A stretch of DNA of 56,204 nucleotides from an uncultured Planctomycetales bacterium. GTDB lineage: Bacteria; Planctomycetota; Phycisphaerae; UBA1845; Fen-1342. This document shows positions 1 through 56,204 of the stretch, piece by piece. Both the position numbers and the translations under genes were made by a program. Location: the NCBI GenBank assembly GCA_964647015.1, contig CAZYGM010000001.1, forward strand, positions 1 to 56,204, in the 5' to 3' direction. The notes beneath the pieces were generated by a model. That model searched no databases. It had not been told where the DNA came from and saw only the letters and a program-made list of their open reading frames with translations. Positions within the stretch are counted from its first letter, which is position 1. The number at the start of each line of letters is the position of its first letter.

Positions 1-158
1 GCCCGCAGGGCATACTCAGTAGTCTGACTAATCACCGCTGCATCTCCATGCGGCCGGGACCCGCTGGGGTCAACATACTGGAAACCGCCGAGGCGTCAAG
101 CAGACGCGGCCGTGTGCCGGGCGGTCGGCGCGGTGGGCGAGGATACCGTGCGGTATCG

Positions 159-836
159 TCAGGAATCATCGTGCGGGCAGTCCGGCGATTCGGCGGCAGC
201 GGGCGACTGGGCCAATGAGATCTCTTCGCCGCGCAGCAGGCGGCGAATGTTGCCGCGATGCCGCACGATGATCAGCACCCCCAGGAGCATGGCGCCGGCT
301 TGCAGCGGCCAGGCGTCACCCAACGACACGCCGCAAACGCGCAAGTAGGCCAGCAGGGCCAGGGGGAATACTATGGCGATGGTCAATGAGCCGAGCGAGA
401 TGAGGCCGGTTGTGAAGCGCACCAGGCCGTAGGCCACGAGCGCGATGAGCATGGCCACGGTGTAGTAGGGGTAGATGGCCACGGCCACGCCGACCGTCGT
501 GGCCACGCCCTTGCCGCCGCGGAAGCCGAGGTATACGGGGAAGACGTGGCCGAGCACGGCCGCGAGCCCGACCAGTAGCCAGCTCAACAGCCGTTCGGCC
601 GCCAGGTCACCGGGCAGAACCAGGCCGGCGGCGGCGACGGGCAACGCGCCTTTGAGGATATCGAGCGCGAGGCACAGGAGGCCCCACTTGCGGCCGAGCA
701 CGCGGCCGACGTTGGTTGCTCCGATGTTGCGGCTGCCGTGCAGGCGAATGTCGACGCCGCGCAGCCGGCCGAGGAGCAGCCCGAATGGGATCGCGCCGAT
801 GAGGTAGGCGGCCAGGACCAAGGAAGCAAGGATCAT
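159..836 (-). CDS. plsY: Glycerol-3-phosphate acyltransferase PlsY
   Basis: 225-aa polytopic membrane ORF. HGSRNIGATN and FRGGKGVAT match the PlsY signatures GSGN.GATN and FKGGKGVAT. Confidence 0.9.
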   Translation of the reverse strand: MILASLVLAAYLIGAIPFGLLLGRLRGVDIRLHGSRNIGATNVGRVLGRKWGLLCLALDILKGALPVAAAGLVLPGDLAAERLLSWLLVGLAAVLGHVFPVYLGFRGGKGVATTVGVAVAIYPYYTVAMLIALVAYGLVRFTTGLISLGSLTIAIVFPLALLAYLRVCGVSLGDAWPLQAGAMLLGVLIIVRHRGNIRRLLRGEEISLAQSPAAAESPDCPHDDS

Positions 837-907
837 CTGAGCAGCCGTAAAGGGACCTCGTTGGGGGCCGGCCTGGTTAGAGTTCCGGCGCCGTGGGAGT
901 CATGGGT

Positions 908-1126
908 TCAGGAATCGCGCGGCCGTTCGTGCGGTGCGGCGCGGTGGAGGCGCAGCCAGCCGGGCCGCAGGCGGTCGCGCAGCCAATCGGTCATGCGCAG
1001 GCCGAGGCCGCGGGTCTGCCGGCGGTACAGGTGGCGTGCGACGTCCGTGGGGCGGACGACGGCGCGGCGCCGGGCGGCCAGCCACGTCACGAATGTCCAG
1101 GCCCAGTCTGACCGGCGGGTCGGCAT
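908..1126 (-). CDS. Small Arg/Trp-rich hypothetical protein (72 aa)
   Basis: This is the C-terminal part of track ORF 908..1666. Its ATG lies 2 nt after the TGA of the upstream 202-aa gene (TGAccATG), and a GGGAG sits 8 nt upstream. No family recognised, and the composition could also be a spurious high-GC ORF. Confidence 0.3.
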   Translation of the reverse strand: MPTRRSDWAWTFVTWLAARRRAVVRPTDVARHLYRRQTRGLGLRMTDWLRDRLRPGWLRLHRAAPHERPRDS

Positions 1127-1128
1127 GG

Positions 1129-1737
1129 TCAGGCTCCCAGAGCGCGCTGGACCGGCAGTTTGACTGCGGCGAAGACCTCGTCCGCCGAACGGGCCGGGAT
1201 CTGCGCTGTTCCCCATAGCTGTTGCCGAGCCATGATCACGTGCGGCGCGGCGTAGAAGTTGGTCACGTGGCTGATGCCGCCCTCGGCCAGATCGCCGCCG
1301 GCGTAGTCCAGCGCGAGGAGCCAGGAGCCGACGTCCTCGTCGTATTCGGCGGGGAAGATCAAGGCGGTGACGAACGGGCCGGTCGCGGTGGCGCCGGTTT
1401 CGGCGAGTTGCAGGACCGCTCGGCAGGGTGGTGGGGTTTGCTCGGCGAGGCTGGCCAATTCCTTGAAGTCGCGGTGGGCCGCCGCCGACTCGCTGCGGTA
1501 GAAGAACAGGCCGCTTTCGAGCTGGAAGCGTTCGGGGGCAACGGCCTGCAGCTCCATGTTTCCGGCGGGATCGGCGCGGTGAATGCGGTAGACCTTGCCG
1601 TGGCGGTAGGTCTCCGACTCGAGGAGCATGGCGATCTCCTCGGAGGTGTAGCCGACCGCGGCCCATTCGCCGAAGTCAAAGACATATAGTCCCCGGTAGC
1701 GTGGGGCGTGTTCGAGTATTGGGAGCCTCATGGTCAC
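1129..1737 (-). CDS. Hypothetical protein (202 aa)
   Basis: Protein-like composition (MTMRLPILEHAPRYRGLYVFDFGEWAAVGYTSEEIAMLLE...). Same strand as plsY. No motif I can name. Confidence 0.55.
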   Translation of the reverse strand: MTMRLPILEHAPRYRGLYVFDFGEWAAVGYTSEEIAMLLESETYRHGKVYRIHRADPAGNMELQAVAPERFQLESGLFFYRSESAAAHRDFKELASLAEQTPPPCRAVLQLAETGATATGPFVTALIFPAEYDEDVGSWLLALDYAGGDLAEGGISHVTNFYAAPHVIMARQQLWGTAQIPARSADEVFAAVKLPVQRALGA

Positions 1738-1923
1738 TAGCTCCTAGCGTAGCGGCCGAGCGGGCGGCGTGCGGCGGGAACCGTCGGTGGGCCGCCCACC
1801 TTGGCGGACGAAAGGCTTCAAGGCGTTTCGCCGTTTAACGTCGGCCGGCCGCCCCGGCGGACGTGCCGACGGGTTTTCATTATACGATAGTAGTTTAGCG
1901 GCGTCAGTGGTTGGTTGGGCGGG

Positions 1924-1974
1924 AAAAAGGGGCGGGCGAGCCGAGCGTGGGCGTGGGCGGGACTCGGCTCGCCC
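1924..1974 (-). terminator. Putative intrinsic terminator downstream of the nrdR/ATP-cone pair
   Basis: Perfect 12-bp inverted repeat GGGCGAGCCGAG (1934-1945) / CTCGGCTCGCCC (1963-1974). On the minus strand a TTTTT run (1928-1924) follows after 5 nt. Confidence 0.4.
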
Positions 1975-2181
1975 TTCATCAGGGGAACGGAGGCTTGTGG
2001 GAGCCAGGAAAGCGGGCTCGCGACGGCAACACCAGGACTACCAACGGGGTGAACACCGATGCTGCACGTCATCCGTGAGCACGTCACGAGCTCCGGTCCA
2101 TCATGGTCGCGTCAAGGAACCGAACGTCGCTTTCCGGGCCGTGGCGCTGGTGGATCGCGACGGTCGGGCCTGACGCCTGAG

Positions 2182-2781
2182 TCAATCCTCCTGCGGGGGG
2201 CGGCGGCTGGCGAGTGACTGGGGTACCGCGGGTCGCGGCACGGCAGGCACGTGATCCAGCAACAGGCCCCAGGCCATAACTTCGTTGCGCAGCAGCTCGG
2301 CCACAAACGGCTTGGACAACAGCCGGTAGCCGAGGGCGAAAACTCGTTCTTCAACGGAAGCAGCCAGGAAGCGGGCCACCGCCTGGCGCAAGTCGTAGAC
2401 GCTTTGCAGCGTGGCGACGAGCGCGCCCTTGCGCCAGCGCACTGGTGGCCGTCCTGATTCGAGCGGGTCATACACCCGCACCTGTCGCCGCCGCGCCCAC
2501 CGCAGATGCCGATGGGCGATCAGGGCGTGTGCGGCGGCGTCCAAGCCAGTTTGACACAGCGCCGCCCGGGCGCAATTAAAGATGTAGTCAGCCGTGGGGG
2601 GGTCGTCGCCGGCAGTCTCACGCAGGTGCAACGCGACGGCCTGCGCCAAGGGGGCGGCCAGGCGCGGATCAGCGCCGGAGCCGGCCAGCGTCCGGGCCAG
2701 GCAACTGCGCAGTTTCTCCAGCGAGAAGCGTTCCAGCGTGCCGTCGCGTTTCGTGATGACGATCGACCTGTCCCGGCTCAT
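2182..2781 (-). CDS. Stand-alone ATP-cone domain protein
   Basis: The N-terminus IVITKRDGTLERFSLEKLRSCL fits the ATP-cone pattern (KRDG...F...KI). About 100 aa of unknown C-terminal region follow. The start overlaps the nrdR stop by 4 nt (ATGA). Confidence 0.7.
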   Translation of the reverse strand: MSRDRSIVITKRDGTLERFSLEKLRSCLARTLAGSGADPRLAAPLAQAVALHLRETAGDDPPTADYIFNCARAALCQTGLDAAAHALIAHRHLRWARRRQVRVYDPLESGRPPVRWRKGALVATLQSVYDLRQAVARFLAASVEERVFALGYRLLSKPFVAELLRNEVMAWGLLLDHVPAVPRPAVPQSLASRRPPQED

Positions 2782-3287
2782 GATTCCCGTGGTCCCTCGA
2801 AGAGGTCACCCTGTCCGGGGATGTCCTTGGCGGAGCGTTCGATCACGTCACGGGCCTCCTCGATGAACTCGCCGACATCCTCGAACTGTCGATACACACT
2901 GGCGAATCGCACGTACGCCACTTTGTCCACTCGCCGCAGCACCGCCGCAATTCGCTCGCCAATGGTCTGACTGGTGACCTCCTTCTCGAAGTGGCTGACC
3001 AGGTACTCTTCGACCTCGTCGACGATCTGCTCGATCCGTTCGGACGAAATGGGTCGCTTGTATGCGGCCCGCACGATGCCCTCCGTGATCTTCCCGCGAT
3101 CGTAGGGCACGCGCGAGTTGTCGCGCTTGATGACGGCCAGTCGGATGGTGTCCTCGATGTGCTCATAAGTCGTGAAACGTCGGCCACATGCCAAGCAACA
3201 ACGCCGCCGCCTGATCGACCGGCCGGCATCGGTCAAGCGCGAATCCACCACCTTGTCATCGTTGGCCTTACAGTACGGGCACCGCAT
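2778..3287 (-). CDS. nrdR: Transcriptional repressor NrdR
   Basis: MRCPYCKANDDKVVDSRL...RRRRCCLACGRRFTTYE zinc ribbon followed by an ATP-cone (VIKRDNSRVPYDRGKI). Canonical NrdR architecture. Confidence 0.95.
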   Translation of the reverse strand: MRCPYCKANDDKVVDSRLTDAGRSIRRRRCCLACGRRFTTYEHIEDTIRLAVIKRDNSRVPYDRGKITEGIVRAAYKRPISSERIEQIVDEVEEYLVSHFEKEVTSQTIGERIAAVLRRVDKVAYVRFASVYRQFEDVGEFIEEARDVIERSAKDIPGQGDLFEGPRES

Positions 3288-3511
3288 TTGGCTGGGCCCA
3301 AGATCGGTTCATCAGGCAGCACCGGCCGAACATGCCTCACGCCGCCGCGCCGAGGTGCTGGGACTTGTCCGCGCCCGAAAGCCCCATGCGGCCAGGCAGC
3401 AACCTACTACCGGTCGTCGATGGCGAGAGTGTAACGCACAACATAATGTGTGTCAACCAAAATTCGCGGAAACGCAAGACAATCTTCGACCGAGCTTGTA
3501 TAACGCCCGCC

Positions 3512-4402
3512 ATGGCACCAGCAGCAGCCGAGATTGAACACGGGGGGGTACGCATTCGCGGGTTCTCGCTGGCGGGCGAGGAAACATACTTCGTGCTGCC
3601 GGAACTCAACCTCGGCTTTGACGTGGGGCGCTGCCAGCGTGAAGTTCTCGCGGTTGACAACGTTTTCCTGAGCCACGGCCACATGGATCATGCCGCGGGC
3701 GTCGCCTATTACTTCTCGCAGCGACTCTTCATTGACAACCAGCCCGGGAACCTGTTCGCTCCAGAAGCCCTGGTGGAGCCGATCCGCAGGTTGCTGAAGG
3801 TCTGGGGCGATATCGACGGGCAGGAGCCGCCGGCGAACATTCATCCAGCCTACCCCGGCCAGGATATCACACTACGGCGCGACTTGATTGTCCGGCCCTT
3901 CGAGGTCAACCACCCGTGCCGGCGACGCATCGCGCCCATCGAAAGCCTGGGATTCGCCGCCATCGAGGTGCGGCACAAGCTGCTCGATGAGTATCAGCAA
4001 CTCACCGGTCCGCAACTGGTCGAGCTTAAGAAGCAGGGCGTCGCGATCACCCGGCGGCTGGAAATCCCCCTGGTGGCCTACTGCGGCGACACGGCGCCCG
4101 GCGCCTTCCTGGAGCTGGACTACGTACGCGACAGCAGAATCCTCCTGTTGGAATGCACCTTCGTGGAGCGTGATCACCGCGAGCGGGCGCGGGCCGGCTT
4201 CCACATGCACGTGAGTGATTTGCCGGCGATTGTGGCGCGGCTACGAAACGAGAAGATCGTGCTGTACCACCTGTCCCGCCGCACGGCGCTGAGTGACGCG
4301 CGCAAGATGCTCCAACGTGAGTTTGGCGGGAAAGTGGACGAGCGCGTGTGCTTCCTGATGGAGCATCGCCGGCGCAAGCGGCGTGAAGCGCCGCCGGCCT
4401 GA
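3512..4402 (+). CDS. MBL-fold metallo-hydrolase (RNase Z/ElaC-like)
   Basis: HGHMDH (HxHxDH) metal motif. I prefer the ATG at 3512 (MAPAAAEIEHGG...) over the track start at 3332, whose first 60 aa are Arg/Pro-rich and not protein-like. Confidence 0.7.
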   Translation: MAPAAAEIEHGGVRIRGFSLAGEETYFVLPELNLGFDVGRCQREVLAVDNVFLSHGHMDHAAGVAYYFSQRLFIDNQPGNLFAPEALVEPIRRLLKVWGDIDGQEPPANIHPAYPGQDITLRRDLIVRPFEVNHPCRRRIAPIESLGFAAIEVRHKLLDEYQQLTGPQLVELKKQGVAITRRLEIPLVAYCGDTAPGAFLELDYVRDSRILLLECTFVERDHRERARAGFHMHVSDLPAIVARLRNEKIVLYHLSRRTALSDARKMLQREFGGKVDERVCFLMEHRRRKRREAPPA

Positions 4403-4500
4403 CGGCGAGGACTCTGGGGGGCCTGTGGTCGTGCGAAGAGCAGGGGGCGCCCGCGGGCCCTGCCCGGCGAATTCCGTCCGAACCGGGCCGCCTCAAACGC

Positions 4501-5733
4501 TCAGCTCACGGCGGTATCGACGGCTTTGCGCTGGCCGCGGCTACCGAGGGCGGCGGCTTCCAGGGCCTGCTCCAGGTCGGCAATCAGGTCGTCGGGGTCT
4601 TCAATGCCCACGGACAGCCTGACGAGGCCGTCCGTGATATGGGCCTGTTCGCGGATTTCGGCGCCCATTGAGGCGTGTGTCATGCTGGCCGGGTGCTGAA
4701 TAAGGGACTCGACGCCGCCCAGACTTACGGCGAGCATCCACAGCTTGACGGCGTTCATCATGCTGCGGCCGGCCTCCAGCCCGCCGCGCAGGCCGAAGGA
4801 GATGACCGCGCCGCCGCCGGACGACTGGCGGCAGCCGAGTTCGTATTGAGGGTGATCCTTGAGTCCGGGGTAGCGCACCCACTCAACCCCTGGGTGAGCT
4901 GAGAGGTAGGCGGCGATCTTCTGGGCGACCTCGCAGTGCCGGCGCATGCGCAGGGCGAGTGTCTTGATTCCGCGGTGTACCAGGAAGGACTCGATGGGTG
5001 AGAGTACGCCGCCGAAGTGATTCAGGGCCCGGCGCATCTGGGGGTAGAACTGCTCGTCCTTGAGGACGATGATGCCGCCGACGACGTCGGCATGGCCGTT
5101 GAGGAACTTGGTGAGGCTGTGAATGACGATGTCGGCGCCGAATTCGAAGGGGCGCTGCAGGATCGGGCTCATGAAGGTGTTGTCGACGACGAGCAGGGCA
5201 CCGTGCTCGTGCGCCAGGGCGGCGACGGCCGACAGGTCGGTGATGACGAGGGTGGGGTTGCAGGGTGTCTCGACGTAGACCACCTTGGTATTGGGTCGCA
5301 TGGCGCGCCGGACGGCCTCGGTGTCGGAAGTGTCAACCAGGCTGGACTCGATGCCGAAGTCGGCCATGATGCTGCGGACCAGGGTGGCGGTGGGGCCGTA
5401 GACGGCTTCGGAGCAGACGATGTGGTCGCCGTGTTTGACGAGGGCTGCGAGGGTGGTATGGATGGCCGCCATTCCGCTGCCGCAGGCTAGCGCGACGTGG
5501 CCGCCTTCCAGGGTGGCGACGGCGCGTTCGAGGGCCTCGACCGTCGGGTTGCCCATGCGGGAGTAGATGTAACCCTTGCGTTCGCCGGCGAAGAGCGCGG
5601 CGCCTTGCTGGGCGCTGTCGAATCCGAAGGTGGATACCTGGTAGATGGGCGGCACGGCCGCGCGAAATTCGTTTTTTCCCACTCCCGCATGCACTGCGAG
5701 CGTTTCGACCGCGTAGTCTTGTCCGTGAGTCAT
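4501..5733 (-). CDS. megL: Methionine gamma-lyase (Cys/Met-metabolism PLP enzyme family)
   Basis: YSRMGNPT, the PLP-lysine context SLTKFLNGHADVVGG, and the C-terminal AVSLGGVESLIQHPASMTHA...GLVRLSVGIEDPDDLIADL are close to the MGL/CGS family. Within the family it looks closest to MGL. Confidence 0.8.
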   Translation of the reverse strand: MTHGQDYAVETLAVHAGVGKNEFRAAVPPIYQVSTFGFDSAQQGAALFAGERKGYIYSRMGNPTVEALERAVATLEGGHVALACGSGMAAIHTTLAALVKHGDHIVCSEAVYGPTATLVRSIMADFGIESSLVDTSDTEAVRRAMRPNTKVVYVETPCNPTLVITDLSAVAALAHEHGALLVVDNTFMSPILQRPFEFGADIVIHSLTKFLNGHADVVGGIIVLKDEQFYPQMRRALNHFGGVLSPIESFLVHRGIKTLALRMRRHCEVAQKIAAYLSAHPGVEWVRYPGLKDHPQYELGCRQSSGGGAVISFGLRGGLEAGRSMMNAVKLWMLAVSLGGVESLIQHPASMTHASMGAEIREQAHITDGLVRLSVGIEDPDDLIADLEQALEAAALGSRGQRKAVDTAVS

Positions 5734-6045
5734 TCCGTCAGCCCTCGCAACCTGGAAACAAATGCCCCGGTCCGTCGCCTGGTTGACGGGCCAACAGGCA
5801 CAAGCAACACGTCACATCCCGCCTAAGAGCACTGGCAAACGCTGTGCCAATTCTCCAGTTGCCAGTGTACTCCGGAGGGGAGTTTTGCTCAAGGCGCGGC
5901 GGGGTGCGTGAAGAGCCGGGGTGGGAGGGGGCGTTGACCGGGTGCGGGGTGTTCGTCCTAATACGGGCAGGCAGCCGAGTGGCGCGGCAGGTGGCCTGAG
6001 TGATGGGCGTCCCGTCGCCGGCTTGGCAGTTGAAGGGAGTCAGTC

Positions 6046-7218
6046 GTGGCCGCTGGAGAGTCGAGCCCCCGGACGCGTACGGCGCGGCGCGATCGCGCCG
6101 CGGCCGGCAAGCGCATCGTCGAGATGGCCAAGAGCATCATTGCGCTCGTGCAGGCGGAACAGGATCCTTACGTTGATATTCCCTCGCGCACGCTGAGCAA
6201 CGTGCAGTTCAACGAGCAGAAGGGCATCATCGAGTTGCTGGACGGCAAGCAGCGCCGCTGCTTCTTCAGTCTGCTGGGCCGCCGCAAGGGCGAGGGTTCG
6301 CAGGCCAGGAAGTTCATGCAGACGGTGCGGGTGGCCGAGGTCTGCAAGCGGCTGATCGACGCGAACGACTCGACCAGCATTCGTGACCTGTTCTACAACC
6401 TCAAGGTGCCCATCAAGGTGGCGGACGGCCAGAGCAAGTCAAAGGAGCTGATCTTCGCCGAGCAGGCCGAATCCGACCCGATCATCGAGGATATCGAGGT
6501 GGCGGTCAGTGCTTTGCGGGAAGAGCTGGGGGTGCACGCCGAGACCAAGGGCGCGATGGTCGGGCCGATGACGATCGTGGACGACGGCGACACGATCAAC
6601 CTGGCGAACATGGGCTCCGGCGGCTGGGCGGTGCCGTCGATCGTCGAGCCGAACGTGATCCAGTTCAAGAAGCACGCGGCCAAGTACATCCTGCTGATTG
6701 AGAAGGGCGCCGTCTGGCAGCGGTTCAACAAGGATCGCTACTGGGAGAAGAACAAGTGCCTGATCGTGCATGGCGGAGGGCAGCCGCCGCGCGGCGTGCG
6801 CCGGCTGGTGTACCGGCTGCATAATGAGCTTAAGCTGCCGGTGTATGTGTTGGTCGACAACGATCCGTGGGGCTACTACATCTACAGCGTGCTGAAGCAG
6901 GGCTCGATCAACCTGGCCTTCGAGAGCCAGCGGATGGCCATTCCGGCGGCCCGTTTCATCGGGATGAGCAGCCAGGACGCCGAGCGTTTCAACCTGCCGG
7001 ACCACGTGGCGATGCCGCTGACGCCGGAGGATCGGCGGCGGGCGAAGGAGATCCGCAACTACCCGTGGTTCCAGTCGCGGGCCTGGCAGCGGGAGATCAA
7101 GTACATGGAAGCGCTGGGCAAGAAGCTGGAGTTGGAAGCGCTTTCGAACAAGCACTTCAGCTTCATCACGGAGGAGTACCTGCCGAAGAAGCTGAAGGAT
7201 AAGCGCTGGTTGGAGTGA
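6046..7218 (+). CDS. top6A: DNA topoisomerase VI subunit A (Spo11/Top6A family), archaeal type
   Basis: N-terminus IPSRTLSNVQFNEQKG. Catalytic Tyr motif SIRDLFYN (Tyr codon 6394-6396). Toprim Glu in LLIEKGAVWQRF. Metal site VLVDNDPWGYYI. Start is either GTG 6046 (GGGAG upstream) or ATG 6124. Confidence 0.85.
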   Translation: MAAGESSPRTRTARRDRAAAGKRIVEMAKSIIALVQAEQDPYVDIPSRTLSNVQFNEQKGIIELLDGKQRRCFFSLLGRRKGEGSQARKFMQTVRVAEVCKRLIDANDSTSIRDLFYNLKVPIKVADGQSKSKELIFAEQAESDPIIEDIEVAVSALREELGVHAETKGAMVGPMTIVDDGDTINLANMGSGGWAVPSIVEPNVIQFKKHAAKYILLIEKGAVWQRFNKDRYWEKNKCLIVHGGGQPPRGVRRLVYRLHNELKLPVYVLVDNDPWGYYIYSVLKQGSINLAFESQRMAIPAARFIGMSSQDAERFNLPDHVAMPLTPEDRRRAKEIRNYPWFQSRAWQREIKYMEALGKKLELEALSNKHFSFITEEYLPKKLKDKRWLE

Positions 7219-7298
7219 GCCGGGGTTCGGAGGCTGAAGGGGGACGCTTCAGTAGCCCAGCACTTTCGCTGCCAGGGACTTCCGCCTATCATGCCGCT

Positions 7299-7392
7299 GG
7301 CGATGGGGTCCGCCGTGAACCGCCCCGGGTGGGGCTGATGACTCCTGCCTGAGATTCTTGAGGCCACGGGCCCGGAATGGGCAGGAGTAGCC
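7299..7392 (+). promoter_or_regulatory. Fluoride riboswitch (crcB RNA motif) with SD-sequestering expression platform
   Basis: GGCGATGGGGTCCGCCGTGAACCGCCCCGGGTGGGGCTGATGACTCC (7299-7345) fits the crcB motif. Elements: GGCG...CGCC pseudoknot, P1 GGGGTC/GACTCC, P3 GCCCC-GGGT-GGGGC, conserved CTGATGA. CTCCTGCC (7342-7349) is the exact complement of GGCAGGAG (7380-7387), which contains the crcB SD. Confidence 0.85.
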
Positions 7393-7776
7393 ATGTGGAA
7401 GCTGTTTCTGATCTTCTTCGCGTCTGGGGCGGGCGGTCTGTTGCGTTACTCCGTTAGCGGCTGGATGCAACGGCTGGCCAATGGTTCGTTTCCCATCGGG
7501 ACATTGATCGTCAATCTGAGCGGCTGCCTGCTGGTGGGTTTCGTGGCGGCGGCGCTGACCGGCCGGGTGCTTATGCGTGAGGAGTATCGCGTGGCGCTGC
7601 TGATCGGCCTGCTGGGCGGCTACACCACCTTCTCGACTTTCGGCCTCGAGACGTTCGCCTTGCTGAACGGTGGTCAGGCGTGGCGAGCGCTGCTTAATGT
7701 CGCTGCCAGCGTGGTGCTGGGGTTGGCGGGCGTGTGGGCCGGTTACCGGTTGGCCGAGAACTGGCTGGGAGTCTGA
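7393..7776 (+). CDS. crcB: Fluoride ion channel CrcB/FluC
   Basis: 127 aa with 4 TM segments. GAGGLLRY, GTLIVNLSGC and GGYTTFSTF motifs. Directly downstream of the fluoride riboswitch. Confidence 0.95.
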   Translation: MWKLFLIFFASGAGGLLRYSVSGWMQRLANGSFPIGTLIVNLSGCLLVGFVAAALTGRVLMREEYRVALLIGLLGGYTTFSTFGLETFALLNGGQAWRALLNVAASVVLGLAGVWAGYRLAENWLGV

Positions 7777-7780
7777 CACC

Positions 7781-8119
7781 ATGAAGATCCCCGAAGACGG
7801 TTACCTGCTGCGCATCTTCATCGGCGAGAGCGACAAGTGGCAAGGCCAGCCACTGTATGAGGCGATTGTCCGCAGGGCGCGGGAGCTGCACCTGGCCGGT
7901 GCGACGGTCTTGCGTGGGCCGATGGGCTTCGGGGCCCACAGCCGCATGCATACCACGAAGATTCTGCGGCTGTCGGCCGACCTGCCGATCGTAATCGAGA
8001 TCGTTGACAGCCAGGAGAAGCTGGACGAGTTGATGCCGTTTATCGACGAGGCGGTGCAGGAAGGGCTGGTGACGCTGGAGCGCGTGCGCGTGATCAAGTA
8101 CCGGGCCGGCTCCGCGTAG
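7781..8119 (+). CDS. DUF190 domain protein (fluoride-operon associated)
   Basis: MKIPEDGYLLRIFIGESDKWQGQPLYEAIV... is typical of DUF190. The ATG at 7781 is 5 nt after the crcB stop. The track ORF start at 7670 overlaps crcB out of frame. Confidence 0.8.
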   Translation: MKIPEDGYLLRIFIGESDKWQGQPLYEAIVRRARELHLAGATVLRGPMGFGAHSRMHTTKILRLSADLPIVIEIVDSQEKLDELMPFIDEAVQEGLVTLERVRVIKYRAGSA

Positions 8120-8142
8120 ATGCGACACCGGGGGGCGAGAGC

Positions 8143-9084
8143 GTGGTTGCTCGCCTGTCGCGCGGCGTCGCAGGCTGGCCGGACAGAGTCAAAACGCGCC
8201 GCGGCCGGTGGAACGAGCAGGCGTCGGCCCCCGGGTTGCGTTGTTTCGTTGCAGGCAAAGGAACAGGTGTGGCTTGGCTCGAAGCTAATGGCACGATCGT
8301 TAGTCGTGACTGCCCGCTTTGTGGTGCCTCGGGTGGGCGAGAAGTCATGCGCAGCGCGGCTTGGCGGTTGCTGGAGTGCGGGTGCTGCGCGATGGTCTAC
8401 ATGCCCGAAATCCCGGCGCGGGAAGCGGCCGAGACCAGCTTCGACTGGGCCGGCTCATTCAAACGGGAGCGCATACGGCGCTGGCTGTCCAGCCCGTTTG
8501 CGCGACTCTGGACGGCCGCCTTCTTGGCCTTGAAGCCCAATCGCGAACGCCGCGCCCTGCGGCGCATTCGCCGCCACGCTCCGGCGGCCGGTCAGTTCCT
8601 TGACATCGGCGCCGGCGATGGCCGCCTCGCGGCGGCCGCCCAGGCCGCAGGATATGCGGTCACCTGCATCGAGCTTTCTCCGGTCATGGCAGCCAAAGCC
8701 GCCAGGCGCGTGGGGAATGCGCATGTTCTCGTCGGGCGTCTTGGGGACTTCGCGCTGGGACGTTTCCAGGTAGTGGTGGCGATCAGCATGCTTGAGCATG
8801 ACCCCGAGCCGGGCCGACTGCTGCGCATGGTCCGCGGCATACTCGATTTGGACGGCGTGCTCATCCTGAAAGTTCCGAATTTCGCCAGTTACCTGCGCCG
8901 CATACGGGGCAGGCGCTGGTCCGGATTTCGCTGGCCTGACCACGTCCAGTACTTCACTCCCGCCAGCCTGCGTCTGATGGTCGAACGCGCGGGTCTCGAA
9001 GTCACGTGGCTCGAAGCCAGGCCCCTGAGCGACAACATTTGGCTGGCGGCGCGTCATCCGCAAACAGCGGCCCTCTCCGACTGA
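8143..9084 (+). CDS. Class I SAM-dependent methyltransferase with N-terminal Cys4 motif
   Basis: SAM motif I FLDIGAGDGRLA, preceded by CPLCG...CGCC. A likelier start is GTG 8269 (AAGGA 6 nt upstream). Confidence 0.7.
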   Translation: MVARLSRGVAGWPDRVKTRRGRWNEQASAPGLRCFVAGKGTGVAWLEANGTIVSRDCPLCGASGGREVMRSAAWRLLECGCCAMVYMPEIPAREAAETSFDWAGSFKRERIRRWLSSPFARLWTAAFLALKPNRERRALRRIRRHAPAAGQFLDIGAGDGRLAAAAQAAGYAVTCIELSPVMAAKAARRVGNAHVLVGRLGDFALGRFQVVVAISMLEHDPEPGRLLRMVRGILDLDGVLILKVPNFASYLRRIRGRRWSGFRWPDHVQYFTPASLRLMVERAGLEVTWLEARPLSDNIWLAARHPQTAALSD

Positions 9085-9405
9085 CGCAGCGCGGAGCGGG
9101 CCGATACGTCGCGGCATCGCGCGCTGCGCGCGGCGGGCATGCCACCCCGACTGCAACCAGGCCGCCACCGCGCGGCGTCGCTTGCCCAGAAGCACCTGCA
9201 CGTTCGGCTCTCAAGGATGTGCTATTGGACCGGGCGCACTTGGCCCCTTGCAAGCGGCCGCCGCCGCCGCCAGAATGCCCACCGTTATGGAAGCGACCGA
9301 GAACACGCTTGACTCGGACGGCCTGCCTGGCCGACCGATGGTGCAGCACGCGTAGACGCCCGACGCGCCGGAGGAATCCCGTCGTCGGGCGGGAGACCAA
9401 CGGCC

Positions 9406-10728
9406 ATGCCTATTGATACCAGCGAATTCGACGCCGAGGCGCTGTACTCGACCTGGCCGGCGCTCTCAGACGAGGAGCGGGCGGAAGCCTTCGCGCTGCT
9501 CGCGGAAGAGGACGGGCAGAGCTTTTTCATTGGGCTGACGCCGGCGGACCGGGCGGCGTTGCTGGAGCATCTCCCCGATGCCAAGGCGGCGGTGTGGATG
9601 CGCTTCATGGCGCCGGATGACGCCGCTGACGTGCTGCAGGAGGCTGAGCCGGGGCAGCGGCAGCGGCTGCAGGCTATGCTGGACGGGGTTACGCAGCGCG
9701 AGGTGCAAGCGCTGCTGGCCTATGCCGAGGACGAGGCGGGCGGGTTGATGAGCCCGCGCTACGTGCGGCTGCGCCCCGATGTCACCGTGGAAGTCGCAAT
9801 CCGCTATCTGCGTCAGCAAATCCGCAACAACCCGGAAACGCTCTATTACGTGTACGTCCTGGATGCGGGGCAGCACCTGCAAGGAGTGATCTCGTTTCGC
9901 GAGCTGTTCAGCGCGCCGGGGGATGCGCTGGTGGCCGACGTGATGCGGCGGGACCCGGTCTGCGTGCAGGAATCCACGGACCAGGAAGAGGTGGCGCGTC
10001 TGATCGAGCAGCACGACCTGCTGGCCGTGCCGGTGGTGGATGAGGCTGGACGCGTGAAGGGCATTATCACCGTCGATGATATCGTTGACGTGATCAACGA
10101 GGAGGCCACCGAGGACATCCACAAGATCGGCGGTGTGGAAGCCCTCGATGCGCCCTATCTGGACGTAAGTCTGCCGATGATGATCAAGAAGCGCGGCGTG
10201 TGGCTGCTGGTCCTGTTCCTGGGCCAGACGCTGACGGCCACCACGATGGGCTACTTTGAAGACGAGCTGGCGCAGGCGCTGGTCCTGGCGGTGTTCGTGC
10301 CGCTCATTATCAGTAGCGGCGGCAACTCAGGGTCGCAGGCGGCGACGCTGGTTATTCGCGCCATGGCGCTGGCGGAAATCCGCTTGCGTGACTGGTGGCG
10401 CGTCATGCGCCGCGAAGTGGCTTCGGGCCTGATGCTCGGGACGGGTTTGGGCCTGGTCGGCTTCCTGCGCATAGTGCTGTGGCAACGATTGGGCTGGGCG
10501 GACTACGGGCCGCATTTCGTGCTGGTCGGCCTGACGGTTTGGCTGAGCCTGGTTGGGGTGGCGTGTCTGGGGACGGTGACCGGGAGCATGCTGCCGTTCC
10601 TGCTGCGGTTGTTGCGGCTGGACCCGGCGGCCAGCTCGGCCCCGTTCGTCGCGACGCTGGTGGACGTAAGTGGGTTGGTGATCTACTTTACGATTGCGGC
10701 GGCCGTGCTGCATGGGACGCTGCTGTGA
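9406..10728 (+). CDS. mgtE: Magnesium transporter MgtE
   Basis: MgtE N-domain, two CBS repeats, and a C-terminal TM domain with IISSGGNSGSQAATLVIRAMAL. Confidence 0.95.
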   Translation: MPIDTSEFDAEALYSTWPALSDEERAEAFALLAEEDGQSFFIGLTPADRAALLEHLPDAKAAVWMRFMAPDDAADVLQEAEPGQRQRLQAMLDGVTQREVQALLAYAEDEAGGLMSPRYVRLRPDVTVEVAIRYLRQQIRNNPETLYYVYVLDAGQHLQGVISFRELFSAPGDALVADVMRRDPVCVQESTDQEEVARLIEQHDLLAVPVVDEAGRVKGIITVDDIVDVINEEATEDIHKIGGVEALDAPYLDVSLPMMIKKRGVWLLVLFLGQTLTATTMGYFEDELAQALVLAVFVPLIISSGGNSGSQAATLVIRAMALAEIRLRDWWRVMRREVASGLMLGTGLGLVGFLRIVLWQRLGWADYGPHFVLVGLTVWLSLVGVACLGTVTGSMLPFLLRLLRLDPAASSAPFVATLVDVSGLVIYFTIAAAVLHGTLL

Positions 10729-10890
10729 CGGGCGATTCCGGCGGGTAGACTGGCGGCTGGGTAGCCCGGGCCAGGGTGGCCTGGAAATCGCGGTCACGGG
10801 TGTGCGGGTGACTATTTGCGGTAAACATCTGGTGGGTAGTAACTTGTGGACGCGCCGTCGGGTTTTTTGTAGCGGCGTTGGCGATTGAGC

Positions 10891-10924
10891 TTGACTAATG
10901 GAAAAGTGATGGCATAATTGCCAT
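10891..10924 (+). promoter_or_regulatory. Sigma70-like promoter with overlapping palindromic operator of the ars operon
   Basis: TTGACT (10891-10896), 17-nt spacer, ATAATT (10914-10919). The perfect palindrome ATGGCA-TAAT-TGCCAT (10909-10924) covers the -10 box. Confidence 0.55.
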
Positions 10925-10942
10925 ATGCCGATAGAGGAGCGG

Positions 10943-11263
10943 ATGAAGTACTCGAAGGTTCAGTATGAGGCGCGGGCGCGGGTCGCCAAGGCGCTGGCTC
11001 ATCCGAGCCGGCTGATAATCCTGGATGCGATTGCGGACGGTGAGCGGTGCGTGTGTGAGTTGACCGAGCTCGTTGGCGCGGACCAATCCACGGTCTCCAA
11101 GCACCTGGCGATCTTGAAGCAGGCCGGGATCATCGATGACCGCAAAGAAGGCTCCAAGACGTTCTACCGACCAAGAATCTGCTGTCTGAAAGGACTTTGG
11201 GAATGCATCGAGGCGGTGCTGAGGGAAAACCTGAAGGCACAGCAGGAGGCGATGGGGCATTGA
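10943..11263 (+). CDS. arsR: ArsR/SmtB family metalloregulator
   Basis: The wHTH carries a CVC metal site: ERCVCELTELVGADQSTVSKHLAILKQAGII. The ATG at 10943 follows GAGGAG. The track start at 10925 would lie at or upstream of the predicted transcription start. Confidence 0.85.
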   Translation: MKYSKVQYEARARVAKALAHPSRLIILDAIADGERCVCELTELVGADQSTVSKHLAILKQAGIIDDRKEGSKTFYRPRICCLKGLWECIEAVLRENLKAQQEAMGH

Positions 11264-11298
11264 GCTCCGCGGCTTTTTCTGCGCCCGGCCATGGTGAG

Positions 11299-12534
11299 AT
11301 GGTCATGTCGCCATCATCGCAGCGGCTGTCGCCCGAGACGCTGCGGACGCTCGCGATCTTGGGTGTGATGGTCGTCGTCTTCCTGCTGGCGTACCTGTCG
11401 CCGTTCCAGGCGTTGCCGGGCGGCGGGCCGCGGATCGTGACGGCGGGGCGTGAAGCCCTGCTGATGCTCCAGGATTACGCGCAGCACCACGTGATTCTGT
11501 GCCTGGTGCCGGCACTCTTCATCGCCGGTGCGATTTCCTGCTTCGTCTCGCAGGCCGCGGTGATGAAGTACCTGGGGCCGACGGCGAACAAGCTCTTGGC
11601 TTATGGCGTGGCTTCGGTATCCGGGACGATCCTGGCGGTTTGTTCGTGCACGGTGTTGCCGCTGTTCGCGGGGATCTGGACGCGCGGTGCGGGGCTGGGG
11701 CCGGCGGCGGCGTTTCTGTACTCCGGGCCAGCCATCAACGTGCTGGCGATCATACTGACGGCGCGCATCCTGGGCTGGGAGCTGGGCGTGGCCCGGGCCG
11801 GTGCCGCTATCGGGTTCAGCCTGATTGTCGGCCTGCTGATGCACTTGATCTACCGCAAGGAGGAGCGGGCCAAGGCGGAGGCAGCGAAGGCCGCCGGTGG
11901 GTTTGTCGTGCCGGATGGTACGGTGGAGCGGCCGCTATGGAAGACGGCCAGCTACTTCGGGGCCATGATCGGCATTCTCGTCTTCGCCAACTGGGCCCGG
12001 CCGGCGGCGCCGAACGCCGTTTGGGAGGCCCTGTTCGCCGCCAAGTGGGTCATCACCGGCGTGTTGCTGGTGGCACTGGCGGCGATGCTCAGGTTCTGGT
12101 TCACGCGGGCGGAGCTGAAGCAGTGGGTGGGCAGCACGTGGTTCTTCACGAAGCAGATCATGCCGCTGCTGTTTATCGGCGTGCTGGTGTCCGGCGTGTT
12201 GTTGGGGCGTCCGGGGGAGGAAGCGTTGATCCCCAGTCGCTGGATCGAGCAATCGGTGGGCGGCAACAGCCTGGGGGCGAACTTCTTCGCCGCCTTTGCC
12301 GGCGCGCTGATGTATTTCGCGACGTTGACGGAAGTGCCGATTTTGCAGGGGCTGCTGGGCGCGGGAATGGGCCAGGGTCCGGCGCTGACGCTGCTGCTGG
12401 CGGGGCCGGCGTTGTCGCTGCCGAGCATGCTGGTGATCAGGTCGGTGGTGGGTACGCGCAAGATGTTGGTTTACGTGTTTCTGGTGGCGGTGCTCTCGGC
12501 GGTGGCGGGGCTGCTGTATGGCACGTTCGGGTAG
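11299..12534 (+). CDS. COG0701-type permease (ArsP-like)
   Basis: About 10 TM segments. AVCSCTVLPLF motif, the CxC typical of the ArsP/DUF318 permease family. The ATG at 11299 avoids overlap with arsR. Confidence 0.7.
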   Translation: MVMSPSSQRLSPETLRTLAILGVMVVVFLLAYLSPFQALPGGGPRIVTAGREALLMLQDYAQHHVILCLVPALFIAGAISCFVSQAAVMKYLGPTANKLLAYGVASVSGTILAVCSCTVLPLFAGIWTRGAGLGPAAAFLYSGPAINVLAIILTARILGWELGVARAGAAIGFSLIVGLLMHLIYRKEERAKAEAAKAAGGFVVPDGTVERPLWKTASYFGAMIGILVFANWARPAAPNAVWEALFAAKWVITGVLLVALAAMLRFWFTRAELKQWVGSTWFFTKQIMPLLFIGVLVSGVLLGRPGEEALIPSRWIEQSVGGNSLGANFFAAFAGALMYFATLTEVPILQGLLGAGMGQGPALTLLLAGPALSLPSMLVIRSVVGTRKMLVYVFLVAVLSAVAGLLYGTFG

Positions 12535-12554
12535 TCGTCTGACGAGGACACGAA

Positions 12555-12968
12555 ATGTCGGCAACACCAGGCGGATGTTGTGGCGGTGATGGCGAGACGC
12601 TGATTTTCACCTGTGCCGGCGCGGCCTACAGCGGACAGGTGGCGAATCGGGCCGGCGTGCAGCTCATGGAACAAGGAGCCGGCGGATTGTTTTGCATCGC
12701 GGCGGTTGCGGCGAACATCGGACAGAAGCTGGAGCGTGCCCGCACGGCGGCGCGGCGGGTCGCGCTCGACGGCTGCGAGGATCACTGCGTGCGCAAAGTG
12801 CTGGAGCGGGCCGGCCTGTCGGCGGACGTTCACGTCGTGCTGACGGACATTGGAATTGAGAAGAAGCCGGCGCAGCCGAACATGATCAGCGACGGGAAGA
12901 AGGTTGTTGAGGCGGTGAAGCAGGAGCTGGCCCGCGGCGCGCTGCCAGGGGCCGGCTGCTGTGGTTGA
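12555..12968 (+). CDS. DGC-domain putative zinc-binding protein
   Basis: IFTCAGAAYSGQ...ALDGCEDHC matches the DGC-domain signature. Cys-rich termini (GGCCGG, GAGCCG). Confidence 0.65.
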   Translation: MSATPGGCCGGDGETLIFTCAGAAYSGQVANRAGVQLMEQGAGGLFCIAAVAANIGQKLERARTAARRVALDGCEDHCVRKVLERAGLSADVHVVLTDIGIEKKPAQPNMISDGKKVVEAVKQELARGALPGAGCCG

Positions 12969-12995
12969 ACTGACATAGACAGGCAAAGGTGCCCC

Positions 12996-13241
12996 ATGAA
13001 GATTGAAGTGCTCGGAACCGGTTGTGCGAAGTGCAACATGCTGGAGGCGGTCGCCCGGACGGCGGCGGACAAGCTGGGCCTCGAGTATGAGCTGGTGCAC
13101 GTAAAGGACCTCGGCAAGATCGCGGCGTATGGCGTGATGATGACGCCGGCGCTGGTGATTGACGGTCAGGTGAAGCTGACGGGCAAAGTCCCGAGTGAAG
13201 CCGAGCTGGCCAACCTGCTGAGCAGCGCAGCCGGTGCTTAG
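12996..13241 (+). CDS. Small thioredoxin-fold protein (redox-active disulfide protein 2 family)
   Basis: 81 aa. MKIEVLGTGCAKCNML...MTPALVIDG is the typical GxGCxxC small thioredoxin found next to COG0701 permeases. Confidence 0.8.
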   Translation: MKIEVLGTGCAKCNMLEAVARTAADKLGLEYELVHVKDLGKIAAYGVMMTPALVIDGQVKLTGKVPSEAELANLLSSAAGA

Positions 13242-13257
13242 TATGGAGACGGTCGTG

Positions 13258-13824
13258 ATGCTGACAGTTCGAAAAACGCTGCCGATCGCAGCGCTGGTTG
13301 GGCTGGTACTGGTGCTGTCGGGTTGCGAGCGGACCCCGGCCGCCCCCGCGGACGGACCCGTCGTGGCAGGCCAGGCGGAGGCGCCGGCGCCTGCTGACGT
13401 TGAAACCCCGCAGACGCCGGTGGCCGAGGCGGCCGGCGCTGCGGCGGAGCCGACTCCGACGGTTGCGGCGGAGCCGGCGAGCAGCGCCGCCCCACGCGTC
13501 ATTGCGTATTACTTCCACCGGACGCTGCGTTGCGCGACCTGCCTGTTGATCGAGGAGCAATCGCGCGAAGCGCTGGAGCTTTCACACGGCGAGGAGTTGG
13601 ACTCCGGCCGGCTGGAGTGGCACGCGGTGAACATCGAAATGCCCGACAATGAGCACTTCGAGCAGGAGTACGGGGTGGAGGCGGCGGCGTTGGTGTTGGT
13701 CGAAATGGTCGGCGAGCAGGTGACGCGCTGGGAGATGCTGCCAGAGGTTTGGGACCTGGCCGAGCATCCGCATGAGCTGCAGGAGTATGTGACGATGGAG
13801 ACCGCCTTGTTCCTGGGCGGGTAG
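13258..13824 (+). CDS. Lipoprotein with thioredoxin-like CxxC domain (possibly ArsF-family)
   Basis: Lipobox LVLSGC, a Pro/Ala-rich linker, then IAYYFHRTLRCATCLLIEE (CxxC). The family name is from memory and unverified. Confidence 0.6.
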   Translation: MLTVRKTLPIAALVGLVLVLSGCERTPAAPADGPVVAGQAEAPAPADVETPQTPVAEAAGAAAEPTPTVAAEPASSAAPRVIAYYFHRTLRCATCLLIEEQSREALELSHGEELDSGRLEWHAVNIEMPDNEHFEQEYGVEAAALVLVEMVGEQVTRWEMLPEVWDLAEHPHELQEYVTMETALFLGG

Positions 13825-13898
13825 CCGGCGGCCCCAGGTAGTGCCCTCCATCGGGAGGCCCACGATTGTGTGAGTGCTGCTCGAGTGGTGACCCGACG

Positions 13899-14372
13899 AT
13901 GTTCTTTGCGCTGCTGGCTGCCGGCGGATTGCTGGCGGGCTGGATGGTTTTTCGAGGATTGAAGATGAAGGCTAACAACGTCCTGATCTTGGTCGCAGTG
14001 GTTGTGGTCGTGGCCGGCGTGGCGTGGTTTCAATCGTCGCGCGCGGGATCCAATCCCGATGCGGCGGGGACTGCCGGCGCGTCGGCGACGACGGCCAAGC
14101 TGCCGCGCGTCGTGGACCTGGGCTCTGACAAGTGTATTCCCTGCATACAGATGGCGCCGTTTCTCGCGGAACTGAAGCAGGAATACGCCGGCCGTGCGGT
14201 CATTGAGTTCATAGATGTTCGGAAGTACCCCGCGGCCGGCATACCCTACCAGATCCGCATCATCCCCACGCAGGTCTTCTTCGATGCAGAGGGCAACGAG
14301 GTTTGGCGGCATGAAGGGTTCCTGCCGAAGGAGCAGTTCGTCGCCAAGTTCGCCGAGATGGGAGTGAAGTAG
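13899..14372 (+). CDS. Membrane-anchored thioredoxin (TlpA-like)
   Basis: N-terminal hydrophobic anchors, then DLGSDKCIPCIQMAPFL (CxxC) and a cis-Pro region IIPTQVFFD. The start is uncertain (13866 or 13899). Confidence 0.75.
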   Translation: MFFALLAAGGLLAGWMVFRGLKMKANNVLILVAVVVVVAGVAWFQSSRAGSNPDAAGTAGASATTAKLPRVVDLGSDKCIPCIQMAPFLAELKQEYAGRAVIEFIDVRKYPAAGIPYQIRIIPTQVFFDAEGNEVWRHEGFLPKEQFVAKFAEMGVK

Positions 14373-15053
14373 ATGTTGGAGACGCTGGGCGCGAGGCTGG
14401 CCGAGGTAATCGAAACAAACTTCTGGTTGGCGCCGCTGGCCGCGCTGCTCGGCGGTCTGCTCACGGCGGCCAATCCGTGCGTGCTGGCCGCCGCGCCGCT
14501 GATGGTCGGGTACGTCGCCGGCCAGGAGAACAAGAGCGTCGGTCGCTCGTTCCTGCTGTCGCTCACGTTCGCGATCGGCCTGACGATCATGTTCGCACTG
14601 ATCTGGTTCGGCGTGTGGTCGGCCAGCACGCTCTTGCCGACGAAGTGGTGGGTTTACGTCGCGGCCGTCGTATGCTTCCTGATGGGGCTGCACCTACTAG
14701 GACTTCTGCACTTCACACTCCCGGTGCCGGCGGGCGTGAAGCCGAAACAGAAGGGCGTGATCGGGGCACTCCTGCTGGGGCTACTGTTCGGGCTGATCTC
14801 GCTGCCGTGCGCCGGTCCGGTGCTCGGGGCGCTGATCGTCGTTACCCCCCTGTACGGGATGATGTTCGGAGTTGTGCTGCTGATCGCGTACAGCCTGGGG
14901 CACTGCGGCCTGATCCTGGTCGGCGGGACGTCCATGGGCATGGTCCAGAAGCTGGCCGACTCGAAGGGCTGGAACGTCGGCGCGAACGTCTTGCGGCGCG
15001 TGGCGGGCGTGCTGATCATCGGCGTCGGTGTATGGGTGCTTATCTTCGCCTGA
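14373..15053 (+). CDS. ccdA: Cytochrome c biogenesis/thiol-disulfide transporter CcdA (DsbD core)
   Basis: 6 TM segments. The two half-site cysteines sit in ANPCVLAA and SLPCAGPVLG. The start abuts the thioredoxin stop codon. Confidence 0.85.
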   Translation: MLETLGARLAEVIETNFWLAPLAALLGGLLTAANPCVLAAAPLMVGYVAGQENKSVGRSFLLSLTFAIGLTIMFALIWFGVWSASTLLPTKWWVYVAAVVCFLMGLHLLGLLHFTLPVPAGVKPKQKGVIGALLLGLLFGLISLPCAGPVLGALIVVTPLYGMMFGVVLLIAYSLGHCGLILVGGTSMGMVQKLADSKGWNVGANVLRRVAGVLIIGVGVWVLIFA

Positions 15054-15117
15054 CGGGCGTGGCACGCCGAACGGAACCCGGCGTGTCGACCGCCCCGCAT
15101 GAGGAACGAGGTGCGAC

Positions 15118-15807
15118 ATGCCCGAGGACGTATCACGGCGTGGTTTTCTGAGGACGGTTGGGGCCGCCGTCGCGGCGGGGGCGGTGGCCGGCAGCGCTGC
15201 GCAGGCTGGCGAGGTCCCGCCGGGCGGGCGGAAGATCCGTGTGCTGGGGCTGGCGTGCAGCCCGCGGAAGGGCAAGACGACGGCCGCGGCGGTACGGGTG
15301 GCGCTGGACGCGGCGGCGAAAGTGAGCCCGGAGATAGAGGCGGAACTGATCGAGCTGGCCGGGCTGAACATCCCGGTCTTCGACCCGGTGAACCTTGACC
15401 AGGGTGACTTCGCCGCGCTGGCGCCCCGGCTGTCGGATCCGGCCGTGGGCGGCCTGATTATCGGAACGCCGGTGTACTTCAGCGGCATGTCGTCGCTGTG
15501 CAAGGCGTTCATCGACCAATGCATGGTATTTCGGCGTAACAACTTCGCGTTGAAGAACAAGGTGGGCGGGGTGGTGGCGGTCGGCGGGGTCCGCAACGGC
15601 GGACAGGAACTGGCGATCGAGTCGGTGCAGGCGGCGCTGATGTGCCAGGAGATGATCGTGGTTGGCGACGGCAGTCCGACGGCCCACACGGGCGCCACGG
15701 TTCTGAACGACGGCCAGGATGATATCTCGGGCGATGAGTTCGGCCTGAGCACGGCCCGCAACCTGGGCCGGCGCGTGGCCGAGGTGGCCCTGCAGATGGC
15801 GCGGTAG
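15118..15807 (+). CDS. Tat-signal NAD(P)H-dependent FMN reductase-family flavoprotein
   Basis: Twin-arginine signal SRRGFLRTVGAAVAAGAVAGSAAQA. FMN_red core: GLACSPRKGKTT, IIGTPVYFSGMS, VGGVRNGGQE. Confidence 0.75.
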   Translation: MPEDVSRRGFLRTVGAAVAAGAVAGSAAQAGEVPPGGRKIRVLGLACSPRKGKTTAAAVRVALDAAAKVSPEIEAELIELAGLNIPVFDPVNLDQGDFAALAPRLSDPAVGGLIIGTPVYFSGMSSLCKAFIDQCMVFRRNNFALKNKVGGVVAVGGVRNGGQELAIESVQAALMCQEMIVVGDGSPTAHTGATVLNDGQDDISGDEFGLSTARNLGRRVAEVALQMAR

Positions 15808-15858
15808 CAGGCGCGGCGCCGTGTGTGAGAACGCGCGTATGCTAGTGGAGCAGGTCTT

Positions 15859-16311
<453 letters not shown>

Positions 16312-16313
16312 CG

Positions 16314-17192
16314 ATGTCTGGTTCGTGTGATGAGAAGGATGGGCAGGCCGTACGCGAGCAGGTGCGCGCGGGCTATGCCGAAGTGGCGCGGGCGGGCGGG
16401 CTGGACGCGGCCGGCGCGGGTTCCGGCTGTTGTTCCGGCAAGTCCTGTTGCGGGCCGGCGGCCGGGGCGGCCGACGCGCTGGCGCAGAAGATCGGCTATG
16501 ACGAAGCCGAACTGGCCGCCTTGCCGGACGGGGCCAACATGGGGCTGTCGTGCGGCAATCCGACGGCCTTGGCGGCGCTCAAGCCGGGCGAAGTCGTGCT
16601 GGATCTTGGCAGCGGCGGCGGGTTCGATTGTTTTCTGGCCGGCCCGCGGGTCGGTCCGACCGGCCGCGTCATCGGCGTGGACATGACGCCGGAGATGGTG
16701 TCCAAGGCGCGGCACAACGTGGCGGCGTATCGCGCGCATAGCGGTCTGGACAACGTTGAGTTTCGGCTGGGGGAGATCGAGCATCTGCCGGTCGCGGACG
16801 GCAGTGTGGACGTGGTTATTTCGAACTGCGTCATCAATCTGTCGCCGGACAAGCGGCAGGTGTGGCGGGAGCTGGCGCGTGTGCTCAAGCCGGGCGGGCG
16901 GGTGGCGGTTTCAGACCTGGCGCTACTGCGGCCGCTGCCGGAGGAGGTGCGGGGCATGGTGGCGGCGCTGGTCGGCTGCATAGCCGGCGCGGTGCTCGTG
17001 GCGGATACGGAGCGTTTTGCCCGTGAGGCCGGCCTGACGGATATCCTCCTGGAGGAGAAGCCGGACTATGTCGCGCATATGACGAGCGTTGCGGACCCGC
17101 TCTATCAGAAGATCGTCGCGGCGCTGCCCGCGGCCGCGAAACTCGGCGACTATGTGACCAGTCTCGATATCTCCGCGCGCAAGCCGCGGTGA
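16314..17192 (+). CDS. arsM: Arsenite S-adenosylmethionine methyltransferase
   Basis: N-terminal Cys cluster [16 protein letters not shown] motif [13 protein letters not shown], and a conserved Cys in LVGCIAGA. Confidence 0.9.
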
Positions 17193-17298
17193 GCCCCGGG
17201 CCGGGCCACTCATCCTGACGCGTAGCGCGGGGTGGGACCGGGCTGATCCGAAAGCCGATCAAGCTGGCAACGAGCAGCGCTTGGCGAGGAAGAACGTA

Positions 17299-18402
17299 AT
17301 GAAGCAAGCCAAGAAGCTGAATGTCTTCGAGAAGTACCTGACGGTCTGGGTAGCCCTGTGCATCGTGGGGGGCATCGCCCTGGGCAAGCTGGCCCCCGGC
17401 GTGGCCGAGTCGTTGGACGCCATGGCCATCTACGTGAACGGGGCGCCGGTCGTGTCGATCCCCATTGCCATCGCCCTGTTCTTCATGATGTATCCGATAA
17501 TGGTGAAGATCGACTTCGCCGAGGTGGTCCGGGCCGGCCAGAGCCCGCGGCCCGTCCTGTTGACGCTGGTCGTCAACTGGGCCGTCAAGCCTTTCACCAT
17601 GTTGGCCATTGCCACGCTGTTTCTGGGCCACATCTTCCGCGACTTGATTCCCGGAACGGAGATCGTCAAGGATGGCAGTGAGGTCGAGCTGTGGCGCTCG
17701 TACATCTCCGGGGCGATTCTGCTGGGCATCGCACCCTGCACCGCCATGGTGCTGATGTGGGGCTACCTGGCCCGGGGCAACCAGGGTCATACCCTGGTGA
17801 TGGTGGCCATCAATTCCCTGACGATGCTGGTGCTGTACGGCTTGCTGGGCGGCTGGCTGTTGGGCATCAACCAGATGCCCGTGCCCTGGGAGGCCCTGCT
17901 GCTCTCGATCGGCATCTATGTCGCGCTACCCCTGGTGGCCGGGTACTTCTCGCGCCGGTGGCTCATCCAGGCGAAAGGGACGGCGTGGTTTGAGTCCCGG
18001 TTTCTGCACGTTCTGACGCCCGTGTCGATCATCGCGCTACTGGCGACGCTGGTGCTGCTGTTCAGCTTCAAGGGTGAGACCATCATCGGCAACCCGCTGA
18101 CGATCCTCTGGATCGCCGTCCCCCTGTTCATCCAGACGGTGCTGATCTTCGCCATTACCTACGCCGTTGCGAAGCTCCTGAAGTTCAGCTACGCGGATGC
18201 CGCGCCCTCGGCCATGATCGGGGCGTCGAATCACTTCGAGGTAGCCATCGCCACGGCCACAATGCTGTTCGGCCTGTCCTCCGGAGCCGCGCTGGCAACT
18301 GTGGTAGGGGTACTGATCGAGGTGCCCGTCATGCTGATGCTGGTGAAAGTCTGTGTGAAGACCAAAGGGTGGTTTCCAACGGCCGGGGAAACCGGCTGTT
18401 GA
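17299..18402 (+). CDS. acr3: ACR3 family arsenite efflux transporter
   Basis: 10 TM segments. [13 protein letters not shown]-terminus and the conserved [12 protein letters not shown]. The ATG at 17299 has GAGGA 8 nt upstream. Confidence 0.9.
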
Positions 18403-18600
18403 AGCAGGAGCATCACGCCTCGCGGAAGTGTCGGTAGCGTATGGAGCCGCCGGGCGCGTCAAGAGCGGGTGTCCCGCGTTCACGGCGGTGCGCCGGCCGC
18501 TGGTCGAACTGCCGGTGCTGATTGGGTTGGTGAACGTGGCATTGTGCTTTCCGAGACCGTACCTTCGGGACCCGACGGCACTTGTTGAGGAGGTGTGCGT

Positions 18601-21072
18601 ATGAACCGCCGGTTGACCGTTGCCGTTCCGTGCAGGTTGTTTGCGGGCTTGTTGGCGCTGGCGACTTTGAGCTCGGCGGTGGCCGGCCCGGCGTCGGCCG
18701 GCGGGCCTTCGCCGGGTGTCTGTCCGCCCTTCTATCTGCGCGACGAGGCGGGCCGCATCATCAACCCGATCAGCGGGGAGAATGCGGATAAGCCGTATTC
18801 GCCGAGGCAGACATGCGGTACGGCCGGCTGCCACGACTACGGCCTGATCACGCAGGGCTTCCATTTTCAGCAGGGGGCCGACGAGCAGCCGACGGCGGAC
18901 CAGGCGGCCCGCTACCAGTGGGTGAGTACGCCGGGGCTGTATGGCGGCACTTGGTGCTCGCCGGCGCCGCTCTACCGGTCGCTGGCGCCCAAGCAGAACA
19001 CGTCGGGGCGCACCATCGACATGACTTCGTTCGGGCTGATAACGGCCGGCTGCGCGAAATGCCACCCCGGCGGCGGACCGCTGGAGTACGATCGGGACGG
19101 ACAGCGCTATGACGAGCGGATGCGCGATCCGGCCGCCGGCCTGACGCCGGGCGGCGAGAACAGCTTCGACGGGGATTACTACAAGGCCCGCTGGTCCGAG
19201 ACGGGCGTTCTGGAGGCGGATTGCCTGCTGTGCCACCTGCCCGAGTACAGCTTCGCCGCCCGGAACAAGCAGCTCGACGCGCTGAACTTCCGCTGGGCGC
19301 CGACGGCCGGCGCGGGCGTGGCGCAAGTGACGGGGGCGCTGGCGAAGAACGAGGCCGTGACCGTTGCATATGACGCGCGCCAGTTCAACCCGGACGGCAC
19401 CTTCTCGCCGAACATGGTGGTTTCGCCGCGAAACGAGACCTGCTTGAGCTGCCACGCGCAGCCGGGCTGGAAGAAACGTGGGGCGAACTTCGGCGCACGG
19501 ACGGATGTGCATTTGCGCGCCGGCTTGCGCTGCGTGGACTGTCACGCGGCCGGGTCGCGCGCCTTTGACCCGCGCATCCAGGGCCGCGAGGTGCACCAGT
19601 TCGGCAAGGGCGACGACCCCGGCGGGCAGGTTCGGAACGATCTGGACAACACCATGCGCCAGTGCGCTGATTGCCACACCAGCGGTTACCTGGGGGCGCC
19701 GATTCCCGAGCACCGCGGCCTGCCGCCGCTGCACCTCGAGCTGCTGGCGTGTCAGGCGTGCCATATTCCCGAGCGGGTTGTGATGCCCATCCAGGTGCAG
19801 GCCAGCGACGTGTTCAACCCTGCGCCGCGGGTCGCGGTGGGCGGCAAGCAACTGTGGACCTTCTACGGCGTGGACGGGGAGTACCGCAATCACTACGGCT
19901 ACCTCGAGATGATGGGCTACGACGACAAGCCCACCGAGACGTTTCGTCCGATCCTGACGCTGTATAAGGGCAAGATCTATCCGGTGAACCGCGTCCACTC
20001 GGCCTGGCCCGGCATCGAGGAGGATGGCAAGCCCGGTCTCGGGCAGCCGCTGATGGGCGATATCCGCAGGATGTGGCTGGCGCACCAGGCTGATCCGACC
20101 AAGTATCCGCGGCTGGCCGAGATCACGGACGACAATGCCGACGGCATGATCGAGGTCAACCGGCCGGAGGAGATTGACGCGCTGATCGCGTCGGTCACGG
20201 AGATGCTGCACGAGACGAACTGGCCTATGGAGGGCAAGCGGGTCGTGTGGGTCATGAACGAGCGCGTCTATAGCTCAGGCACCGAGTACCGTGAGATACC
20301 GAAGCACGAGTGGGAGGCCTCGCCCTACGGCAACGTCCACAAGTACAACCACGACGTGTACCCGGCCAAGGCGGCCCTGGGAGCGAATGGCTGCGGCGAT
20401 TGTCACTCATCGCCGTCGCCGTTCTTCGACCAGCCGGTGCTGGCGCAGGCGTTCGGGACGGGTGACGGGCAGCCGCGCTGGAAGCCGAATTATGAGATCA
20501 TGGGGATCGGGTCGGTCTGGGTGCGCGCGGGGGGCTTCCGCGAGCAGACCGTCAAGGCGCTCATGTACGTGTTCCTGGCGGCGCTGGTCGTGACGTGGTT
20601 GGCGGCGGCGTTGCGCGACGCCGCCGTGCGCAGCGGGACCCTGACGCCCGGGGTGGCCCGGTGGGGCGCGGGCGTGCTGCTGGTGGGCTGCGTTTTCGGA
20701 GGGCTCCTGGCGGCGCGTACGCCGGACCTGCTGGGCTACATGCTGGCAAGCCGCAGCGCGGTCGACGGGGCGCACTTCTGGATTGCCATCGCGATCATGC
20801 TGGCGGCGGTCGTCACGGCGTTGCGGCCGCGCGGCGACCTGCCGCGCGCGGCGTCGGCCGTGACCGGGCTGTTGTGGGTGGTTCTGCTGCTGACCGGCCT
20901 GTGCGGCGCGCTGATGCTCTTCCAGCTCAAACCGCTGCCCGGTTGGCTGCGCCTGGCGTACACGGCCTTTGATGTCGGGCTGGTTATCGTGCTGGTGTTG
21001 ACGGTCGTGCTGCGGTTGCTGCGTCTGGCGGGCGCGACGCCGCCGAGCGCTGGGCGTGCGGCTGCGGGTTAA
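18601..21072 (+). CDS. Multihaem c-type cytochrome (7 CxxCH + 1 Cx4CH) fused to a C-terminal 5-TM domain
   Basis: Signal peptide present. Haem motifs: CGTAGCH, CAKCH, CLLCH, CLSCH, CVDCH, CADCH, CQACH, CGDCH. The last ~200 aa hold five hydrophobic helices. The ATG at 18601 is 7 nt after GAGGAGG. Confidence 0.85.
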   Translation: MNRRLTVAVPCRLFAGLLALATLSSAVAGPASAGGPSPGVCPPFYLRDEAGRIINPISGENADKPYSPRQTCGTAGCHDYGLITQGFHFQQGADEQPTADQAARYQWVSTPGLYGGTWCSPAPLYRSLAPKQNTSGRTIDMTSFGLITAGCAKCHPGGGPLEYDRDGQRYDERMRDPAAGLTPGGENSFDGDYYKARWSETGVLEADCLLCHLPEYSFAARNKQLDALNFRWAPTAGAGVAQVTGALAKNEAVTVAYDARQFNPDGTFSPNMVVSPRNETCLSCHAQPGWKKRGANFGARTDVHLRAGLRCVDCHAAGSRAFDPRIQGREVHQFGKGDDPGGQVRNDLDNTMRQCADCHTSGYLGAPIPEHRGLPPLHLELLACQACHIPERVVMPIQVQASDVFNPAPRVAVGGKQLWTFYGVDGEYRNHYGYLEMMGYDDKPTETFRPILTLYKGKIYPVNRVHSAWPGIEEDGKPGLGQPLMGDIRRMWLAHQADPTKYPRLAEITDDNADGMIEVNRPEEIDALIASVTEMLHETNWPMEGKRVVWVMNERVYSSGTEYREIPKHEWEASPYGNVHKYNHDVYPAKAALGANGCGDCHSSPSPFFDQPVLAQAFGTGDGQPRWKPNYEIMGIGSVWVRAGGFREQTVKALMYVFLAALVVTWLAAALRDAAVRSGTLTPGVARWGAGVLLVGCVFGGLLAARTPDLLGYMLASRSAVDGAHFWIAIAIMLAAVVTALRPRGDLPRAASAVTGLLWVVLLLTGLCGALMLFQLKPLPGWLRLAYTAFDVGLVIVLVLTVVLRLLRLAGATPPSAGRAAAG

Positions 21073-21210
21073 TGGGCTGTGCGGCCTTTGAGTGCCAAGC
21101 GGCGCCGGTGAGCACTCGGCGGCCGCGGACCGGCCGATTCCGTGACGGTCAGAAGATCATGGCCGGGCGCCGGCGCTGAGCAGGCGGCGTGTTCCGGCGG
21201 GTGGCGGTTG

Positions 21211-21744
21211 TCAGCGGGGGATCTGAATGCCGAGTTGCGCCGTGGTGAACAGCGCTTCGCAGCGGACGCCGGCGGATTCTATCGCCTCCCGGCCGCCCTC
21301 CTGACGGTCGATCGTGACAATGACCGCTGTCACGGTCGCGCCGGCGTCGCGCAGCGTCTTGACGGCCTCGATGGCCTGCCCGCCGCTGGTGGCGATGTCC
21401 TCGACGAGGACGACGCGTTCGCCGGGGTTCAGGCGGCCCTCGATGAGCTTGCCGGTGCCATAGCCGGCCTTCTTGGAGTTGCGGACGATGACGAAGGGTT
21501 TGCCGGTTTCCAGGGCCGCGGCCGCCGCCAAGGCAATGCCGCCCAGTTCGGCGCCGGCGATGCGGTCGACGTCGGCGTCGATGAGGCGAGCAAACCGCCG
21601 GGCCAGCGCGCGCAGCAGGTCCGGCTGCGTCTCGAAGAGGTACTTATCCAGGTAATACTTGCTCTTGCGGCCGGAGCGCAGCGTGAAGTCGCCCTCCAGC
21701 AGGGCGGCTTCCTTGAGGGCCTGGGCAAGTTCGGCGTCGGTCAT
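21211..21744 (-). CDS. pyrE: Orotate phosphoribosyltransferase
   Basis: PRPP loop VVLVEDIATSGGQ, and N-terminal GDFTLRSGRKSKYYLD. Confidence 0.95.
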   Translation of the reverse strand: MTDAELAQALKEAALLEGDFTLRSGRKSKYYLDKYLFETQPDLLRALARRFARLIDADVDRIAGAELGGIALAAAAALETGKPFVIVRNSKKAGYGTGKLIEGRLNPGERVVLVEDIATSGGQAIEAVKTLRDAGATVTAVIVTIDRQEGGREAIESAGVRCEALFTTAQLGIQIPR

Positions 21745-22343
21745 GGCTGGGGTTTCCTGGTGCGGGGTTTGACGGTCTTGCGGCGGACCGGCGGGGAATC
21801 GTCACGGCTGGTTGCGGCAGCTAAGTCCAGCAGCATGGTTACGTTATCGCGGCCCGATTGCAGCACGAGCTCGATCAGTGTGCCCATGGCGGCCAGGAAG
21901 CGCCGCAAGTCTTCCAGCCGCCGGGCGAATTCGCGGGCCTGCTCCCGATCGGCGGGCGGGGCGACCTTGCTGTACGGCGTCAGCATGCCGCAACAGCGGT
22001 CGATGGACTCGATGATGGGCTCGACTTCGCGGCGGCGGCGTTCGCGCACGATGGTTTCGAACATGTGCCAGACGTCGGTGTCGGCCTGGAAATACTCCTT
22101 GCGGTCACCGAGCTTGTGGATTCGGCGAACGAGGCCCCAGTCAACCAGGGCGCGCAGGTTCATGCTGGCGTTGCCGCGCGAGACATGGAGCTGGGCCATG
22201 ACGTCATCGGTGCAGAGCGGTTCGCCGGTGACGAACAGCAGTGCATGGATCTCGGCCATGGTGCGGTTTATACCCCAGTATCCGCCCATTTCGCCCCAGC
22301 GGCGTACGAGCAGGTGTTGGCATTCTTCCAGCGTGCTCGGCAT
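21741..22343 (-). CDS. GbsR/MarR-type winged-helix transcriptional regulator
   Basis: WGINRTMAEIHALLFVTGEPLCTDDVMAQLHVSRGNASMNLRALVDWGLV is typical of the GbsR/COG1510 family. Overlaps the pyrE start by 4 nt. Confidence 0.75.
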   Translation of the reverse strand: MPSTLEECQHLLVRRWGEMGGYWGINRTMAEIHALLFVTGEPLCTDDVMAQLHVSRGNASMNLRALVDWGLVRRIHKLGDRKEYFQADTDVWHMFETIVRERRRREVEPIIESIDRCCGMLTPYSKVAPPADREQAREFARRLEDLRRFLAAMGTLIELVLQSGRDNVTMLLDLAAATSRDDSPPVRRKTVKPRTRKPQP

Positions 22344-22564
22344 GACGGGCTCGCAAAGCTTTCAGAACTCTCGGAAAAGAAGATACTCGCCCGGCCGGTG
22401 ATTGCAAGCCCCGGCGTCCGGGTGCCCGGCGGCGACGACGCACCGGCCATGGGTTGAACCGGGCGGGGCAGGCGTCATAATGCGGGCACGGACGGGCCGC
22501 GATGAGCTGTCGGGCTGGTGCGGCCGGCCGGCGGCGATGCAAACAAGTCTGAAGGGAGCGACCG

Positions 22565-23122
22565 ATGGAACGTGGCAGATGGACAGTGCTCGGATTGGTG
22601 GCTTTGCTGGTGGGGTTGAGCGGCTGCAGCGGGATCACGATCACCTTCAAGATCGAGGACGTGATCAATGACGGCGGGCGTGGTGACAGGTTTAAGGAAA
22701 TGCTGGACGTGGATATCGTGTGCCTGTCGAGCAAGGACATTGAGCGTTTCCCTGAACTGGCGGAGGGCACGCTGAACTCCCGCGAGTGGTTCAGCGCCCG
22801 CGACGCACGCGAGCAGAAATACCGGGCCCTCGACGGCCAGATCTACGCGCTGCGCAGCGGCGAGGCCGGCTCCTACGATCTGCTCAAGGGTCCGGCCCTG
22901 GTCTCGGCGGCCAACACCGGTAAGCGCGAGGTGGTGGTGCGTGAATTGAAGCCGCCGCGGAAGATTCTGGGTGAGTCGGCCATTGTCGTCTTTGGCCGGT
23001 TTCACGACGGCACCGGTCGTCTGCTGGGGGCGCAGCCGGTGCTGATTCGTCCGCTGCCGCGCTCGGGTCGTATTGCCATCGGCGTGGGTCGCACGCAAAT
23101 GACGCTGCTGAAGGCCGAATGA
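22565..23122 (+). CDS. Lipoprotein, tentative TssJ-like T6SS membrane-complex component
   Basis: Lipobox LVGLSGC. 185 aa with beta-rich periodicity. Occupies the tssJ position immediately upstream of tssK. The assignment rests on position and size rather than on a clear motif. Confidence 0.45.
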   Translation: MERGRWTVLGLVALLVGLSGCSGITITFKIEDVINDGGRGDRFKEMLDVDIVCLSSKDIERFPELAEGTLNSREWFSARDAREQKYRALDGQIYALRSGEAGSYDLLKGPALVSAANTGKREVVVRELKPPRKILGESAIVVFGRFHDGTGRLLGAQPVLIRPLPRSGRIAIGVGRTQMTLLKAE

Positions 23123-23267
23123 CGCGGGGAGTTGCGCTGACGGTTCACGATGAGTCGGCGGCGGGGGAGTGTGTTGTAGCGCGACGAACGTGGTAGAATA
23201 CGGGTGACACGTGCCGGGCCGGTTTGCCAAGACGGGCGGCCTTCCGCTGCCCCGATGAGACACGATT

Positions 23268-24632
23268 ATGAAATTCTGGCCGGAAGTCCATTGGTCGGAA
23301 GGGCAGTTTCTGCGGCCGCACCATCTGCAGGCGGCGTACCGGCAGGCCGAGACCTTGCAGGCGGCGGCACTGCGCGGGCTGTGCCCCTACGACTGGGGTT
23401 TCGTCGCCCTCGATCTGGCGGAGGAGGCCATCCAGAACGGTGAGTTGGAGATTCGGGCCTGCGAGCTGCGCCTGAGCGACGGCAGCCACATCAAGGTCCC
23501 AGAGAACTGCACGATCCCCGCGCGCGAGTTCAAGCAGAAGCTGGAGCAGGCGGCCGGACCGCTGGATGTGTACGTGGGTGTTCCGGAAGTTCAGGCCGTG
23601 CGCGCCAACGTGCAGGCGCCCGGTGAGGATGTTGAGGGCCGGCCCGTCCGCTACACGATCGATCTGACCGAGCGGTACGACGAGAACACGGGTGAGAATC
23701 CGCAGCCGGTTGAAGTGCGGCGGATGCGGGGGGCGGTTTTCGTGGGGGCTGAGGATCGGGCCGGCTACACTTGCGTGCGGCTGGGACGGCTGGAGCGGTC
23801 TGCCGCCGGACCGAAGCTGGTGCGGGAAGTGTTACCGCCGCTGCTGCGGCTGCAGGCCTGGCCGGCGTTGTGTGCCGAGGTCGAACGGCTGTGGCACGAC
23901 ATTCGCGACCGCATGGAGCAACTGGGCGCCGACGCCGCCGCCCGCGGGCTCACCTTCGCGACGGCCTCAGCGGGTGATCTGGAGCAACTGCTGAAGCTAC
24001 TGGCGCTTAATGAACTGGCGGCCCAGTTCGGCGTGTTGGCGAGTTCGCCGGAGCTGCACCCGCACGCGCTGTACGTGGCCTTGTGCACCGGCGTCGGCAA
24101 GGTGGCGTTGTGGGACGACACGCGCCGGCTGGGCGAGCTGCCCGAGTATGACCACGGTGATTGCGGGCCGGCCTTGTACGAGCTTAGCGACCGGCTGCGC
24201 ACGCTGGTGGATCGCATGATCCCGCGGGATTACGAGGAGCGGCTGTTCGAGGTGCGCGAGGGCGGCTACGTGGTTGACCTGGACTACGAGTGGCTGACGC
24301 CCAACCATGAGTTGTTCCTGGGGATTCGCGGTCCCAAGCAGTTGCAGGAGGTGGAGCAACTGCTGGGCGGGTTGAATTTCAAGATCGCCTCGCCGCGCGA
24401 CGTAAAGGCGTTGTTCGAGGGCCGCTTACGGGGTTTGGAGCGGCAGTACGCTGGGCCGGTGCCGGGTCTGCCGCAGAGTCACGATCAGTTCTACTTCCGG
24501 ATATCGCGCACGCCGCCCTACTGGGCCAATTGCGAGCGTGATCGTGGTATCGCGATTCGGATGCCGCCGCAGGACATGCCCAAGCTGGGTGCGTTGCGGC
24601 TGTCGTTGTTTGTGAAGCGCCTGAAGGGATAA
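23268..24632 (+). CDS. tssK: Type VI secretion baseplate/membrane-complex adaptor TssK
   Basis: 454 aa. The N-terminus MKFWPEVHWSEGQFLRPHHLQAAYR matches the family-typical opening (..W.EG.FL.P.H.Q). It is followed by YDWGF..LDL and RYTIDL..YDENTGE blocks. Confidence 0.85.
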   Translation: MKFWPEVHWSEGQFLRPHHLQAAYRQAETLQAAALRGLCPYDWGFVALDLAEEAIQNGELEIRACELRLSDGSHIKVPENCTIPAREFKQKLEQAAGPLDVYVGVPEVQAVRANVQAPGEDVEGRPVRYTIDLTERYDENTGENPQPVEVRRMRGAVFVGAEDRAGYTCVRLGRLERSAAGPKLVREVLPPLLRLQAWPALCAEVERLWHDIRDRMEQLGADAAARGLTFATASAGDLEQLLKLLALNELAAQFGVLASSPELHPHALYVALCTGVGKVALWDDTRRLGELPEYDHGDCGPALYELSDRLRTLVDRMIPRDYEERLFEVREGGYVVDLDYEWLTPNHELFLGIRGPKQLQEVEQLLGGLNFKIASPRDVKALFEGRLRGLERQYAGPVPGLPQSHDQFYFRISRTPPYWANCERDRGIAIRMPPQDMPKLGALRLSLFVKRLKG

Positions 24633-24641
24633 GCGGGAGGA

Positions 24642-25457
24642 TTGGGCTTGGAGTCCAAGGCGACGGTATATGACCTGGCGGTACAGGTGGTGCTGTACCT
24701 GGTGGCGTTTCAGCGGCGCGTGGCGGAGGGCGAGTCGCCGACGTACGACGACACGTGCCGCGAGGTGCTGCGGCTGCTGAAGGACCTGGACGAGCAGAGT
24801 CACCGGACCGAGGGGCTGCACGACCACTGGGTGGCGGCGCGCGTGCCGCTGGTGTACCTGGTGGACGAGGTGATGATCCTGAACTGCCCCTGGGAGCACC
24901 GCAACGAGTGGGCCAACAACTGCCTGGAGGTCGCCCTGCTGGGGCACCCACAGGCGCTGGGCGGCGAGAACTTCTACACTGAGTGTGAGGAAGCGCTGCG
25001 CGAGCTGGAAGTGGCGGAGCGGCACGAGCGGCGCGACTACGCGGCGCGCGTCGAGTTGATGATGGTGTATTACGTGGCGCTGCAGATGGGCTTCAAGGGT
25101 CGCTATGCGCTCGACCTGGACGCCTGGCGCGAGTTCAAGGCCCATCTCTTCTCGAAATTGCCGTCTTACGCGCAAACGCGCACCAAGCAGCTTTTCCCCG
25201 AGACTGACCAGCACACCGTGCTGCTGGATCCCAACTACGAGCCCGTGACGCGCCTGCTCTACGTGTTCCTGGCGTTTCTCTTCATCGTGGCGCTCTACTT
25301 CGGGGCGACCTGGGGTTACTGGAGCGACCTGACATCCGATCTGGCCGGCCATGTCAAAACGGTGGGCGCGGTGCCCGCGGCGGTCGGCGGGGAAGCTGCT
25401 CGCGAGCCGGCGGCGGAACCAGACGCGGCTGGGGCCGGTCGGGGCGGCGCAAACTAG
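24642..25457 (+). CDS. tssL: Type VI secretion membrane protein TssL (DotU family)
   Basis: DotU-like cytoplasmic domain (YYVALQMGFKGRY) and a single C-terminal TM LLYVFLAFLFIVALYFGATWGYW. The periplasmic tail is short and has no OmpA/PG-binding domain. The start may be TTG 24648. Confidence 0.8.
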   Translation: MGLESKATVYDLAVQVVLYLVAFQRRVAEGESPTYDDTCREVLRLLKDLDEQSHRTEGLHDHWVAARVPLVYLVDEVMILNCPWEHRNEWANNCLEVALLGHPQALGGENFYTECEEALRELEVAERHERRDYAARVELMMVYYVALQMGFKGRYALDLDAWREFKAHLFSKLPSYAQTRTKQLFPETDQHTVLLDPNYEPVTRLLYVFLAFLFIVALYFGATWGYWSDLTSDLAGHVKTVGAVPAAVGGEAAREPAAEPDAAGAGRGGAN

Positions 25458-25504
25458 GAAATCGGCAAGGCCAGGGCCCAGAGGCGGCGCCGGAGGCAGA
25501 TAAG

Positions 25505-28500
25505 ATGGCCGAACGCAGCTTGAACGCAGTATTGATGAAATTCTTCAACCTGCCGCCGGCTCTGCGCATGATCCTGGCGGTGGCCGGGTTCGGCTCGCTG
25601 GCATCCATCATGTTTTTCCTGACGCGCGGCTTTTTCCAGACGCGTTCGGGGAAGATATGGATTCTGGTGATCCTGCTGGGCGGCGCGGCGGTCTTTGGGC
25701 TCGTCTATCTCATTGTGCGTCTGTTCCGTGGCCGGCGCTCCTCGCAGCTCAGCGGCGCGCTGGAATCGCAGGGGCCGACGCGTGGTGACATCGCCGAGCA
25801 GGAGCGGCTGTATCGCGAGAAGTTCGCCGGCAAGCTGAACGACCTGCGTGCGAACGGGCTGTCCGTGTATCGGCTGCCGTGGTTCGTGCTGATGGGTGAG
25901 CCCGGCTGCGGCAAGACGGCCAGCCTGATTCACTCAGGGCTGGATTTCCCGCTGGGCAAGGACGAGGTGCCCGGCTTCGGCGGCACGCGCAACTACAACT
26001 GGTGGTTCACGAACGACGCCGTTGTGCTCGATACGGCGGGGCGCATCGCCTTCCAGGAAGAGGGCACGACTGATCGCGTCGAGTGGGAATATTTCCTGAC
26101 GCTGATGAAACGCCACCGCCCGCGCTGCCCGCTGAACGGGGTGATCCTGGCGTTGCCGGCCGACAAGCTGCTGCGCGACTCGGTGGAGGAGCGCGCCCAG
26201 AAGGCCACCGTGCTGCGGGAGCGGCTGCGGCAGATCCACCAGGCGCTGGGCGTGCGTTTCCCGACGTTCGTGCTGGTGACCAAGATGGACCTCGTGGGGG
26301 GCTTCAGCGAGTTCTTCGAGGACGTCCGCGTCGACCTGCAGCAGCGCAACCAGATGTTCGGCTGGTCGCGCCCGGGCGAGTTCGAGCAGGCTTTCGACAC
26401 GGCCGAGTTCCTGCCGGCGTTCGACGACGTGCACCATCGACTGCGCGACTGGTCGATGCGCTATCTCCAGCGCAAGGCCGCCGATCCGGAGCTTGGCCTG
26501 GTAGTGACGTTCCCGGAGGCCTTTCACGAACTGCGCGGCCCGCTGAACGATTACATCAGCACCGTCTTCCAGAAAAGCCCGCTGCTCGAGCCGCCCTTCT
26601 TCCGGGGCTTCTACTTCACTTCCGCCATGCAGGAAGGCGCGCCGATCTTCGACGTGTTCACGCGCGCGCACCCGGGGCTGACGCTGCCGGAACGCGCGGT
26701 GCGCGCCGTCGATTCAAAGGCTTTCTTCATACACGACTTCTATGAACGCAAGGTCTTTGCCGAGAAAGGGTTGGTGTTCCGGTCGGCCCAGCACGTGACG
26801 CTCAACCGGCGCATGCGGCGACTGGTGTGGGTCGGTTCGGCCGCCATGCTAGTCCTGATGCTGGCGCTGTTCGGCTTCGGTTACTTCGGCGTGAGCGACC
26901 TGGTGACGCAGCCCCAGGCTGATTGTGAACAGGCGGTCAAGAGCATCGGCCAGGCGCGGACGGGTGCGCCGACGTACACCCGGCTGGCTGAGAACCTCGA
27001 CTTGGCCGAGCGCCTGCAGCAACACTACGAAGCGTACGACCGGCCCTGGACCGGCTTACGGGCCCGCTCGCTGTACATCGGCGCGAATATAGCGCAGCCG
27101 CGCGACGCCGTCCGGAATATTCACGCGCGCTTCGTGTTGGAGACGATCCTCCGCCCGGTCATCCAGGAAGCTGAGCTGCAGCTTGGCTCCGTGGATGAGT
27201 TGGGCCGCTCGCCGGAGCAGTACCTGGCGGCCCTCGAAACCTACGCCGGCTGGTACGGCGAGCTGGTGGGTCAGCCGCGCGGCTGGCTGGATCAGGAGCA
27301 GGTGGGCCAGCGCGTTACCGAGGTTAAGGCACTGTTGACGTTTCTAAGCACCGGCGACGACACCCAGCAGCGCGCGCTCCGGCAGATTAATGCCGCGTTG
27401 GAGTCACCGGCGGGCGGGCGACGCCAGTTTGCCCGTCACGTCCTGGACAACACGCTGGGCCTCGAAGCGAACGCCATGACGGCCGTCCTGACAGCCGCCA
27501 TTCAGCATCTGACAGACCGCTGGATGCCGCTGACGCGGCTGGTGCCCGTGCCGCAGGACGATTTCCTGCGCTACTGGTCAGACCTGGCGGCGCACCTGGG
27601 CGCCGTGCGGACCCATTACACCGAGATTCTGGCACTGGCAGGCGCTTTCCGACAGGCGGACGAGTTCGATAGCGCTGCCGAGCGCTTCATGACTCTGACT
27701 GAGGGCGCGGAGTACCTGGGCCGCGCGACCACGCCGCCCAAGCCGGGGACAGTGGCGCGCGCGATGTTCGATTTGCGAGCGTTCCTGAGTGAACGCGAAG
27801 TGCCGCAGACGGAAGCTCGGCGGATTCGGCGCTTCGCGGACCAACTGGCCTGGATGGCCGGCCGCTGGGAGGCCGAGTTCGGACGGGTGCGGACGGCCCT
27901 GACCGCCGGATCACCGAGCGAACAGGAACGTCCGCAGCGCATCGTGTTTGAGGCTGTGGACGAGGCCCGCCGCCAACTGCACGCGCGCTACCAGACCAGC
28001 TTGCAGGAGCTGCGCGCGCAGTTGCAGGTTCCGGCTGAGCTGGAGCCCGCCGACTTCTACGAGCAGACCACGCGGTTGCTTACGCTGGTGGAGCAGCGCG
28101 CGGCCCTGCCGACGCTCGATGAGCAGCGGGCGGCGATCCGGCTGGCGGAACACCCGTTCGGGCGTTACGGCGAACTCGTCACGTACCTCACTGAGCTCCG
28201 CGGCATTGTGGACGCGGCGGGCACGGGTGATTTCCTTGATGATTTGCGGCGTTGGCCGGAGCTGTTGTCCACAGGGGGTACGGCGCTGCCGACGTCGCAG
28301 GCGTTGCGGACCTGGTTCGAGGGTGCCGGCGCGGGCAGGTCGCCGGGTGAGGAGGCGATCCGGCAATGGTCCGGGTTGGCAGAGCACCCGTTCTGGCGCG
28401 CGGCCGACCTGTATGGTCTGGCTGAGAGCATATGGCGGGGACATCAGCAGCGGACGGTCGGAACGCTACTGGAGCGGATGGAGGCGCGCTGTGCCGAGGT

Positions 28501-30358
28501 TGCGGGTGCGCGGGACTTGCCGGGGTTGGCGCGGCTGATGCCGGGATTCGACCAGCCGTCGGACGCCTTGCCGTTTGAGCGCCACGTGTCAGCAGCCGTT
28601 GTTGAGAAACCGCGCGAGGTCCTGCGGCAGCCCGAGCCGGTGAGGGAGAAGCAGGAGGAGGACGAGGACGATTGGCGCCAGTGGCGCCGCCAGCCGGCGG
28701 CGGCCCCGGCCGAGCGCGCCGCGGAGGTCACGCCTACACCGAGCGCGCCCGCGCCGACCGAGCAGTCGGCCGAGCGGCCGCCGCTGGTGCAATATCACAC
28801 CCGCGCTTTGCTGCACGAAACGGCCAAGGCGTACGGGGCGGTCTGCGCGACGCTGGGGGCGCATGGACAGCGCGGACAGCGCCTGCGGGGCGCCCTGGAT
28901 ACGGCGGCCAACGCCTATTTTGATCGCTACTTCCTGGATTGGAACGCCGCCTACGACGACTACCTAGTGTTGCTCGACGCGACGACGCTGGGGTTCCTAG
29001 ACAAGTGTCGCGCCGGCACGTTGGATTGGCCGGCGTTTCAGCAGGAGTTGAGCCGAACCGGGCGGGACATGACGGTGGAGTTCGCATCACGGCTGGAAGC
29101 GCTGGTGCGCGAGGTCGTGCTCTATCACGAGGTCTTTGAAGATGAAGGCCTGTACCGACACATCGAAGGGCGGCTCCAGAGCCTGGGCGTGCGGAATGAC
29201 CTGCGCAGCCGGCTGGACGACTTTGGACGGGCGGCGGATCAGCTCATGCGTCGTCGTATTGATCCGGTGAGCGCGCTGAGCGATTCCGTGGCGGAGGCGT
29301 GGCAGGGGTATTTGCGGCACATTGAGCGGACCGGGGCGGATCCCAAGGGGGCCGCCGCGCCGCCCAGCCGGGCAGCGCTTGAGACGGCCCTGACCGAGAT
29401 GATTGCGTGGCGCCGCATGCAGCCGGCGGACGTGCGGCTGTTCGCGCCGCTGCTGGATCTTGCCGCACATGGCGAGGTGCTGTTGCGCCACCACCTCGAA
29501 CGGGAGTTGGTCAGGCTGGCGGCCGACCGTCGCGGCCGGTACCCGCTTCTCGCGGACGCGCACGACCAGGATCCCGCCGGTCAGCGCCTGGCCCGGCTGG
29601 CCGAGAGCGCCCTGCCGGTCGGCGACCTGCTCGCCTTCCTGCGCTCCGCGGCGCGGTATCGGACCGATTACGGCACGCTGCTGACAGCCCTGCGGCGCGG
29701 CGATGCCGACCCATACGTCACAATGCTGGATCATTGCGCGGCGTGGGTCCAGTTCCTGTACGGTGATCAGCTCGGACGGTTGCGCGAGGAGGAACCGGCG
29801 CCGTTGCGTGTGAAGTGGGCGATCGCGCGGCGCGAAGGTACGACCAGCGCCGGCAATTTCTATAACCGGCTGACGATCACGCTCCCGCTGCTATCAAAGA
29901 CCGGTTACGACCCGGTTGGTCCGGTGGACGAGGAAGCGCGCAGTGGCCGGCTGGGGTCGCTACCGCCAAGCGCCACGGAGGCCCTGGCTGACCGGGACTA
30001 CGACTACCGCTGGAGCCTGGTGAAGCGCTCGGGCCAGGATTACCTGCCGCCGGCCGTGCGCGTCTGGGACAAGAACCCGCAGCTTGCGGGACCGGAGCAG
30101 GTACGGGCGGCGTGGCAGTTGCCAGGCAACCCCTGGTCGCTACTGCTTTTGGTCGGTGCTGATCCGGCCAACCGGCTCAGCGGCGGCGAATGGGTTATCC
30201 CCGTCATGATGAAGTTTGGCGACGAGACGATCGGCTTTGATATTGCGGTTCGTTTCGAGCGGCCGTTCCCGGGACCGATTGAGCCGGCACCCGATCCCGG
30301 CCCGCCGCCCGCGATGGAGGCGGCCCAGAAGTACATGTCCCCGGTGGCAGGCGGATAA
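25505..30358 (+). CDS. tssM: Type VI secretion membrane protein TssM (IcmF family), unusually long (1617 aa)
   Basis: TM hairpin at the N-terminus, Walker A LMGEPGCGKTA (25895-25918), a third TM near aa 440-465, then about 1150 aa predicted periplasmic. GGAGG 8 nt upstream of the ATG. Confidence 0.85.
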   Translation: MAERSLNAVLMKFFNLPPALRMILAVAGFGSLASIMFFLTRGFFQTRSGKIWILVILLGGAAVFGLVYLIVRLFRGRRSSQLSGALESQGPTRGDIAEQERLYREKFAGKLNDLRANGLSVYRLPWFVLMGEPGCGKTASLIHSGLDFPLGKDEVPGFGGTRNYNWWFTNDAVVLDTAGRIAFQEEGTTDRVEWEYFLTLMKRHRPRCPLNGVILALPADKLLRDSVEERAQKATVLRERLRQIHQALGVRFPTFVLVTKMDLVGGFSEFFEDVRVDLQQRNQMFGWSRPGEFEQAFDTAEFLPAFDDVHHRLRDWSMRYLQRKAADPELGLVVTFPEAFHELRGPLNDYISTVFQKSPLLEPPFFRGFYFTSAMQEGAPIFDVFTRAHPGLTLPERAVRAVDSKAFFIHDFYERKVFAEKGLVFRSAQHVTLNRRMRRLVWVGSAAMLVLMLALFGFGYFGVSDLVTQPQADCEQAVKSIGQARTGAPTYTRLAENLDLAERLQQHYEAYDRPWTGLRARSLYIGANIAQPRDAVRNIHARFVLETILRPVIQEAELQLGSVDELGRSPEQYLAALETYAGWYGELVGQPRGWLDQEQVGQRVTEVKALLTFLSTGDDTQQRALRQINAALESPAGGRRQFARHVLDNTLGLEANAMTAVLTAAIQHLTDRWMPLTRLVPVPQDDFLRYWSDLAAHLGAVRTHYTEILALAGAFRQADEFDSAAERFMTLTEGAEYLGRATTPPKPGTVARAMFDLRAFLSEREVPQTEARRIRRFADQLAWMAGRWEAEFGRVRTALTAGSPSEQERPQRIVFEAVDEARRQLHARYQTSLQELRAQLQVPAELEPADFYEQTTRLLTLVEQRAALPTLDEQRAAIRLAEHPFGRYGELVTYLTELRGIVDAAGTGDFLDDLRRWPELLSTGGTALPTSQALRTWFEGAGAGRSPGEEAIRQWSGLAEHPFWRAADLYGLAESIWRGHQQRTVGTLLERMEARCAEVAGARDLPGLARLMPGFDQPSDALPFERHVSAAVVEKPREVLRQPEPVREKQEEDEDDWRQWRRQPAAAPAERAAEVTPTPSAPAPTEQSAERPPLVQYHTRALLHETAKAYGAVCATLGAHGQRGQRLRGALDTAANAYFDRYFLDWNAAYDDYLVLLDATTLGFLDKCRAGTLDWPAFQQELSRTGRDMTVEFASRLEALVREVVLYHEVFEDEGLYRHIEGRLQSLGVRNDLRSRLDDFGRAADQLMRRRIDPVSALSDSVAEAWQGYLRHIERTGADPKGAAAPPSRAALETALTEMIAWRRMQPADVRLFAPLLDLAAHGEVLLRHHLERELVRLAADRRGRYPLLADAHDQDPAGQRLARLAESALPVGDLLAFLRSAARYRTDYGTLLTALRRGDADPYVTMLDHCAAWVQFLYGDQLGRLREEEPAPLRVKWAIARREGTTSAGNFYNRLTITLPLLSKTGYDPVGPVDEEARSGRLGSLPPSATEALADRDYDYRWSLVKRSGQDYLPPAVRVWDKNPQLAGPEQVRAAWQLPGNPWSLLLLVGADPANRLSGGEWVIPVMMKFGDETIGFDIAVRFERPFPGPIEPAPDPGPPPAMEAAQKYMSPVAGG

Positions 30359-30418
30359 GCGTCTGTGGCGTGTCGGTGGCGTGAGCACGCGGCTGCCGGC
30401 CAGGGTTGAGGCGCGACG

Positions 30419-31408
30419 ATGAGTCGAATGGCGCGGTTTCTGGGACGGCTATTCTCGGGGCAGTCCGAGACCGGCGAGTTGCTGCTGCGTGCCTACGGCA
30501 AGCTGCCGATGTACGCGGAATACCGCCGACTGGAGGTTTCGCCGGGAACCGCCACGACTTTCTCGCAATGGCTTGATGATGGGCGCCTGGCGTGGATTAA
30601 GGCGACCGTGGACGGCGTGCGTGGGGCGCCGCGCGGGGCCCGCGTGGTCCTGCAATGGCCCGACAGCCGCGAATGCGTGGTAGCGAACATCTGGGATAGC
30701 CGCGACAGCCTGGGGCGCTCGTTCCCGTTTGCGTTCTTCGTAGTCTGCCCGGGCGAGTGGCTCGGCAAGGACTGGGCCCAACGCTGGGTCACGTGCGCGA
30801 CGATTCACAAGCAGTTGGACGAGGCGCACACACGCCTGGGGGCGCTTGGCATGGGCGGCGACTTCTACCGGGTGTATCGACAGCAGGCCATCCTGGCGAA
30901 TGTTTCCGACCTCGAGCAGCGCGTGGAGGCGCTGCGCCGCGCGGCCGACGGATTCGACCTGGCGGAGTGGTTCGCCGCGGCGGAGTTGGCGGGGCAATCA
31001 GCCGGAACGTGGTTTGCTGGCGTGGCCCGGCGGGCCGGTCAATGGCGTTCCGGGGCGGCGGCGCTGGCTGAGTTGGGAGTGAGCGTCCCGCTGGCCGCTG
31101 GCTTCTCCCCTGAGGCTCAGGGCGTGCTGTGGTTGGACTGGCTCGCGGCGCTGGCCGGGCCGGCTGCCCGGCCGCCGTCGTTAATCGGGCCGGGCGCTGA
31201 CGCCGCCGGGGCGGCACGCCTGCATGTCATCTTTCGCCCCCCGCTGCCGGGCGATTTCCAACTGCTCACCGAGGACGCCGCCGGCTACGGCTACGTTGAT
31301 CATCTGACAAACGGGCCGAATGCCGGGACGGACGCGGCCGCCGGGATCGGCGTCGCCGCGCCGGCCGGCAGCCTGCAGGACGCTTTGACGCGGCTGACGG
31401 CGCGCTGA
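30419..31408 (+). CDS. tagF: T6SS-associated protein TagF (DUF2094/ImpM family) with Ala-rich C-terminal extension
   Basis: The N-terminal LLLRAYGKLPMYAEYRRLEV resembles the TagF GKLP..GDF opening. It sits directly after tssM, as in canonical loci. Confidence 0.65.
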   Translation: MSRMARFLGRLFSGQSETGELLLRAYGKLPMYAEYRRLEVSPGTATTFSQWLDDGRLAWIKATVDGVRGAPRGARVVLQWPDSRECVVANIWDSRDSLGRSFPFAFFVVCPGEWLGKDWAQRWVTCATIHKQLDEAHTRLGALGMGGDFYRVYRQQAILANVSDLEQRVEALRRAADGFDLAEWFAAAELAGQSAGTWFAGVARRAGQWRSGAAALAELGVSVPLAAGFSPEAQGVLWLDWLAALAGPAARPPSLIGPGADAAGAARLHVIFRPPLPGDFQLLTEDAAGYGYVDHLTNGPNAGTDAAAGIGVAAPAGSLQDALTRLTAR

Positions 31409-31547
31409 GCCTGCGGGGTGGCGCGCGCCGTGTGCAATTGGCGCAGATAGGGGGCCGATAAGCTCGGCAGGTTGTCAGGTTCAGCGTCTTTGCGTCGCGG
31501 CGGACGGCGACCTATCATGCCCCCTTTACTCACGCAGGAGACCGAGA

Positions 31548-33149
31548 ATGGCAGGCGATGCCGCCCTGATGGACAAACTGACCGCTCTGTGCAAACGCCG
31601 GGGGTTCATCTACCAATCCAGCGAGATTTATGGCGGCATCGGCGGATTTTGGGATTACGGTCCGCTGGGCGTCGAGCTGAAGCGGAACATCAAGGACGCC
31701 TGGTGGCGGGACATGGTCACCAACCCGCCAAACGGGGCAAACGGGCATGAGATCAGCATGGTCGGGCTGGATTGTGCGATCATCATGAACCCGAAGGTGT
31801 GGGAGGCCAGCGGGCACGCGTCCGGGTTCGCTGATCCACTGGTAGACTGCAAGGCATGCAAGAGCCGGTTCCGAGCCGACCAACTGCAGGCTATCGTGTT
31901 GACCTTCCCGCGCGCGGACTTGCACGTACTGGTCTGCGGCTCCGGCAGCGCGCGAGAGATAATGGCTGCGAACGCCAAGAAGGTCGAGAAGATCAAAAAG
32001 ACGCATGGTAACCCGGTCTCGACCAGTGGCGTCGTGTGCTATCAGGACCTGAAGCCCGAGGGCCGCAAAGAGTACGTCTGCCCGGAGTGCGGTGAACGTG
32101 GGCAGATGACTGAGCCGCGCCAGTTCAACCTGATGTTCGAGACGTTCGTCGGGGCGCTGCAGGACGCGTCGGCGAAGGCCTACCTGCGGCCGGAGACGGC
32201 CCAGGGCATCTTCGTGAACTACCAGAACGTGCTGGACACGTCGCGGGTGAAGGTGCCGTTCGGCATCGCGCAGGTCGGCAAGTCGTTCCGCAACGAGATC
32301 AACCCACGCAACTACACCTTCCGCTCGCGCGAGTTCGAGCAGATGGAGATCGAGTTCTTCTGCCACGATCAGGACGCGATGGCCTGGTACGAGTTCTGGC
32401 GGACCGTGCGCTATGACTGGTACGTCAAGCTGGGGCTGCATAGCGCGAAGCTGCGCCTGCGCGACCAGACTGATGAGGAGCTGGCGCACTACTCCAAGGC
32501 CTGTGCGGACATCGAATACCTGTTCCCGTTCTCGGACGAGTTCCAGGAGCTGGAGGGCGTGGCGCATCGCGGCTGCTTCGACCTCTCGCAGCACCAGAAG
32601 TTCAGCGGCAAGGACCTGAGCTACTTCGACGATGAGGCCTGGGAGCGCGACAAGGCGAACTTTCCCGCCGACCAGCACAAGGAAATCAAGAACAAGCCCC
32701 CCTACCGCTTCCTGCCGACCGTGATTGAGCCGTCCGCCGGGGCCGACCGGGCCACGTTGGCATTCCTGTGCGAGGCGTACACGGAAGACCAGGCGCCCGA
32801 TGAGAAGGGCCAGATGCAGCAGCGCGTGGTCATGAAGTTTCACCCGCGCCTGGCGCCGATCAAGGTGGCCGTGTTCCCGCTCGTGAACAAGGAGGGCATG
32901 CCGGAAATCGCGGAGCAGATCTACCGCGGCGCCAAGACGCGCATGACCGCTTTCTTCGACGTCAAGGGCGCCATCGGGCGGCGTTACCGGCGGCAGGACG
33001 AGATCGGCACGCCCTTCTGCGTCACCGTGGATGGGCAGACGCTGCAGGACGGGACCGTCACAATACGCGACCGCGACACGCTCGAGCAGTCGCGCGTGTC
33101 CAAAGAGCACGTGGTGACTTGGCTGCAGGATAAGCTGGCGGAGCGGTAA
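31548..33149 (+). CDS. glyQS: Glycine--tRNA ligase (dimeric class II type)
   Basis: LCKRRGFIYQSSEIYGGIGGFWDYGPLG, FRNEINPRNYTFRSREFEQMEIEFF and the C-terminal anticodon-binding domain. Confidence 0.95.
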   Translation: MAGDAALMDKLTALCKRRGFIYQSSEIYGGIGGFWDYGPLGVELKRNIKDAWWRDMVTNPPNGANGHEISMVGLDCAIIMNPKVWEASGHASGFADPLVDCKACKSRFRADQLQAIVLTFPRADLHVLVCGSGSAREIMAANAKKVEKIKKTHGNPVSTSGVVCYQDLKPEGRKEYVCPECGERGQMTEPRQFNLMFETFVGALQDASAKAYLRPETAQGIFVNYQNVLDTSRVKVPFGIAQVGKSFRNEINPRNYTFRSREFEQMEIEFFCHDQDAMAWYEFWRTVRYDWYVKLGLHSAKLRLRDQTDEELAHYSKACADIEYLFPFSDEFQELEGVAHRGCFDLSQHQKFSGKDLSYFDDEAWERDKANFPADQHKEIKNKPPYRFLPTVIEPSAGADRATLAFLCEAYTEDQAPDEKGQMQQRVVMKFHPRLAPIKVAVFPLVNKEGMPEIAEQIYRGAKTRMTAFFDVKGAIGRRYRRQDEIGTPFCVTVDGQTLQDGTVTIRDRDTLEQSRVSKEHVVTWLQDKLAER

Positions 33150-33158
33150 GTCGGCAAC

Positions 33159-34244
33159 TCACGGGGCGATGTAGCGATCGAAACCGGGCGTCTTGTTGAT
33201 GACGGGCGCGCTGCGGTCGCCGGTAATCCACATTGCTTCCACTTCCGGTGCGTCGGGCTCAGCCAGGAGCGCTTGGCCCTCGGCCACGGTCAGCACGCTG
33301 AAGACGGTTGCCCAGGCGTCGGCGGTGGCGCCGTCCTCGGCGACTACCGTCACACTGGGTGACTCCCGGGCCGGCCAGCCGCTGCGCGGATCAACAATGT
33401 GTGAGTAACGCTGTCCGTCAATCTCGTGGAAACGCTGCTGGACGCCCGAGGTCGCCACGGCCGCGTCCATGAGCAGTAACTCCATGATCAGCCCGTCGCG
33501 GAATGGGTGGTGCACGCCGATGCGCCACTGCGTCCCGTCGGCCCGCGGCCCGAAGGTGACGATGTCACCGCCGACGTCCACGAGGCCGCTACTCGCGCCG
33601 GCGGAACCCATGGCCGCCGCGGCGAGGTCCAGTGCGAAGCCCTTGGCGATCCCGCCGAGATCGACCTGCACGCCGGCGGCGGCGATAGTGACCGTGCGCG
33701 TTTCCGGATCAAGCCGGACCTGCTGCCAGCCGACGCGCCGGCGCACCTCGGCCAACTCCGCGTCCGTCGGCAGGCGCTGCTGCCGGCCGGCTTGCTTCCA
33801 GAGGCTAACCAATGGCCGGCAGGTGATGTCGAAGGCGCCGCGGCTGCGCTCGGCCACGGTCAAGGCTTGCGCCAGGCACGTGCAAGTCTCGGGTGATACG
33901 ACCAAGCTGCCACCGGCGGGGAGCTGGTTGAGCCGGCCGATTTCGCTGTCGGCCACGTAGTCGCTCATCAGGCGGTTGACGTCCGCGAGGCGCGCATACG
34001 CGGCCTCGACGGCGGCCCGCGCCGTAGCCTCATCTGCTGCCAGGGCCGTAACGGCGGCAAGCGTGCCCATCACTTCGCGCGAATATTTCACGCGGTGCAG
34101 TTCGCCGGCCGGCGCCGGTTGCGAGGTGTTCGCCGAACGCTCGCAGCCGGACAGGGTTGCGGCGAGCATCAAGAGTGCCGCAAGTCCGAGCGATAATCCC
34201 CGCCGCGCGGCGGCGCGTGTGCCAAAGCCGCGCGGGCCGCCCAT
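33159..34244 (-). CDS. apbE: FAD:protein FMN transferase ApbE (lipoprotein)
   Basis: GGIAKGFALD motif. Starting at ATG 34244 gives the lipoprotein signal ...LMLAATLSGC and removes the overlap with the upstream SDR gene. Confidence 0.8.
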   Translation of the reverse strand: MGGPRGFGTRAAARRGLSLGLAALLMLAATLSGCERSANTSQPAPAGELHRVKYSREVMGTLAAVTALAADEATARAAVEAAYARLADVNRLMSDYVADSEIGRLNQLPAGGSLVVSPETCTCLAQALTVAERSRGAFDITCRPLVSLWKQAGRQQRLPTDAELAEVRRRVGWQQVRLDPETRTVTIAAAGVQVDLGGIAKGFALDLAAAAMGSAGASSGLVDVGGDIVTFGPRADGTQWRIGVHHPFRDGLIMELLLMDAAVATSGVQQRFHEIDGQRYSHIVDPRSGWPARESPSVTVVAEDGATADAWATVFSVLTVAEGQALLAEPDAPEVEAMWITGDRSAPVINKTPGFDRYIAP

Positions 34245-34254
34245 AAGCGGCGTG

Positions 34255-35262
34255 CTAGTCGCGATTTCCCGCCATCTGTTGCTCATACCACTTGACCGTG
34301 CGCGGCACACCCTCTTCATACGTCACGCTCGGCTGCCAGCCGAGCACCTGCCGCGCCTTCTGCGTCGCGAAGAACGAGCGGCGGCCCATCAGCCAGACGG
34401 CGTAGCGCGTGACGAAGGGCGGCTTTTGCCAACGGAACATGTGTCCGAGACACTCCAGCAGGAAGCCCGCGTTGTAAGCGACGCGGTAGGGCACGTGGCG
34501 CTTCACGGGCGGCGCGTTGCACGTCCGGGCCAGCAGGTCGAAATACGCCTGCTGCGTAATCTCGCCGTCATTGCTGATGTTGAAGGCTTCGCCGCGCGCG
34601 GCCGGGGCGGTCGCCGCCAGCAGGGCCGCCTCGGCCACATTGCCGGCATAAACGACGTTCAGCCGGTTGTCGCCCCGGCCGAGTATCTTGGCCTGGCCGG
34701 CTTTGAGCATGCGATACAGGCGGGCAATGGTGGTGCGGTCGCGCTCACCGTAGATCCAAGCCGGGCGGATGATTGCGACCTCGATGCGGCCGGCGCGGTG
34801 CGCCTCCCAGGCCAGCTCCTCGGCGGCCACCTTGGACTTGCTGTAGTAGGCCCAGCGGTACAGCCCGTAGGCCGTCGGCCAGGTCTCGTCGATTGTCGCG
34901 TCGTCGGTGTAGTAGCCGTAGACACTGATCGAGCTGATGTGCACCAGGCGCCGCACGCCCGCCGCGGTGGCGGCGGCGATGACGTTGCGCGTTCCCTCGA
35001 TCGTCACGCGCTGGAACTCGTCCCAGGGGCCCCAGTCCCCCACCTTGGCGGCGGAGTGAAAGACCGCATCCGCGCCCCTGCAGGCCCGCTGCAATGACGC
35101 CGGGTCGGTGATATCGCCCGCGGCGAACTCCACGCCCTGCGTCTCAAGCCACGTGCGATCAGCACCCGGCCGCACCAGCACCCGCACCGGCAGGTTGCGA
35201 CGCCGCAGTTGCTCGACAACGTGACTGCCGAGCAGCCCCGTGGCTCCGGTCACCAGGTTCAT
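34255..35262 (-). CDS. NAD-dependent epimerase/dehydratase family SDR
   Basis: Rossmann motif MNLVTGATGLLGSHVV and catalytic YxxxK (YYSKSK). Confidence 0.85.
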   Translation of the reverse strand: MNLVTGATGLLGSHVVEQLRRRNLPVRVLVRPGADRTWLETQGVEFAAGDITDPASLQRACRGADAVFHSAAKVGDWGPWDEFQRVTIEGTRNVIAAATAAGVRRLVHISSISVYGYYTDDATIDETWPTAYGLYRWAYYSKSKVAAEELAWEAHRAGRIEVAIIRPAWIYGERDRTTIARLYRMLKAGQAKILGRGDNRLNVVYAGNVAEAALLAATAPAARGEAFNISNDGEITQQAYFDLLARTCNAPPVKRHVPYRVAYNAGFLLECLGHMFRWQKPPFVTRYAVWLMGRRSFFATQKARQVLGWQPSVTYEEGVPRTVKWYEQQMAGNRD

Positions 35263-35326
35263 GGGTGTAGTCCTGTCTGGTCGGGCCGACGTTTCGGCCG
35301 GCTCTCACAACACATCGGCCGGCGTC

Positions 35327-37306
35327 CTAGCGCGGCCGGCGCAACATGGCCAGCGCGTGGTCGGCGATCTGCGCGGGGCTTACGCCGCAGTACTCAAGCT
35401 CTTCGGCCTCGGTGCGCGTGGACTTGGGCACGCGCTCACAGCACAGCGTGTGAACCTCGAGATCTCCACTGCGGGCGGCGATTTCAGCCACGGCGGCGCC
35501 CAGCCCACCGGCGTAGTTGTCCTCCACGACGAGCGCCCGGCGGCCGGCCCGACGCAGGGCATCGGCCAGCGGCTCGGCGTTAATCGGGAAGCTGTAGGCG
35601 TCGATGAGCGTGGCGTGGATGTTCTGCCGCCCCAGCAACTCGCGCACCGTGTGGCCCAGATGGACCAGGTAGCCGGCCGTGACGATCGCAATATCGGCGC
35701 CGGTCGCGAGTACGTGCATCCCACCCGGCTCGAAGGTCGTGTCCGGCTTGTACAGCAGCGGCACCGCCGGACGGTGCGTGCGCATGTAACACATGCCTTG
35801 GTGAGCGAGCATCAGGCGCGTGCAGTGATAGGCGGCGACGGCATCCGCCGGCTGGTAGACCCAGCACAGCGGGTTCTCGCGATCGTCGCCACGCACACCC
35901 GCGAAGGCCCGGAAGAAGGCCATGTCGGCTAGGGCCATCTGGCTGGGGCCGTCGGAGCAGGGTGTGACGCCAGCGTGCGAGCCGACGATCTTGATATTCG
36001 CACGCGAGATGTTCGCCAGCTCGACTTGGTCGTACGCCCTGGCGATGAACTTGGCGAACGAATTGACAAAGGGGATGAAGCCGGCGGCCGCCAGCCCAGC
36101 CGCGACCGACACCATGTTCTGCTCGGCAATCTTGCACTCGAAGAAGCGCTCCGAATGGGCGGCCCCGAAGATCTCGGCGAACGTCGAGTTGCTGACGTCG
36201 CCATCGAGCGCCACCACGTGCGGCAGCAGGTCGCCGGCCACCTTGAGCGTCGCCCCGTACGCCTGCCGGGTCGCCAGCTTGCCCTTGTCCAGCGCTGCTT
36301 TCAGGCCGCCAGCAGTCATAGTATCCTCGAACGGCGGCCAGTCCGCCGAACGCGGGTCGGGCCGGGCGACGGGTTTGGCCGGCAGTGCCGGCGGCTGCGG
36401 CGGACTTCCAAGCTCGGCCGTATCGCTGGCGCCGGCCGCCCGATCAAGGCTCGCAAAGGCAGCATCCAAGTCCTTTGGATTCAACGGCTTACCGTGCCAG
36501 TTGCCATTGAGCAGCGCGTCCACCCCCCAGCCCTTCACGGTTCGCGCGACGATGGCCAACGGCTGCTTGGCCTGGCCCATCCGGGCCAGGGCAGCCTCGA
36601 TCTGGCCGGCGTCGTGACCTTCGATCTCGACCACTTCGCAGCCAAAGGCCCGCAGTTTCGCCGCCAACCGCTCGGGGGATTGCTGCAGCGAGACGGCGGC
36701 GGCCTGCCCGTGGCCGTTGGCATTGAAAATCATGCAGACGTCGGTGAGCTGCCGTTCCACGACGAAATCGACGGCTTCCCAGATTTGCCCCTCGCGCGAC
36801 TCGCCGTCGCCCACAATCGCGTAAATCCTGCGTCCGGAGCCGTCCAGGCGGGCCGCCAGCCCCAGGCCGGCCGCCACGCTGAGCCCTTGCCCGAGGCTGC
36901 CGGTCGCGGCGTCGAAGAACGGGAAGCCCTCTGCCGGGTTGGGGTGGCCGTCCAGAACGCTGTCGCGTGCCCGCAAGTCGTCCAGGTCCGCCAGCCGCAG
37001 CTTTCGTGCGCCATCATGATCGCGGCCCACCGCCCCACCAAGATCAGCATAAGCGGCGTACACAATCGGCACCGCATGACCTTCCGATAATACCAGCCGA
37101 TCGCCGGCCGGGTGCCAGGGGGTGGCCGGGTCGTAGCGCATCTGGCGATACATCAGGACGGTCGTCAGGTGTGCCAGTGAGAGGGCACTGGAAGGGTGGC
37201 CGGAGCCGGCGGCAGTCGTCATCTGGACGGCCAGCTTGCCAAGCTCGGCCGCCTTACGCTGGATCGCTTGGGTAGGCGGCATGAACAGTATCTCCGCGGG
37301 CCGCAT
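35327..37306 (-). CDS. tkt: Transketolase (fused N- and C-terminal halves)
   Basis: AAGSGHPSSALS and the ThDP motif GDGESREGQIWEA, plus a C-terminal pyrimidine-binding half. Start is 37306 or 37282. The track start at 37459 adds a non-protein-like leader. Confidence 0.85.
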   Translation of the reverse strand: MRPAEILFMPPTQAIQRKAAELGKLAVQMTTAAGSGHPSSALSLAHLTTVLMYRQMRYDPATPWHPAGDRLVLSEGHAVPIVYAAYADLGGAVGRDHDGARKLRLADLDDLRARDSVLDGHPNPAEGFPFFDAATGSLGQGLSVAAGLGLAARLDGSGRRIYAIVGDGESREGQIWEAVDFVVERQLTDVCMIFNANGHGQAAAVSLQQSPERLAAKLRAFGCEVVEIEGHDAGQIEAALARMGQAKQPLAIVARTVKGWGVDALLNGNWHGKPLNPKDLDAAFASLDRAAGASDTAELGSPPQPPALPAKPVARPDPRSADWPPFEDTMTAGGLKAALDKGKLATRQAYGATLKVAGDLLPHVVALDGDVSNSTFAEIFGAAHSERFFECKIAEQNMVSVAAGLAAAGFIPFVNSFAKFIARAYDQVELANISRANIKIVGSHAGVTPCSDGPSQMALADMAFFRAFAGVRGDDRENPLCWVYQPADAVAAYHCTRLMLAHQGMCYMRTHRPAVPLLYKPDTTFEPGGMHVLATGADIAIVTAGYLVHLGHTVRELLGRQNIHATLIDAYSFPINAEPLADALRRAGRRALVVEDNYAGGLGAAVAEIAARSGDLEVHTLCCERVPKSTRTEAEELEYCGVSPAQIADHALAMLRRPR

Positions 37307-37533
37307 TTCGGCCGTCTCGCTCGAGGAAGGGCGTACTTTATCGACGGCTGTCCGGGCCGGCAAGGATACCGACCGCCACGCGCGCGTTTTCGGCAGCCAG
37401 CGCAGGCATTCTGCAATGCCGCTGGCGGCGCTATTGGCGCAGACGCATGGTTCGCGCATACTAAGTGGTCTACGCTGTTTGACGACGTTTGACCCAGCCG
37501 GCCCAGCAGTGCCGGTGAGCGCGTGATAGAGCC

Positions 37534-37665
37534 ATGCATTACCCTCATCGAATCAGCAAGATCAAGCGTAAACGCAAGAGCGGCTTTCGGGCCCGCATGC
37601 GGACCAGCAACGGCCGCAAGCTCATCAACCGCCGGCGGCGGCTGGGGCGCCGTGTAAGTGCGTGA
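37534..37665 (+). CDS. rpmH: 50S ribosomal protein L34
   Basis: A 43-aa ORF too short for the supplied track: MHYPHRISKIKRKRKSGFRARMRTSNGRKLINRRRRLGRRVSA. It matches the L34 core (K.KR..GFR.RM.T..GR.....RR..GR). Confidence 0.9.
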   Translation: MHYPHRISKIKRKRKSGFRARMRTSNGRKLINRRRRLGRRVSA

Positions 37666-37740
37666 GGCATCCCGCCGGACACCCGGCTTGCTGGCCCGAC
37701 GCTGCCGGCGGCGCCGAGCGCCCGAGATCATGGGTGTGTT

Positions 37741-37814
37741 GCGCCTGTAGCTCAACTGGACAGAGCATCGGTCTTCGGAACCGAGGGTTGGGGGTTCGAA
37801 TCCCTCCGGGCGCG
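37741..37814 (+). tRNA. tRNA-Arg (anticodon TCG)
   Basis: 74-nt cloverleaf. Acceptor GCGCCTG/CGGGCGC, D-arm GCTC-AACTGGACA-GAGC, anticodon arm TCGGT-CTTCGGA-ACCGA, variable GGGTT, T-arm GGGGG-TTCGAAT-CCCTC, discriminator G. No encoded CCA. Confidence 0.9.
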
Positions 37815-38148
37815 CTTGTAAGTCTTCTTCCCGAAACGAGATAGGGCGGCCGGGCCAGCGGGCAGGCTGCGTGTGTAACTCGTTTTGTTGCGCCGGGTGG
37901 GGTCTTCCGGGAGAGCGGCGCCGCGGCGCGGCGGGCGCAGAACGAAGGCCGGGAATCCCGCGGACATGACTCCCGGCCTGGTGAATGGGTCTACCGCCGG
38001 CCCGGCATTGCTCACCGGGGAGCAGAAGGAGACCCAAATCATTCTGTGCTTACTCTATCCTAGCACTCACGCGGGCTTCCGCAAGCAGCGTGAGACTGTG
38101 ATCGGTACGGGCGGCCGTTCCTGAGTCGTGCGGCCCCAGGGCCGAACA

Positions 38149-38949
38149 TCAGTAGATGTGCGTGCTTTCCGTCTCCATGACAGGCGTCTTGATCTGATCA
38201 CTAAGCAAGCTGACGTGGAAGCGGCTATCGCCCTCCTTGGTGCCTTTGATCGTCACGGTGAAGACCGCCTGGGCCTTCGGCGCGAGTGTCGCCAGAGGGG
38301 CGAACTTGACCGTCCGGCCGTCCAGCTTGCCCGCAGTGGCGCCACCAGCCCTGACGAACTCATGTTCGTCGGGCAGCGTGCATTCTACCAGGATGCCCGT
38401 GCCGATCGCGGTGCCCTGGTTCGTCACAGTAATGGTGTACGTGACTTGGCCGCCGATCTCGATCGGATCGGGGTCGTCCACGCACTCCAGCAGAATCGCC
38501 GGGATGCCCTTGACCATGAACTCGCACGAAGCTTGCGCCTCGGCACAGTAGGTGACTTTGGCCACGTTGCGCACGGTGGTGATCTGATTGCAGCGTGCCT
38601 TGATCTGCAGGGTGCGGCTTTGGCCCGCGGCCAGGGTGCCGAGGCGCCAGATGATGTTGTTGCCCTCGCGCTGCCCGCCGTGGTCGGCGCTGTGGAACTC
38701 CACGCCGGTGGGGAGGTTGTCGGTGACCACCACGTTGAGCGCCGGTCCCGTGCCGCGATTGGTTACAGTGAGCTCAAAAGTGGCATCGCGGCCGACGTAG
38801 CGCAGGTCGGGGCATTTCTTGACTAGTTCGATGTGCGGTGCGCCGTCCGTGGCTGTGCTGGGCGGCGCGGCCTCATCGGTCTGTGCCGCACACAGCAGGC
38901 CTGTGAATAGTGCGATAGTTACCGTAGCCAGAACGCCGTGAAGTTTCAT
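38149..38949 (-). CDS. Secreted DUF11-repeat protein, OmcB-like (2 repeats)
   Basis: Signal peptide present. Two DUF11 cores (ATFELTVTNRGTGPALNVVVTDNLPTGVEF and VTYTITVTNQGTAIGTGILVECTLPDEHEF). The C-terminus ends ...DSRFHVSLLSDQIKTPVMETESTHIY. AGGAGG 8 nt upstream of the ATG. Confidence 0.85.
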   Translation of the reverse strand: MKLHGVLATVTIALFTGLLCAAQTDEAAPPSTATDGAPHIELVKKCPDLRYVGRDATFELTVTNRGTGPALNVVVTDNLPTGVEFHSADHGGQREGNNIIWRLGTLAAGQSRTLQIKARCNQITTVRNVAKVTYCAEAQASCEFMVKGIPAILLECVDDPDPIEIGGQVTYTITVTNQGTAIGTGILVECTLPDEHEFVRAGGATAGKLDGRTVKFAPLATLAPKAQAVFTVTIKGTKEGDSRFHVSLLSDQIKTPVMETESTHIY

Positions 38950-39094
38950 GAGAAGGTCCTCCTATTCGTGGATGAAAGCTGACATGGTACTGCCCGTCAC
39001 AGGACCGCGCGTCGCACCCGGGCAAGCCAATGCCAAGCCCGGTCCGCACCGGACCCAATCCGCCCGGGCGGAACTTGTCGGCGCGCGGCGTTGA

Positions 39095-40597
39095 TCAGTA
39101 AACCTGCGTGCTCTCCGTCTCCTCGACGGAACTGGTGGTCTGGTCGCTATTCATGCTGACTTTGAAGCGCGCGTCGCCCTCCATTACGCCCTTGGCCACC
39201 ACTTGGTACAGCGCCTTGGCCTTTGGCGCCAGCGATGCCAGCGGCCCGAAGCGGACCGTCTTGCCCGCCGCGCTGACCGGTGCGGGCCCGGTGGCCGATA
39301 CATACTGCAGCTCTTCCGGCAGCGTGCAGTCAATCGTGATGTTGGTGCTCGCCGCGGAGCCCTGATTGGTCACCTCGATTGTATAAGTGACATTGCCGCC
39401 GATCTCGATCGGATCGGGATGATCGACCACTTCCAGCAGGATGGCCGGAATACCCTGGACATGCAGAGTCGCGGCCGCCGAGCCGCGGGCACAATACGCC
39501 TGCGCCATGGCGGTGTTCCGCAGTGTGCCGATCTCATTGGGCTTAATGGTGAGCCTGACGGTCCGCGAAGTCCGCGGCGCCAGGGTGCCGAGGTTCCAGG
39601 TCACCGCGCCGCCGACAAGCTGACCGCCCTCTGCGCTGACCAGCTCGACCCCGGGGGGCAGCGGGTCGGTCAGGACCGTGTCCCGGGCCGGGGCGTCACC
39701 GGTGTTCTCCACGGTGATCTCGAATGTTGCCGCCCGACCGAGATAGCGCACATCCGGTCCGCGCTTGCTGACCGCCAGGACCGGCTGCCGCACTATGGTG
39801 GTCGTCGCGGCTTCGGCCGTCAGTCCGCTGTCGCCCTCCGCCCGAGCTCGGTTGTGATACGTCCCGACCCCAAGGGCCTGCACCGTAACCGCGAACCGGC
39901 GCGACTGGCCCGCGGCGAGGTCGCCGGCATCAAGTACGAAGCTGGTCCGGCCGTCCGGCGTCGACCAGCCGTCCGGCAGCGCGTCAGTGATGCGCACGTT
40001 CCTGATGACGCCGGTGCCGGAGTTCGAAACGACGAATTGCAGCGGGATCGGGTCGCAGGTGAGAACTTCGCGCGGCGCGGACTTAGTGAGCGCAAGCTGC
40101 GGCTCAACCACGTTGACGCTCGCACACCAACCGGTGCTGAATGTGACTGCGCCACACAGCCAGAGCGGCTCGGTCCGGTCCGTCGAACCCTGGACGCGGA
40201 TGAGTTCCGTGCCGCCCGGGGCCAGCGCGGCCCATTTCCACGTGCCACGCCCTTCGGCATCGAGCACGGTGCGCGGGGCGGTTGCCCGAACGCTGAAGCC
40301 GGTGGGGAACAACTCAGTAAGCACGAGGTCCCGCACTTCGAGCCGGGTCAGATTGGTCAACCTGATCTGGTATGCGAAGTCCGTGTTGGCGCGAACCTCA
40401 GCCGGGACAAACCGCTCCAGCAGAATCACGCTGGTCGCTGGGTCGCCCGTCGGGTAGGCCACGGCGGTTCGTACCAGCGCCGCGCCGCCGGCCGGGGGTG
40501 CCGATGCTCGCTGCGCCGGTGCACTCGGAGGAGTGCTGCCGAGCAGCAGAAGTGCAGTGACTAGCGCCGCCGGGCCCGGGTGCCGTTGCACTGTCAT
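39095..40597 (-). CDS. Secreted DUF11-repeat protein, OmcB-like (4 repeats)
   Basis: The ATG at 40597 (GGAG 7 nt upstream) gives the signal peptide MTVQRHPGPAALVTALLLLG.... Four DUF11 cores. The last ~227 aa are paralogous to the neighbouring genes and end ...EETESTQVY. Confidence 0.85.
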   Translation of the reverse strand: MTVQRHPGPAALVTALLLLGSTPPSAPAQRASAPPAGGAALVRTAVAYPTGDPATSVILLERFVPAEVRANTDFAYQIRLTNLTRLEVRDLVLTELFPTGFSVRATAPRTVLDAEGRGTWKWAALAPGGTELIRVQGSTDRTEPLWLCGAVTFSTGWCASVNVVEPQLALTKSAPREVLTCDPIPLQFVVSNSGTGVIRNVRITDALPDGWSTPDGRTSFVLDAGDLAAGQSRRFAVTVQALGVGTYHNRARAEGDSGLTAEAATTTIVRQPVLAVSKRGPDVRYLGRAATFEITVENTGDAPARDTVLTDPLPPGVELVSAEGGQLVGGAVTWNLGTLAPRTSRTVRLTIKPNEIGTLRNTAMAQAYCARGSAAATLHVQGIPAILLEVVDHPDPIEIGGNVTYTIEVTNQGSAASTNITIDCTLPEELQYVSATGPAPVSAAGKTVRFGPLASLAPKAKALYQVVAKGVMEGDARFKVSMNSDQTTSSVEETESTQVY

Positions 40598-40705
40598 CGT
40601 CCAGCTCCATTCCGCCTCGCGCAGGGACAACCGGCGCCCGGTGAGGCACACGGCAAAAGGGGGCACCGGGCGGTTAACCCAGTGCCCCGCTTGTCTGGCA
40701 ATACG

Positions 40706-42982
40706 TCAATAGACGTGCGTGCTTTCGGTTTCCTCGACCGGCGTTTGCAGCACGTCGCTGGTCAGAGTCGTCCTGAAGCGCAGGTCACCCACCTCCAGGC
40801 CCCTGACGACCACCTTGTAGACGAGCCTGGCCTTCGGCGCCAACGACGGCACGGGTGCGAACCGCACGACCTTGCCGTCCACAGTGGCGCGCGTCGGACC
40901 CTCGCTGGAGACGTACTCCTGCTCGCCCGGCAGCGTGCACTCGATGACGATGTTTGTGTCATCGGCAGTGCCCTGGTTGGTCACCGTGATGATGTAAGTC
41001 TCGAGGGCACCGACCTCGATCGGGTCCTCGACGTCGATCACCTCGAGCAGGATGGCCGGCACGCCGACGATCGGCATGCTGGCTTCTGCCCGGGCCTCGG
41101 CGCAATACGCCTTGGCGACAGCAACGTTCCTGACGGTGCCAGGGGTGACAGACCGCAGAGTGACAGTAACCTTCTTGGACGCCCCGGGCTGCAGCGTGCC
41201 GAGGTTCCAGGTAACGACGCCGTTGGCGAACGCGCCGCCATCGCTGGCCTCCGTGAACTCCGTGCCGGCCGGGACGGTGTCCGTGAGAACAGTGTCGCGG
41301 GCCGGGGCATCACCGGTGTTCTTAACGGTGATTTCGAAGACCGCCGGACGGCCGATGTAGCGGCGCTCCGGCGCCTTCTTGGTGACTTCCAGCTCGGGAC
41401 TGCTGACCACCGTCGTGCACGCCGTTTCGGCGGTCAGATCGTTGGCAGCCGTCGCGACGACCTTGTTCTCGAACCGGCCGGTCCTGCTGGCCTTCGCCGC
41501 AATGCGGATCTCACGCGACTGACCCGGCCCGAGATCGCCGACGTCGGTGGTGACGGAGCGTTCGCCGGACAGGGTCGTGATGCCGTCCGGAAGCGTATCG
41601 ACCACGCGGACCCGGGTGGCCGGGCCGTCGCCGGTGTTGCGGACGACGATGACGTACTCGATCGGGTCGCAGAGGGTCACCGTGGCCGGGCAGCGTTTCT
41701 CAATCGCCAGTGCCGGGGCGGTGACGACCGTCGTCGCGCAGCAGCGCGTGGCCAGATTCAGGTCGCCACGCACGTCGACGCAGTTTTCAAACCGGCCCGT
41801 GTTGGTGGCCTTGACCTGGATGCTAATCGCCTTGGACGAGTTGCTGCCGATGGTGCCCAGCGCCCAGGTCAGCGTCTGACCGCGTGCCTCGGCCGCCGGG
41901 CTGCTGGAGACGTAGCTGATGCCGGCCGGCAGGTTGTCGGTCACCACGATGTTCTTGGCGTCGACCTCGGACGGGTTCGATACGCTGATCTCGTAAGTGA
42001 ACTGCTGGCCGGCCAGCGCTGCCGCCGGCGCCATCTTGTTGCACGCGATCCGCGGGCCGATCCACGTCTTGGCCGTCTGGCCCATGGCGATGTGAACCGG
42101 TGGCTCACAGCACTCTTCTCTGCCGAGCCGCCAGACGTCGATCGAGATGTTGTTGGTGCCTTCGGCCGGCTGAACTTGCTTGAGCGTGACCTTGGCAACG
42201 CCGCTGCCGTCCGTTCTCACAACCGCCGTCGGCTGCCCGCCGGGCTCGAATACCGCGGCCGGACCGTCGACGACCCGGTAGGTAACCTCATAGTCAGCCA
42301 GTGGCGTGCCGTCGGAATGTTTGGTGATGACGGTGGCGAAGTCGTGCGTGGTGCCGATCGGATTCGTGGCCGGCGGCGGGAACTGCCACCGCACATCATA
42401 CCAGTGCTTGGTCGCGAAGACCTTGTGGTTCTCCCAGTTATAAATGCCAGGAGCATAGACGATGACGTGCGTGTCGCCCTCGATGGGCGAGGTGATCGTG
42501 CACCACGTCTGGCCCGGCTCCAGGTGCACGTCGTCGGACGGATCATCCGTCCCGCGGTCGAGCACGCGTCTGAAGTTGTTAGTGTGCGAGACTGCGTAGC
42601 GCGACGTGACCTTGTAGCCGCGACTCGCGCGCCAGCCGCTCTCATCAACTTCCACGATGTCGCCGACGCTCCCTTCGGCCAGGGTCCATTCCACCCGGCG
42701 GTTGGGCAGGGGCTTGCCATCCTTGTCGCGCACGGTCGCCACGAGCACATGCTGCGTCCGGACCGGATTCACCGCCTCGACCGGGACAACATCGAGTGAC
42801 ACTGCGTAAGGATCCCAGTTCTGGTAGTACCCTCCTTCCGGCGGCTTCGCGTGTGTGTACTGCACGTTGCCGCCCGCCGGCCAGGTGAACGAGTGCGGCA
42901 TGTGATTGCGACACCCTGCCGCAACCGTCAGTGCCAGCAGCGCCATCACGAGAGTTCGAGTACGGATCGCCCGTTGCAACAT
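40706..42982 (-). CDS. Lipoprotein with N-terminal Ig-like region and 4 DUF11 repeats, OmcB-like
   Basis: The ATG at 42982 (AAGGAG 6 nt upstream) gives MLQRAIRTRTLVMALLALTVAAGC (lipobox). About 300 aa with Big_1-like segments (VATVRDKDGKPLPNRRVEWTL), then four DUF11 cores. Ends ...EETESTHVY. Confidence 0.85.
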   Translation of the reverse strand: MLQRAIRTRTLVMALLALTVAAGCRNHMPHSFTWPAGGNVQYTHAKPPEGGYYQNWDPYAVSLDVVPVEAVNPVRTQHVLVATVRDKDGKPLPNRRVEWTLAEGSVGDIVEVDESGWRASRGYKVTSRYAVSHTNNFRRVLDRGTDDPSDDVHLEPGQTWCTITSPIEGDTHVIVYAPGIYNWENHKVFATKHWYDVRWQFPPPATNPIGTTHDFATVITKHSDGTPLADYEVTYRVVDGPAAVFEPGGQPTAVVRTDGSGVAKVTLKQVQPAEGTNNISIDVWRLGREECCEPPVHIAMGQTAKTWIGPRIACNKMAPAAALAGQQFTYEISVSNPSEVDAKNIVVTDNLPAGISYVSSSPAAEARGQTLTWALGTIGSNSSKAISIQVKATNTGRFENCVDVRGDLNLATRCCATTVVTAPALAIEKRCPATVTLCDPIEYVIVVRNTGDGPATRVRVVDTLPDGITTLSGERSVTTDVGDLGPGQSREIRIAAKASRTGRFENKVVATAANDLTAETACTTVVSSPELEVTKKAPERRYIGRPAVFEITVKNTGDAPARDTVLTDTVPAGTEFTEASDGGAFANGVVTWNLGTLQPGASKKVTVTLRSVTPGTVRNVAVAKAYCAEARAEASMPIVGVPAILLEVIDVEDPIEVGALETYIITVTNQGTADDTNIVIECTLPGEQEYVSSEGPTRATVDGKVVRFAPVPSLAPKARLVYKVVVRGLEVGDLRFRTTLTSDVLQTPVEETESTHVY

Positions 42983-43890
42983 CTTTGGCTCCTTATGTTT
43001 CTGTTCCACACTTCACATGCACCCAGATATGTATGAGACCGTGATCCCACGGTGCCAGACAAGCAATGACCCAGCGGTCGCTTCACGCGCTGCAATCGCG
43101 GGGGACCGCACACGGCGCTGCGACGGCCACCGAAAGCTGGACCCGACAGCGCTTTCCTGCACAGACCCTGATGCACAAATGCAGCAGATGCGTCCAACTG
43201 AGCCGCTCAACATGGGCAACATCACTCCGCAGATGATTCGGTGCGACAACCATGGCGCACGGTGTGACCGCTGTTCCGCGCGCCGCTTGCCCACAAGATC
43301 GCCGCAGTCGTCTGCTTGTTTGCCGCCAAGACTGGCTTGGCAAGTCAGCTGTGCGATACATCCGAGTGCCGACTCCACCAAAAGTGGAAAACGCGCCACC
43401 CGGCAACTGCAGCCGCCTGTCAGAGACTGGCGCCACCGCAACACCGCCTGCCACGGAGCATAAGCCAATCTGTACGAACTGAACGCGCCGGCACTCGCCC
43501 AAGTCAGCCGACTCGCTCACGTGCGTTGCCCGCACCTACCAGCCCACGCGGCTGGCGACCATAAACGCCCGACATGTACAGGTTAAGCTTAGCTTGCGGT
43601 AGCAGTCCCTTCAAGCCGTGCAAGAGCCTTACCCGCATTTTTCGACGATGCAACGTATCTGTGCCTTCACCAACAGCACTGTGACATCGGTACGCGCAGA
43701 AGCGGCCCGCCCCTTTATCCACACCACCCGCCCGCATGTCGCGAGTACCCCGTCAAAACAGCTAAACTGCCGTCCTGGAGCTACTTGCGGCACAATCCAC
43801 CCGCGGCAACTCGACGTTTTAAGCAGTTTGCCAAGTGACGGCGAACCGCCAGCACCACGCCAAACCCAGCCATCGCTGCACTACTGCGGC

Positions 43891-45063
43891 TCAGTCATCC
43901 ACGTGGGCATTTCTCGGCGGAACCCACAAGACCATACCCTCACGGATGCTGTCCGGATCACGTATCTGATCACGGTTGACGTGATAGATCTCCTCCCAGC
44001 GCGCCGCGTCCCCAAGCAGACGTTCCGCGATGCGCGTCAGCGTGTCGCCGCGCTGCACTACATAGGGCCTCATCGGCGGCGTAGTCGCCACACGCGCCGG
44101 AACAGTCGTCGGTGACTGGGCCGCCGCGCGGGCCTCCGGGCCAATGCCCGCCGGCGGCTGCGCCCCGGCCCCGGCTTCCGCTTGATCCCCGTCGCTGCCG
44201 GCACGCGTCTCCGGCGCCAAGTCCGCGGCAGGTAGTCGTGCACCGCTGCGCGCTGCGGCGTCAGTGTTCTCCTGGGGCACTGCATCCGGCGTACTTTCAT
44301 CCGGCCAGGCACACGCCATCCAGTACTCCGCCAGCCATTCCTGAAGAGCCGCCAATCCGGCGTCGGTCCAGAAGCACTCGGCGGCCCGGGCAACCGCATC
44401 TTGCGGAGCAGCGCCATCACCTGGCTCGACCACAGGCGTCCGCGCTGCTGGTCGGCGTCCCGGCGGAGCCGCGCTGGACGCTGCGGACACAGCCGCGGCA
44501 GGTGGGCCCGCGCCTGGCGGCGCCGGGGCCCGAGGCGGCTCCGCGACGGTGCGTGGCGGCGCGACCGGAACAGGGCGCTGCGCAGCCACCGCCCGTCTGG
44601 GCTCGGGCGGCACGGCGCACGATGCCTCTGCCAGGCACTCGCCGGCAACCGTGTACACACGAAACGTGGCCGACACCGGTCGACTGCCCGGCCGCGTTGG
44701 CAATGCCGTCAGCGGGATTGCAAGCGGAAGGTCCTTGAAGGTGGCCGGTGATTCTGCCACAAGGATGGTTCGGCTGGCCGCCACGGCGCCGGATCGGTTC
44801 TGATAGCGCCCATCCGCCGATCGGACCGGCCTGTCCGCCGCGTCATGCAGACTGACTTCGTATATGAGCTCTTCGCCAACCAGGCCCTCAGTATCAAGCG
44901 TGACCGTGAAAGCCAGCGCGCCGCGGTCCTGACCGTGCTGCACGCGCTGACATACGGGATCGGTGAGCCGGGCTTGTTGCAGGGCGCACCCGCCCGTCAG
45001 GCTCAGCAGCACACCCCCGCATCCCCACAGAAGGACTCGTCTCATGCGCTCGCGTCTGGGCAT
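43891..45063 (-). CDS. LysM-domain lipoprotein
   Basis: The ATG at 45063 (GGAGG upstream) gives ...LLSLTGGC (lipobox). There is a long Pro/Ala-rich linker and a C-terminal LysM domain: YVVQRGDTLTRIAERLLGDAARWEEIYHVNRDQI. Confidence 0.75.
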   Translation of the reverse strand: MPRRERMRRVLLWGCGGVLLSLTGGCALQQARLTDPVCQRVQHGQDRGALAFTVTLDTEGLVGEELIYEVSLHDAADRPVRSADGRYQNRSGAVAASRTILVAESPATFKDLPLAIPLTALPTRPGSRPVSATFRVYTVAGECLAEASCAVPPEPRRAVAAQRPVPVAPPRTVAEPPRAPAPPGAGPPAAAVSAASSAAPPGRRPAARTPVVEPGDGAAPQDAVARAAECFWTDAGLAALQEWLAEYWMACAWPDESTPDAVPQENTDAAARSGARLPAADLAPETRAGSDGDQAEAGAGAQPPAGIGPEARAAAQSPTTVPARVATTPPMRPYVVQRGDTLTRIAERLLGDAARWEEIYHVNRDQIRDPDSIREGMVLWVPPRNAHVDD

Positions 45064-45654
45064 GTCCTGCCTCCATCCTGGCCTGCGGGTGTCTGCGTAA
45101 CCTGTCGGCTGCCGCCAGTACCGCACACGTTTGGCCGCTGTTGAGACGCCATCCTGACGGCCACATCCCTGGCAGAGCCGCGTGCGACACGCCGGCAAAA
45201 CCACCTAGATAGCGCAATCATAGTCCACCGACCCGCTCTCGGCGAACAAGGACGGCAGCCGAGGCAGCCGAAGCCGGCCTCGGCGTCTGAGTAACTCCTG
45301 CCGAAGCAAGACGGATGCGGTTCCGTTGCCTCGCGGTCGCCCAGCGCAGCACCGGAGCGGATCTTCATCCAACTGAATAAAGAGGCCCCCGGACGGCCGG
45401 ACGCCTCAGAAGCGCCGTGCCATCGGCCCCGGTACACAATGGTGTCCGACCAAGCCGACACGCGACGAGCCAAGTCTCGCCGACCGCGCCTACGAGACCC
45501 GTCCGGCTGCTAACATCCGAATCTCAACGCCCGAGTTCAGCACCAGTGTGCTCACGGCGGCGCGCCTCCGTGCATGCCGAGCGAACACAATCGCCACTCC
45601 GTCGCAGACATACACGCTGGACAATACGAGCGGCCCCCGCTTCGCGCTGCTGCG

Positions 45655-46620
45655 CTACTTGTGCTGGATCTCGGTCCAGTGCTGCAGCGCCGTGTAGTAG
45701 GATGGGTTCAGGTCGTTCGGGAATTCACCTTCAAACGAATCCCCCACCACCCGCACCGGCGGGCTGTTCGGATACCAGTTGCCTTCCCGGAACGGATCGG
45801 GATAGTCCGGCCCGACGTTCTTCGGCTCGCCCGGATACCACAAGAAATGCCGCGCGGTGTCTACCGGGCCCACGGAGTCGCCGCGCCGCTCCGCCGCCAG
45901 GTCATAACGCACGGTTGCCACGTGGCCGTCCTGGAACAGTATGTTCGCACTAAGGTGCGGATGACGCAGCCAGGCAACCGTGTTGTCGTACTGCGTCGGA
46001 TTGTTCCAAGTGCCGTGCAGCAAATAGTCGCCGCTGAGGTTGTAGATATACGACCACGACGCGTCCGCCGCCAATACACGCTGCGCCGGCGACTGCATGT
46101 AGTTCCAGAACACGCGCCCTCGGCTGTCCCCCGGCGGCGCGAACCTCGGCTGCCAGCGCCACCCACCGGCCGACAGCGGCACGCCGATGCCATAGCTGTA
46201 ATCAACGCCCGCATCAGCACCCGCACCGGGGTAGTAAACTCCGTGGAAACTAGCGCGGGCCTCATTCATGGCGTCCGGCCTGCGGTCCGCCGGGCAGTAG
46301 CCGGCCTCGTGCGACCCGAACAACTGCAACTGGACGAGCACGTCTATCCAGGTGTGCCGTGTGGGGCCGTCCCCGTCGTCCCACAGCGGGTAGAACCCGT
46401 CGTAAGTCGTGGCGCAAGCCTCCAGCGCCAGCGCCAATTGCTGCTGGTTGGTGGCACAACGCAGGCTCCGTGCCTGCTCGCGTGCCAAATACAGAGTCGG
46501 AACCGTCATCGCCAGCAGCAGACTGATCACCCCCATGACAACCAGCAACTCGGCCAGGGAGAATGCACGCCGCCCCCTCCTCCCCGTTCCGGGACAGGCT
46601 GTTAAGGTCTGACCGCGCAT
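45655..46620 (-). CDS. Prepilin-type N-terminal methylation-domain protein (DUF1559-like pseudopilin)
   Basis: RRAFSLAELLVVMGVISLLLAM prepilin cleavage/methylation motif. C-terminal HPHLSANILFQDGHV resembles the H-X9-DG motif of planctomycetal DUF1559 proteins. Confidence 0.8.
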   Translation of the reverse strand: MRGQTLTACPGTGRRGRRAFSLAELLVVMGVISLLLAMTVPTLYLAREQARSLRCATNQQQLALALEACATTYDGFYPLWDDGDGPTRHTWIDVLVQLQLFGSHEAGYCPADRRPDAMNEARASFHGVYYPGAGADAGVDYSYGIGVPLSAGGWRWQPRFAPPGDSRGRVFWNYMQSPAQRVLAADASWSYIYNLSGDYLLHGTWNNPTQYDNTVAWLRHPHLSANILFQDGHVATVRYDLAAERRGDSVGPVDTARHFLWYPGEPKNVGPDYPDPFREGNWYPNSPPVRVVGDSFEGEFPNDLNPSYYTALQHWTEIQHK

Positions 46621-47530
46621 CGGAGAAATCCGATCACGCCAATGATTCGCTACCGGCTAACGAAACGCTCCATCGTTCTGCTGCTTGTGGGCTATCTGCA
46701 CACCGATACGCAGACCCCACGAGCGCGCCCACGCTCCGTGGCGCTCTTGGAACCGCAATATGCACACGGCTCTTACACTTTCCTACGTTTAGCATATCCG
46801 GCCTGACGCAGAATGCAAGCCAAGTTTGTCCGCGGTCCTCATCCATTTTATCGGCCAACTGGGCCCGGGAGTATCTAATATTCTGCTCCGCAGCGTCCCG
46901 GCGCCACTGGCTTATAGGACGTGCAGGTGCCGACGTGCGCACGGGCCGGTCTGCCGCCGTCCACCCGCCTCGTTTGCCGGACCAGGCGATGCCGGATTAA
47001 GACAGATTCGCCCTCTGATTGCCCCGTAAGCTCGTAATAGTAGTATCCTCAATGACTTATTGTTGGACTTCCAGTTGGGCCGCTCCGTAGGCCGGCGCGA
47101 CGAATCATGATCACGTGACGGATTGTCGCCGCCACCGCGTGCAGTTCTTGCGCCCCGGCACGCTTCCGTTGACATTACGATACGCAAGCTCTAACTTGGC
47201 TCCTGTTGCACCTGCCAGGCGCCCGATCAGTAGCCTGATGACGTGGCGTCGCCGTTGCGGTTTGCGTGCGGTCGGGAAAGGAGATCTCTTGGGTCGCCAT
47301 TATGTGCGAGCCGAGGGGGTTTGCCTGGTGTGTCACCACGCGCGCCAGCCGCAACGCGGTTTCCTGGTTGCTCACCAGAAACAACCAAGCCAACCGACAG
47401 CGAACGGCCACATCGCCTGCGCCGGCAGGGAGATTTAAGGGAAGTCGCCTAACCGTGCGCGAAAACGGCTGCGCGCCTGCCATCGTCACGGCGCGTCGGC
47501 CGCGCGGCTGCCGAATCACGCAGCGCGCTA

Positions 47531-49387
47531 GTGGATGGTCTACCCAGGAGGATGCTGACAGTGCGCGACACCACCGCAGTAATCGGTCTCGTGTTCTGCC
47601 TCTTCATCGCAAACCAGGCCGCGGCCGAGGTCACGCCCGAACACCCCAGCCCGGCGTTCTTGCGGCCGCTGCTGCTCAAGCCAAACCCGCTGCTGGTCAG
47701 CGTGGAAGTTCTGTCGCCCTCCATCGACTGGGCCACCATCACCGACGTCAAGGTGGCGGACTTCGATGACGATGGACGAAATGACCTCGCGGTCGCGTGG
47801 TTCTCCACCGACTTCCAGGACCTCATCCACAACAGTCGCCGAATGCTCTCCATCTTCTTTGGCGACGGCGCGGGTTTCCGACCGGCGCAGCACTACGACC
47901 TGTATATCCCTGACGCCGCCTGCCCGGCCATGTCGGTCTTTCGCTTTGGAACGTCCACGATCGGCGTGGGCGATTTCGACGGCGACGGCGACCTCGATCT
48001 GGCCGTGCTGGCGTTCTTCGGCGACGAGATCTGGTTCCTGGAGAACCGCGGTGACGGCACGTTTGAGCAGCACCTGCGGTTCCTTTTCGGTGTCAACACT
48101 GCCGGCAATTTCGTTACGCCTCCCGCAGCTTACGGCGTTGACTTCGATGGTGACGGGCGCGACGAACTGGTCTACTTGCTTGATCCAATCATGCAGATCG
48201 AGCAGCGCACGATCCATTTCTGGCGCACGGAGGGAGCCATTGCTGACATCTACCGGCCCGACTGGCGCTCCACGAGCGACGTATTCGTGCAATGGACGCG
48301 CGCCATGGCCATCGGCGACTTCGACGGCGACGGCAAGCTGGACATCTGCTTCTCCGGCTCGGTCAATCCGCCGTTAGAAGACGATCCCATGCTGACCGTC
48401 TGGCACAGTTTCAACCCGGCCAGCGGGCTCTTCGCCGTTAAACACATCGTGCCCTCATTCCTCTGCTCGGACGTGGCGTCTGCAACGCTTCCGGGCCACG
48501 GACTGCCCAGCCTTATCCTGACCGACCTGGATGGAACCGCGATGGAGTGCTGGGTCAATCAGCACTCCGGCCAGATCGATTTCGCGCTGGCGGCGCAGTT
48601 GGACGGTTATGCCGGTCTTTCACCCGGCCGCGGCGTCGCGGCCGTCGTGGCAGACGTGAATGGCGACGGAAACCCCGACCTGGTCACCAAGCAGGGCGTC
48701 GGCACCATCGGTGACGCGCGGCAGGTCGAAGTAACCCTGTCCAACGGCTTGGGAACCACCTGGTGGATCGCGACACCGCCCACCCTCGACTCCACCGGTC
48801 TATGCACCGATCCCTCATCCCAGATTCTAAGACCGCGCAACCTGGCAGTTGCCGATCTTTGGGGCAACACGCTGCCGGAGATCGTGACCGGATTCGGGCA
48901 CGCCGGGGCCGGTACGCCCGGCGGCGGATCGGGCGGCTGGCTGCACCTGGCCATCTGGGAGAACAGTTGCATCGGCGACGTGAACCGCGACGGCATGACC
49001 AGCGGTCGCGATGCCAGCATCGTTGCCCGGGCCATGGGCAAAACGGCTGGCGCGCCGGGCTTCGTTCCCGATGCCGATATCGACAAGGACGGGGCCATCA
49101 CCACGCAGGACCTGCAAATCGTCTTGGCCGACCTGGGCTGCGTCGCGCGCGTGCCTGGCCCGATCGCCGCGTGTGCCGGCCAACTACCCGGTGACGCCAA
49201 CTGCGACGGCGCGCTTAACGCCCTCGATATCATGGCCTTCGAGTTCGGTCGGCATGCTGGTCAGACCGCTTGGAATGCAACCTACGGCGACGCGGGCTGC
49301 GACTACGACGGCGCGCTGGACGTGAACGGTGACGGCGTCATCGACGCCTGGGACATCGACATGCTGGTGCTGCTGCTGACCCGCTGA
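47531..49387 (+). CDS. FG-GAP/VCBS repeat protein with C-terminal dockerin-like EF-hand repeats
   Basis: Repeated GDFDGDGDLDLAV, VDFDGDGRDELV, GDFDGDGKLDI and ADVNGDGNPDLV. The C-terminal pairs DVNRDG..., DIDKDGAITTQDL, DANCDGALNALD and DVNGDGVIDAWD are dockerin type I-like. The start is uncertain (47531, 47552 or 47561). Confidence 0.8.
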   Translation: MDGLPRRMLTVRDTTAVIGLVFCLFIANQAAAEVTPEHPSPAFLRPLLLKPNPLLVSVEVLSPSIDWATITDVKVADFDDDGRNDLAVAWFSTDFQDLIHNSRRMLSIFFGDGAGFRPAQHYDLYIPDAACPAMSVFRFGTSTIGVGDFDGDGDLDLAVLAFFGDEIWFLENRGDGTFEQHLRFLFGVNTAGNFVTPPAAYGVDFDGDGRDELVYLLDPIMQIEQRTIHFWRTEGAIADIYRPDWRSTSDVFVQWTRAMAIGDFDGDGKLDICFSGSVNPPLEDDPMLTVWHSFNPASGLFAVKHIVPSFLCSDVASATLPGHGLPSLILTDLDGTAMECWVNQHSGQIDFALAAQLDGYAGLSPGRGVAAVVADVNGDGNPDLVTKQGVGTIGDARQVEVTLSNGLGTTWWIATPPTLDSTGLCTDPSSQILRPRNLAVADLWGNTLPEIVTGFGHAGAGTPGGGSGGWLHLAIWENSCIGDVNRDGMTSGRDASIVARAMGKTAGAPGFVPDADIDKDGAITTQDLQIVLADLGCVARVPGPIAACAGQLPGDANCDGALNALDIMAFEFGRHAGQTAWNATYGDAGCDYDGALDVNGDGVIDAWDIDMLVLLLTR

Positions 49388-49419
49388 GGCGGCCGGCTGC
49401 CGATCACGCCGGCCGGCCA

Positions 49420-52400
49420 TCATCCGACGATCAGGTTCAGCAGCCGCCCCTTGACTACGATTACCCGCTTGATCTGCTTGCCGCCCAGGGCGCGCGCTAC
49501 CACTGGGTCAGCGCTGGCGGCGGCGGTCAACGTTGCCTCGTCCGCCGCGGCGGGCACGCGCAGCCGGCCACGCACCTTGCCGTTGATCTGGACCGCAATC
49601 TCGACCGACTCGTCCACTGTCAAGGCCTGATCATACGTCGGCCAGGGCGCGCCGCCGATCGATCCGTCGGCACCCAGGCGTTGCCACAGCTCCTCAGCGA
49701 TGTGCGGGGCGAACGGCGCCAGGACCTGCAGGAACCGCGTGCACTGATCGCGTCCCACGGTCGCGGCCCGCCCGGCCTCGTTGACCCACACAATCATCTG
49801 GGCGATGGCGGTGTTGAGCGCGAAGCGCTGGATGTCCTCCTGGACCTTCCTGATCGTCTTGTGCAGCAGCCGCTCCAGATCGGCATTCCGCTCCGCCACT
49901 ATCTTGGGGTTGATGCGCCAAGCCGCCTCCGGGGCAGTCTCATCCACCGGCTGTACTATCAACCGCCAGACCCGGTGCAGAAAACGGTGCACGCCGATGA
50001 TGTCACGCGTGTTCCAGGGCTTGCTGGACTCCAGCGGCCCCATGTACATCTCGTACAGGCGCAGCGTGTCGGCCCCATACTCCGCGATGATCTGATCGGG
50101 ATTCACCACGTTCTTCAGCGTCTTCGACATCTTCGCGACGCTTTCGACCAGCTTCGCGCCGGTCGCGCGATGGTAGGCGCCGTCCTCGCGAAACTCGATG
50201 TCGTCGTAGTGCACGTATACGCCGCGCGCGTCCTGATAGGCATACGCCGTGATCATGCCCTGGTTAAACAACTTCTGGAACGGCTCGGGCGTCGAGAGGT
50301 AGCCGAGATCGTACAACACCTTGTGCCAGAAGCGCGCGTACAGCAGGTGCAGCACCGCGTGCTCGGCCCCACCCATATACAAATCCACCGCCCCCGCCCG
50401 CGGTCGCCCATCCGGCGTCCGCCCGCCCAGCCAGTAACGCTCAGCTTCGCGACCAAGAAACGCGGCGTCGTTGCGCGCGTCGCAGAACCGCGCGTAGTAC
50501 CAGCACGAACCCGCCCACTGCGGCATCGTGCTCAACTCACGCCGGTAACTTGCCCCATTGCGCTCCACAACCTGCCATTCCTTGGCGCGTGACAACGGCG
50601 TCCGCGGCTCCGCATCCGGGTCATCACTGGCGTCCGGCCGGAAATCCTCCATCTCCGGCAAGCGCACCGGCAGTTCGGCTTCGGCCACCGGCTCAATCTC
50701 ACCATCCGGACGGTACAGGATCGGAAATGGCTCGCCCCAGTAACGCTGTCGAGAGAACAGCCAGTCGCGCAGCTTGTACTGCACCGTGCCCTCGCCCAGA
50801 TCGCAGCGCTCCAGCCACTCCGTGATGGTGCGCTTGGCTGCCGCCGTGGCCAGCCCGTTCAGGTTGCTCTGCCCGGTGAAAGGCTCGGTCCAATCAGAGG
50901 GCGAATTGGCGTTGTACCCCGCATCGACAAACGCCTCGCCCGCCTCCGCGTAGAAGCTGGCGTGCCGGAAGCGCTCGCGCAAGGCGGCGAAGTCTCCGAG
51001 CCGCAACACCCGCAAGACGTCGGACCAGCGCACGTCCTCGTGGCCCAGTTCAGCGACCGCGCAACCCGGCAACTGCCGCAGCGCCTCCTCACCACAGAGC
51101 TCCGCTGCCGGACTGGGTGCACCGCGCCAACGTGCCAGTGTCCGTTCCAGCAGGGCTGCAAACTCCCCGGGAACCGCCTCCTGTGCCACGACCTCGTGCA
51201 GGAACTCCGTCAAGGCCGCCTGCCACGCGCCATCGGCCTGCGCCTCCGGCGGCGCCGCCTCCGCGAAGTACGCCAGCGCCGCCACTACGGGCGGGTATAC
51301 CACGTCACGAATCGGCAGGCCGAAGGCCTTGGAGAACTCGAAGTCGCGCTGGTCATGGGCCGGCACGGACATGATCGAGCCGGTGCCGTAGCCCATCAGT
51401 ACGTAGTCCGCCACCCAGATCGGCACGCGCTCCCGATTCACCGGGTTGATGGCATACGCACCGGTGAACACGCCCGTCTTCGTCTTGGTGTCAGCGGTGC
51501 GATCCAGATCCGACTTCTGGCCGGCCTGCCGCACGTACGCGTCGACGGCCGCCCGCTGGGCAGCGCTGGTGATAATTGGAACCAGCCGGTGCTCGGGCGC
51601 CAACACCATGTAAGTCGCGCCGAACAGCGTGTCCGGGCGGGTCGTGAAAACGCGGATGACGTTCTGGCCCAGCTCACCCTCGGCGTCCAGCCGGAAGTCA
51701 ACGTAGGCCCCCTCACTGCGACCGATCCAGTTGCGCTGCATCAGCTTGATCGGCTCGGGCCATTCCAACTCATCCAGGTCGTTCAGTAGCCGCTGGGCGT
51801 ACTCCGTGATGCGCAGCATCCACTGCCGCATCGGCCGCCGGTAGACCGGGTGGTTGCCGCGGTCGCTGCGCCCCTCGTTGGTGACCTCTTCGTTGGAGAG
51901 TACTGTCCCCAGGGCCGGACACCAGTTGACCGGCACTTCCGCCAGGTAAGCCAGGCGATGTTCGGCCTGGTACGCCTCGATGGCCGGTTGACCCTGGTCG
52001 CGTATTTCCGCCGGAATCGGCAGCTTCTCGATGGGGCGGGCCGCGCCCACCACGTGTCGGCCGTCCGCGTCGGTCCAGCGCCATTCCGGGTCATACCACG
52101 AATTGTAGATCTTCAGGAAGATCCATTGGGTCCAGCGGTAGTAATCAGCCTCGCAAGTGGCCAACTCGCGGCTCCAGTCATAACCGAGCCCGATCAGCCG
52201 CATCTGTTGCTTGTAGGTAGCGATATTCTTCCGCGTCGTCTCGGCCGGGTGCACGCCGGTCTCGACTGCGTATTGCTCCGCCGGCAAGCCGAACGCGTCC
52301 CAGCCCATTGGGTGCAGCACGTTGTAGCCGCGCGCCCGCATGAAGCGCGCGATGATGTCCGAGGCGATGTAGCCCAGCGGATGCCCCACGTGCAACCCGG

Positions 52401-52551
52401 CCCCCGACGGGTAGGGGAAGAAATCCAGCACGTAGAACTTCGGCCGGTTGCTGCCCGGCTCACCCGGGTTGGCCGCCCGAAAGGCCCCGTGCTCCTCCCA
52501 ACGCGCCTGCCATTTCGGCTCGATCTCGCGAAACGTGTAACTCGCGCTCAT
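49420..52551 (-). CDS. leuS: Leucine--tRNA ligase (long form, 1043 aa)
   Basis: MSASYTFREIEPKWQARWEE, HVGH (HIGH) motif in PYPSGAGLHVGHPLGY, KMSKT (KMSKS), and the CP1 editing domain. Start at ATG 52551. Confidence 0.95.
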   Translation of the reverse strand: MSASYTFREIEPKWQARWEEHGAFRAANPGEPGSNRPKFYVLDFFPYPSGAGLHVGHPLGYIASDIIARFMRARGYNVLHPMGWDAFGLPAEQYAVETGVHPAETTRKNIATYKQQMRLIGLGYDWSRELATCEADYYRWTQWIFLKIYNSWYDPEWRWTDADGRHVVGAARPIEKLPIPAEIRDQGQPAIEAYQAEHRLAYLAEVPVNWCPALGTVLSNEEVTNEGRSDRGNHPVYRRPMRQWMLRITEYAQRLLNDLDELEWPEPIKLMQRNWIGRSEGAYVDFRLDAEGELGQNVIRVFTTRPDTLFGATYMVLAPEHRLVPIITSAAQRAAVDAYVRQAGQKSDLDRTADTKTKTGVFTGAYAINPVNRERVPIWVADYVLMGYGTGSIMSVPAHDQRDFEFSKAFGLPIRDVVYPPVVAALAYFAEAAPPEAQADGAWQAALTEFLHEVVAQEAVPGEFAALLERTLARWRGAPSPAAELCGEEALRQLPGCAVAELGHEDVRWSDVLRVLRLGDFAALRERFRHASFYAEAGEAFVDAGYNANSPSDWTEPFTGQSNLNGLATAAAKRTITEWLERCDLGEGTVQYKLRDWLFSRQRYWGEPFPILYRPDGEIEPVAEAELPVRLPEMEDFRPDASDDPDAEPRTPLSRAKEWQVVERNGASYRRELSTMPQWAGSCWYYARFCDARNDAAFLGREAERYWLGGRTPDGRPRAGAVDLYMGGAEHAVLHLLYARFWHKVLYDLGYLSTPEPFQKLFNQGMITAYAYQDARGVYVHYDDIEFREDGAYHRATGAKLVESVAKMSKTLKNVVNPDQIIAEYGADTLRLYEMYMGPLESSKPWNTRDIIGVHRFLHRVWRLIVQPVDETAPEAAWRINPKIVAERNADLERLLHKTIRKVQEDIQRFALNTAIAQMIVWVNEAGRAATVGRDQCTRFLQVLAPFAPHIAEELWQRLGADGSIGGAPWPTYDQALTVDESVEIAVQINGKVRGRLRVPAAADEATLTAAASADPVVARALGGKQIKRVIVVKGRLLNLIVG

Positions 52552-52661
52552 GCAAAGCTTCCCAGGAACCGGCAGCACTCAGGCGGCACCCAGAGCCGCC
52601 CGCAGCCAGCCGAGCGTAGCTCGCCCCACGGTGCGATTCAACGTCCGGGCCCGCCGCCCGC

Positions 52662-54680
52662 CTACGACTCCTCGGCCGCCGCTTCGTCCGCTGGCTGATC
52701 GATATCCTCCGGCGGCAGCGCGGGCACGAAGCCGCAGCGCTGGTAAATGTTCTCAGGTCGTAGCCAGGCCGACATCACGGCCCGTCCGGCCTCCGCGCCC
52801 GGCGGCCCCAACAGCGCTGCCCGCTGCTGCGCGAATTGTCCCTCGTACAGCGGTTCGACACTGTCCACCTGAACCGTCACCCACTTGTACAGATTGGCGA
52901 TACTCACGACTGCGACGGTGTGCCCCGTGCCGCTGCCCGGCGGCTGCTGCTCCGCCAGCTTGAAAGCCTCGCGCTGCACCTTCTGCGAACTCTCCGACAC
53001 CCACTGCAAAGACGATGACATGCGTGTGAACGGGCGTGTCGGAACGTTGGGGCCGAAATGCTGAACGTACTGCGGCTTGCCGCGCGCGGCCTGCTCCTGA
53101 TCAGCCGGCGGCGTCCAGTTTTCGTCCGCCGTCTGGAGCAGCGCCTTGAGCTCCGTCATGCCGGCGGCCGCCGCCGCCAACCCCTCGACGCGCGCCCGCG
53201 CGCCAAGCTCCTCGGCATAGCGCCCGGCCAGTTCATAGGCCTTCAGCAACCGGTAGTCGGCCACTACCTGGTCACGCACTTCGTCCAGCGACGTCGGCGG
53301 CCCGCTCGGCTGAACCTCCACGACGCGGAATACATACGCCTGGTAAGGATCTTCCGGCCCGCGCAGCGTGCCATCCTGCGTGCGGTTCTGCAGAAGATCG
53401 CTCGGCTCCAGGGGCCGCAGTACGGGCAAGCGCTCGTCCGGCGCGGGCTTGATCAACCCTTCGACCCGAAAGGCCAGCTCCGACAGCGGCACTATCGTCT
53501 GTCCCTGCACGTACAGCGGCTCGGGCGAGCCTTGCGGCCCCATGTACTGCTTCAGCAAGGCCGGACGTGTATCCAGCTTATTCCGCAGGCCTTCCTCATC
53601 AAGCAGATCAAGCTGCACGTAAGTGACCTGGTACCGACCGGCGAACTTGTCGGGCACGTCCGCGAAGGGTGTGAGCATCTCGATCGGAGGCACCGCCCGA
53701 AAACCATCCCGGTCACGCGGCTGCGTCATCCAGGGCTGGTAGACCAGTTGCCGAACCTCGTTCATCAGGCCCTGGGCCTCGCGGATGGCCTTTTCGCGGC
53801 GCCAGTCGGCACGCGCCTGCTCGCGCGCCTCCTCGTACGTCATGGGCACGCGGATCTGATCCGCCGACTCCGCTCCCGATGTCGCCACCATCTTGGTGTA
53901 GTTCCCGGCATGCTCTTCGAAGAACTGCTGGACCTCCCGCTCGCTGATGCGCACCCGCGGCTCGATTTGCTTCGGATCTACCGTCAGGTACTCAATGCGC
54001 ACGCGGTCAGACAACCGGTAGCCGAATACCAGCTCGTCCTCGGTGTGTTCCGCCGTGCGTCCCTTGTGCTCCTCGAAGAAGGCCAGCAACTCCTCCTCCG
54101 TCGGGTCGGGCACCTCACTGAGCAGTGCGCGGGCGTCGATGACGGACAGCTTCACCGCCGCCTTCTGCTGCTGATAGCGGAAATCCAGTTCCGCGCGTGG
54201 CAGACTGCTGCCAAAGGCCTGCATTTGGCTGGCCACCAACTGCTCGACCGCCAGCCACTCCCCGACGACCTCGCAGATTTGGTTGTAGCTCATGTTGGTG
54301 CGCTGCTGCTGGCGGCTCAGCAGTTCCGCGATGAACTCGGGCTCAGGGGCGCGGCGGAACATCGCCATGACTTCATCACGCCCGACGCGCACGCCCATCT
54401 GGCGGGCTTCCTCCAGCAGCAGATGCAGATCCAGAACGTTTACCAGGGACGCATTGCGGATGCCCAGTCCGCGCAACAACTCCAGCTTCCGCTGCGCGCG
54501 GGCCAGGTCGCCGGAGTCGATCTGCCGGCCGAACGCCTGCCCGAAGACGTCGGCCCGCTCGGAACGCTGGCGGGCCCACTCTTCCAACTGCGGCCCGATC
54601 AAGAATACGATCAGCAGCAGTGACATGAAGACCATCAACAATACGCGGGCGTTTTTGCGAAACAGCTTGGTCAGACGCAT
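52662..54680 (-). CDS. Membrane-anchored periplasmic chaperone, PpiD/SurA-N-like
   Basis: N-terminal anchor VLLMVFMSLLLIVFLIGPQ, followed by a long helical region resembling the SurA-N/PpiD chaperone module. I saw no clear parvulin motif. Confidence 0.55.
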   Translation of the reverse strand: MRLTKLFRKNARVLLMVFMSLLLIVFLIGPQLEEWARQRSERADVFGQAFGRQIDSGDLARAQRKLELLRGLGIRNASLVNVLDLHLLLEEARQMGVRVGRDEVMAMFRRAPEPEFIAELLSRQQQRTNMSYNQICEVVGEWLAVEQLVASQMQAFGSSLPRAELDFRYQQQKAAVKLSVIDARALLSEVPDPTEEELLAFFEEHKGRTAEHTEDELVFGYRLSDRVRIEYLTVDPKQIEPRVRISEREVQQFFEEHAGNYTKMVATSGAESADQIRVPMTYEEAREQARADWRREKAIREAQGLMNEVRQLVYQPWMTQPRDRDGFRAVPPIEMLTPFADVPDKFAGRYQVTYVQLDLLDEEGLRNKLDTRPALLKQYMGPQGSPEPLYVQGQTIVPLSELAFRVEGLIKPAPDERLPVLRPLEPSDLLQNRTQDGTLRGPEDPYQAYVFRVVEVQPSGPPTSLDEVRDQVVADYRLLKAYELAGRYAEELGARARVEGLAAAAAGMTELKALLQTADENWTPPADQEQAARGKPQYVQHFGPNVPTRPFTRMSSSLQWVSESSQKVQREAFKLAEQQPPGSGTGHTVAVVSIANLYKWVTVQVDSVEPLYEGQFAQQRAALLGPPGAEAGRAVMSAWLRPENIYQRCGFVPALPPEDIDQPADEAAAEES

Positions 54681-54926
54681 GACTCTTGGTCCCGTCAGTA
54701 CGCTAAGTTATCGGTGATCGCCGCACTCTGGCGACAGTCCGTCTATCATACGGGACACCCGCCGCAAAACAAGGCCGCGTCGAGGCCGGGCGAGGCCGCA
54801 CCGGCGACGGCCGATAAGGCCCCGGGCGCCACCGCTTGTCCCGCTTTTCCCATATTCTCATTTGCCGTCCGCCCGTGCCGTTTTGTACGCTTACCTGAGA
54901 ATGCAGCATTGTTTGGGAGGGTAGCC

Positions 54927-55112
54927 ATGCGACCCGCTAGACGCTTCGCCTTCACTGCCAACCGGTTTATCCGTCAGGAGGACGGCCCGACCGCGGTCGA
55001 GTATGCCGTCATGTTGGCCCTGGTACTGGTGGTGGTGATGACGGGCGTCACACTGCTGAGCGACAAGGTCAACGGCATCTACGAGAATATGGCGGGCATC
55101 TTCGGCCTCTGA
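54927..55112 (+). CDS. flp: Flp family type IVb pilin
   Basis: 61 aa. QEDG/PTAVEYAVMLALVLVVVM matches the Flp motif (G/xxAxEYxxxxxxxxxxxx). GGGAGG 6 nt upstream of the ATG. Confidence 0.8.
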   Translation: MRPARRFAFTANRFIRQEDGPTAVEYAVMLALVLVVVMTGVTLLSDKVNGIYENMAGIFGL

Positions 55113-55248
55113 TGCCGCCAAAGCCGCGCTGCTGCCGTGCCACGCCGGCCCGCGGGGGCGAGGGCCGGGGGTGGCCGGCGCGCAAACACGGCCCGGTCGC
55201 CAGGCGTCCGGGCCGTCCACGTCCAATGCCGTCAGCGTCGCCGGGGCG

Positions 55249-56199
55249 TCAGGCCCGCGGGTGCGACTTGTCGTACGATTTGCGGGCGGTTTCACCACTC
55301 AGATGCGTGTAGATCTGCGTTGTGCTCAGGCTCTGGTGCCCCAGCATCTCCTGCACGCTGCGCAGATCCGCCCCCTGCCGCAACATGTGCGTCGCGAAGC
55401 TGTGTCGCAACGTGTGCGGGCTGACCGACAGATCCAGGCCTGCTTCCAGCAGATACTTGTCCAGCTTCCGGCGTACGCTACGAGTGCTGAGCCGCTGGCC
55501 GTGCTTGTTAATGAACAGCGCCTCGGTGTCGAAGGCAGCGCTGCGGGCGTCATTGCGGCGCAGATCCAGGAAGTGCAGGATGGCCTGCACCGCCCCGGGC
55601 CCCAGCGGGATCATGCGCTGCTTCTTACCCTTACCGCGCACGCGAATGACACTGCTGGCCAGGTCCACGTCCGCGACGTTCAAGGCCACCAGTTCGCTTA
55701 CGCGCAGGCCGGTGGAATACAGTGTCTCCAGCATGGCCCGGTCACGCGCCCCTAACAGCGTGGTCGTGTCCGGATTGGCCAACAGCTTCTCAATCTGCTC
55801 GATGTCCAGGCATTTGGGCAAGCGCTTGTCCTGCTTGGGCGTGCGGATCGGCGCGACCGGGTTGTTGGCCAGGTAGCCACGTCTGACGAGGAACTTGTAG
55901 AAGCTGCGCAGCGTCGCCAGCTTCCGCGCCACCGTGCTCTTGCAGTAGTTCTTGTCCCGCAGCTTGGCCAGGAACTCCCGCACGGTTTCCGTCTCAACGA
56001 CCAGCAACCGCCGATTCAGTTCCTCACCGTTGAGCCCCGCCGACGTGCCGGCGCCCGGCTCGCCGCCGCCGTTGTTGCCGCCCTCCGACCCGGCCGCCAG
56101 GTGCTGGCAGAACTGCTGCAGGTCGGCCGTGTAGCACTTGGACGTGTGCGGCGAGAAGTGCCGCTCGGCACGCAGGTAGTTGATGAACTGCTGGATCAA
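55249..56199 (-). CDS. xerC: Tyrosine recombinase XerC/XerD family (possibly 5'-truncated by window edge)
   Basis: Catalytic residues in LYSTGLRVSELV, HTLRHSFATHML and LGHQSLSTTQIYTH. There is no stop between the TTG at 56199 and the window end. Confidence 0.85.
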   Translation of the reverse strand: MIQQFINYLRAERHFSPHTSKCYTADLQQFCQHLAAGSEGGNNGGGEPGAGTSAGLNGEELNRRLLVVETETVREFLAKLRDKNYCKSTVARKLATLRSFYKFLVRRGYLANNPVAPIRTPKQDKRLPKCLDIEQIEKLLANPDTTTLLGARDRAMLETLYSTGLRVSELVALNVADVDLASSVIRVRGKGKKQRMIPLGPGAVQAILHFLDLRRNDARSAAFDTEALFINKHGQRLSTRSVRRKLDKYLLEAGLDLSVSPHTLRHSFATHMLRQGADLRSVQEMLGHQSLSTTQIYTHLSGETARKSYDKSHPRA

Positions 56200-56204
56200 G
56201 CTGA

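Follow-up and report, generated by a model that had tools for sequence, protein, structure and literature searches.

Topoisomerase VI (Topo VI) with both of its subunits has been reported from 17 bacterial families, five of which belong to the Planctomycetota, namely Sedimentisphaeraceae, Anaerohalosphaeraceae, Pirellulaceae, Lacipirellulaceae and Thermoguttaceae (Allen & Maxwell 2024, PMC11302465). The first two are families of the Phycisphaerae, and in all five gyrase is present and Topo IV absent (PMC11302465). An earlier review had put the number of bacteria with Topo VI at only three (PMC2647321); this count was probably the source of the premise, adopted in a preliminary description of the locus investigated here, that bacteria rarely possess Topo VI. 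The premise is out of date: a relative of the A subunit (Top6A) of this locus is encoded by at least 588 GTDB species representatives (one genome per species). The Topo VI family was known before, as were its presence in the Planctomycetota including the Phycisphaerae and its likely role.

The window, i.e. the whole stretch of DNA analysed, is one whole contig of 56,204 bp from a metagenome-assembled genome (MAG). Its Top6A resembles archaeal and bacterial Top6A (NF003333/PRK04342; structures 2ZBK_A, 2Q2E_A and 1D3Y) in domain order, in the catalytic tyrosine, glutamate and DxD residues and in the N-terminal segment. It differs from typical Top6A in gene order only, as top6B is not located immediately upstream, where it is found in most archaea and bacterial relatives. 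The enzyme comes from the same phylum as the Planctomycetota Topo VI of PMC11302465, and from the same class as the two Phycisphaerae families. Gene linkage is not discussed in that account, whereas the MAG lineage of the window has a split operon. With eukaryotic Spo11 the window protein shares a homologous 5Y-CAP and Toprim core and the same catalytic tyrosine motif. The partners of eukaryotic Spo11 are degenerate B-like (TopoVIB-like) proteins, and Spo11 breaks DNA without strand passage; in contrast, the clade of the window retains a canonical GHKL Top6B in which every ATP-binding motif is present. The window Top6A also recalls Mini-A (PMC7671362), another A-like protein whose gene has no adjacent B gene. 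Mini-A, however, lacks the N-terminal region and is carried by viruses and plasmids, whereas the window Top6A is full-length and chromosomal and is therefore not a Mini-A. Nor is it a Topo VIII, which is a fusion of B and A, as the window protein comprises 390 aa without a GHKL domain.

The preliminary description had regarded the gene as an orphan, which either encoded a Spo11-like enzyme working with a different partner or had its B gene located elsewhere. The analysis favoured the second possibility. With a probability of roughly 0.9, the gene encodes the A subunit of an ordinary Topo VI in a lineage with unlinked subunit genes, and its partner is located elsewhere in the genome.

The top6A gene and its product

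The gene and the segments of its product were as follows.

6034-6039 (+): Shine-Dalgarno-like AGGGAG, 6 nt 5' of the GTG, read from the sequence
6046-7218 (+): top6A, DNA topoisomerase VI subunit A, 390 aa, GTG start, from the ORF map
Residues 1-26: variable, arginine-rich tail
Residues about 27-87: N-terminal segment, counterpart of the Top6B-binding region in solved Top6A
Residues 88-163: 5Y-CAP/winged-helix domain with Tyr117 (Pfam TP6A_N PF04406, 8e-16)
Residues 169-211: all-beta domain (Pfam Topo_VI_alpha PF20768, 1e-5)
Residues 214-383: Toprim domain with Glu219 and Asp271/Asp273 (Pfam TOP6A-Spo11_Toprim PF21180, 1.6e-59)

The position of AGGGAG before the GTG supports 6046 as the start of top6A, and the relatives P0002-P0006 are likewise 390 aa in length. 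Assignment to the Top6A/Spo11 family, as proposed in the preliminary description, was borne out by the three Pfam domains, of which the Toprim match spans the whole profile (positions 1-170 of 170), and by the NCBIfam equivalog NF003333, against which the protein scored 512.6 bits (cutoff 465). Solved Top6A structures were matched over nearly the full length: S. shibatae 2zbk_A over residues 34-388 (6e-70), M. mazei 2q2e_A over residues 9-386 (2e-49) and M. jannaschii 1D3Y essentially over the full length (5e-48). All catalytic motifs quoted previously were present, i.e. RDLFY with Tyr117, IEKGAV with Glu219 and VDNDPWG with Asp271/Asp273, as was IPSRTLSN at residue 45 in the N-terminal segment. 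In the alignment to 2zbk_A, Tyr117 of RDLFY fell on the tyrosine motif RDLYY. Across 120 homologues, 197 of the 390 positions were at least 99% invariant; among them were Tyr117, Glu219, Asp271 and Asp273, each of which was invariant. Judged by its sequence, the Top6A encoded at 6046-7218 (+) is complete and catalytically intact.

It was also observed that NF003333 is labelled 'DNA topoisomerase IV subunit A' in its curated product name, although the family is Topo VI-A. This misnomer has reached GenBank annotations of MAGs (P0016, P0046, P0071, P0078 and P0099) and could hide Topo VI from text searches.

Conservation among the 120 homologues was 0.84 in residues 27-87, 0.87 in the CAP domain and 0.91 in the Toprim domain. 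Residues 27-87 correspond to the part of Top6A that is wrapped around the transducer helix of Top6B in the 2Q2E and 2ZBK holoenzymes. Conservation of this segment would be as expected if the subunit still associates with its partner. Comparison of the window gene with five relatives gave dN/dS values of 0.046-0.169, indicating strong purifying selection; towards the two nearest relatives, which are of the same species, dN/dS was about 0.05 at a dS of about 0.2. These low values, together with the intact reading frame and the invariant catalytic residues, make it barely conceivable that top6A is a non-functional remnant decaying after loss of top6B, a reading whose sole support is that the window contains no top6B.

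Neighbourhood of top6A in the window

Flanking features of top6A are given below.

4501-5733 (-): Cys/Met-metabolism PLP-dependent enzyme, methionine gamma-lyase-like (ORF; the syntenic gene of the nearest relative matches PF01053 Cys_Met_Meta_PP)
5734-6045: divergent intergenic region of 312 bp between the PLP-enzyme gene (-) and top6A (+), from the ORF map
7290-7354 (+): fluoride riboswitch (Rfam RF01734, 55.9 bits; gathering score 34)
7393-7776: crcB, downstream of the fluoride riboswitch (CRCB Pfam match on the syntenic gene of the nearest relative)
7781-8119: DUF190 gene (DUF190 Pfam match on the syntenic gene of the nearest relative)

The nearest relative is locus L001 (assembly GCA_030153525.1, contig JASEKR010000062.1), which is syntenic with the window over 17.2 kb at 96% DNA identity. 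The two neighbours named in the preliminary description, the divergent methionine gamma-lyase-like gene and the fluoride riboswitch, were thus both recovered. At the matching position of the contig of L012, a MAG locus with an 83% identical Top6A, the PLP-enzyme gene was missing, so its adjacency to top6A is not conserved. The divergent region presumably holds the promoters of both top6A and the PLP-enzyme gene; no match to the sigma-70 consensus was found in 5734-6045, a consensus that is not informative for Planctomycetota. The fluoride riboswitch controls crcB and the DUF190 gene and belongs to a separate regulatory unit starting 72 nt past the top6A stop. An intrinsic terminator was not predicted between 7218 and 7290.

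On the other side of the PLP-enzyme gene, the NrdR gene (2778-3287, -) overlaps a second gene encoding an ATP-cone only (2182-2781, -). A gene of the MBL fold lies beside this pair (2182-4402 in all), and its relative in L001 matches Pfam Anti-Pycsar_Apyc1 and Lactamase_B_2. The order NrdR-MBL-top6A was common to the species of the window and the L012 MAG, and the genes around top6A are housekeeping genes.

Several more distant features of the window were also recorded. A partial type VI secretion (T6SS) membrane-complex cluster occupies 23268-31408 (+).

23268-24632 (+): TssK/VasE
24642-25457 (+): DotU/TssL
25505-30358 (+): IcmF/TssM-like protein, 1617 aa
30419-31408 (+): gene with a weak TagF_N match

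Genes for the T6SS sheath, Hcp and VgrG were not found among the window ORFs scanned. Three successive genes at 38149-43009 (-) encode DUF11/CARDB/Chlam_OMP6-like repeat proteins (266, 523 and 767 aa), which are probably located at the cell surface. A tyrosine recombinase with Phage_integrase and SAM-like N-terminal domains is encoded at 55249-56202 (-), in an ORF that runs off the contig end.

Top6B was searched for in the window with several probes. The Top6B sequence of S. shibatae (528 of 530 residues identical to 2ZBK_B) yielded no Top6B in tblastn against all six frames (best E=3.1), and with five Top6B proteins from the subclade of the window itself no match was better than E=0.13. Twenty further window ORFs scanned against Pfam showed no GHKL domain, and none was annotated by Pfam in the syntenic L001 genes (window positions 159-17192). 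The earlier statement that no GHKL ATPase is encoded in the window therefore held. An adjacent top6B-top6A operon, which is usual for Topo VI without defining it, is not present, as no top6B was found in the 6 kb upstream or the 49 kb downstream of top6A. An ORF of 672 aa (52665-54680, -) without a confident Pfam match was evaluated as a possible divergent partner resembling Top6B and rejected; its only, weak matches were SurA/PpiD-like, and it showed no similarity to Top6B. Because the window is a single 56-kb contig, a missing Top6B says little about the rest of the genome.

That top6A might belong to a mobile relative of the type IIB enzymes, either a Mini-A or a fragment of a Topo VIII carried on an integrated element, is scarcely credible. 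Mini-A likewise consists of 5Y-CAP and Toprim domains without a nearby B gene (PMC7671362), and the tyrosine recombinase is located at the far end of the contig (55249-56202); the recombinase, however, is 48 kb away from top6A, and the neighbours of top6A are housekeeping genes. The protein is full-length, passes the Top6A equivalog and possesses both the N-terminal region and the all-beta domain. The GC content and GC3 of top6A match those of the surrounding genes: its GC3 of 0.90 is typical for coding frames in this contig, which has a GC content of 64-69%. In addition, synteny with the same-species relative extends over 17 kb, and the order NrdR-MBL-top6A is retained in the 83% relative.

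Gene order of top6A and top6B in the relatives

Thousands of relatives of the window Top6A were found. The best 120 were 77-98% identical to it and came from MAGs labelled Planctomycetota, Phycisphaerae or Phycisphaerales. Among GTDB species, the loci of the best 80 (of at least 588) belonged to Phycisphaerae, Tepidisphaerales, Pirellulales, Acidobacteriota (Thermoanaerobaculia and Ca. Multivorans), Nitrospirales, Myxococcota and Fibrobacteria, and also included two archaea. The ±10 kb flanks of these 80 loci were screened with Top6B probes. Where Top6A was at most 64% identical to that of the window, top6B was located directly upstream on the same strand in 57 of 62 loci, with gaps of 39-4313 nt, mostly below 500 nt, which represents the classic operon. 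Where Top6A was 67-98% identical, the usual upstream top6B was present in none of 18 loci. The 96% identical relative was among those in which no top6B was found within 10 kb upstream of top6A, and L018 (73%) was the only one of the 18 split loci with a top6B within 10 kb, 2.3 kb downstream.

As a separate observation, MAG CAZZFA01 contained two separate top6B-top6A operons, L055 on contig 25 and L069 on contig 9, with Top6A 55% and 54% identical to that of the window; these might be paralogues or the result of a mixed bin.

A neighbour-joining tree of Top6A, in which 17 of the 18 split-type sequences (those longer than 300 aa) were included, placed the window sequence and these 17 in one exclusive clade. 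Since an upstream top6B was lacking in all 18 loci and the sequences form an exclusive clade, the simplest reading of the sequences is that an ancestral top6B-top6A operon would have been broken once, at the base of the Phycisphaerae lineage of the window. The reciprocal test was carried out from the B side with 80 Top6B-centred metagenome loci. The three top6B loci closest to the subclade (71-76% identical to the Top6B P0187) had no top6A in the available flank, and most of the remoter loci with enough flank had top6A immediately downstream.

Using first the Top6B of L018 and then P0187 as queries, and looking up contigs by exact protein, both subunits were traced in four more members of the split clade, which together with L018 makes five genomes. 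These five pairs were reached by starting from Top6B and do not imply that B is retained in every genome of the clade. In L018, an unannotated ORF of 268 aa (11284-12090) and an ORF of 297 aa (12175-13068, -) lie between top6A and top6B; the latter ORF occupies the position at which usp stands upstream of top6B in L087, L093 and L094. In L012 (83%), the two genes are on the same contig (CAXXTC010000003.1), joined through an identical overlap of 826/826 bp, and are 15.2 kb apart: top6B, encoding P0187, at 20314-22398 (-) and top6A at 37573-38712 (+). In the remaining three genomes the genes are on separate contigs, with top6A and the gene for P0182 on contigs 9 and 15 of MAG CAYXTR01 (L009, 83%), top6A and the gene for P0161 on contigs 59 and 74 of MAG DAIMSQ01 (L014, 81%), and top6A and the gene for P0134 on contigs 16 and 1 of MAG AMX-MBFR-47, BTUU01 (L021, 67%). 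All five Top6B proteins, that of L018 included, passed NCBIfam NF003218 and TIGR01052 by wide margins, and the N-box, G1, G2, switch-lysine and RFANRVPL transducer motifs were kept in every one of them. The neighbourhood of top6B also recurs within the split clade, where the gene is often divergent from yhbY and usp.

Some further features of these B subunits and their loci were noted. In L018 (13488-18560), top6B is convergent with gyrB (15990-18560, -); genes for Topo VI and gyrase are also adjacent in haloarchaea and Methanosarcina (PMC2647321). The Top6B proteins P0187, P0182, P0161, P0121 and P0134, 647-780 aa in length, have, in front of the GHKL domain, an N-terminal extension of about 70-150 aa that is poorly conserved; the match to NF003218 begins at residue 70-150. 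The Top6B clusters P0201 and P0143 (670 and 697 aa; NCBI) each have a longest contig of exactly 5936 bp, which might be a coincidence or might mean that a single short contig carries both genes.

A Top6B from the species of the window itself was not found among the roughly 135 Top6B clusters listed, a result attributable to the fact that only the best 120 Top6B matches were listed, nor was it found in a metagenome scan with P0187. Near-identity in DNA to the window, to L001-L003 or to L007 was seen for none of the Top6B-bearing loci. The candidates P0171, P0172, P0150, P0236 and P0169, selected by similarity and source pattern, were discarded, as the assemblies and samples they come from are different or unlinked ones and include neither GCA_030153525.1 nor the Logan runs with the 98% identical Top6A, and grouping of near-identical Top6B clusters pointed to the DAIMSQ01 MAG and not to the species of the window. 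Mirror-tree matching of A and B was given up, as identities among the Top6B proteins level off at 69-74% inside the split clade.

These results also bear on the possibility that the species has lost top6B and that its Top6A acts as a stand-alone, Spo11-like DNA breaker, alone or with a partner lacking GHKL. Such a loss would account for the absence of Top6B from the 56-kb window and from the 10 kb upstream of top6A in the 96% identical relative, as well as for the failure to identify a same-species Top6B among the listed clusters. It is nevertheless very unlikely, since five genomes of the same monophyletic clade keep a motif-complete Top6B, and since the segment to which Top6B is bound in solved structures is as conserved as the catalytic core. 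Moreover, no alternative partner is conserved beside top6A, where the neighbours vary between relatives. Of the two possibilities raised in the preliminary description, a Spo11-like enzyme with a different partner, and with it the designation as an orphan, thus found no support. A B gene located elsewhere was supported at clade level by the five genomes, in which top6B occupies an unlinked or loosely linked locus. A canonical top6B elsewhere in the genome (five genomes) and split loci as a common state of the clade (18 loci) were the very findings named beforehand as arguing for an ordinary Topo VI, and the gene is accordingly better described as unlinked than as orphan. The genome of the window would, by analogy with its clade, be expected to possess a top6B as well.

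Proposed function and implications

Under the preferred reading of an ordinary Topo VI with unlinked subunit genes, the window Top6A would be the DNA cleavage and religation subunit of a canonical A2B2 type IIB topoisomerase. Tyr117 of the 5Y-CAP domain is predicted to attack the DNA backbone, while Glu219 and Asp271/Asp273 of the Toprim domain would hold Mg2+. The transducer helix of Top6B, the GHKL ATPase subunit, would be the docking site of the N-terminal segment, and Top6B would drive strand passage and so lead to ATP-dependent relaxation and decatenation by the window Topo VI. The top6B gene of this enzyme would be located at a locus of its own, possibly divergent from yhbY and usp as is often seen in the clade, and outside the 56-kb contig. 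Other Planctomycetota with Topo VI possess gyrase but no Topo IV, and by analogy with these the window enzyme is probably the decatenase and relaxase of its cell, in place of Topo IV.

The single new detail is a modest one: one lineage of the Phycisphaerae appears to have split top6B-top6A once and to have kept both genes at separate loci. A gene that is missing from a contig, or from beside top6A, may still be present in the genome, and the split therefore calls for caution in annotation pipelines and in screens for orphan genes on MAG contigs. The split loci also show that co-transcription is not needed for the two subunits of Topo VI.

What the first reader, a model, noticed from the sequence alone, without database searches (positions are those of the whole stretch)
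22565..31408. Stand-alone membrane-complex arm of a type VI secretion system (tssJ-like, tssK, tssL, tssM, tagF) with no contractile machinery nearby
Five co-directional genes are separated by gaps of 145, 9, 47 and 60 nt. In order they encode:
- a lipoprotein;
- TssK (MKFWPEVHWSEGQFLRPHHLQ opening);
- TssL/DotU (single C-terminal TM);
- TssM/IcmF (TM hairpin, Walker A GEPGCGKT, third TM, large periplasmic part);
- TagF (GKLPMYAEY).
This is exactly the gene order of the membrane-complex arm of canonical T6SS-i loci, for example tssJ-tssK-tssL-tssM-tagF in P. aeruginosa H1. Where the divergent sheath/tube/baseplate arm normally sits (tssA/B/C, hcp, tssE/F/G, clpV, vgrG, PAAR), this locus has gbsR-pyrE. 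Downstream is glyQS. I recognise none of the missing core components anywhere in the 56 kb.
Two explanations fit. The T6SS may be split across the genome, which is poorly documented for Planctomycetota. Alternatively, a TssJLM-TssK envelope complex has been retained or co-opted without a contractile tail, which would be a new kind of system.
Basis: partly seen in the sequence, partly recalled or inferred. Interest (0 to 1): 0.85.

Follow-up and report, generated by a model that had tools for sequence, protein, structure and literature searches.

The report
Detached membrane-anchor operon of a T6SS
This is the envelope-anchoring half of a bacterial "type VI" injection machine, kept as a separate operon across a whole clade of Phycisphaerae; the firing half is most likely encoded elsewhere in the genome, so it is an unusual layout of a lineage-specific variant rather than a new kind of machine.

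Summary
Five co-directional genes (22565-31408) encode:
- a lipoprotein;
- TssK;
- TssL/DotU;
- a 1617-aa TssM-like protein;
- a weak TagF-like protein.

No other T6SS gene lies in the window, which is a whole 56-kb contig.

The module is not quite canonical. Only residues ~20-580 of TssM resemble known TssM. The ~1150-aa periplasmic part and the lipoprotein match no TssM or TssJ family.

The same five genes stand alone in every locus where their flanks could be read, among about 30 loci carrying this TssK type. These come from one Phycisphaerae clade that includes cultured strain RAS1. A divergent GbsR-type regulator usually sits beside them. The genes are under strong purifying selection (dN/dS 0.04-0.14).

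The nearest relatives (TssK 37% identical) sit in contiguous J-K-L-M-TagF-A-B-C-Hcp-E-F-G-ClpV-VgrG clusters in other Phycisphaerae. Some of those clusters are themselves broken up. The earliest-branching member of the stand-alone clade has hcp 3.5 kb from tssK-tssL. The part of TssK that binds TssF/TssG is as conserved here as in the tail-linked relatives.

The best reading (~0.7) is the membrane-complex operon of a dispersed, lineage-specific T6SS. I could not scan a whole genome, so a tail-less complex remains possible (~0.1).

The parts
21741..22343 (-). GbsR/CudC-like MarR-family regulator, transcribed divergently from the module. Its stop overlaps the start of pyrE (21211-21744) by 4 nt. 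It is the probable transcriptional regulator of the module.
   Evidence: NF047500 CudC scores 57.6 bits, below its cut-off; MarR_2 and HTH_5 match weakly. An orthologue sits immediately upstream and divergent in 17 related loci as well as the window (18 intergenic regions).
22344..22564 (.). 221-nt divergent intergenic region. It holds the motif TTTCAGAA (22360-22367) and the only sigma-70-like site in 12 kb (TTGAAC-16-CATAAT, 22454-22481, + strand, about 84 nt before the lipoprotein gene).
   Evidence: TTTCAGAA lies 14-22 nt from the regulator start in 16 of 18 loci, allowing at most one mismatch; it lies further away in L011 and L031. For the promoter-like site the scan expects about 1 by chance, so this is weak.
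22565..23122 (+). Outer-membrane-type lipoprotein of 185 aa, in the position of TssJ. It is a TssJ analogue by position, size and lipidation signal; homology to TssJ is not shown.
   Evidence: Lipobox LSG-C21, with G20 and C21 invariant in 13 orthologues including the sister lineage. No Pfam, NCBIfam or PDB hit. hhalign against a canonical TssJ aligns only the lipobox. dN/dS 0.07.
23268..24632 (+). TssK, 454 aa. It is the baseplate adaptor that links the membrane complex to TssF/TssG.
   Evidence: TIGR03353 245 bits (cut-off 100) and PF05936 6e-66. The AF2 model (pLDDT 68) has 15 TssK chains as its top PDB hits, with E down to 1e-22; the C-terminal head matches 5m2y with target-normalised TM 0.73. 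dN/dS 0.04.
24642..25457 (+). TssL/DotU, 271 aa, short form. It has a cytoplasmic domain, one C-terminal TM (205-223) and an Ala/Gly-rich tail, with no peptidoglycan-binding domain.
   Evidence: PF09850 73 bits (cut-off 27); TIGR03349 62 bits, below its cut-off. Hydropathy. dN/dS 0.10.
25505..30358 (+). TssM-like protein, 1617 aa. It has a TM hairpin (22-40, 53-71), a cytoplasmic NTPase domain with Walker A GEPGCGKT (131-138), TM3 (440-458), and then a lineage-specific periplasmic region of about 1150 aa with a Pro/Glu-rich linker near 1030-1095.
   Evidence: PF14331 220 bits; TIGR03348 351 bits (below the 388 cut-off), residues 50-580 only. No IcmF-related, IcmF_C or IcmF_helical hit at E<=5 in 11 orthologues. 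hhalign gives a full-length match to the sister-lineage TssM (E 2e-98) but only residues 19-532 to canonical TssM. No PDB sequence hit. dN/dS 0.12.
30419..31408 (+). TagF-like protein, 329 aa, with TagF_N-like residues ~24-110. It is a probable post-translational brake on assembly.
   Evidence: PF09867 21 bits and TIGR03373 23 bits, both below cut-off. A profile of 12 orthologues hits PDB 9t0n, 'Type VI secretion-associated protein', at E 1.5e-5. It is the positional equivalent of TagF_N proteins in L015 and L019. dN/dS 0.14.

Best explanation
The five genes are the membrane-complex operon of a type VI secretion system whose genes are dispersed over several loci.

Proposed mechanism:
- The lipoprotein (outer membrane), TssM (inner membrane plus a very long periplasmic arm) and TssL (inner membrane) build the trans-envelope channel.
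- TssK trimers dock on the cytoplasmic faces of TssL and TssM. They recruit a TssEFG-VgrG baseplate, on which an Hcp tube and TssBC sheath polymerise and fire.
- TagF holds assembly in check.
- The operon is probably driven from the 221-nt region it shares with a divergent GbsR-type regulator.
- The tail and baseplate genes (tssA, B, C, hcp, E, F, G, clpV, vgrG) lie elsewhere in the genome.

The system belongs to a Phycisphaerae-specific T6SS lineage. Its TssM has a periplasmic domain of about 1150 aa, unrelated in sequence to the canonical IcmF-related and IcmF_C domains and about 400 aa longer. Its lipoprotein is not recognisably TssJ. This may be an adaptation to the planctomycetal envelope.

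Shown: gene identities, conservation, selection, the relationship to contiguous clusters, and hcp beside tssK-tssL in a basal relative. Inferred: presence of tail genes in this particular genome, the regulator link, and the envelope-adaptation idea.
For: (1) Identity of the parts.

(2) Function is maintained:
- All five ORFs are intact wherever the sequence reaches them, in about 30 loci of this clade.
- The clade comprises 59 TssK clusters at 54-98% identity.
- dN/dS is 0.04-0.14 against a 98%-identical relative.

(3) The closest outgroup (TssK 36-37% identical, against 23-24% to canonical) has the same module, including the long TssM that is homologous over its full length. There it is contiguous with TssA-TssB-TssC (L014; L025). 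L042 shows TssM-TagF followed by TssA, B, C, Hcp, E, F, G, ClpV and VgrG.

(4) Fragmentation is common in this class:
- The L025 cluster stops after tssC.
- The complete genome CP070744.1 (L024) has tagF-A-B-C-hcp-E-F-G-clpV-vgrG with only a 791-aa C-terminal TssM piece, and no J, K or L within 10 kb.

(5) L044/L045 carry TssK and TssL that are 56% identical to the window's. This TssK is the earliest branch of the stand-alone clade. An hcp gene lies 3.5 kb downstream (PF05638, 136 bits), and tssM and tagF are not adjacent.

(6) The TssK shoulder that binds TssF/TssG (residues 1-190) is as conserved within the stand-alone clade (0.64-0.70 mean pairwise identity) as within the tail-linked sister clade (0.63-0.68). 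The ratios of divergence among TssK, TssL, TssM and TagF are alike in both clades.

(7) An exhaustive search of cluster representatives found one TssB lineage, P0346, that is 43-53% identical to sister-type TssB but only 36-39% to canonical. That is the divergence expected for a co-diverged tail gene. I could not link it to these genomes.
Against: - I did not see a single tail or baseplate gene in any genome that carries the full five-gene module.
- No such gene lies within 10 kb in any locus. tblastn over 529 kb of these loci found nothing.
- No listed TssB or TssC hit shares a longest-contig length with a stand-alone TssK. Those contigs reach 3.42 Mb, 499 kb and 270 kb.
- NCBI accession blocks of 9 annotated genomes with this TssK do not overlap those of 10 annotated genomes with sister-type TssB.
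- No RAS1_ or AMXMBFR47_ name appears among the 120 listed TssB hits or the 120 listed TssC hits.

These negatives are weak. The lists show 120 of about 330 hits. The word-indexed search demonstrably missed relatives: the L025 TssK is absent. The Hcp of L044 shows that tail proteins of this clade may be only 34-39% identical to the queries I had.
Confidence: 0.7

Rival explanations
1. Tail-less envelope complex. In the crown of this clade the sheath, tube and baseplate genes have been lost. The lipoprotein-TssL-TssM complex with TssK and TagF has been kept for another job, such as a trans-envelope conduit or scaffold.
For: - The module always stands alone, in about 30 loci.
- It is under strong purifying selection.
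- No tail gene was traced to any genome with the full module.
- Its conserved partner is a GbsR-type regulator next to housekeeping genes, not T6SS genes.
Against: - TssK has no known role other than joining the membrane complex to TssFG. Its TssFG-binding shoulder is as constrained here as in the tail-linked sister clade.
- TagF is retained; in studied systems it is known only as a brake on T6SS assembly (my own knowledge of the family).
- A basal clade member has hcp beside tssK-tssL.
- Dispersed T6SS loci are seen in related genomes.
- The negative searches were incomplete.
Confidence: 0.12
2. The module serves a contractile apparatus that is not its co-evolved partner. This could be a separately acquired T6SS tail cluster or another phage-tail-like system encoded elsewhere.
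For: No TssC of intermediate identity (55-70%) to the sister type was found. All other listed TssC hits group with canonical TssC.
Against: - The TssC search was clearly incomplete. It returned about 15 sister-type clusters, whereas the TssB search listed at least 120.
- TssK-TssFG interfaces are specific, and a mismatched tail is not known to dock.
- A candidate TssB lineage of intermediate identity exists.
Confidence: 0.08
3. Decaying remnant of a lost T6SS, with no present function.
For: Only that tail genes are absent nearby.
Against: - The 1600-aa ORF and its four partners are intact across a clade that has diverged to 54% TssK identity.
- dN/dS is 0.04-0.14, lower than for neighbouring glyS and a cytochrome gene.
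Confidence: 0.03
4. An IcmF/DotU pair belonging to a type IVB (Dot/Icm-like) secretion system rather than a T6SS.
For: TssM and TssL are homologues of IcmF and DotU. There are weak hits to NF038226 and NF038228.
Against: - Those hits score 36 and 25 bits against cut-offs of 1000 and 50.
- A bona fide TssK and a TagF-like gene are in the operon.
- The sister lineage is fused to sheath genes.
- No Dot/Icm gene lies in the window.
Confidence: 0.01

Closest known systems
Canonical T6SS-i membrane-complex arm, tssJ-tssK-tssL-tssM-tagF. The P. aeruginosa H1 example is from my own knowledge; locus L015 fetched here has the same order.
   Same: The gene order is the same (SciN-VasE-DotU-IcmF-TagF_N in L015). 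TssK, TssL and the N-terminal 530-580 residues of TssM are homologous.
   Different: - TssK is only 23-24% identical.
- The TssM periplasmic domain is about 1150 aa, against about 750 aa, and has no detectable similarity.
- The lipoprotein is not a PF12790 member.
- In canonical loci the tail genes are adjacent; here they are not.
Contiguous 'Phycisphaerae-type' T6SS clusters found here (L014, L025, L042; annotated by NCBI only as generic T6SS genes)
   Same: These clusters have the same lipoprotein family, TssK (37%), TssL (32-35%), full-length homologous long TssM (hhalign E 2e-98) and TagF-like protein (25-27%).
   Different: There the module runs straight into tssA-B-C-hcp-E-F-G-clpV-vgrG. 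In the window's clade it ends after tagF and is flanked by housekeeping genes.
Acinetobacter T6SS with a non-canonical membrane complex (PMC10564176) and the Bacteroidota T6SS-iii membrane complex (PMC10781749)
   Same: Both are precedents for T6SSs whose envelope-spanning part departs from the TssJLM model while the tail is conserved. I rely on the titles and abstracts listed.
   Different: Those systems lack or replace TssJ, or all of TssJLM. Here TssL and the cytoplasmic half of TssM are conventional, and only the periplasmic half and the lipoprotein differ.
T4BSS IcmF-DotU
   Same: These are homologous inner-membrane proteins that work without a contractile tail. They are the only known precedent for a tail-independent role of this pair.
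   Different: No TssK or TagF accompanies them. The family models score far below cut-off here.

Membership tests
TssK (TIGR03353 / PF05936) | Full-length match above the curated cut-off | tested here: met
   245 bits against a cut-off of 100, covering residues 6-435; PF05936 E 6e-66.
TssK (TIGR03353 / PF05936) | Shoulder-neck-head fold | tested here: met
   The top 15 Foldseek PDB hits for the AF2 model are TssK chains (E 1e-22 to 2e-10). The head domain matches 5m2y with target-normalised TM 0.73. The model is of moderate quality, pLDDT 68.
TssL / DotU | DotU cytoplasmic domain plus a single C-terminal TM | tested here: met
   PF09850 scores 73 bits (cut-off 27). TIGR03349 scores 62 bits, below its 90 cut-off. 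TM at 205-223.
TssM (TIGR03348) | N-terminal TM hairpin, Walker A NTPase domain and third TM | tested here: met
   PF14331 220 bits; GEPGCGKT at 131-138; TMs at 22-40, 53-71 and 440-458.
TssM (TIGR03348) | Periplasmic IcmF-related (PF06761), IcmF_helical and IcmF_C (PF06744) domains; whole-protein score above cut-off | tested here: not met
   TIGR03348 scores 351.5 bits, below 388.15, and matches residues 50-580 only. None of these domains is hit at E<=5 in 11 orthologues. hhalign to canonical TssM stops at residue 532.
TssJ (PF12790 T6SS-SciN) | Sequence or fold similarity to the TssJ lipoprotein | tested here: not met
   No hit in Pfam, NCBIfam or PDB, alone or as a profile. hhalign aligns only the lipobox. 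The single-sequence AF2 model was unusable, pLDDT 34.
TssJ (PF12790 T6SS-SciN) | Lipoprotein encoded immediately upstream of tssK | tested here: met
   The lipobox G-C is invariant in 13 orthologues, and the position is conserved in both clades.
TagF (PF09867 / TIGR03373) | TagF N-terminal domain above cut-off | tested here: inconclusive
   Scores are 21 and 23 bits, below the cut-offs of 27 and 41. The profile hit to PDB 9t0n has E 1.5e-5. The gene is the positional equivalent of TagF_N proteins.
Complete T6SS-i (13 core components) | tssA, B, C, E, F, G, hcp, vgrG and clpV in the same locus | tested here: not met
   None lies in the 56-kb contig or within 10 kb in about 30 related loci.
Complete T6SS-i (13 core components) | The same components anywhere in the genome | not testable with these tools
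   No whole-genome access. The indirect look-ups were inconclusive.
T4BSS IcmF/DotU | Match to NF038226 / NF038228 above cut-off | tested here: not met
   36.5 bits against a cut-off of 1000, and 25 bits against a cut-off of 50.

The most novel reading that the evidence does not exclude
In the crown of this Phycisphaerae clade, a TssJ-like/TssL/TssM envelope complex with TssK and TagF is maintained under strong selection in genomes that have lost sheath, tube and baseplate. It would then be a T6SS membrane complex working without a contractile tail.
Probability: 0.1. Interest if true: 0.85.

Novelty: new variant of a known kind. Interest (0 to 1): 0.42.

Why it matters
If the favoured reading is right, Phycisphaerae carry their own T6SS lineage. 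No paper in the searched library describes it.

This lineage has a non-canonical periplasmic TssM arm about 400 aa longer than usual, and a novel lipoprotein. That is a natural test case for how a T6SS spans the unusual planctomycetal envelope.

It also shows that locus-based detectors, which require co-located core genes, will miss or mis-score T6SSs in this class, because the genes are dispersed.

Strain RAS1 is cultured, so the question of tail or no tail can be tested directly.

If the minority reading is right, this would be the first T6SS membrane complex with a tail-independent role.

Tried and rejected
- **Exact look-up of the window's TssK:** not on record.
- **Looking for tail genes of the same genomes.**
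  - A TssC N-terminal query gave sister-type hits at 71-84%. All the rest group with canonical TssC, and two I checked (L015, L018) are ordinary complete loci.
  - The TssB query listed only sister-type hits at 69% or above.
  - Matching of NCBI accession blocks found no shared genome.
  - The exhaustive search of cluster representatives, followed by a name look-up, returned unnamed proteins. P0344 proved to be another contiguous cluster.
- **Viral-contig scans:** scans with the L044 Hcp and a TssC profile found nothing relevant.
- **Structure of the lipoprotein:**
  - The single-sequence model was useless, pLDDT 34.
- **PDB sequence searches with TssM:** the profile, the N-terminal half and the C-terminal half all returned nothing.
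- **Literature:** the papers that came up attribute T6SS to Planctomycetacia or to the phylum as a whole, and a genomic survey of the class Phycisphaerae does not mention secretion systems.
- **Readings rejected:** the remnant reading, on the selection data, and the T4BSS reading, on the scores and the presence of TssK.


Full report
**Observation**

The gaps are 145, 9, 47 and 60 nt. All five have the high third-position GC of real genes in this 66% GC contig.

Profile scans give:
- a full-length TssK (TIGR03353, 245 bits against a cut-off of 100; PF05936, 6e-66);
- a DotU/TssL (PF09850, 73 bits);
- a TssM-like protein with a strong IcmF-related_N domain (220 bits);
- a weak TagF_N match (21-23 bits, below cut-off);
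- nothing for the first ORF.

These are the lipobox LSG-C21, the TM hairpin, Walker A GEPGCGKT, the third TM of TssM, the single C-terminal TM of TssL, and GKLPMYAEY in the last protein.

An AlphaFold model of TssK, built with 11 homologues, has pLDDT 68. It retrieves TssK structures as its 15 best PDB matches, with E down to 1e-22. It also matches the isolated TssK head domain with TM 0.73.

A profile of 12 orthologues of the last protein hits PDB 9t0n, 'Type VI secretion-associated protein', at E 1.5e-5.

**The rest of the window**

Pfam scans of about 50 further ORFs found no T6SS family. What they did find:
- an arsenic-type cluster and a multihaem cytochrome;
- pyrE and a GbsR/CudC-like regulator;
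- glyS, ApbE, an epimerase and transketolase;
- DUF11 repeat proteins, leuS and a tyrosine recombinase.

tblastn with TssA, B, C, E, F, G, Hcp, ClpV, VgrG and Fha from canonical and Phycisphaerae loci also found nothing. The window is a complete 56,204-bp contig of an unannotated NCBI MAG (member P0333).

**Where the module departs from the canonical system**

- TIGR03348 matches only residues 50-580 of the 1617-aa TssM, and the score is below the curated cut-off.
- None of 11 orthologues hits IcmF-related, IcmF_helical or IcmF_C, even at E<=5.
- hhalign of the orthologue profile against a canonical 1240-aa TssM stops at residue 532.
- PDB sequence searches with the TssM profile and both halves of the protein are empty.
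- The lipoprotein has an invariant G-C lipobox in 13 orthologues, but no similarity to TssJ by Pfam, NCBIfam, PDB profile search or hhalign. The only structure model I could make was unusable.

So 'TssJ-like' rests on position, size and lipidation only.

**Distribution of the module**

A genome scan with TssK returned 11 Planctomycetota/Phycisphaerae MAGs at 60-98% identity. The protein search returned 59 clusters at 54-98%. One of them is RAS1_22620 of the cultured strain 'Phycisphaerae bacterium RAS1', on a 3.42-Mb contig. A metagenome scan added 14 loci.

Wherever the sequence extends far enough, the five genes are present in the same order, and no tail gene lies within 10 kb.

In most loci a GbsR-like regulator lies divergently upstream, usually followed by pyrE. 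Where pyrE has moved away (L004, L005, L009, L046), the regulator stays. This makes the regulator, rather than pyrE, the likely functional partner.

The shared intergenic region carries TTTCAGAA 14-22 nt from the regulator start in 16 of 18 loci; it lies further away in L011 and L031. In the window it also carries the only sigma-70-like site in 12 kb, which is not more than chance would give.

Against the 98%-identical relative, dN/dS is:
- TssK: 0.04
- lipoprotein: 0.07
- TssL: 0.10
- TssM: 0.12
- TagF: 0.14

All five are lower than the two neighbouring genes measured, glyS (0.29) and the multihaem cytochrome (0.19). The module is therefore functional, not a relic.

**Nearest relatives**

After a gap, the TssK search found a second group at 34-39% identity. 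Canonical TssK is only 23-24% identical.

In that sister group the same module is followed directly by TssA, TssB and TssC (L014; L025). The module there consists of:
- a lipoprotein of the same family;
- TssK and TssL;
- a 1600-aa TssM that aligns with the window's over its full length (hhalign E 2e-98);
- a TagF-like protein.

L042 shows the remainder of the cluster: TssM-TagF followed by TssA, B, C, Hcp, E, F, G, ClpV and VgrG. TssB of this type is common in Phycisphaerae, with at least 120 clusters at 69-88% identity. So the long-TssM module belongs to a working, lineage-specific T6SS. The stand-alone clade is an offshoot in which the break falls between tagF and tssA.

**Is the tail elsewhere?**

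I could not scan a genome, so the evidence is indirect.

For a split system:
- Fragmentation is common in this class. The L025 cluster ends after tssC.
- The complete genome CP070744.1 has tagF-A-B-C-hcp-E-F-G-clpV-vgrG preceded only by a 791-aa C-terminal piece of TssM, with no J, K or L within 10 kb.
- L044/L045 carry TssK and TssL that are 56% identical to the window's and 37% to the sister's. This TssK is the earliest branch of the stand-alone clade in an NJ tree.
  - These loci have hcp (PF05638, 136 bits) 3.5 kb downstream, and tssM and tagF are not adjacent.
  - That Hcp is only 34-39% identical to sister-type Hcp. Tail proteins of this clade would therefore have been hard to spot with my queries.
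- The TssF/TssG-binding shoulder of TssK is as conserved within the stand-alone clade (0.64-0.70) as in the tail-linked sister clade (0.63-0.68).
- The exhaustive search of representatives shows one TssB lineage, P0346, that is 43-53% identical to the sister type and 36-39% to canonical. This is a candidate for the missing partner, but I could not link it to these genomes.

Against a split system:
- No TssB or TssC hit shares a contig with a stand-alone TssK.
- None of the listed hits is named RAS1_ or AMXMBFR47_.
- The accession blocks of 9 annotated genomes with this TssK and 10 annotated genomes with sister-type TssB do not overlap.

These negatives are weak. The lists are truncated, and the word-indexed search demonstrably misses relatives.

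**Conclusion**

The most likely reading (about 0.7) is the membrane-complex operon of a dispersed, Phycisphaerae-specific T6SS with a non-canonical periplasmic TssM arm and lipoprotein. A tail-less, co-opted complex remains possible (about 0.1) and would be remarkable. A single profile scan of the RAS1 genome would decide it.

The searched literature attributes T6SS to Planctomycetacia and to the phylum generally. It says nothing about Phycisphaerae loci or this arrangement.

Noticed in passing
L044:10001-15376 (JANRJD010000001.1) and L045: A minimal scattered arrangement: dapF, tssK, tssL, two paralogous unknown genes on the other strand (387 and 289 aa), then hcp and a 105-aa ORF. No lipoprotein, tssM or tagF is adjacent. 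This is the earliest branch of the stand-alone TssK clade.
   Followed up: partly
L024:4854-7229 (CP070744.1, complete 5.67-Mb Phycisphaerales genome): A 791-aa ORF corresponds only to the C-terminal half of the long TssM (residues 819-1599 of the sister TssM, 31% identity). It sits in front of tagF-tssA-B-C-hcp-E-F-G-clpV-vgrG, with a sigma-54 activator upstream and no tssJ, K or L within 10 kb. It could be a rearrangement breakpoint inside tssM or a split gene.
   Followed up: partly
window:22360-22367 and the equivalent position in 17 loci: TTTCAGAA is conserved 14-22 nt from the start of the GbsR-like regulator gene in 16 of 18 loci and lies further away in L011 and L031. A second box, GCTTGATTTTGC, lies about 75 nt in for 12 of 18 loci, but not in the window. 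Either could be an operator or promoter element.
   Followed up: partly
L007:4594-5004 (-): A second, short (137-aa) TagF-like ORF lies about 5 kb upstream of the module in one MAG.
   Followed up: no
window:7290-8119: A fluoride riboswitch (RF01734, 55.9 bits) lies at 7290-7354, followed by crcB (7393-7776) and a DUF190 gene (7670-8119).
   Followed up: no
window:11197-18402: An arsenic-type detoxification cluster: ArsP permease, DGC-domain protein, thioredoxins, DsbD_TM, FMN reductase, LMW phosphatase (ArsC-like), SAM methyltransferase (ArsM-like) and an SBF/Acr3-like transporter. An 825-aa multihaem cytochrome follows at 18595-21072.
   Followed up: no
window:6046-7218: A topoisomerase VI subunit A / Spo11-type gene (TOP6A Toprim domain, 1.6e-59), which is uncommon in bacteria.
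   Followed up: no
window:38149-43009 and 43891-45204: Three consecutive DUF11/CARDB-repeat surface proteins (266, 523 and 767 aa), with a LysM-domain protein nearby.
   Followed up: no
window:54714-56202: A Flp/Fap pilin-like ORF, and a XerC/D-type tyrosine recombinase gene that is cut by the contig end.
   Followed up: no
P0346: The representative of a TssB cluster that is 43-53% identical to Phycisphaerae-type TssB but only 36-39% to canonical TssB. It is a candidate for the tail lineage that pairs with the stand-alone module. Its only record is a 2.3-kb ENA contig, and I could not fetch the context.
   Followed up: partly

Follow-up and report, generated by a model that had tools for sequence, protein, structure and literature searches.

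Three adjacent genes of a Phycisphaerae bacterium encode cysteine-poor homologues of the chlamydial envelope protein OmcB

Three neighbouring genes on one strand of contig CAZYGM010000001.1, from an uncultured Planctomycetales bacterium of the class Phycisphaerae, were likened in an initial annotation to the gene for the cysteine-rich envelope protein OmcB of Chlamydia. The locus raises the question of whether their products, designated here A, B, and C, are specific relatives of OmcB or only share a widespread repeat with it, and what they may do in the envelope. The window is the whole stretch of DNA that was analysed, 56,204 nucleotides in length.

Gene layout and domain architecture

A re-check of the open reading frames bore out the positions, sizes, minus strand, and spacing of the three genes (gaps of 108 and 145 bp) as initially annotated (Table 1). 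Each gene has an SD-like motif of its own, 6 to 8 nt 5' of the start (AAGGAG, GGAG, and AGGAGG for A, B, and C, respectively), and each product has its own export signal, as had been claimed; A carries a lipobox, and the signals of B and C are of the signal-peptidase-I type by inspection. The Pfam model PF01345 (DUF11/CLIPPER) matched four, four, and two stretches in A, B, and C (E 5e-54, 2e-42, and 1.5e-32; 181.8, 144.6, and 112.8 bits against a gathering cut-off of 24.6), in agreement with the repeat numbers counted earlier.

Table 1. Positions of the genes, predicted domains, and candidate triads of the locus, numbered along the window.
Feature	Position	Strand	Description
LysM lipoprotein gene	43891..45063	-	ca. 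390 aa from an internal ATG; ORF reaches 45204; upstream of A
Non-coding gap	43010..43890	.	880 bp; GC 60.8%; between the LysM-lipoprotein gene and A
Gene A	40706..42982	-	758 aa from ATG; ORF and SD-like motif
A signal peptide and lipobox	42911..42982	-	Residues 1-24; LTVAAG/C, by sequence inspection
A tandem Big_1/invasin-like Ig module	42056..42910	-	Residues 25-309; Pfam, AF2, PDB fold search
A D1 (CLIPPER)	41720..42055	-	Candidate triad K316/D349/N400; each residue in 37-38/38 orthologues
A D2 (CLIPPER)	41399..41719	-	Candidate triad K429/D462/N506; residues in 35-37/38 orthologues
A D3 (CLIPPER)	41060..41398	-	Candidate triad K535/D568/N619; first half of cassette
A D4, OmcB-type terminal domain	40709..41059	-	No triad; ends TESTHVY
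Gene B	39095..40597	-	500 aa from ATG
B D1	40103..40426	-	Degenerate; no triad (Glu/Glu)
B D2 and D3	39449..40102	-	Candidate triads K172/D205/N249 and K278/D311/N361; 32-36/41 orthologues
B D4, OmcB-type terminal domain	39098..39448	-	Alignment, domain scoring
Gene C	38149..38949	-	266 aa

A is a predicted lipoprotein in which an N-terminal invasin-like Ig module precedes four CLIPPER/DUF11 domains (D1 to D4). Its lipobox Cys, the lipidation of which is a prediction, is nearly invariant in the alignment (36 of 38 A-type orthologues). The Ig module matched Big_1 (PF02369) with 34.9 bits, a score equal to the cut-off, and its AF2 model had a pLDDT of 86.4. Yersinia InvE was the best PDB fold match, with low TM-scores, and further matches were invasin, S-layer Ig, and macroglobulin MG domains; homologues of the module were found in A-type proteins only. 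While A resembles invasin/intimin-type proteins such as Yersinia InvE and invasin in the predicted fold and the borderline Pfam match of residues ca. 25-309, it has neither a beta-barrel anchor nor a C-terminal lectin-like binding domain, and its Ig module adjoins a predicted N-terminal lipid anchor. B, with a Sec signal and four CLIPPER domains, is by its predicted domain order the direct architectural counterpart of OmcB; a lipobox-like N-terminus was seen in 13 of 45 B-type proteins. C consists of a Sec signal and two domains corresponding to D3 and D4, modelled by AF2 as two tandem Ig sandwiches (pLDDT 88.9).

The three proteins share a C-terminal cassette of ca. 230 aa, 50-55% identical between paralogues, which is composed of a CLIPPER domain with a complete triad and an OmcB-specific terminal domain ending in TEST-x-x-Tyr. 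The near-identical ends noticed initially were recovered (..EETESTHVY in A, ..EETESTQVY in B, and ..METESTHIY in C), and so was the stop-proximal similarity of the DNA, with no variation in 77 of 150 columns and near-identity over the final ca. 30 nt. Such a DNA likeness would be expected from a conserved peptide combined with GC-rich codon bias and is no evidence for gene conversion.

A Lys/Asp/Asn triad is invariant in six domains of the window (A D1 to D3, B D2 and D3, and the first domain of C, as K44/D77/N128) and absent from B D1 and from the D4 of all three proteins. It aligns to chain positions 10, 44, and 101 (K715, the catalytic Asp, and N806) of 9IFR, the CLIPPER domain of Acinetobacter silvestris B9T28_05395, whose isopeptide bond was experimentally verified (PMC12617251). 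The match to the 9IFR profile was weak (E 0.11), yet it spanned the full domain. The triads are kept in the orthologues and in OmcBs from outside the Chlamydiaceae, and all of them are lost only in Chlamydiaceae OmcB. We regard them as candidate isopeptide bonds, a triad alone being no proof of a bond. In D4 of A, the Lys position is occupied by Glu (E647, 38 of 38 orthologues) and the Asp position by Cys/Ala; the Glu/Glu of B D1 mirrors the triad loss in chlamydial OmcB D1 (Gln/Gln).

Relationship to chlamydial OmcB

Residues 330-758 of A and 76-500 of B aligned end-to-end with residues 121-549 of OmcB at 29-31% identity (E 4e-59 and 9e-56), in near-gapless, colinear alignments of ca. 430 residues, and C aligned with the last two OmcB domains, covering D3-D4 only (E 3e-29). 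The terminal cassette was 33-37% identical to that of OmcB. When the domains were scored one by one, D4-D4 pairs reached 185-341 and every other pairing at most 88; D4 forms a subtype of its own, clearly orthologous by position to OmcB D4. A ends in TESTHVY, exactly the ending that is most frequent among the OmcBs of environmental chlamydiae, and the intermediate sequences P0237 and P0239 bridge all four domains. The OmcB C-terminus that the initial annotation had cited (27 protein letters, not shown) proved to be exactly that of authentic database OmcBs. The outcome named there as fatal, a generic DUF11 likeness with an unshared C-terminal motif, did not occur, since the motif is common to these proteins and OmcB. 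Judged from these alignments, A, B, and C are specific, although cysteine-poor, OmcB homologues, beyond a generic DUF11 likeness.

The Chlam_OMP6 model (PF03504) contributed little to this assignment. A scored 60.7 bits (cut-off 34.1), and B (23.6) and C (32.5) stayed below the cut-off. In OmcB itself the model matches residues 94-184, D1 only, with 194 bits; since the matches of A fall on other domains, as summed cross-matches on D3 and D4, they are weak evidence. These non-positional matches, the fact that no OmcB-specific NCBIfam model exists, and PDB fold matches of the C model that were generic Ig tandems would suit A, B, and C being ordinary DUF11 repeat proteins with a repeat-level likeness to OmcB and a coincidental C-terminus, but the long colinearity (E ~1e-56 to 1e-59), the distinct D4 subtype, the identical heptapeptide, and the bridging sequences effectively refute that reading.

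Kinship between OmcB and planctomycete proteins has been published since 2006, when Griffiths, Ventresca and Gupta described CAD72259 (907 aa) of Rhodopirellula baltica as an OmcB homologue (PMC1403754). By its published description CAD72259 is like A in being longer than OmcB, in its C-terminal similarity, and in lacking the cysteines; it differs in belonging to the class Planctomycetia, and the A/B/C paralogue set, lipobox, isopeptide triads, and LysM-lipoprotein neighbour are not described in that paper (PMC1403754). Points in common with OmcB are a signal peptide ahead of four tandem CLIPPER/DUF11 Ig domains arranged alike, a last domain of a separate type that lacks the triad and closes with TE(S/N)TH(V/I)Y, and a lipoprotein gene next to the cluster. 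Unlike OmcB, none of the three has the basic heparin-binding N-terminus; inspection showed Ala/Pro-rich N-terminal stretches in B and C and, in A, Ig domains instead. A also adds its own predicted lipid anchor and the invasin-like domains, and C comprises only the last two domains. The neighbouring lipoprotein is of the LysM type and ca. 390 aa, in contrast to the 9-kDa cysteine-rich OmcA. The host is a free-living bacterium, and most genes for peptidoglycan synthesis are reported to be retained in its class.

The label 'cysteine-rich' did not hold. Cys makes up 1.7%, 1.0%, and 2.6% of A, B, and C, respectively, as compared with 3.3-14.9% of chlamydial OmcBs, and the OmcB cysteine clusters are absent. 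As to the aligned cysteines proposed initially, TYCAEA/TSCAEA was recovered as the sole common one, LECV was off by one position (OmcB C438 aligns with a conserved Glu next to it), and ECTLP had no OmcB counterpart. The CAEA Cys, which aligns with OmcB C422 in the alignment displayed for paralogue C, is the invariant Cys627 (AYCAEA) that closes D3 of A. The other invariant Cys of the A group is C438; four are invariant in the B group, including Cys148 and Cys158 of D1, and six are conserved in C (46, 120, 135, 142, 156, and 190). Nor was the suggested relationship to YTV cell-wall proteins borne out: no YTV family was among the Pfam matches of A, B, and C, whose named relatives are Phycisphaerae, and YTV proteins are reported to be exclusive to the class Planctomycetia (PMC8567305, PMC12673574).

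Orthologue groups and the neighbouring lipoprotein gene

A search yielding at least 421 genomic matches revealed tight conservation of length and sequence in three groups. A, B, and C belong to separate ancient orthologue groups across Phycisphaerae/Planctomycetota, each single-copy and steady in length across a class (ca. 758, ca. 500, and ca. 266 aa), and each represented in many genomes by orthologues of 50-75% identity. A-type orthologues occur in 38 loci and B-type orthologues in 41, and C homologues occur in Phycisphaerae. The A+B pair is widely syntenic, and C usually lies elsewhere, solitary, on other contigs of A+B-bearing genomes; the full array is confined to close relatives (L001-L005 and L007). 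The nested 2/4/4-repeat family envisaged at first is thus replaced by three old groups, with C mostly apart from A+B. An origin of the genes by recent tandem duplication and truncation at the locus, with 3' ends perhaps homogenised by gene conversion, would fit the same-strand adjacency and the 3'-end similarity of the DNA, but is hardly credible given the orthologues of every type in many genomes, the solitary C, the modest identity of the paralogue cassettes, and the restricted triple array.

No small cysteine-rich OmcA-like gene adjoins the cluster; only the gene for the LysM-type lipoprotein was found to recur as a neighbour, and it lies on the same strand as A in 19 of 36 loci at a variable position within a shuffled gene order. 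Its product, a predicted lipoprotein, has a lipobox (LSLTGG/C) and a conserved domain in the N-terminal part, which a linker rich in Pro and Ala joins to a C-terminal LysM (Pfam), a domain present in about half of the family. Lpp and Pal are lipoproteins that tether the outer membrane to peptidoglycan. As a functional analogy only, the neighbour likewise joins a lipobox to a peptidoglycan-binding LysM through a long flexible linker; it differs from Lpp and Pal in having no sequence relationship to them and in the lack of LysM in about half of its family. The gap between this gene and A gave no Rfam or promoter-consensus match, the homologous gap in L001 contains no called gene, and the gap is kept only in the nearest relative (77%). 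It is probably the promoter and leader region.

Possible role in the envelope and history of the family

OmcB is now modelled as a periplasmic Ig-domain scaffold tethered via the lipoprotein OmcA (PMC13254160), and as a trimer. By analogy, A, B, and C, as OmcB-family members that are predicted to be exported, all-beta, rod-like envelope proteins, probably serve as a periplasmic or outer-membrane-associated scaffold, an assignment that we hold with moderate confidence. It draws on the family relationship, the export signals, the predicted folds, the triads, the tight conservation of the three groups, and the recurrence of the lipoprotein gene beside A. In line with the OmcB model, the protein scaffold that they make up or bind to would lie in the periplasm or along the inner side of the outer membrane. 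A would supply its own lipid anchor, the role of OmcA in Chlamydia, and the LysM lipoprotein would tie the system to peptidoglycan. Docking or oligomerisation may take place through the D3-D4 module that all three share. Rigidity would come mainly from intramolecular isopeptide bonds with a few conserved disulfides, and not from a dense redox-switchable disulfide network like that of the Chlamydiaceae.

Against a scaffold role, CLIPPER domains typically occur in fibrillar adhesins at the cell surface and OmcB also acts as an adhesin, and the lipoprotein neighbour was detected in 19 of 36 loci, with LysM in about half of its family.

It is possible, but rather unlikely, that A, B, and C are instead surface fibrillar adhesins whose CLIPPER stalks, locked by isopeptide bonds, would hold a binding tip out towards particles, polysaccharides, or other cells. 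Fibrillar adhesins characteristically have CLIPPER/DUF11 as their stalk (PMC12617251), surface exposure, heparin binding, and an adhesin role are reported for OmcB (PMC2811131), and the N-terminal module of A resembles invasin and InvE. The domains of A, B, and C resemble that of 9IFR in matching PF01345 far above the cut-off, in a CnaA-like Ig fold, and, in D1 to D3, in the aligned Lys, Asp, and Asn; the specialised triad-less terminal domain sets the proteins apart. However, the proteins are short (2-6 domains), Pfam scans found no recognisable adhesive tip domain, and the family scans gave neither a surface-sorting domain nor a dedicated secretion signal. OmcB's basic heparin-binding stretch is missing, the single-copy, length-constant orthologues are unlike fast-evolving adhesins, and the recurrent LysM neighbour also speaks against adhesins.

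Still less probable is the initial proposal of a counterpart to the chlamydial COMC, an outer-membrane complex in which A, B, and C would be cross-linked by disulfides. Their homology to OmcB is genuine, each group has invariant cysteines, and the CAEA Cys is shared with OmcB, but the ordinary Cys content, with almost no OmcB cysteines kept, does not imply an OmcB-like cross-linked lattice, and an adjacent OmcA-like gene is missing. According to a 2025 review (PMC12673574), the losses in Phycisphaerae and certain other classes are limited to ftsZ, ftsB, ftsA, and alr and spare the mur genes, so that there is no need of a peptidoglycan substitute.

Given the kinship already published, the present assignment is largely an ordinary, well-supported one that adds a few new details. 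For the scaffold reading, a history of the family can be proposed that we consider tentative and somewhat doubtful: the first members of the OmcB family may have formed a periplasmic scaffold that was locked by isopeptide bonds and linked through lipoproteins to the outer membrane and peptidoglycan. If so, the planctomycete A, B, and C with the LysM lipoprotein would be close to the ancestral, free-living state. Environmental chlamydiae would have added dense cysteines while retaining the D2 and D3 triads, and the Chlamydiaceae would then have lost every triad, arriving at a wholly redox-switchable disulfide lattice. In this history, the assembly interface that has been conserved would be the shared D3-D4 module and its invariant TEST-x-x-Tyr terminus.

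Gene organisation and kinship with chlamydial OmcB

OmcB, an antigen and a major structural protein of the infectious form of chlamydiae, is commonly regarded as a chlamydial speciality; to our knowledge, no solved structure of OmcB exists. The three neighbouring OmcB-like genes of the window, here called A, B, and C, were found exactly at the coordinates of the initial annotation, separated by 108 and 145 bp. Each start is preceded, at a distance of 6–8 nt, by an SD-like motif (AAGGAG in A, GGAG in B, and AGGAGG in C), and each gene has its own export signal, as had been claimed. The N-terminus of A (MLQRAIRTRTLVMALLALTVAAG followed by C) is a lipobox by sequence inspection, the Cys of which is nearly invariant (36 of 38 A-type orthologues), and ordinary signal peptides were predicted by inspection for B and C.

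Features of the window considered in this analysis
Feature	Coordinates	Strand	Description
Gene A	40706-42982	minus	ORF, 758 aa from ATG
Gene B	39095-40597	minus	ORF, 500 aa from ATG
Gene C	38149-38949	minus	ORF, 266 aa
Lipoprotein gene	43891-45204	minus	upstream neighbour of A; homologues in 21 loci
Gap upstream of A	43010-43890		non-coding
tRNA-Arg	37741-37815	plus	anticodon TCG
FG-GAP/dockerin gene	47531-49387	plus	618-aa protein
Long ORF	25505-30358	plus	1617 aa

The Pfam search returned four, four, and two stretches of DUF11 (PF01345) in A, B, and C (E 5e-54, 2e-42, and 1.5e-32), in agreement with the repeat numbers initially annotated. All three proteins scored above the NCBIfam cut-off of TIGR01451 (DUF11-type repeat), and A additionally exceeded that of TIGR04226, a model of an isopeptide-forming fimbrial domain. 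DUF11 has carried the name CLIPPER since 2025 (PMC12617251), and the four successive CLIPPER domains are designated D1 to D4 below. The shared C-terminal cassette (D3-D4) was recovered as a stretch of ca. 230 aa with 50–55% pairwise identity and almost identical ends (EETESTHVY in A, EETESTQVY in B, and METESTHIY in C). The similarity near the stop codons was also seen at the DNA level, with 77 invariant columns among the last 150 nt of the DNA alignment; this likeness is consistent with a conserved peptide at a genome GC content of ca. 65%, and gene conversion is not required to explain it.

An OmcB sequence, used only as bait, recovered authentic OmcB-named database entries (P0121, P0122, P0126, and others), whose C-termini match the OmcB C-terminus given in the initial annotation. 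In BLASTP against OmcB P0121, residues 330–758 of A and 76–500 of B both aligned with residues 121–549 (31% identity, E 4e-59, and 29% identity, E 9e-56, respectively), and residues 48–266 of C aligned with residues 327–549 (32% identity, E 3e-29). The alignment of the four-domain core was nearly gapless among A, B, five chlamydial OmcBs, and three non-chlamydial relatives. When single domains were scored all against all, D4-versus-D4 pairs gave 185–341 and every other pairing gave 88 or less; judged by these sequence scores, the terminal D4 is a distinct subtype. D1 to D3 also matched position by position, either directly or via the intermediate proteins P0237 and P0239, and TESTHVY, the end of A, was the commonest C-terminus among 88 chlamydial-type OmcBs. 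Taken together, the colinear alignment, the D4 subtype, and the common C-terminus indicate that the proposed resemblance to OmcB goes beyond generic DUF11 similarity. A match to PF03504 (Chlam_OMP6) was downgraded as evidence of this kinship because the model spans only D1 of OmcB (residues 94–184, 194 bits), and the 60.7 bits obtained for A add up from sub-threshold cross-hits to domains other than D1. The NCBIfam release searched contained no OmcB-specific model, authentic OmcB matching TIGR01451 only.

The Tyr of the terminal motif was the final residue in 88/88 chlamydial sequences and in 49 of the 108 planctomycete homologues, and 58 of the latter extended 1–3 residues beyond it. The idea that this Tyr is an obligatory terminal sorting signal is weakened by these extensions, and since the Tyr is final in only 49/108 planctomycete homologues, it more likely lies at the end of the last beta-strand. 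An OmcB-like protein from another genome (P0230, P0299, P0300; locus L082, 7001–8608), 36% identical to OmcB and containing 9.4% Cys, carries successive CPxxCPxx repeats in its N-terminal part and terminates in QQESTIVN in place of a terminal Tyr; inspection of its locus revealed no evident OmcA-like or second CLIPPER gene alongside.

Orthologue groups and gene neighbourhood

A genome scan with a planctomycete-type alignment, which recovers only the planctomycete branch, confirmed at least 421 relatives in species-representative genomes, almost all of them Planctomycetota MAGs among the matches listed. The homologues of C were DUF11 proteins from Phycisphaerae and Planctomycetota. Gene types were scored in 79 homologous loci using a cassette HMM. 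A-type genes (ca. 757–830 aa) and B-type genes (ca. 480–590 aa) formed a tandem pair in ca. 25 of these loci, C-type genes (ca. 250–285 aa) were mostly solitary and located on separate contigs of the same genomes (L015 with L032, L010 with L040, and L023 with L044 and L051), and the complete A, B, and C array occurred only in close relatives (L001–L005 and L007). The separate recurrence of A-B pairs and solitary C genes shows A, B, and C to be ancient and distinct groups of orthologues, three in all, and the nested 2/4/4 repeat family of the initial annotation is therefore not upheld as a recent nested duplication. P0239, a nearer non-chlamydial relative of OmcB, is also encoded in tandem with a second CLIPPER protein, and tandem pairs are therefore not confined to one branch of the family. 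At this locus (L080, 7001–9813), the gene of P0239 (515 aa), which among the Cys-poor relatives is the one nearest to OmcB, precedes that of a 389-aa CLIPPER paralogue.

Phycisphaerae-type A, B, or C genes (50–63% identity) were also observed in loci labelled Victivallales, Verrucomicrobia, Lentisphaerae, Alphaproteobacteria, and Anaerolineae (L017, L021, L023, L028, L037, L044, L051, and L061), and one bin labelled Alphaproteobacteria has all three. These labels on a few MAGs probably reflect binning or labelling errors rather than the true distribution. A PVC-wide reach of the family depends on MAG labels, some of which are doubtful.

The only neighbour in the window that recurs beyond close relatives was the lipoprotein gene upstream of A, which directly adjoins the A-type gene on the same strand in 19 of the 36 loci with sufficient flank, and whose position is shuffled between genomes (upstream of A, between A and B, or downstream). 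Its product is a predicted lipoprotein (LSLTGG followed by C) whose N-terminal domain is conserved and unannotated; it has a Pro/Ala-rich linker, and a C-terminal LysM domain is present in the window's protein and in about half of its homologues. No synteny with A, B, and C was seen across the loci for the transketolase, epimerase, ApbE, LeuRS, and FG-GAP/dockerin genes. The product of the last of these contains FG-GAP repeats and a type I dockerin domain; encoded close to the cluster, it is probably a further protein that is exported or located at the surface. The long ORF has a near-identical counterpart in L001 (1619 aa) with a Pfam match to IcmF-related_N. The gap upstream of A is unusually long (880 bp) and lower in GC (60.8%); it gave no Rfam, promoter-consensus, or terminator match and was conserved only in the nearest relative (77%). 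Promoter, terminator, and Rfam scans of 37400–45400 detected only the tRNA gene, which lies between C and the transketolase gene on the strand opposite both.

Cysteines and candidate isopeptide triads

The cysteine-rich character attributed to these proteins was not confirmed, as A, B, and C contain 1.7%, 1.0%, and 2.6% Cys, respectively, versus 3.3–14.9% in chlamydial OmcBs (mean 5.4% in the Chlamydiaceae type and 9.9% in the others). Among the cysteines proposed to align with those of OmcB, only that of TYCAEA/TSCAEA does so, and the CAEA Cys is invariant across all three orthologue groups. The other two do not: the LECV Cys of C is one residue off OmcB C438, which aligns with the Glu that D4 conserves at its 'Lys position', and the ECTLP Cys has no OmcB counterpart. 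A disulfide between Cys627 (AYC) and Cys682 (ECTLP) of A was rejected because covariation was unsupportive (C627 in 38/38 orthologues versus C682 in 26/38). The suggested kinship with YTV cell-wall proteins also fell away, since no YTV family was among the Pfam matches of A, B, and C, and YTV proteins are reported to be exclusive to the class Planctomycetia (PMC8567305, PMC12673574), whereas the named relatives of A, B, and C are Phycisphaerae.

In crystal structure 9IFR of a CLIPPER protein, a CnaA-like domain contains a Lys715-Asn806 isopeptide bond with a nearby catalytic Asp (PMC12617251). Invariant Lys, Asp, and Asn residues, a candidate triad for such a bond, were found in six domains of the window (D1, D2, and D3 of A, D2 and D3 of B, and D3 of C). 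Full-length A had no match among PDB sequences at E up to 1, 9IFR being reached only with a domain profile; the profile of the six domains aligned across the full length of 9IFR with a weak E of 0.11 and placed the triad at chain positions 10, 44, and 101, which correspond to Lys-715, the Asp of LNDTLG, and Asn-806 when counted along the chain. Counting from the Lys and Asn anchors numbers this Asp 749, versus Asp-748 in PMC12617251.

Every triad residue was kept in at least 34 of the 38 A-type sequences, and the triad was kept in 25/25 C-type sequences; B-type sequences kept the residues in D2 and D3 (32–36 of 41), with a degenerate D1. The triad was never present in D4 of any type. Complete triads were found in D2 and in D3 of 9/9 non-chlamydial OmcB relatives. 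Among the chlamydial OmcBs (within P0121–P0229), they were found in 65/69 outside the Chlamydiaceae type for each of the two domains, although these proteins are even richer in Cys, and in 0/19 of the Chlamydiaceae type. These counts indicate that the candidate triads are ancestral, with loss confined to the Chlamydiaceae. Replacement of isopeptide bonds by disulfides was thus rejected as a general chlamydial rule and would hold only for the Chlamydiaceae.

Predicted structure, possible role, and meaning for the family

The AlphaFold2 (AF2) model of C (mean pLDDT 88.9) consists of two Ig-like sandwiches in tandem, and its fold matches in the PDB were generic E-set tandems (integrin calf and transglutaminase C-terminal domains). 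Residues 25–309 of A, found solely in A-type orthologues, were also modelled confidently (pLDDT 86.4); the best fold match of this module was InvE, an invasin-family adhesin, followed by invasin, S-layer Ig, and macroglobulin MG domains, and Pfam Big_1 scored exactly at the cut-off.

OmcB is currently modelled as an elongated protein of Ig domains and predicted trimer that forms a periplasmic scaffold beneath the outer membrane, with OmcA as a lipoprotein tether and disulfide cross-links (PMC13254160); earlier work described surface exposure and heparin binding (PMC2811131). The main alternative for A, B, and C is that they are surface adhesins. However, they are short with tightly conserved lengths, family scans revealed neither a tip nor a sorting domain, and the recurrent neighbour bears a peptidoglycan-binding domain. 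We favour, by homology and context, a role in which A, B, and C would form a scaffold of the envelope or be attached to one. In such a scaffold, A would bring its own predicted lipid anchor, the LysM lipoprotein would provide the link to peptidoglycan, and the shared D3-D4 module would be the probable common interface. Instead of a dense lattice of disulfides, isopeptide bonds together with a few conserved cysteines would make it stable. A 2025 review lists the Phycisphaerae with the classes whose only losses were ftsZ, ftsB, ftsA, and alr, the mur genes not being lost (PMC12673574).

The family assignment is not new, since Griffiths et al. (2006) reported an OmcB homologue of 907 aa in Rhodopirellula baltica (E 3e-25), which lacks cysteine and resembles OmcB mainly at the C-terminus (PMC1403754), and Heinz et al. 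(2009) described chlamydial outer-membrane proteins as conserved PVC-wide. This homology has been published since 2006, and current views are not overturned. In the searchable literature, we found no description of the three-member set, the lipoprotein character and invasin-like module built into A, the synteny with the LysM lipoprotein, or the family-wide triad pattern, no connection between OmcB and isopeptide bonds, and nothing relevant on PF03504/Chlam_OMP6.

Free-living planctomycetes possess a conserved set of cysteine-poor OmcB relatives, and the genes of this cluster are candidates for components of the Phycisphaerae envelope, itself poorly characterised, and of its link to peptidoglycan. 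The triad pattern predicts that Lys-Asn isopeptide bonds would stabilise most family members, including the OmcBs of environmental chlamydiae, and that the Chlamydiaceae would have swapped these bonds for disulfides. If cultured members of the class share the set, they would offer a tractable non-pathogenic system for the fold, assembly interface, and location of this family.
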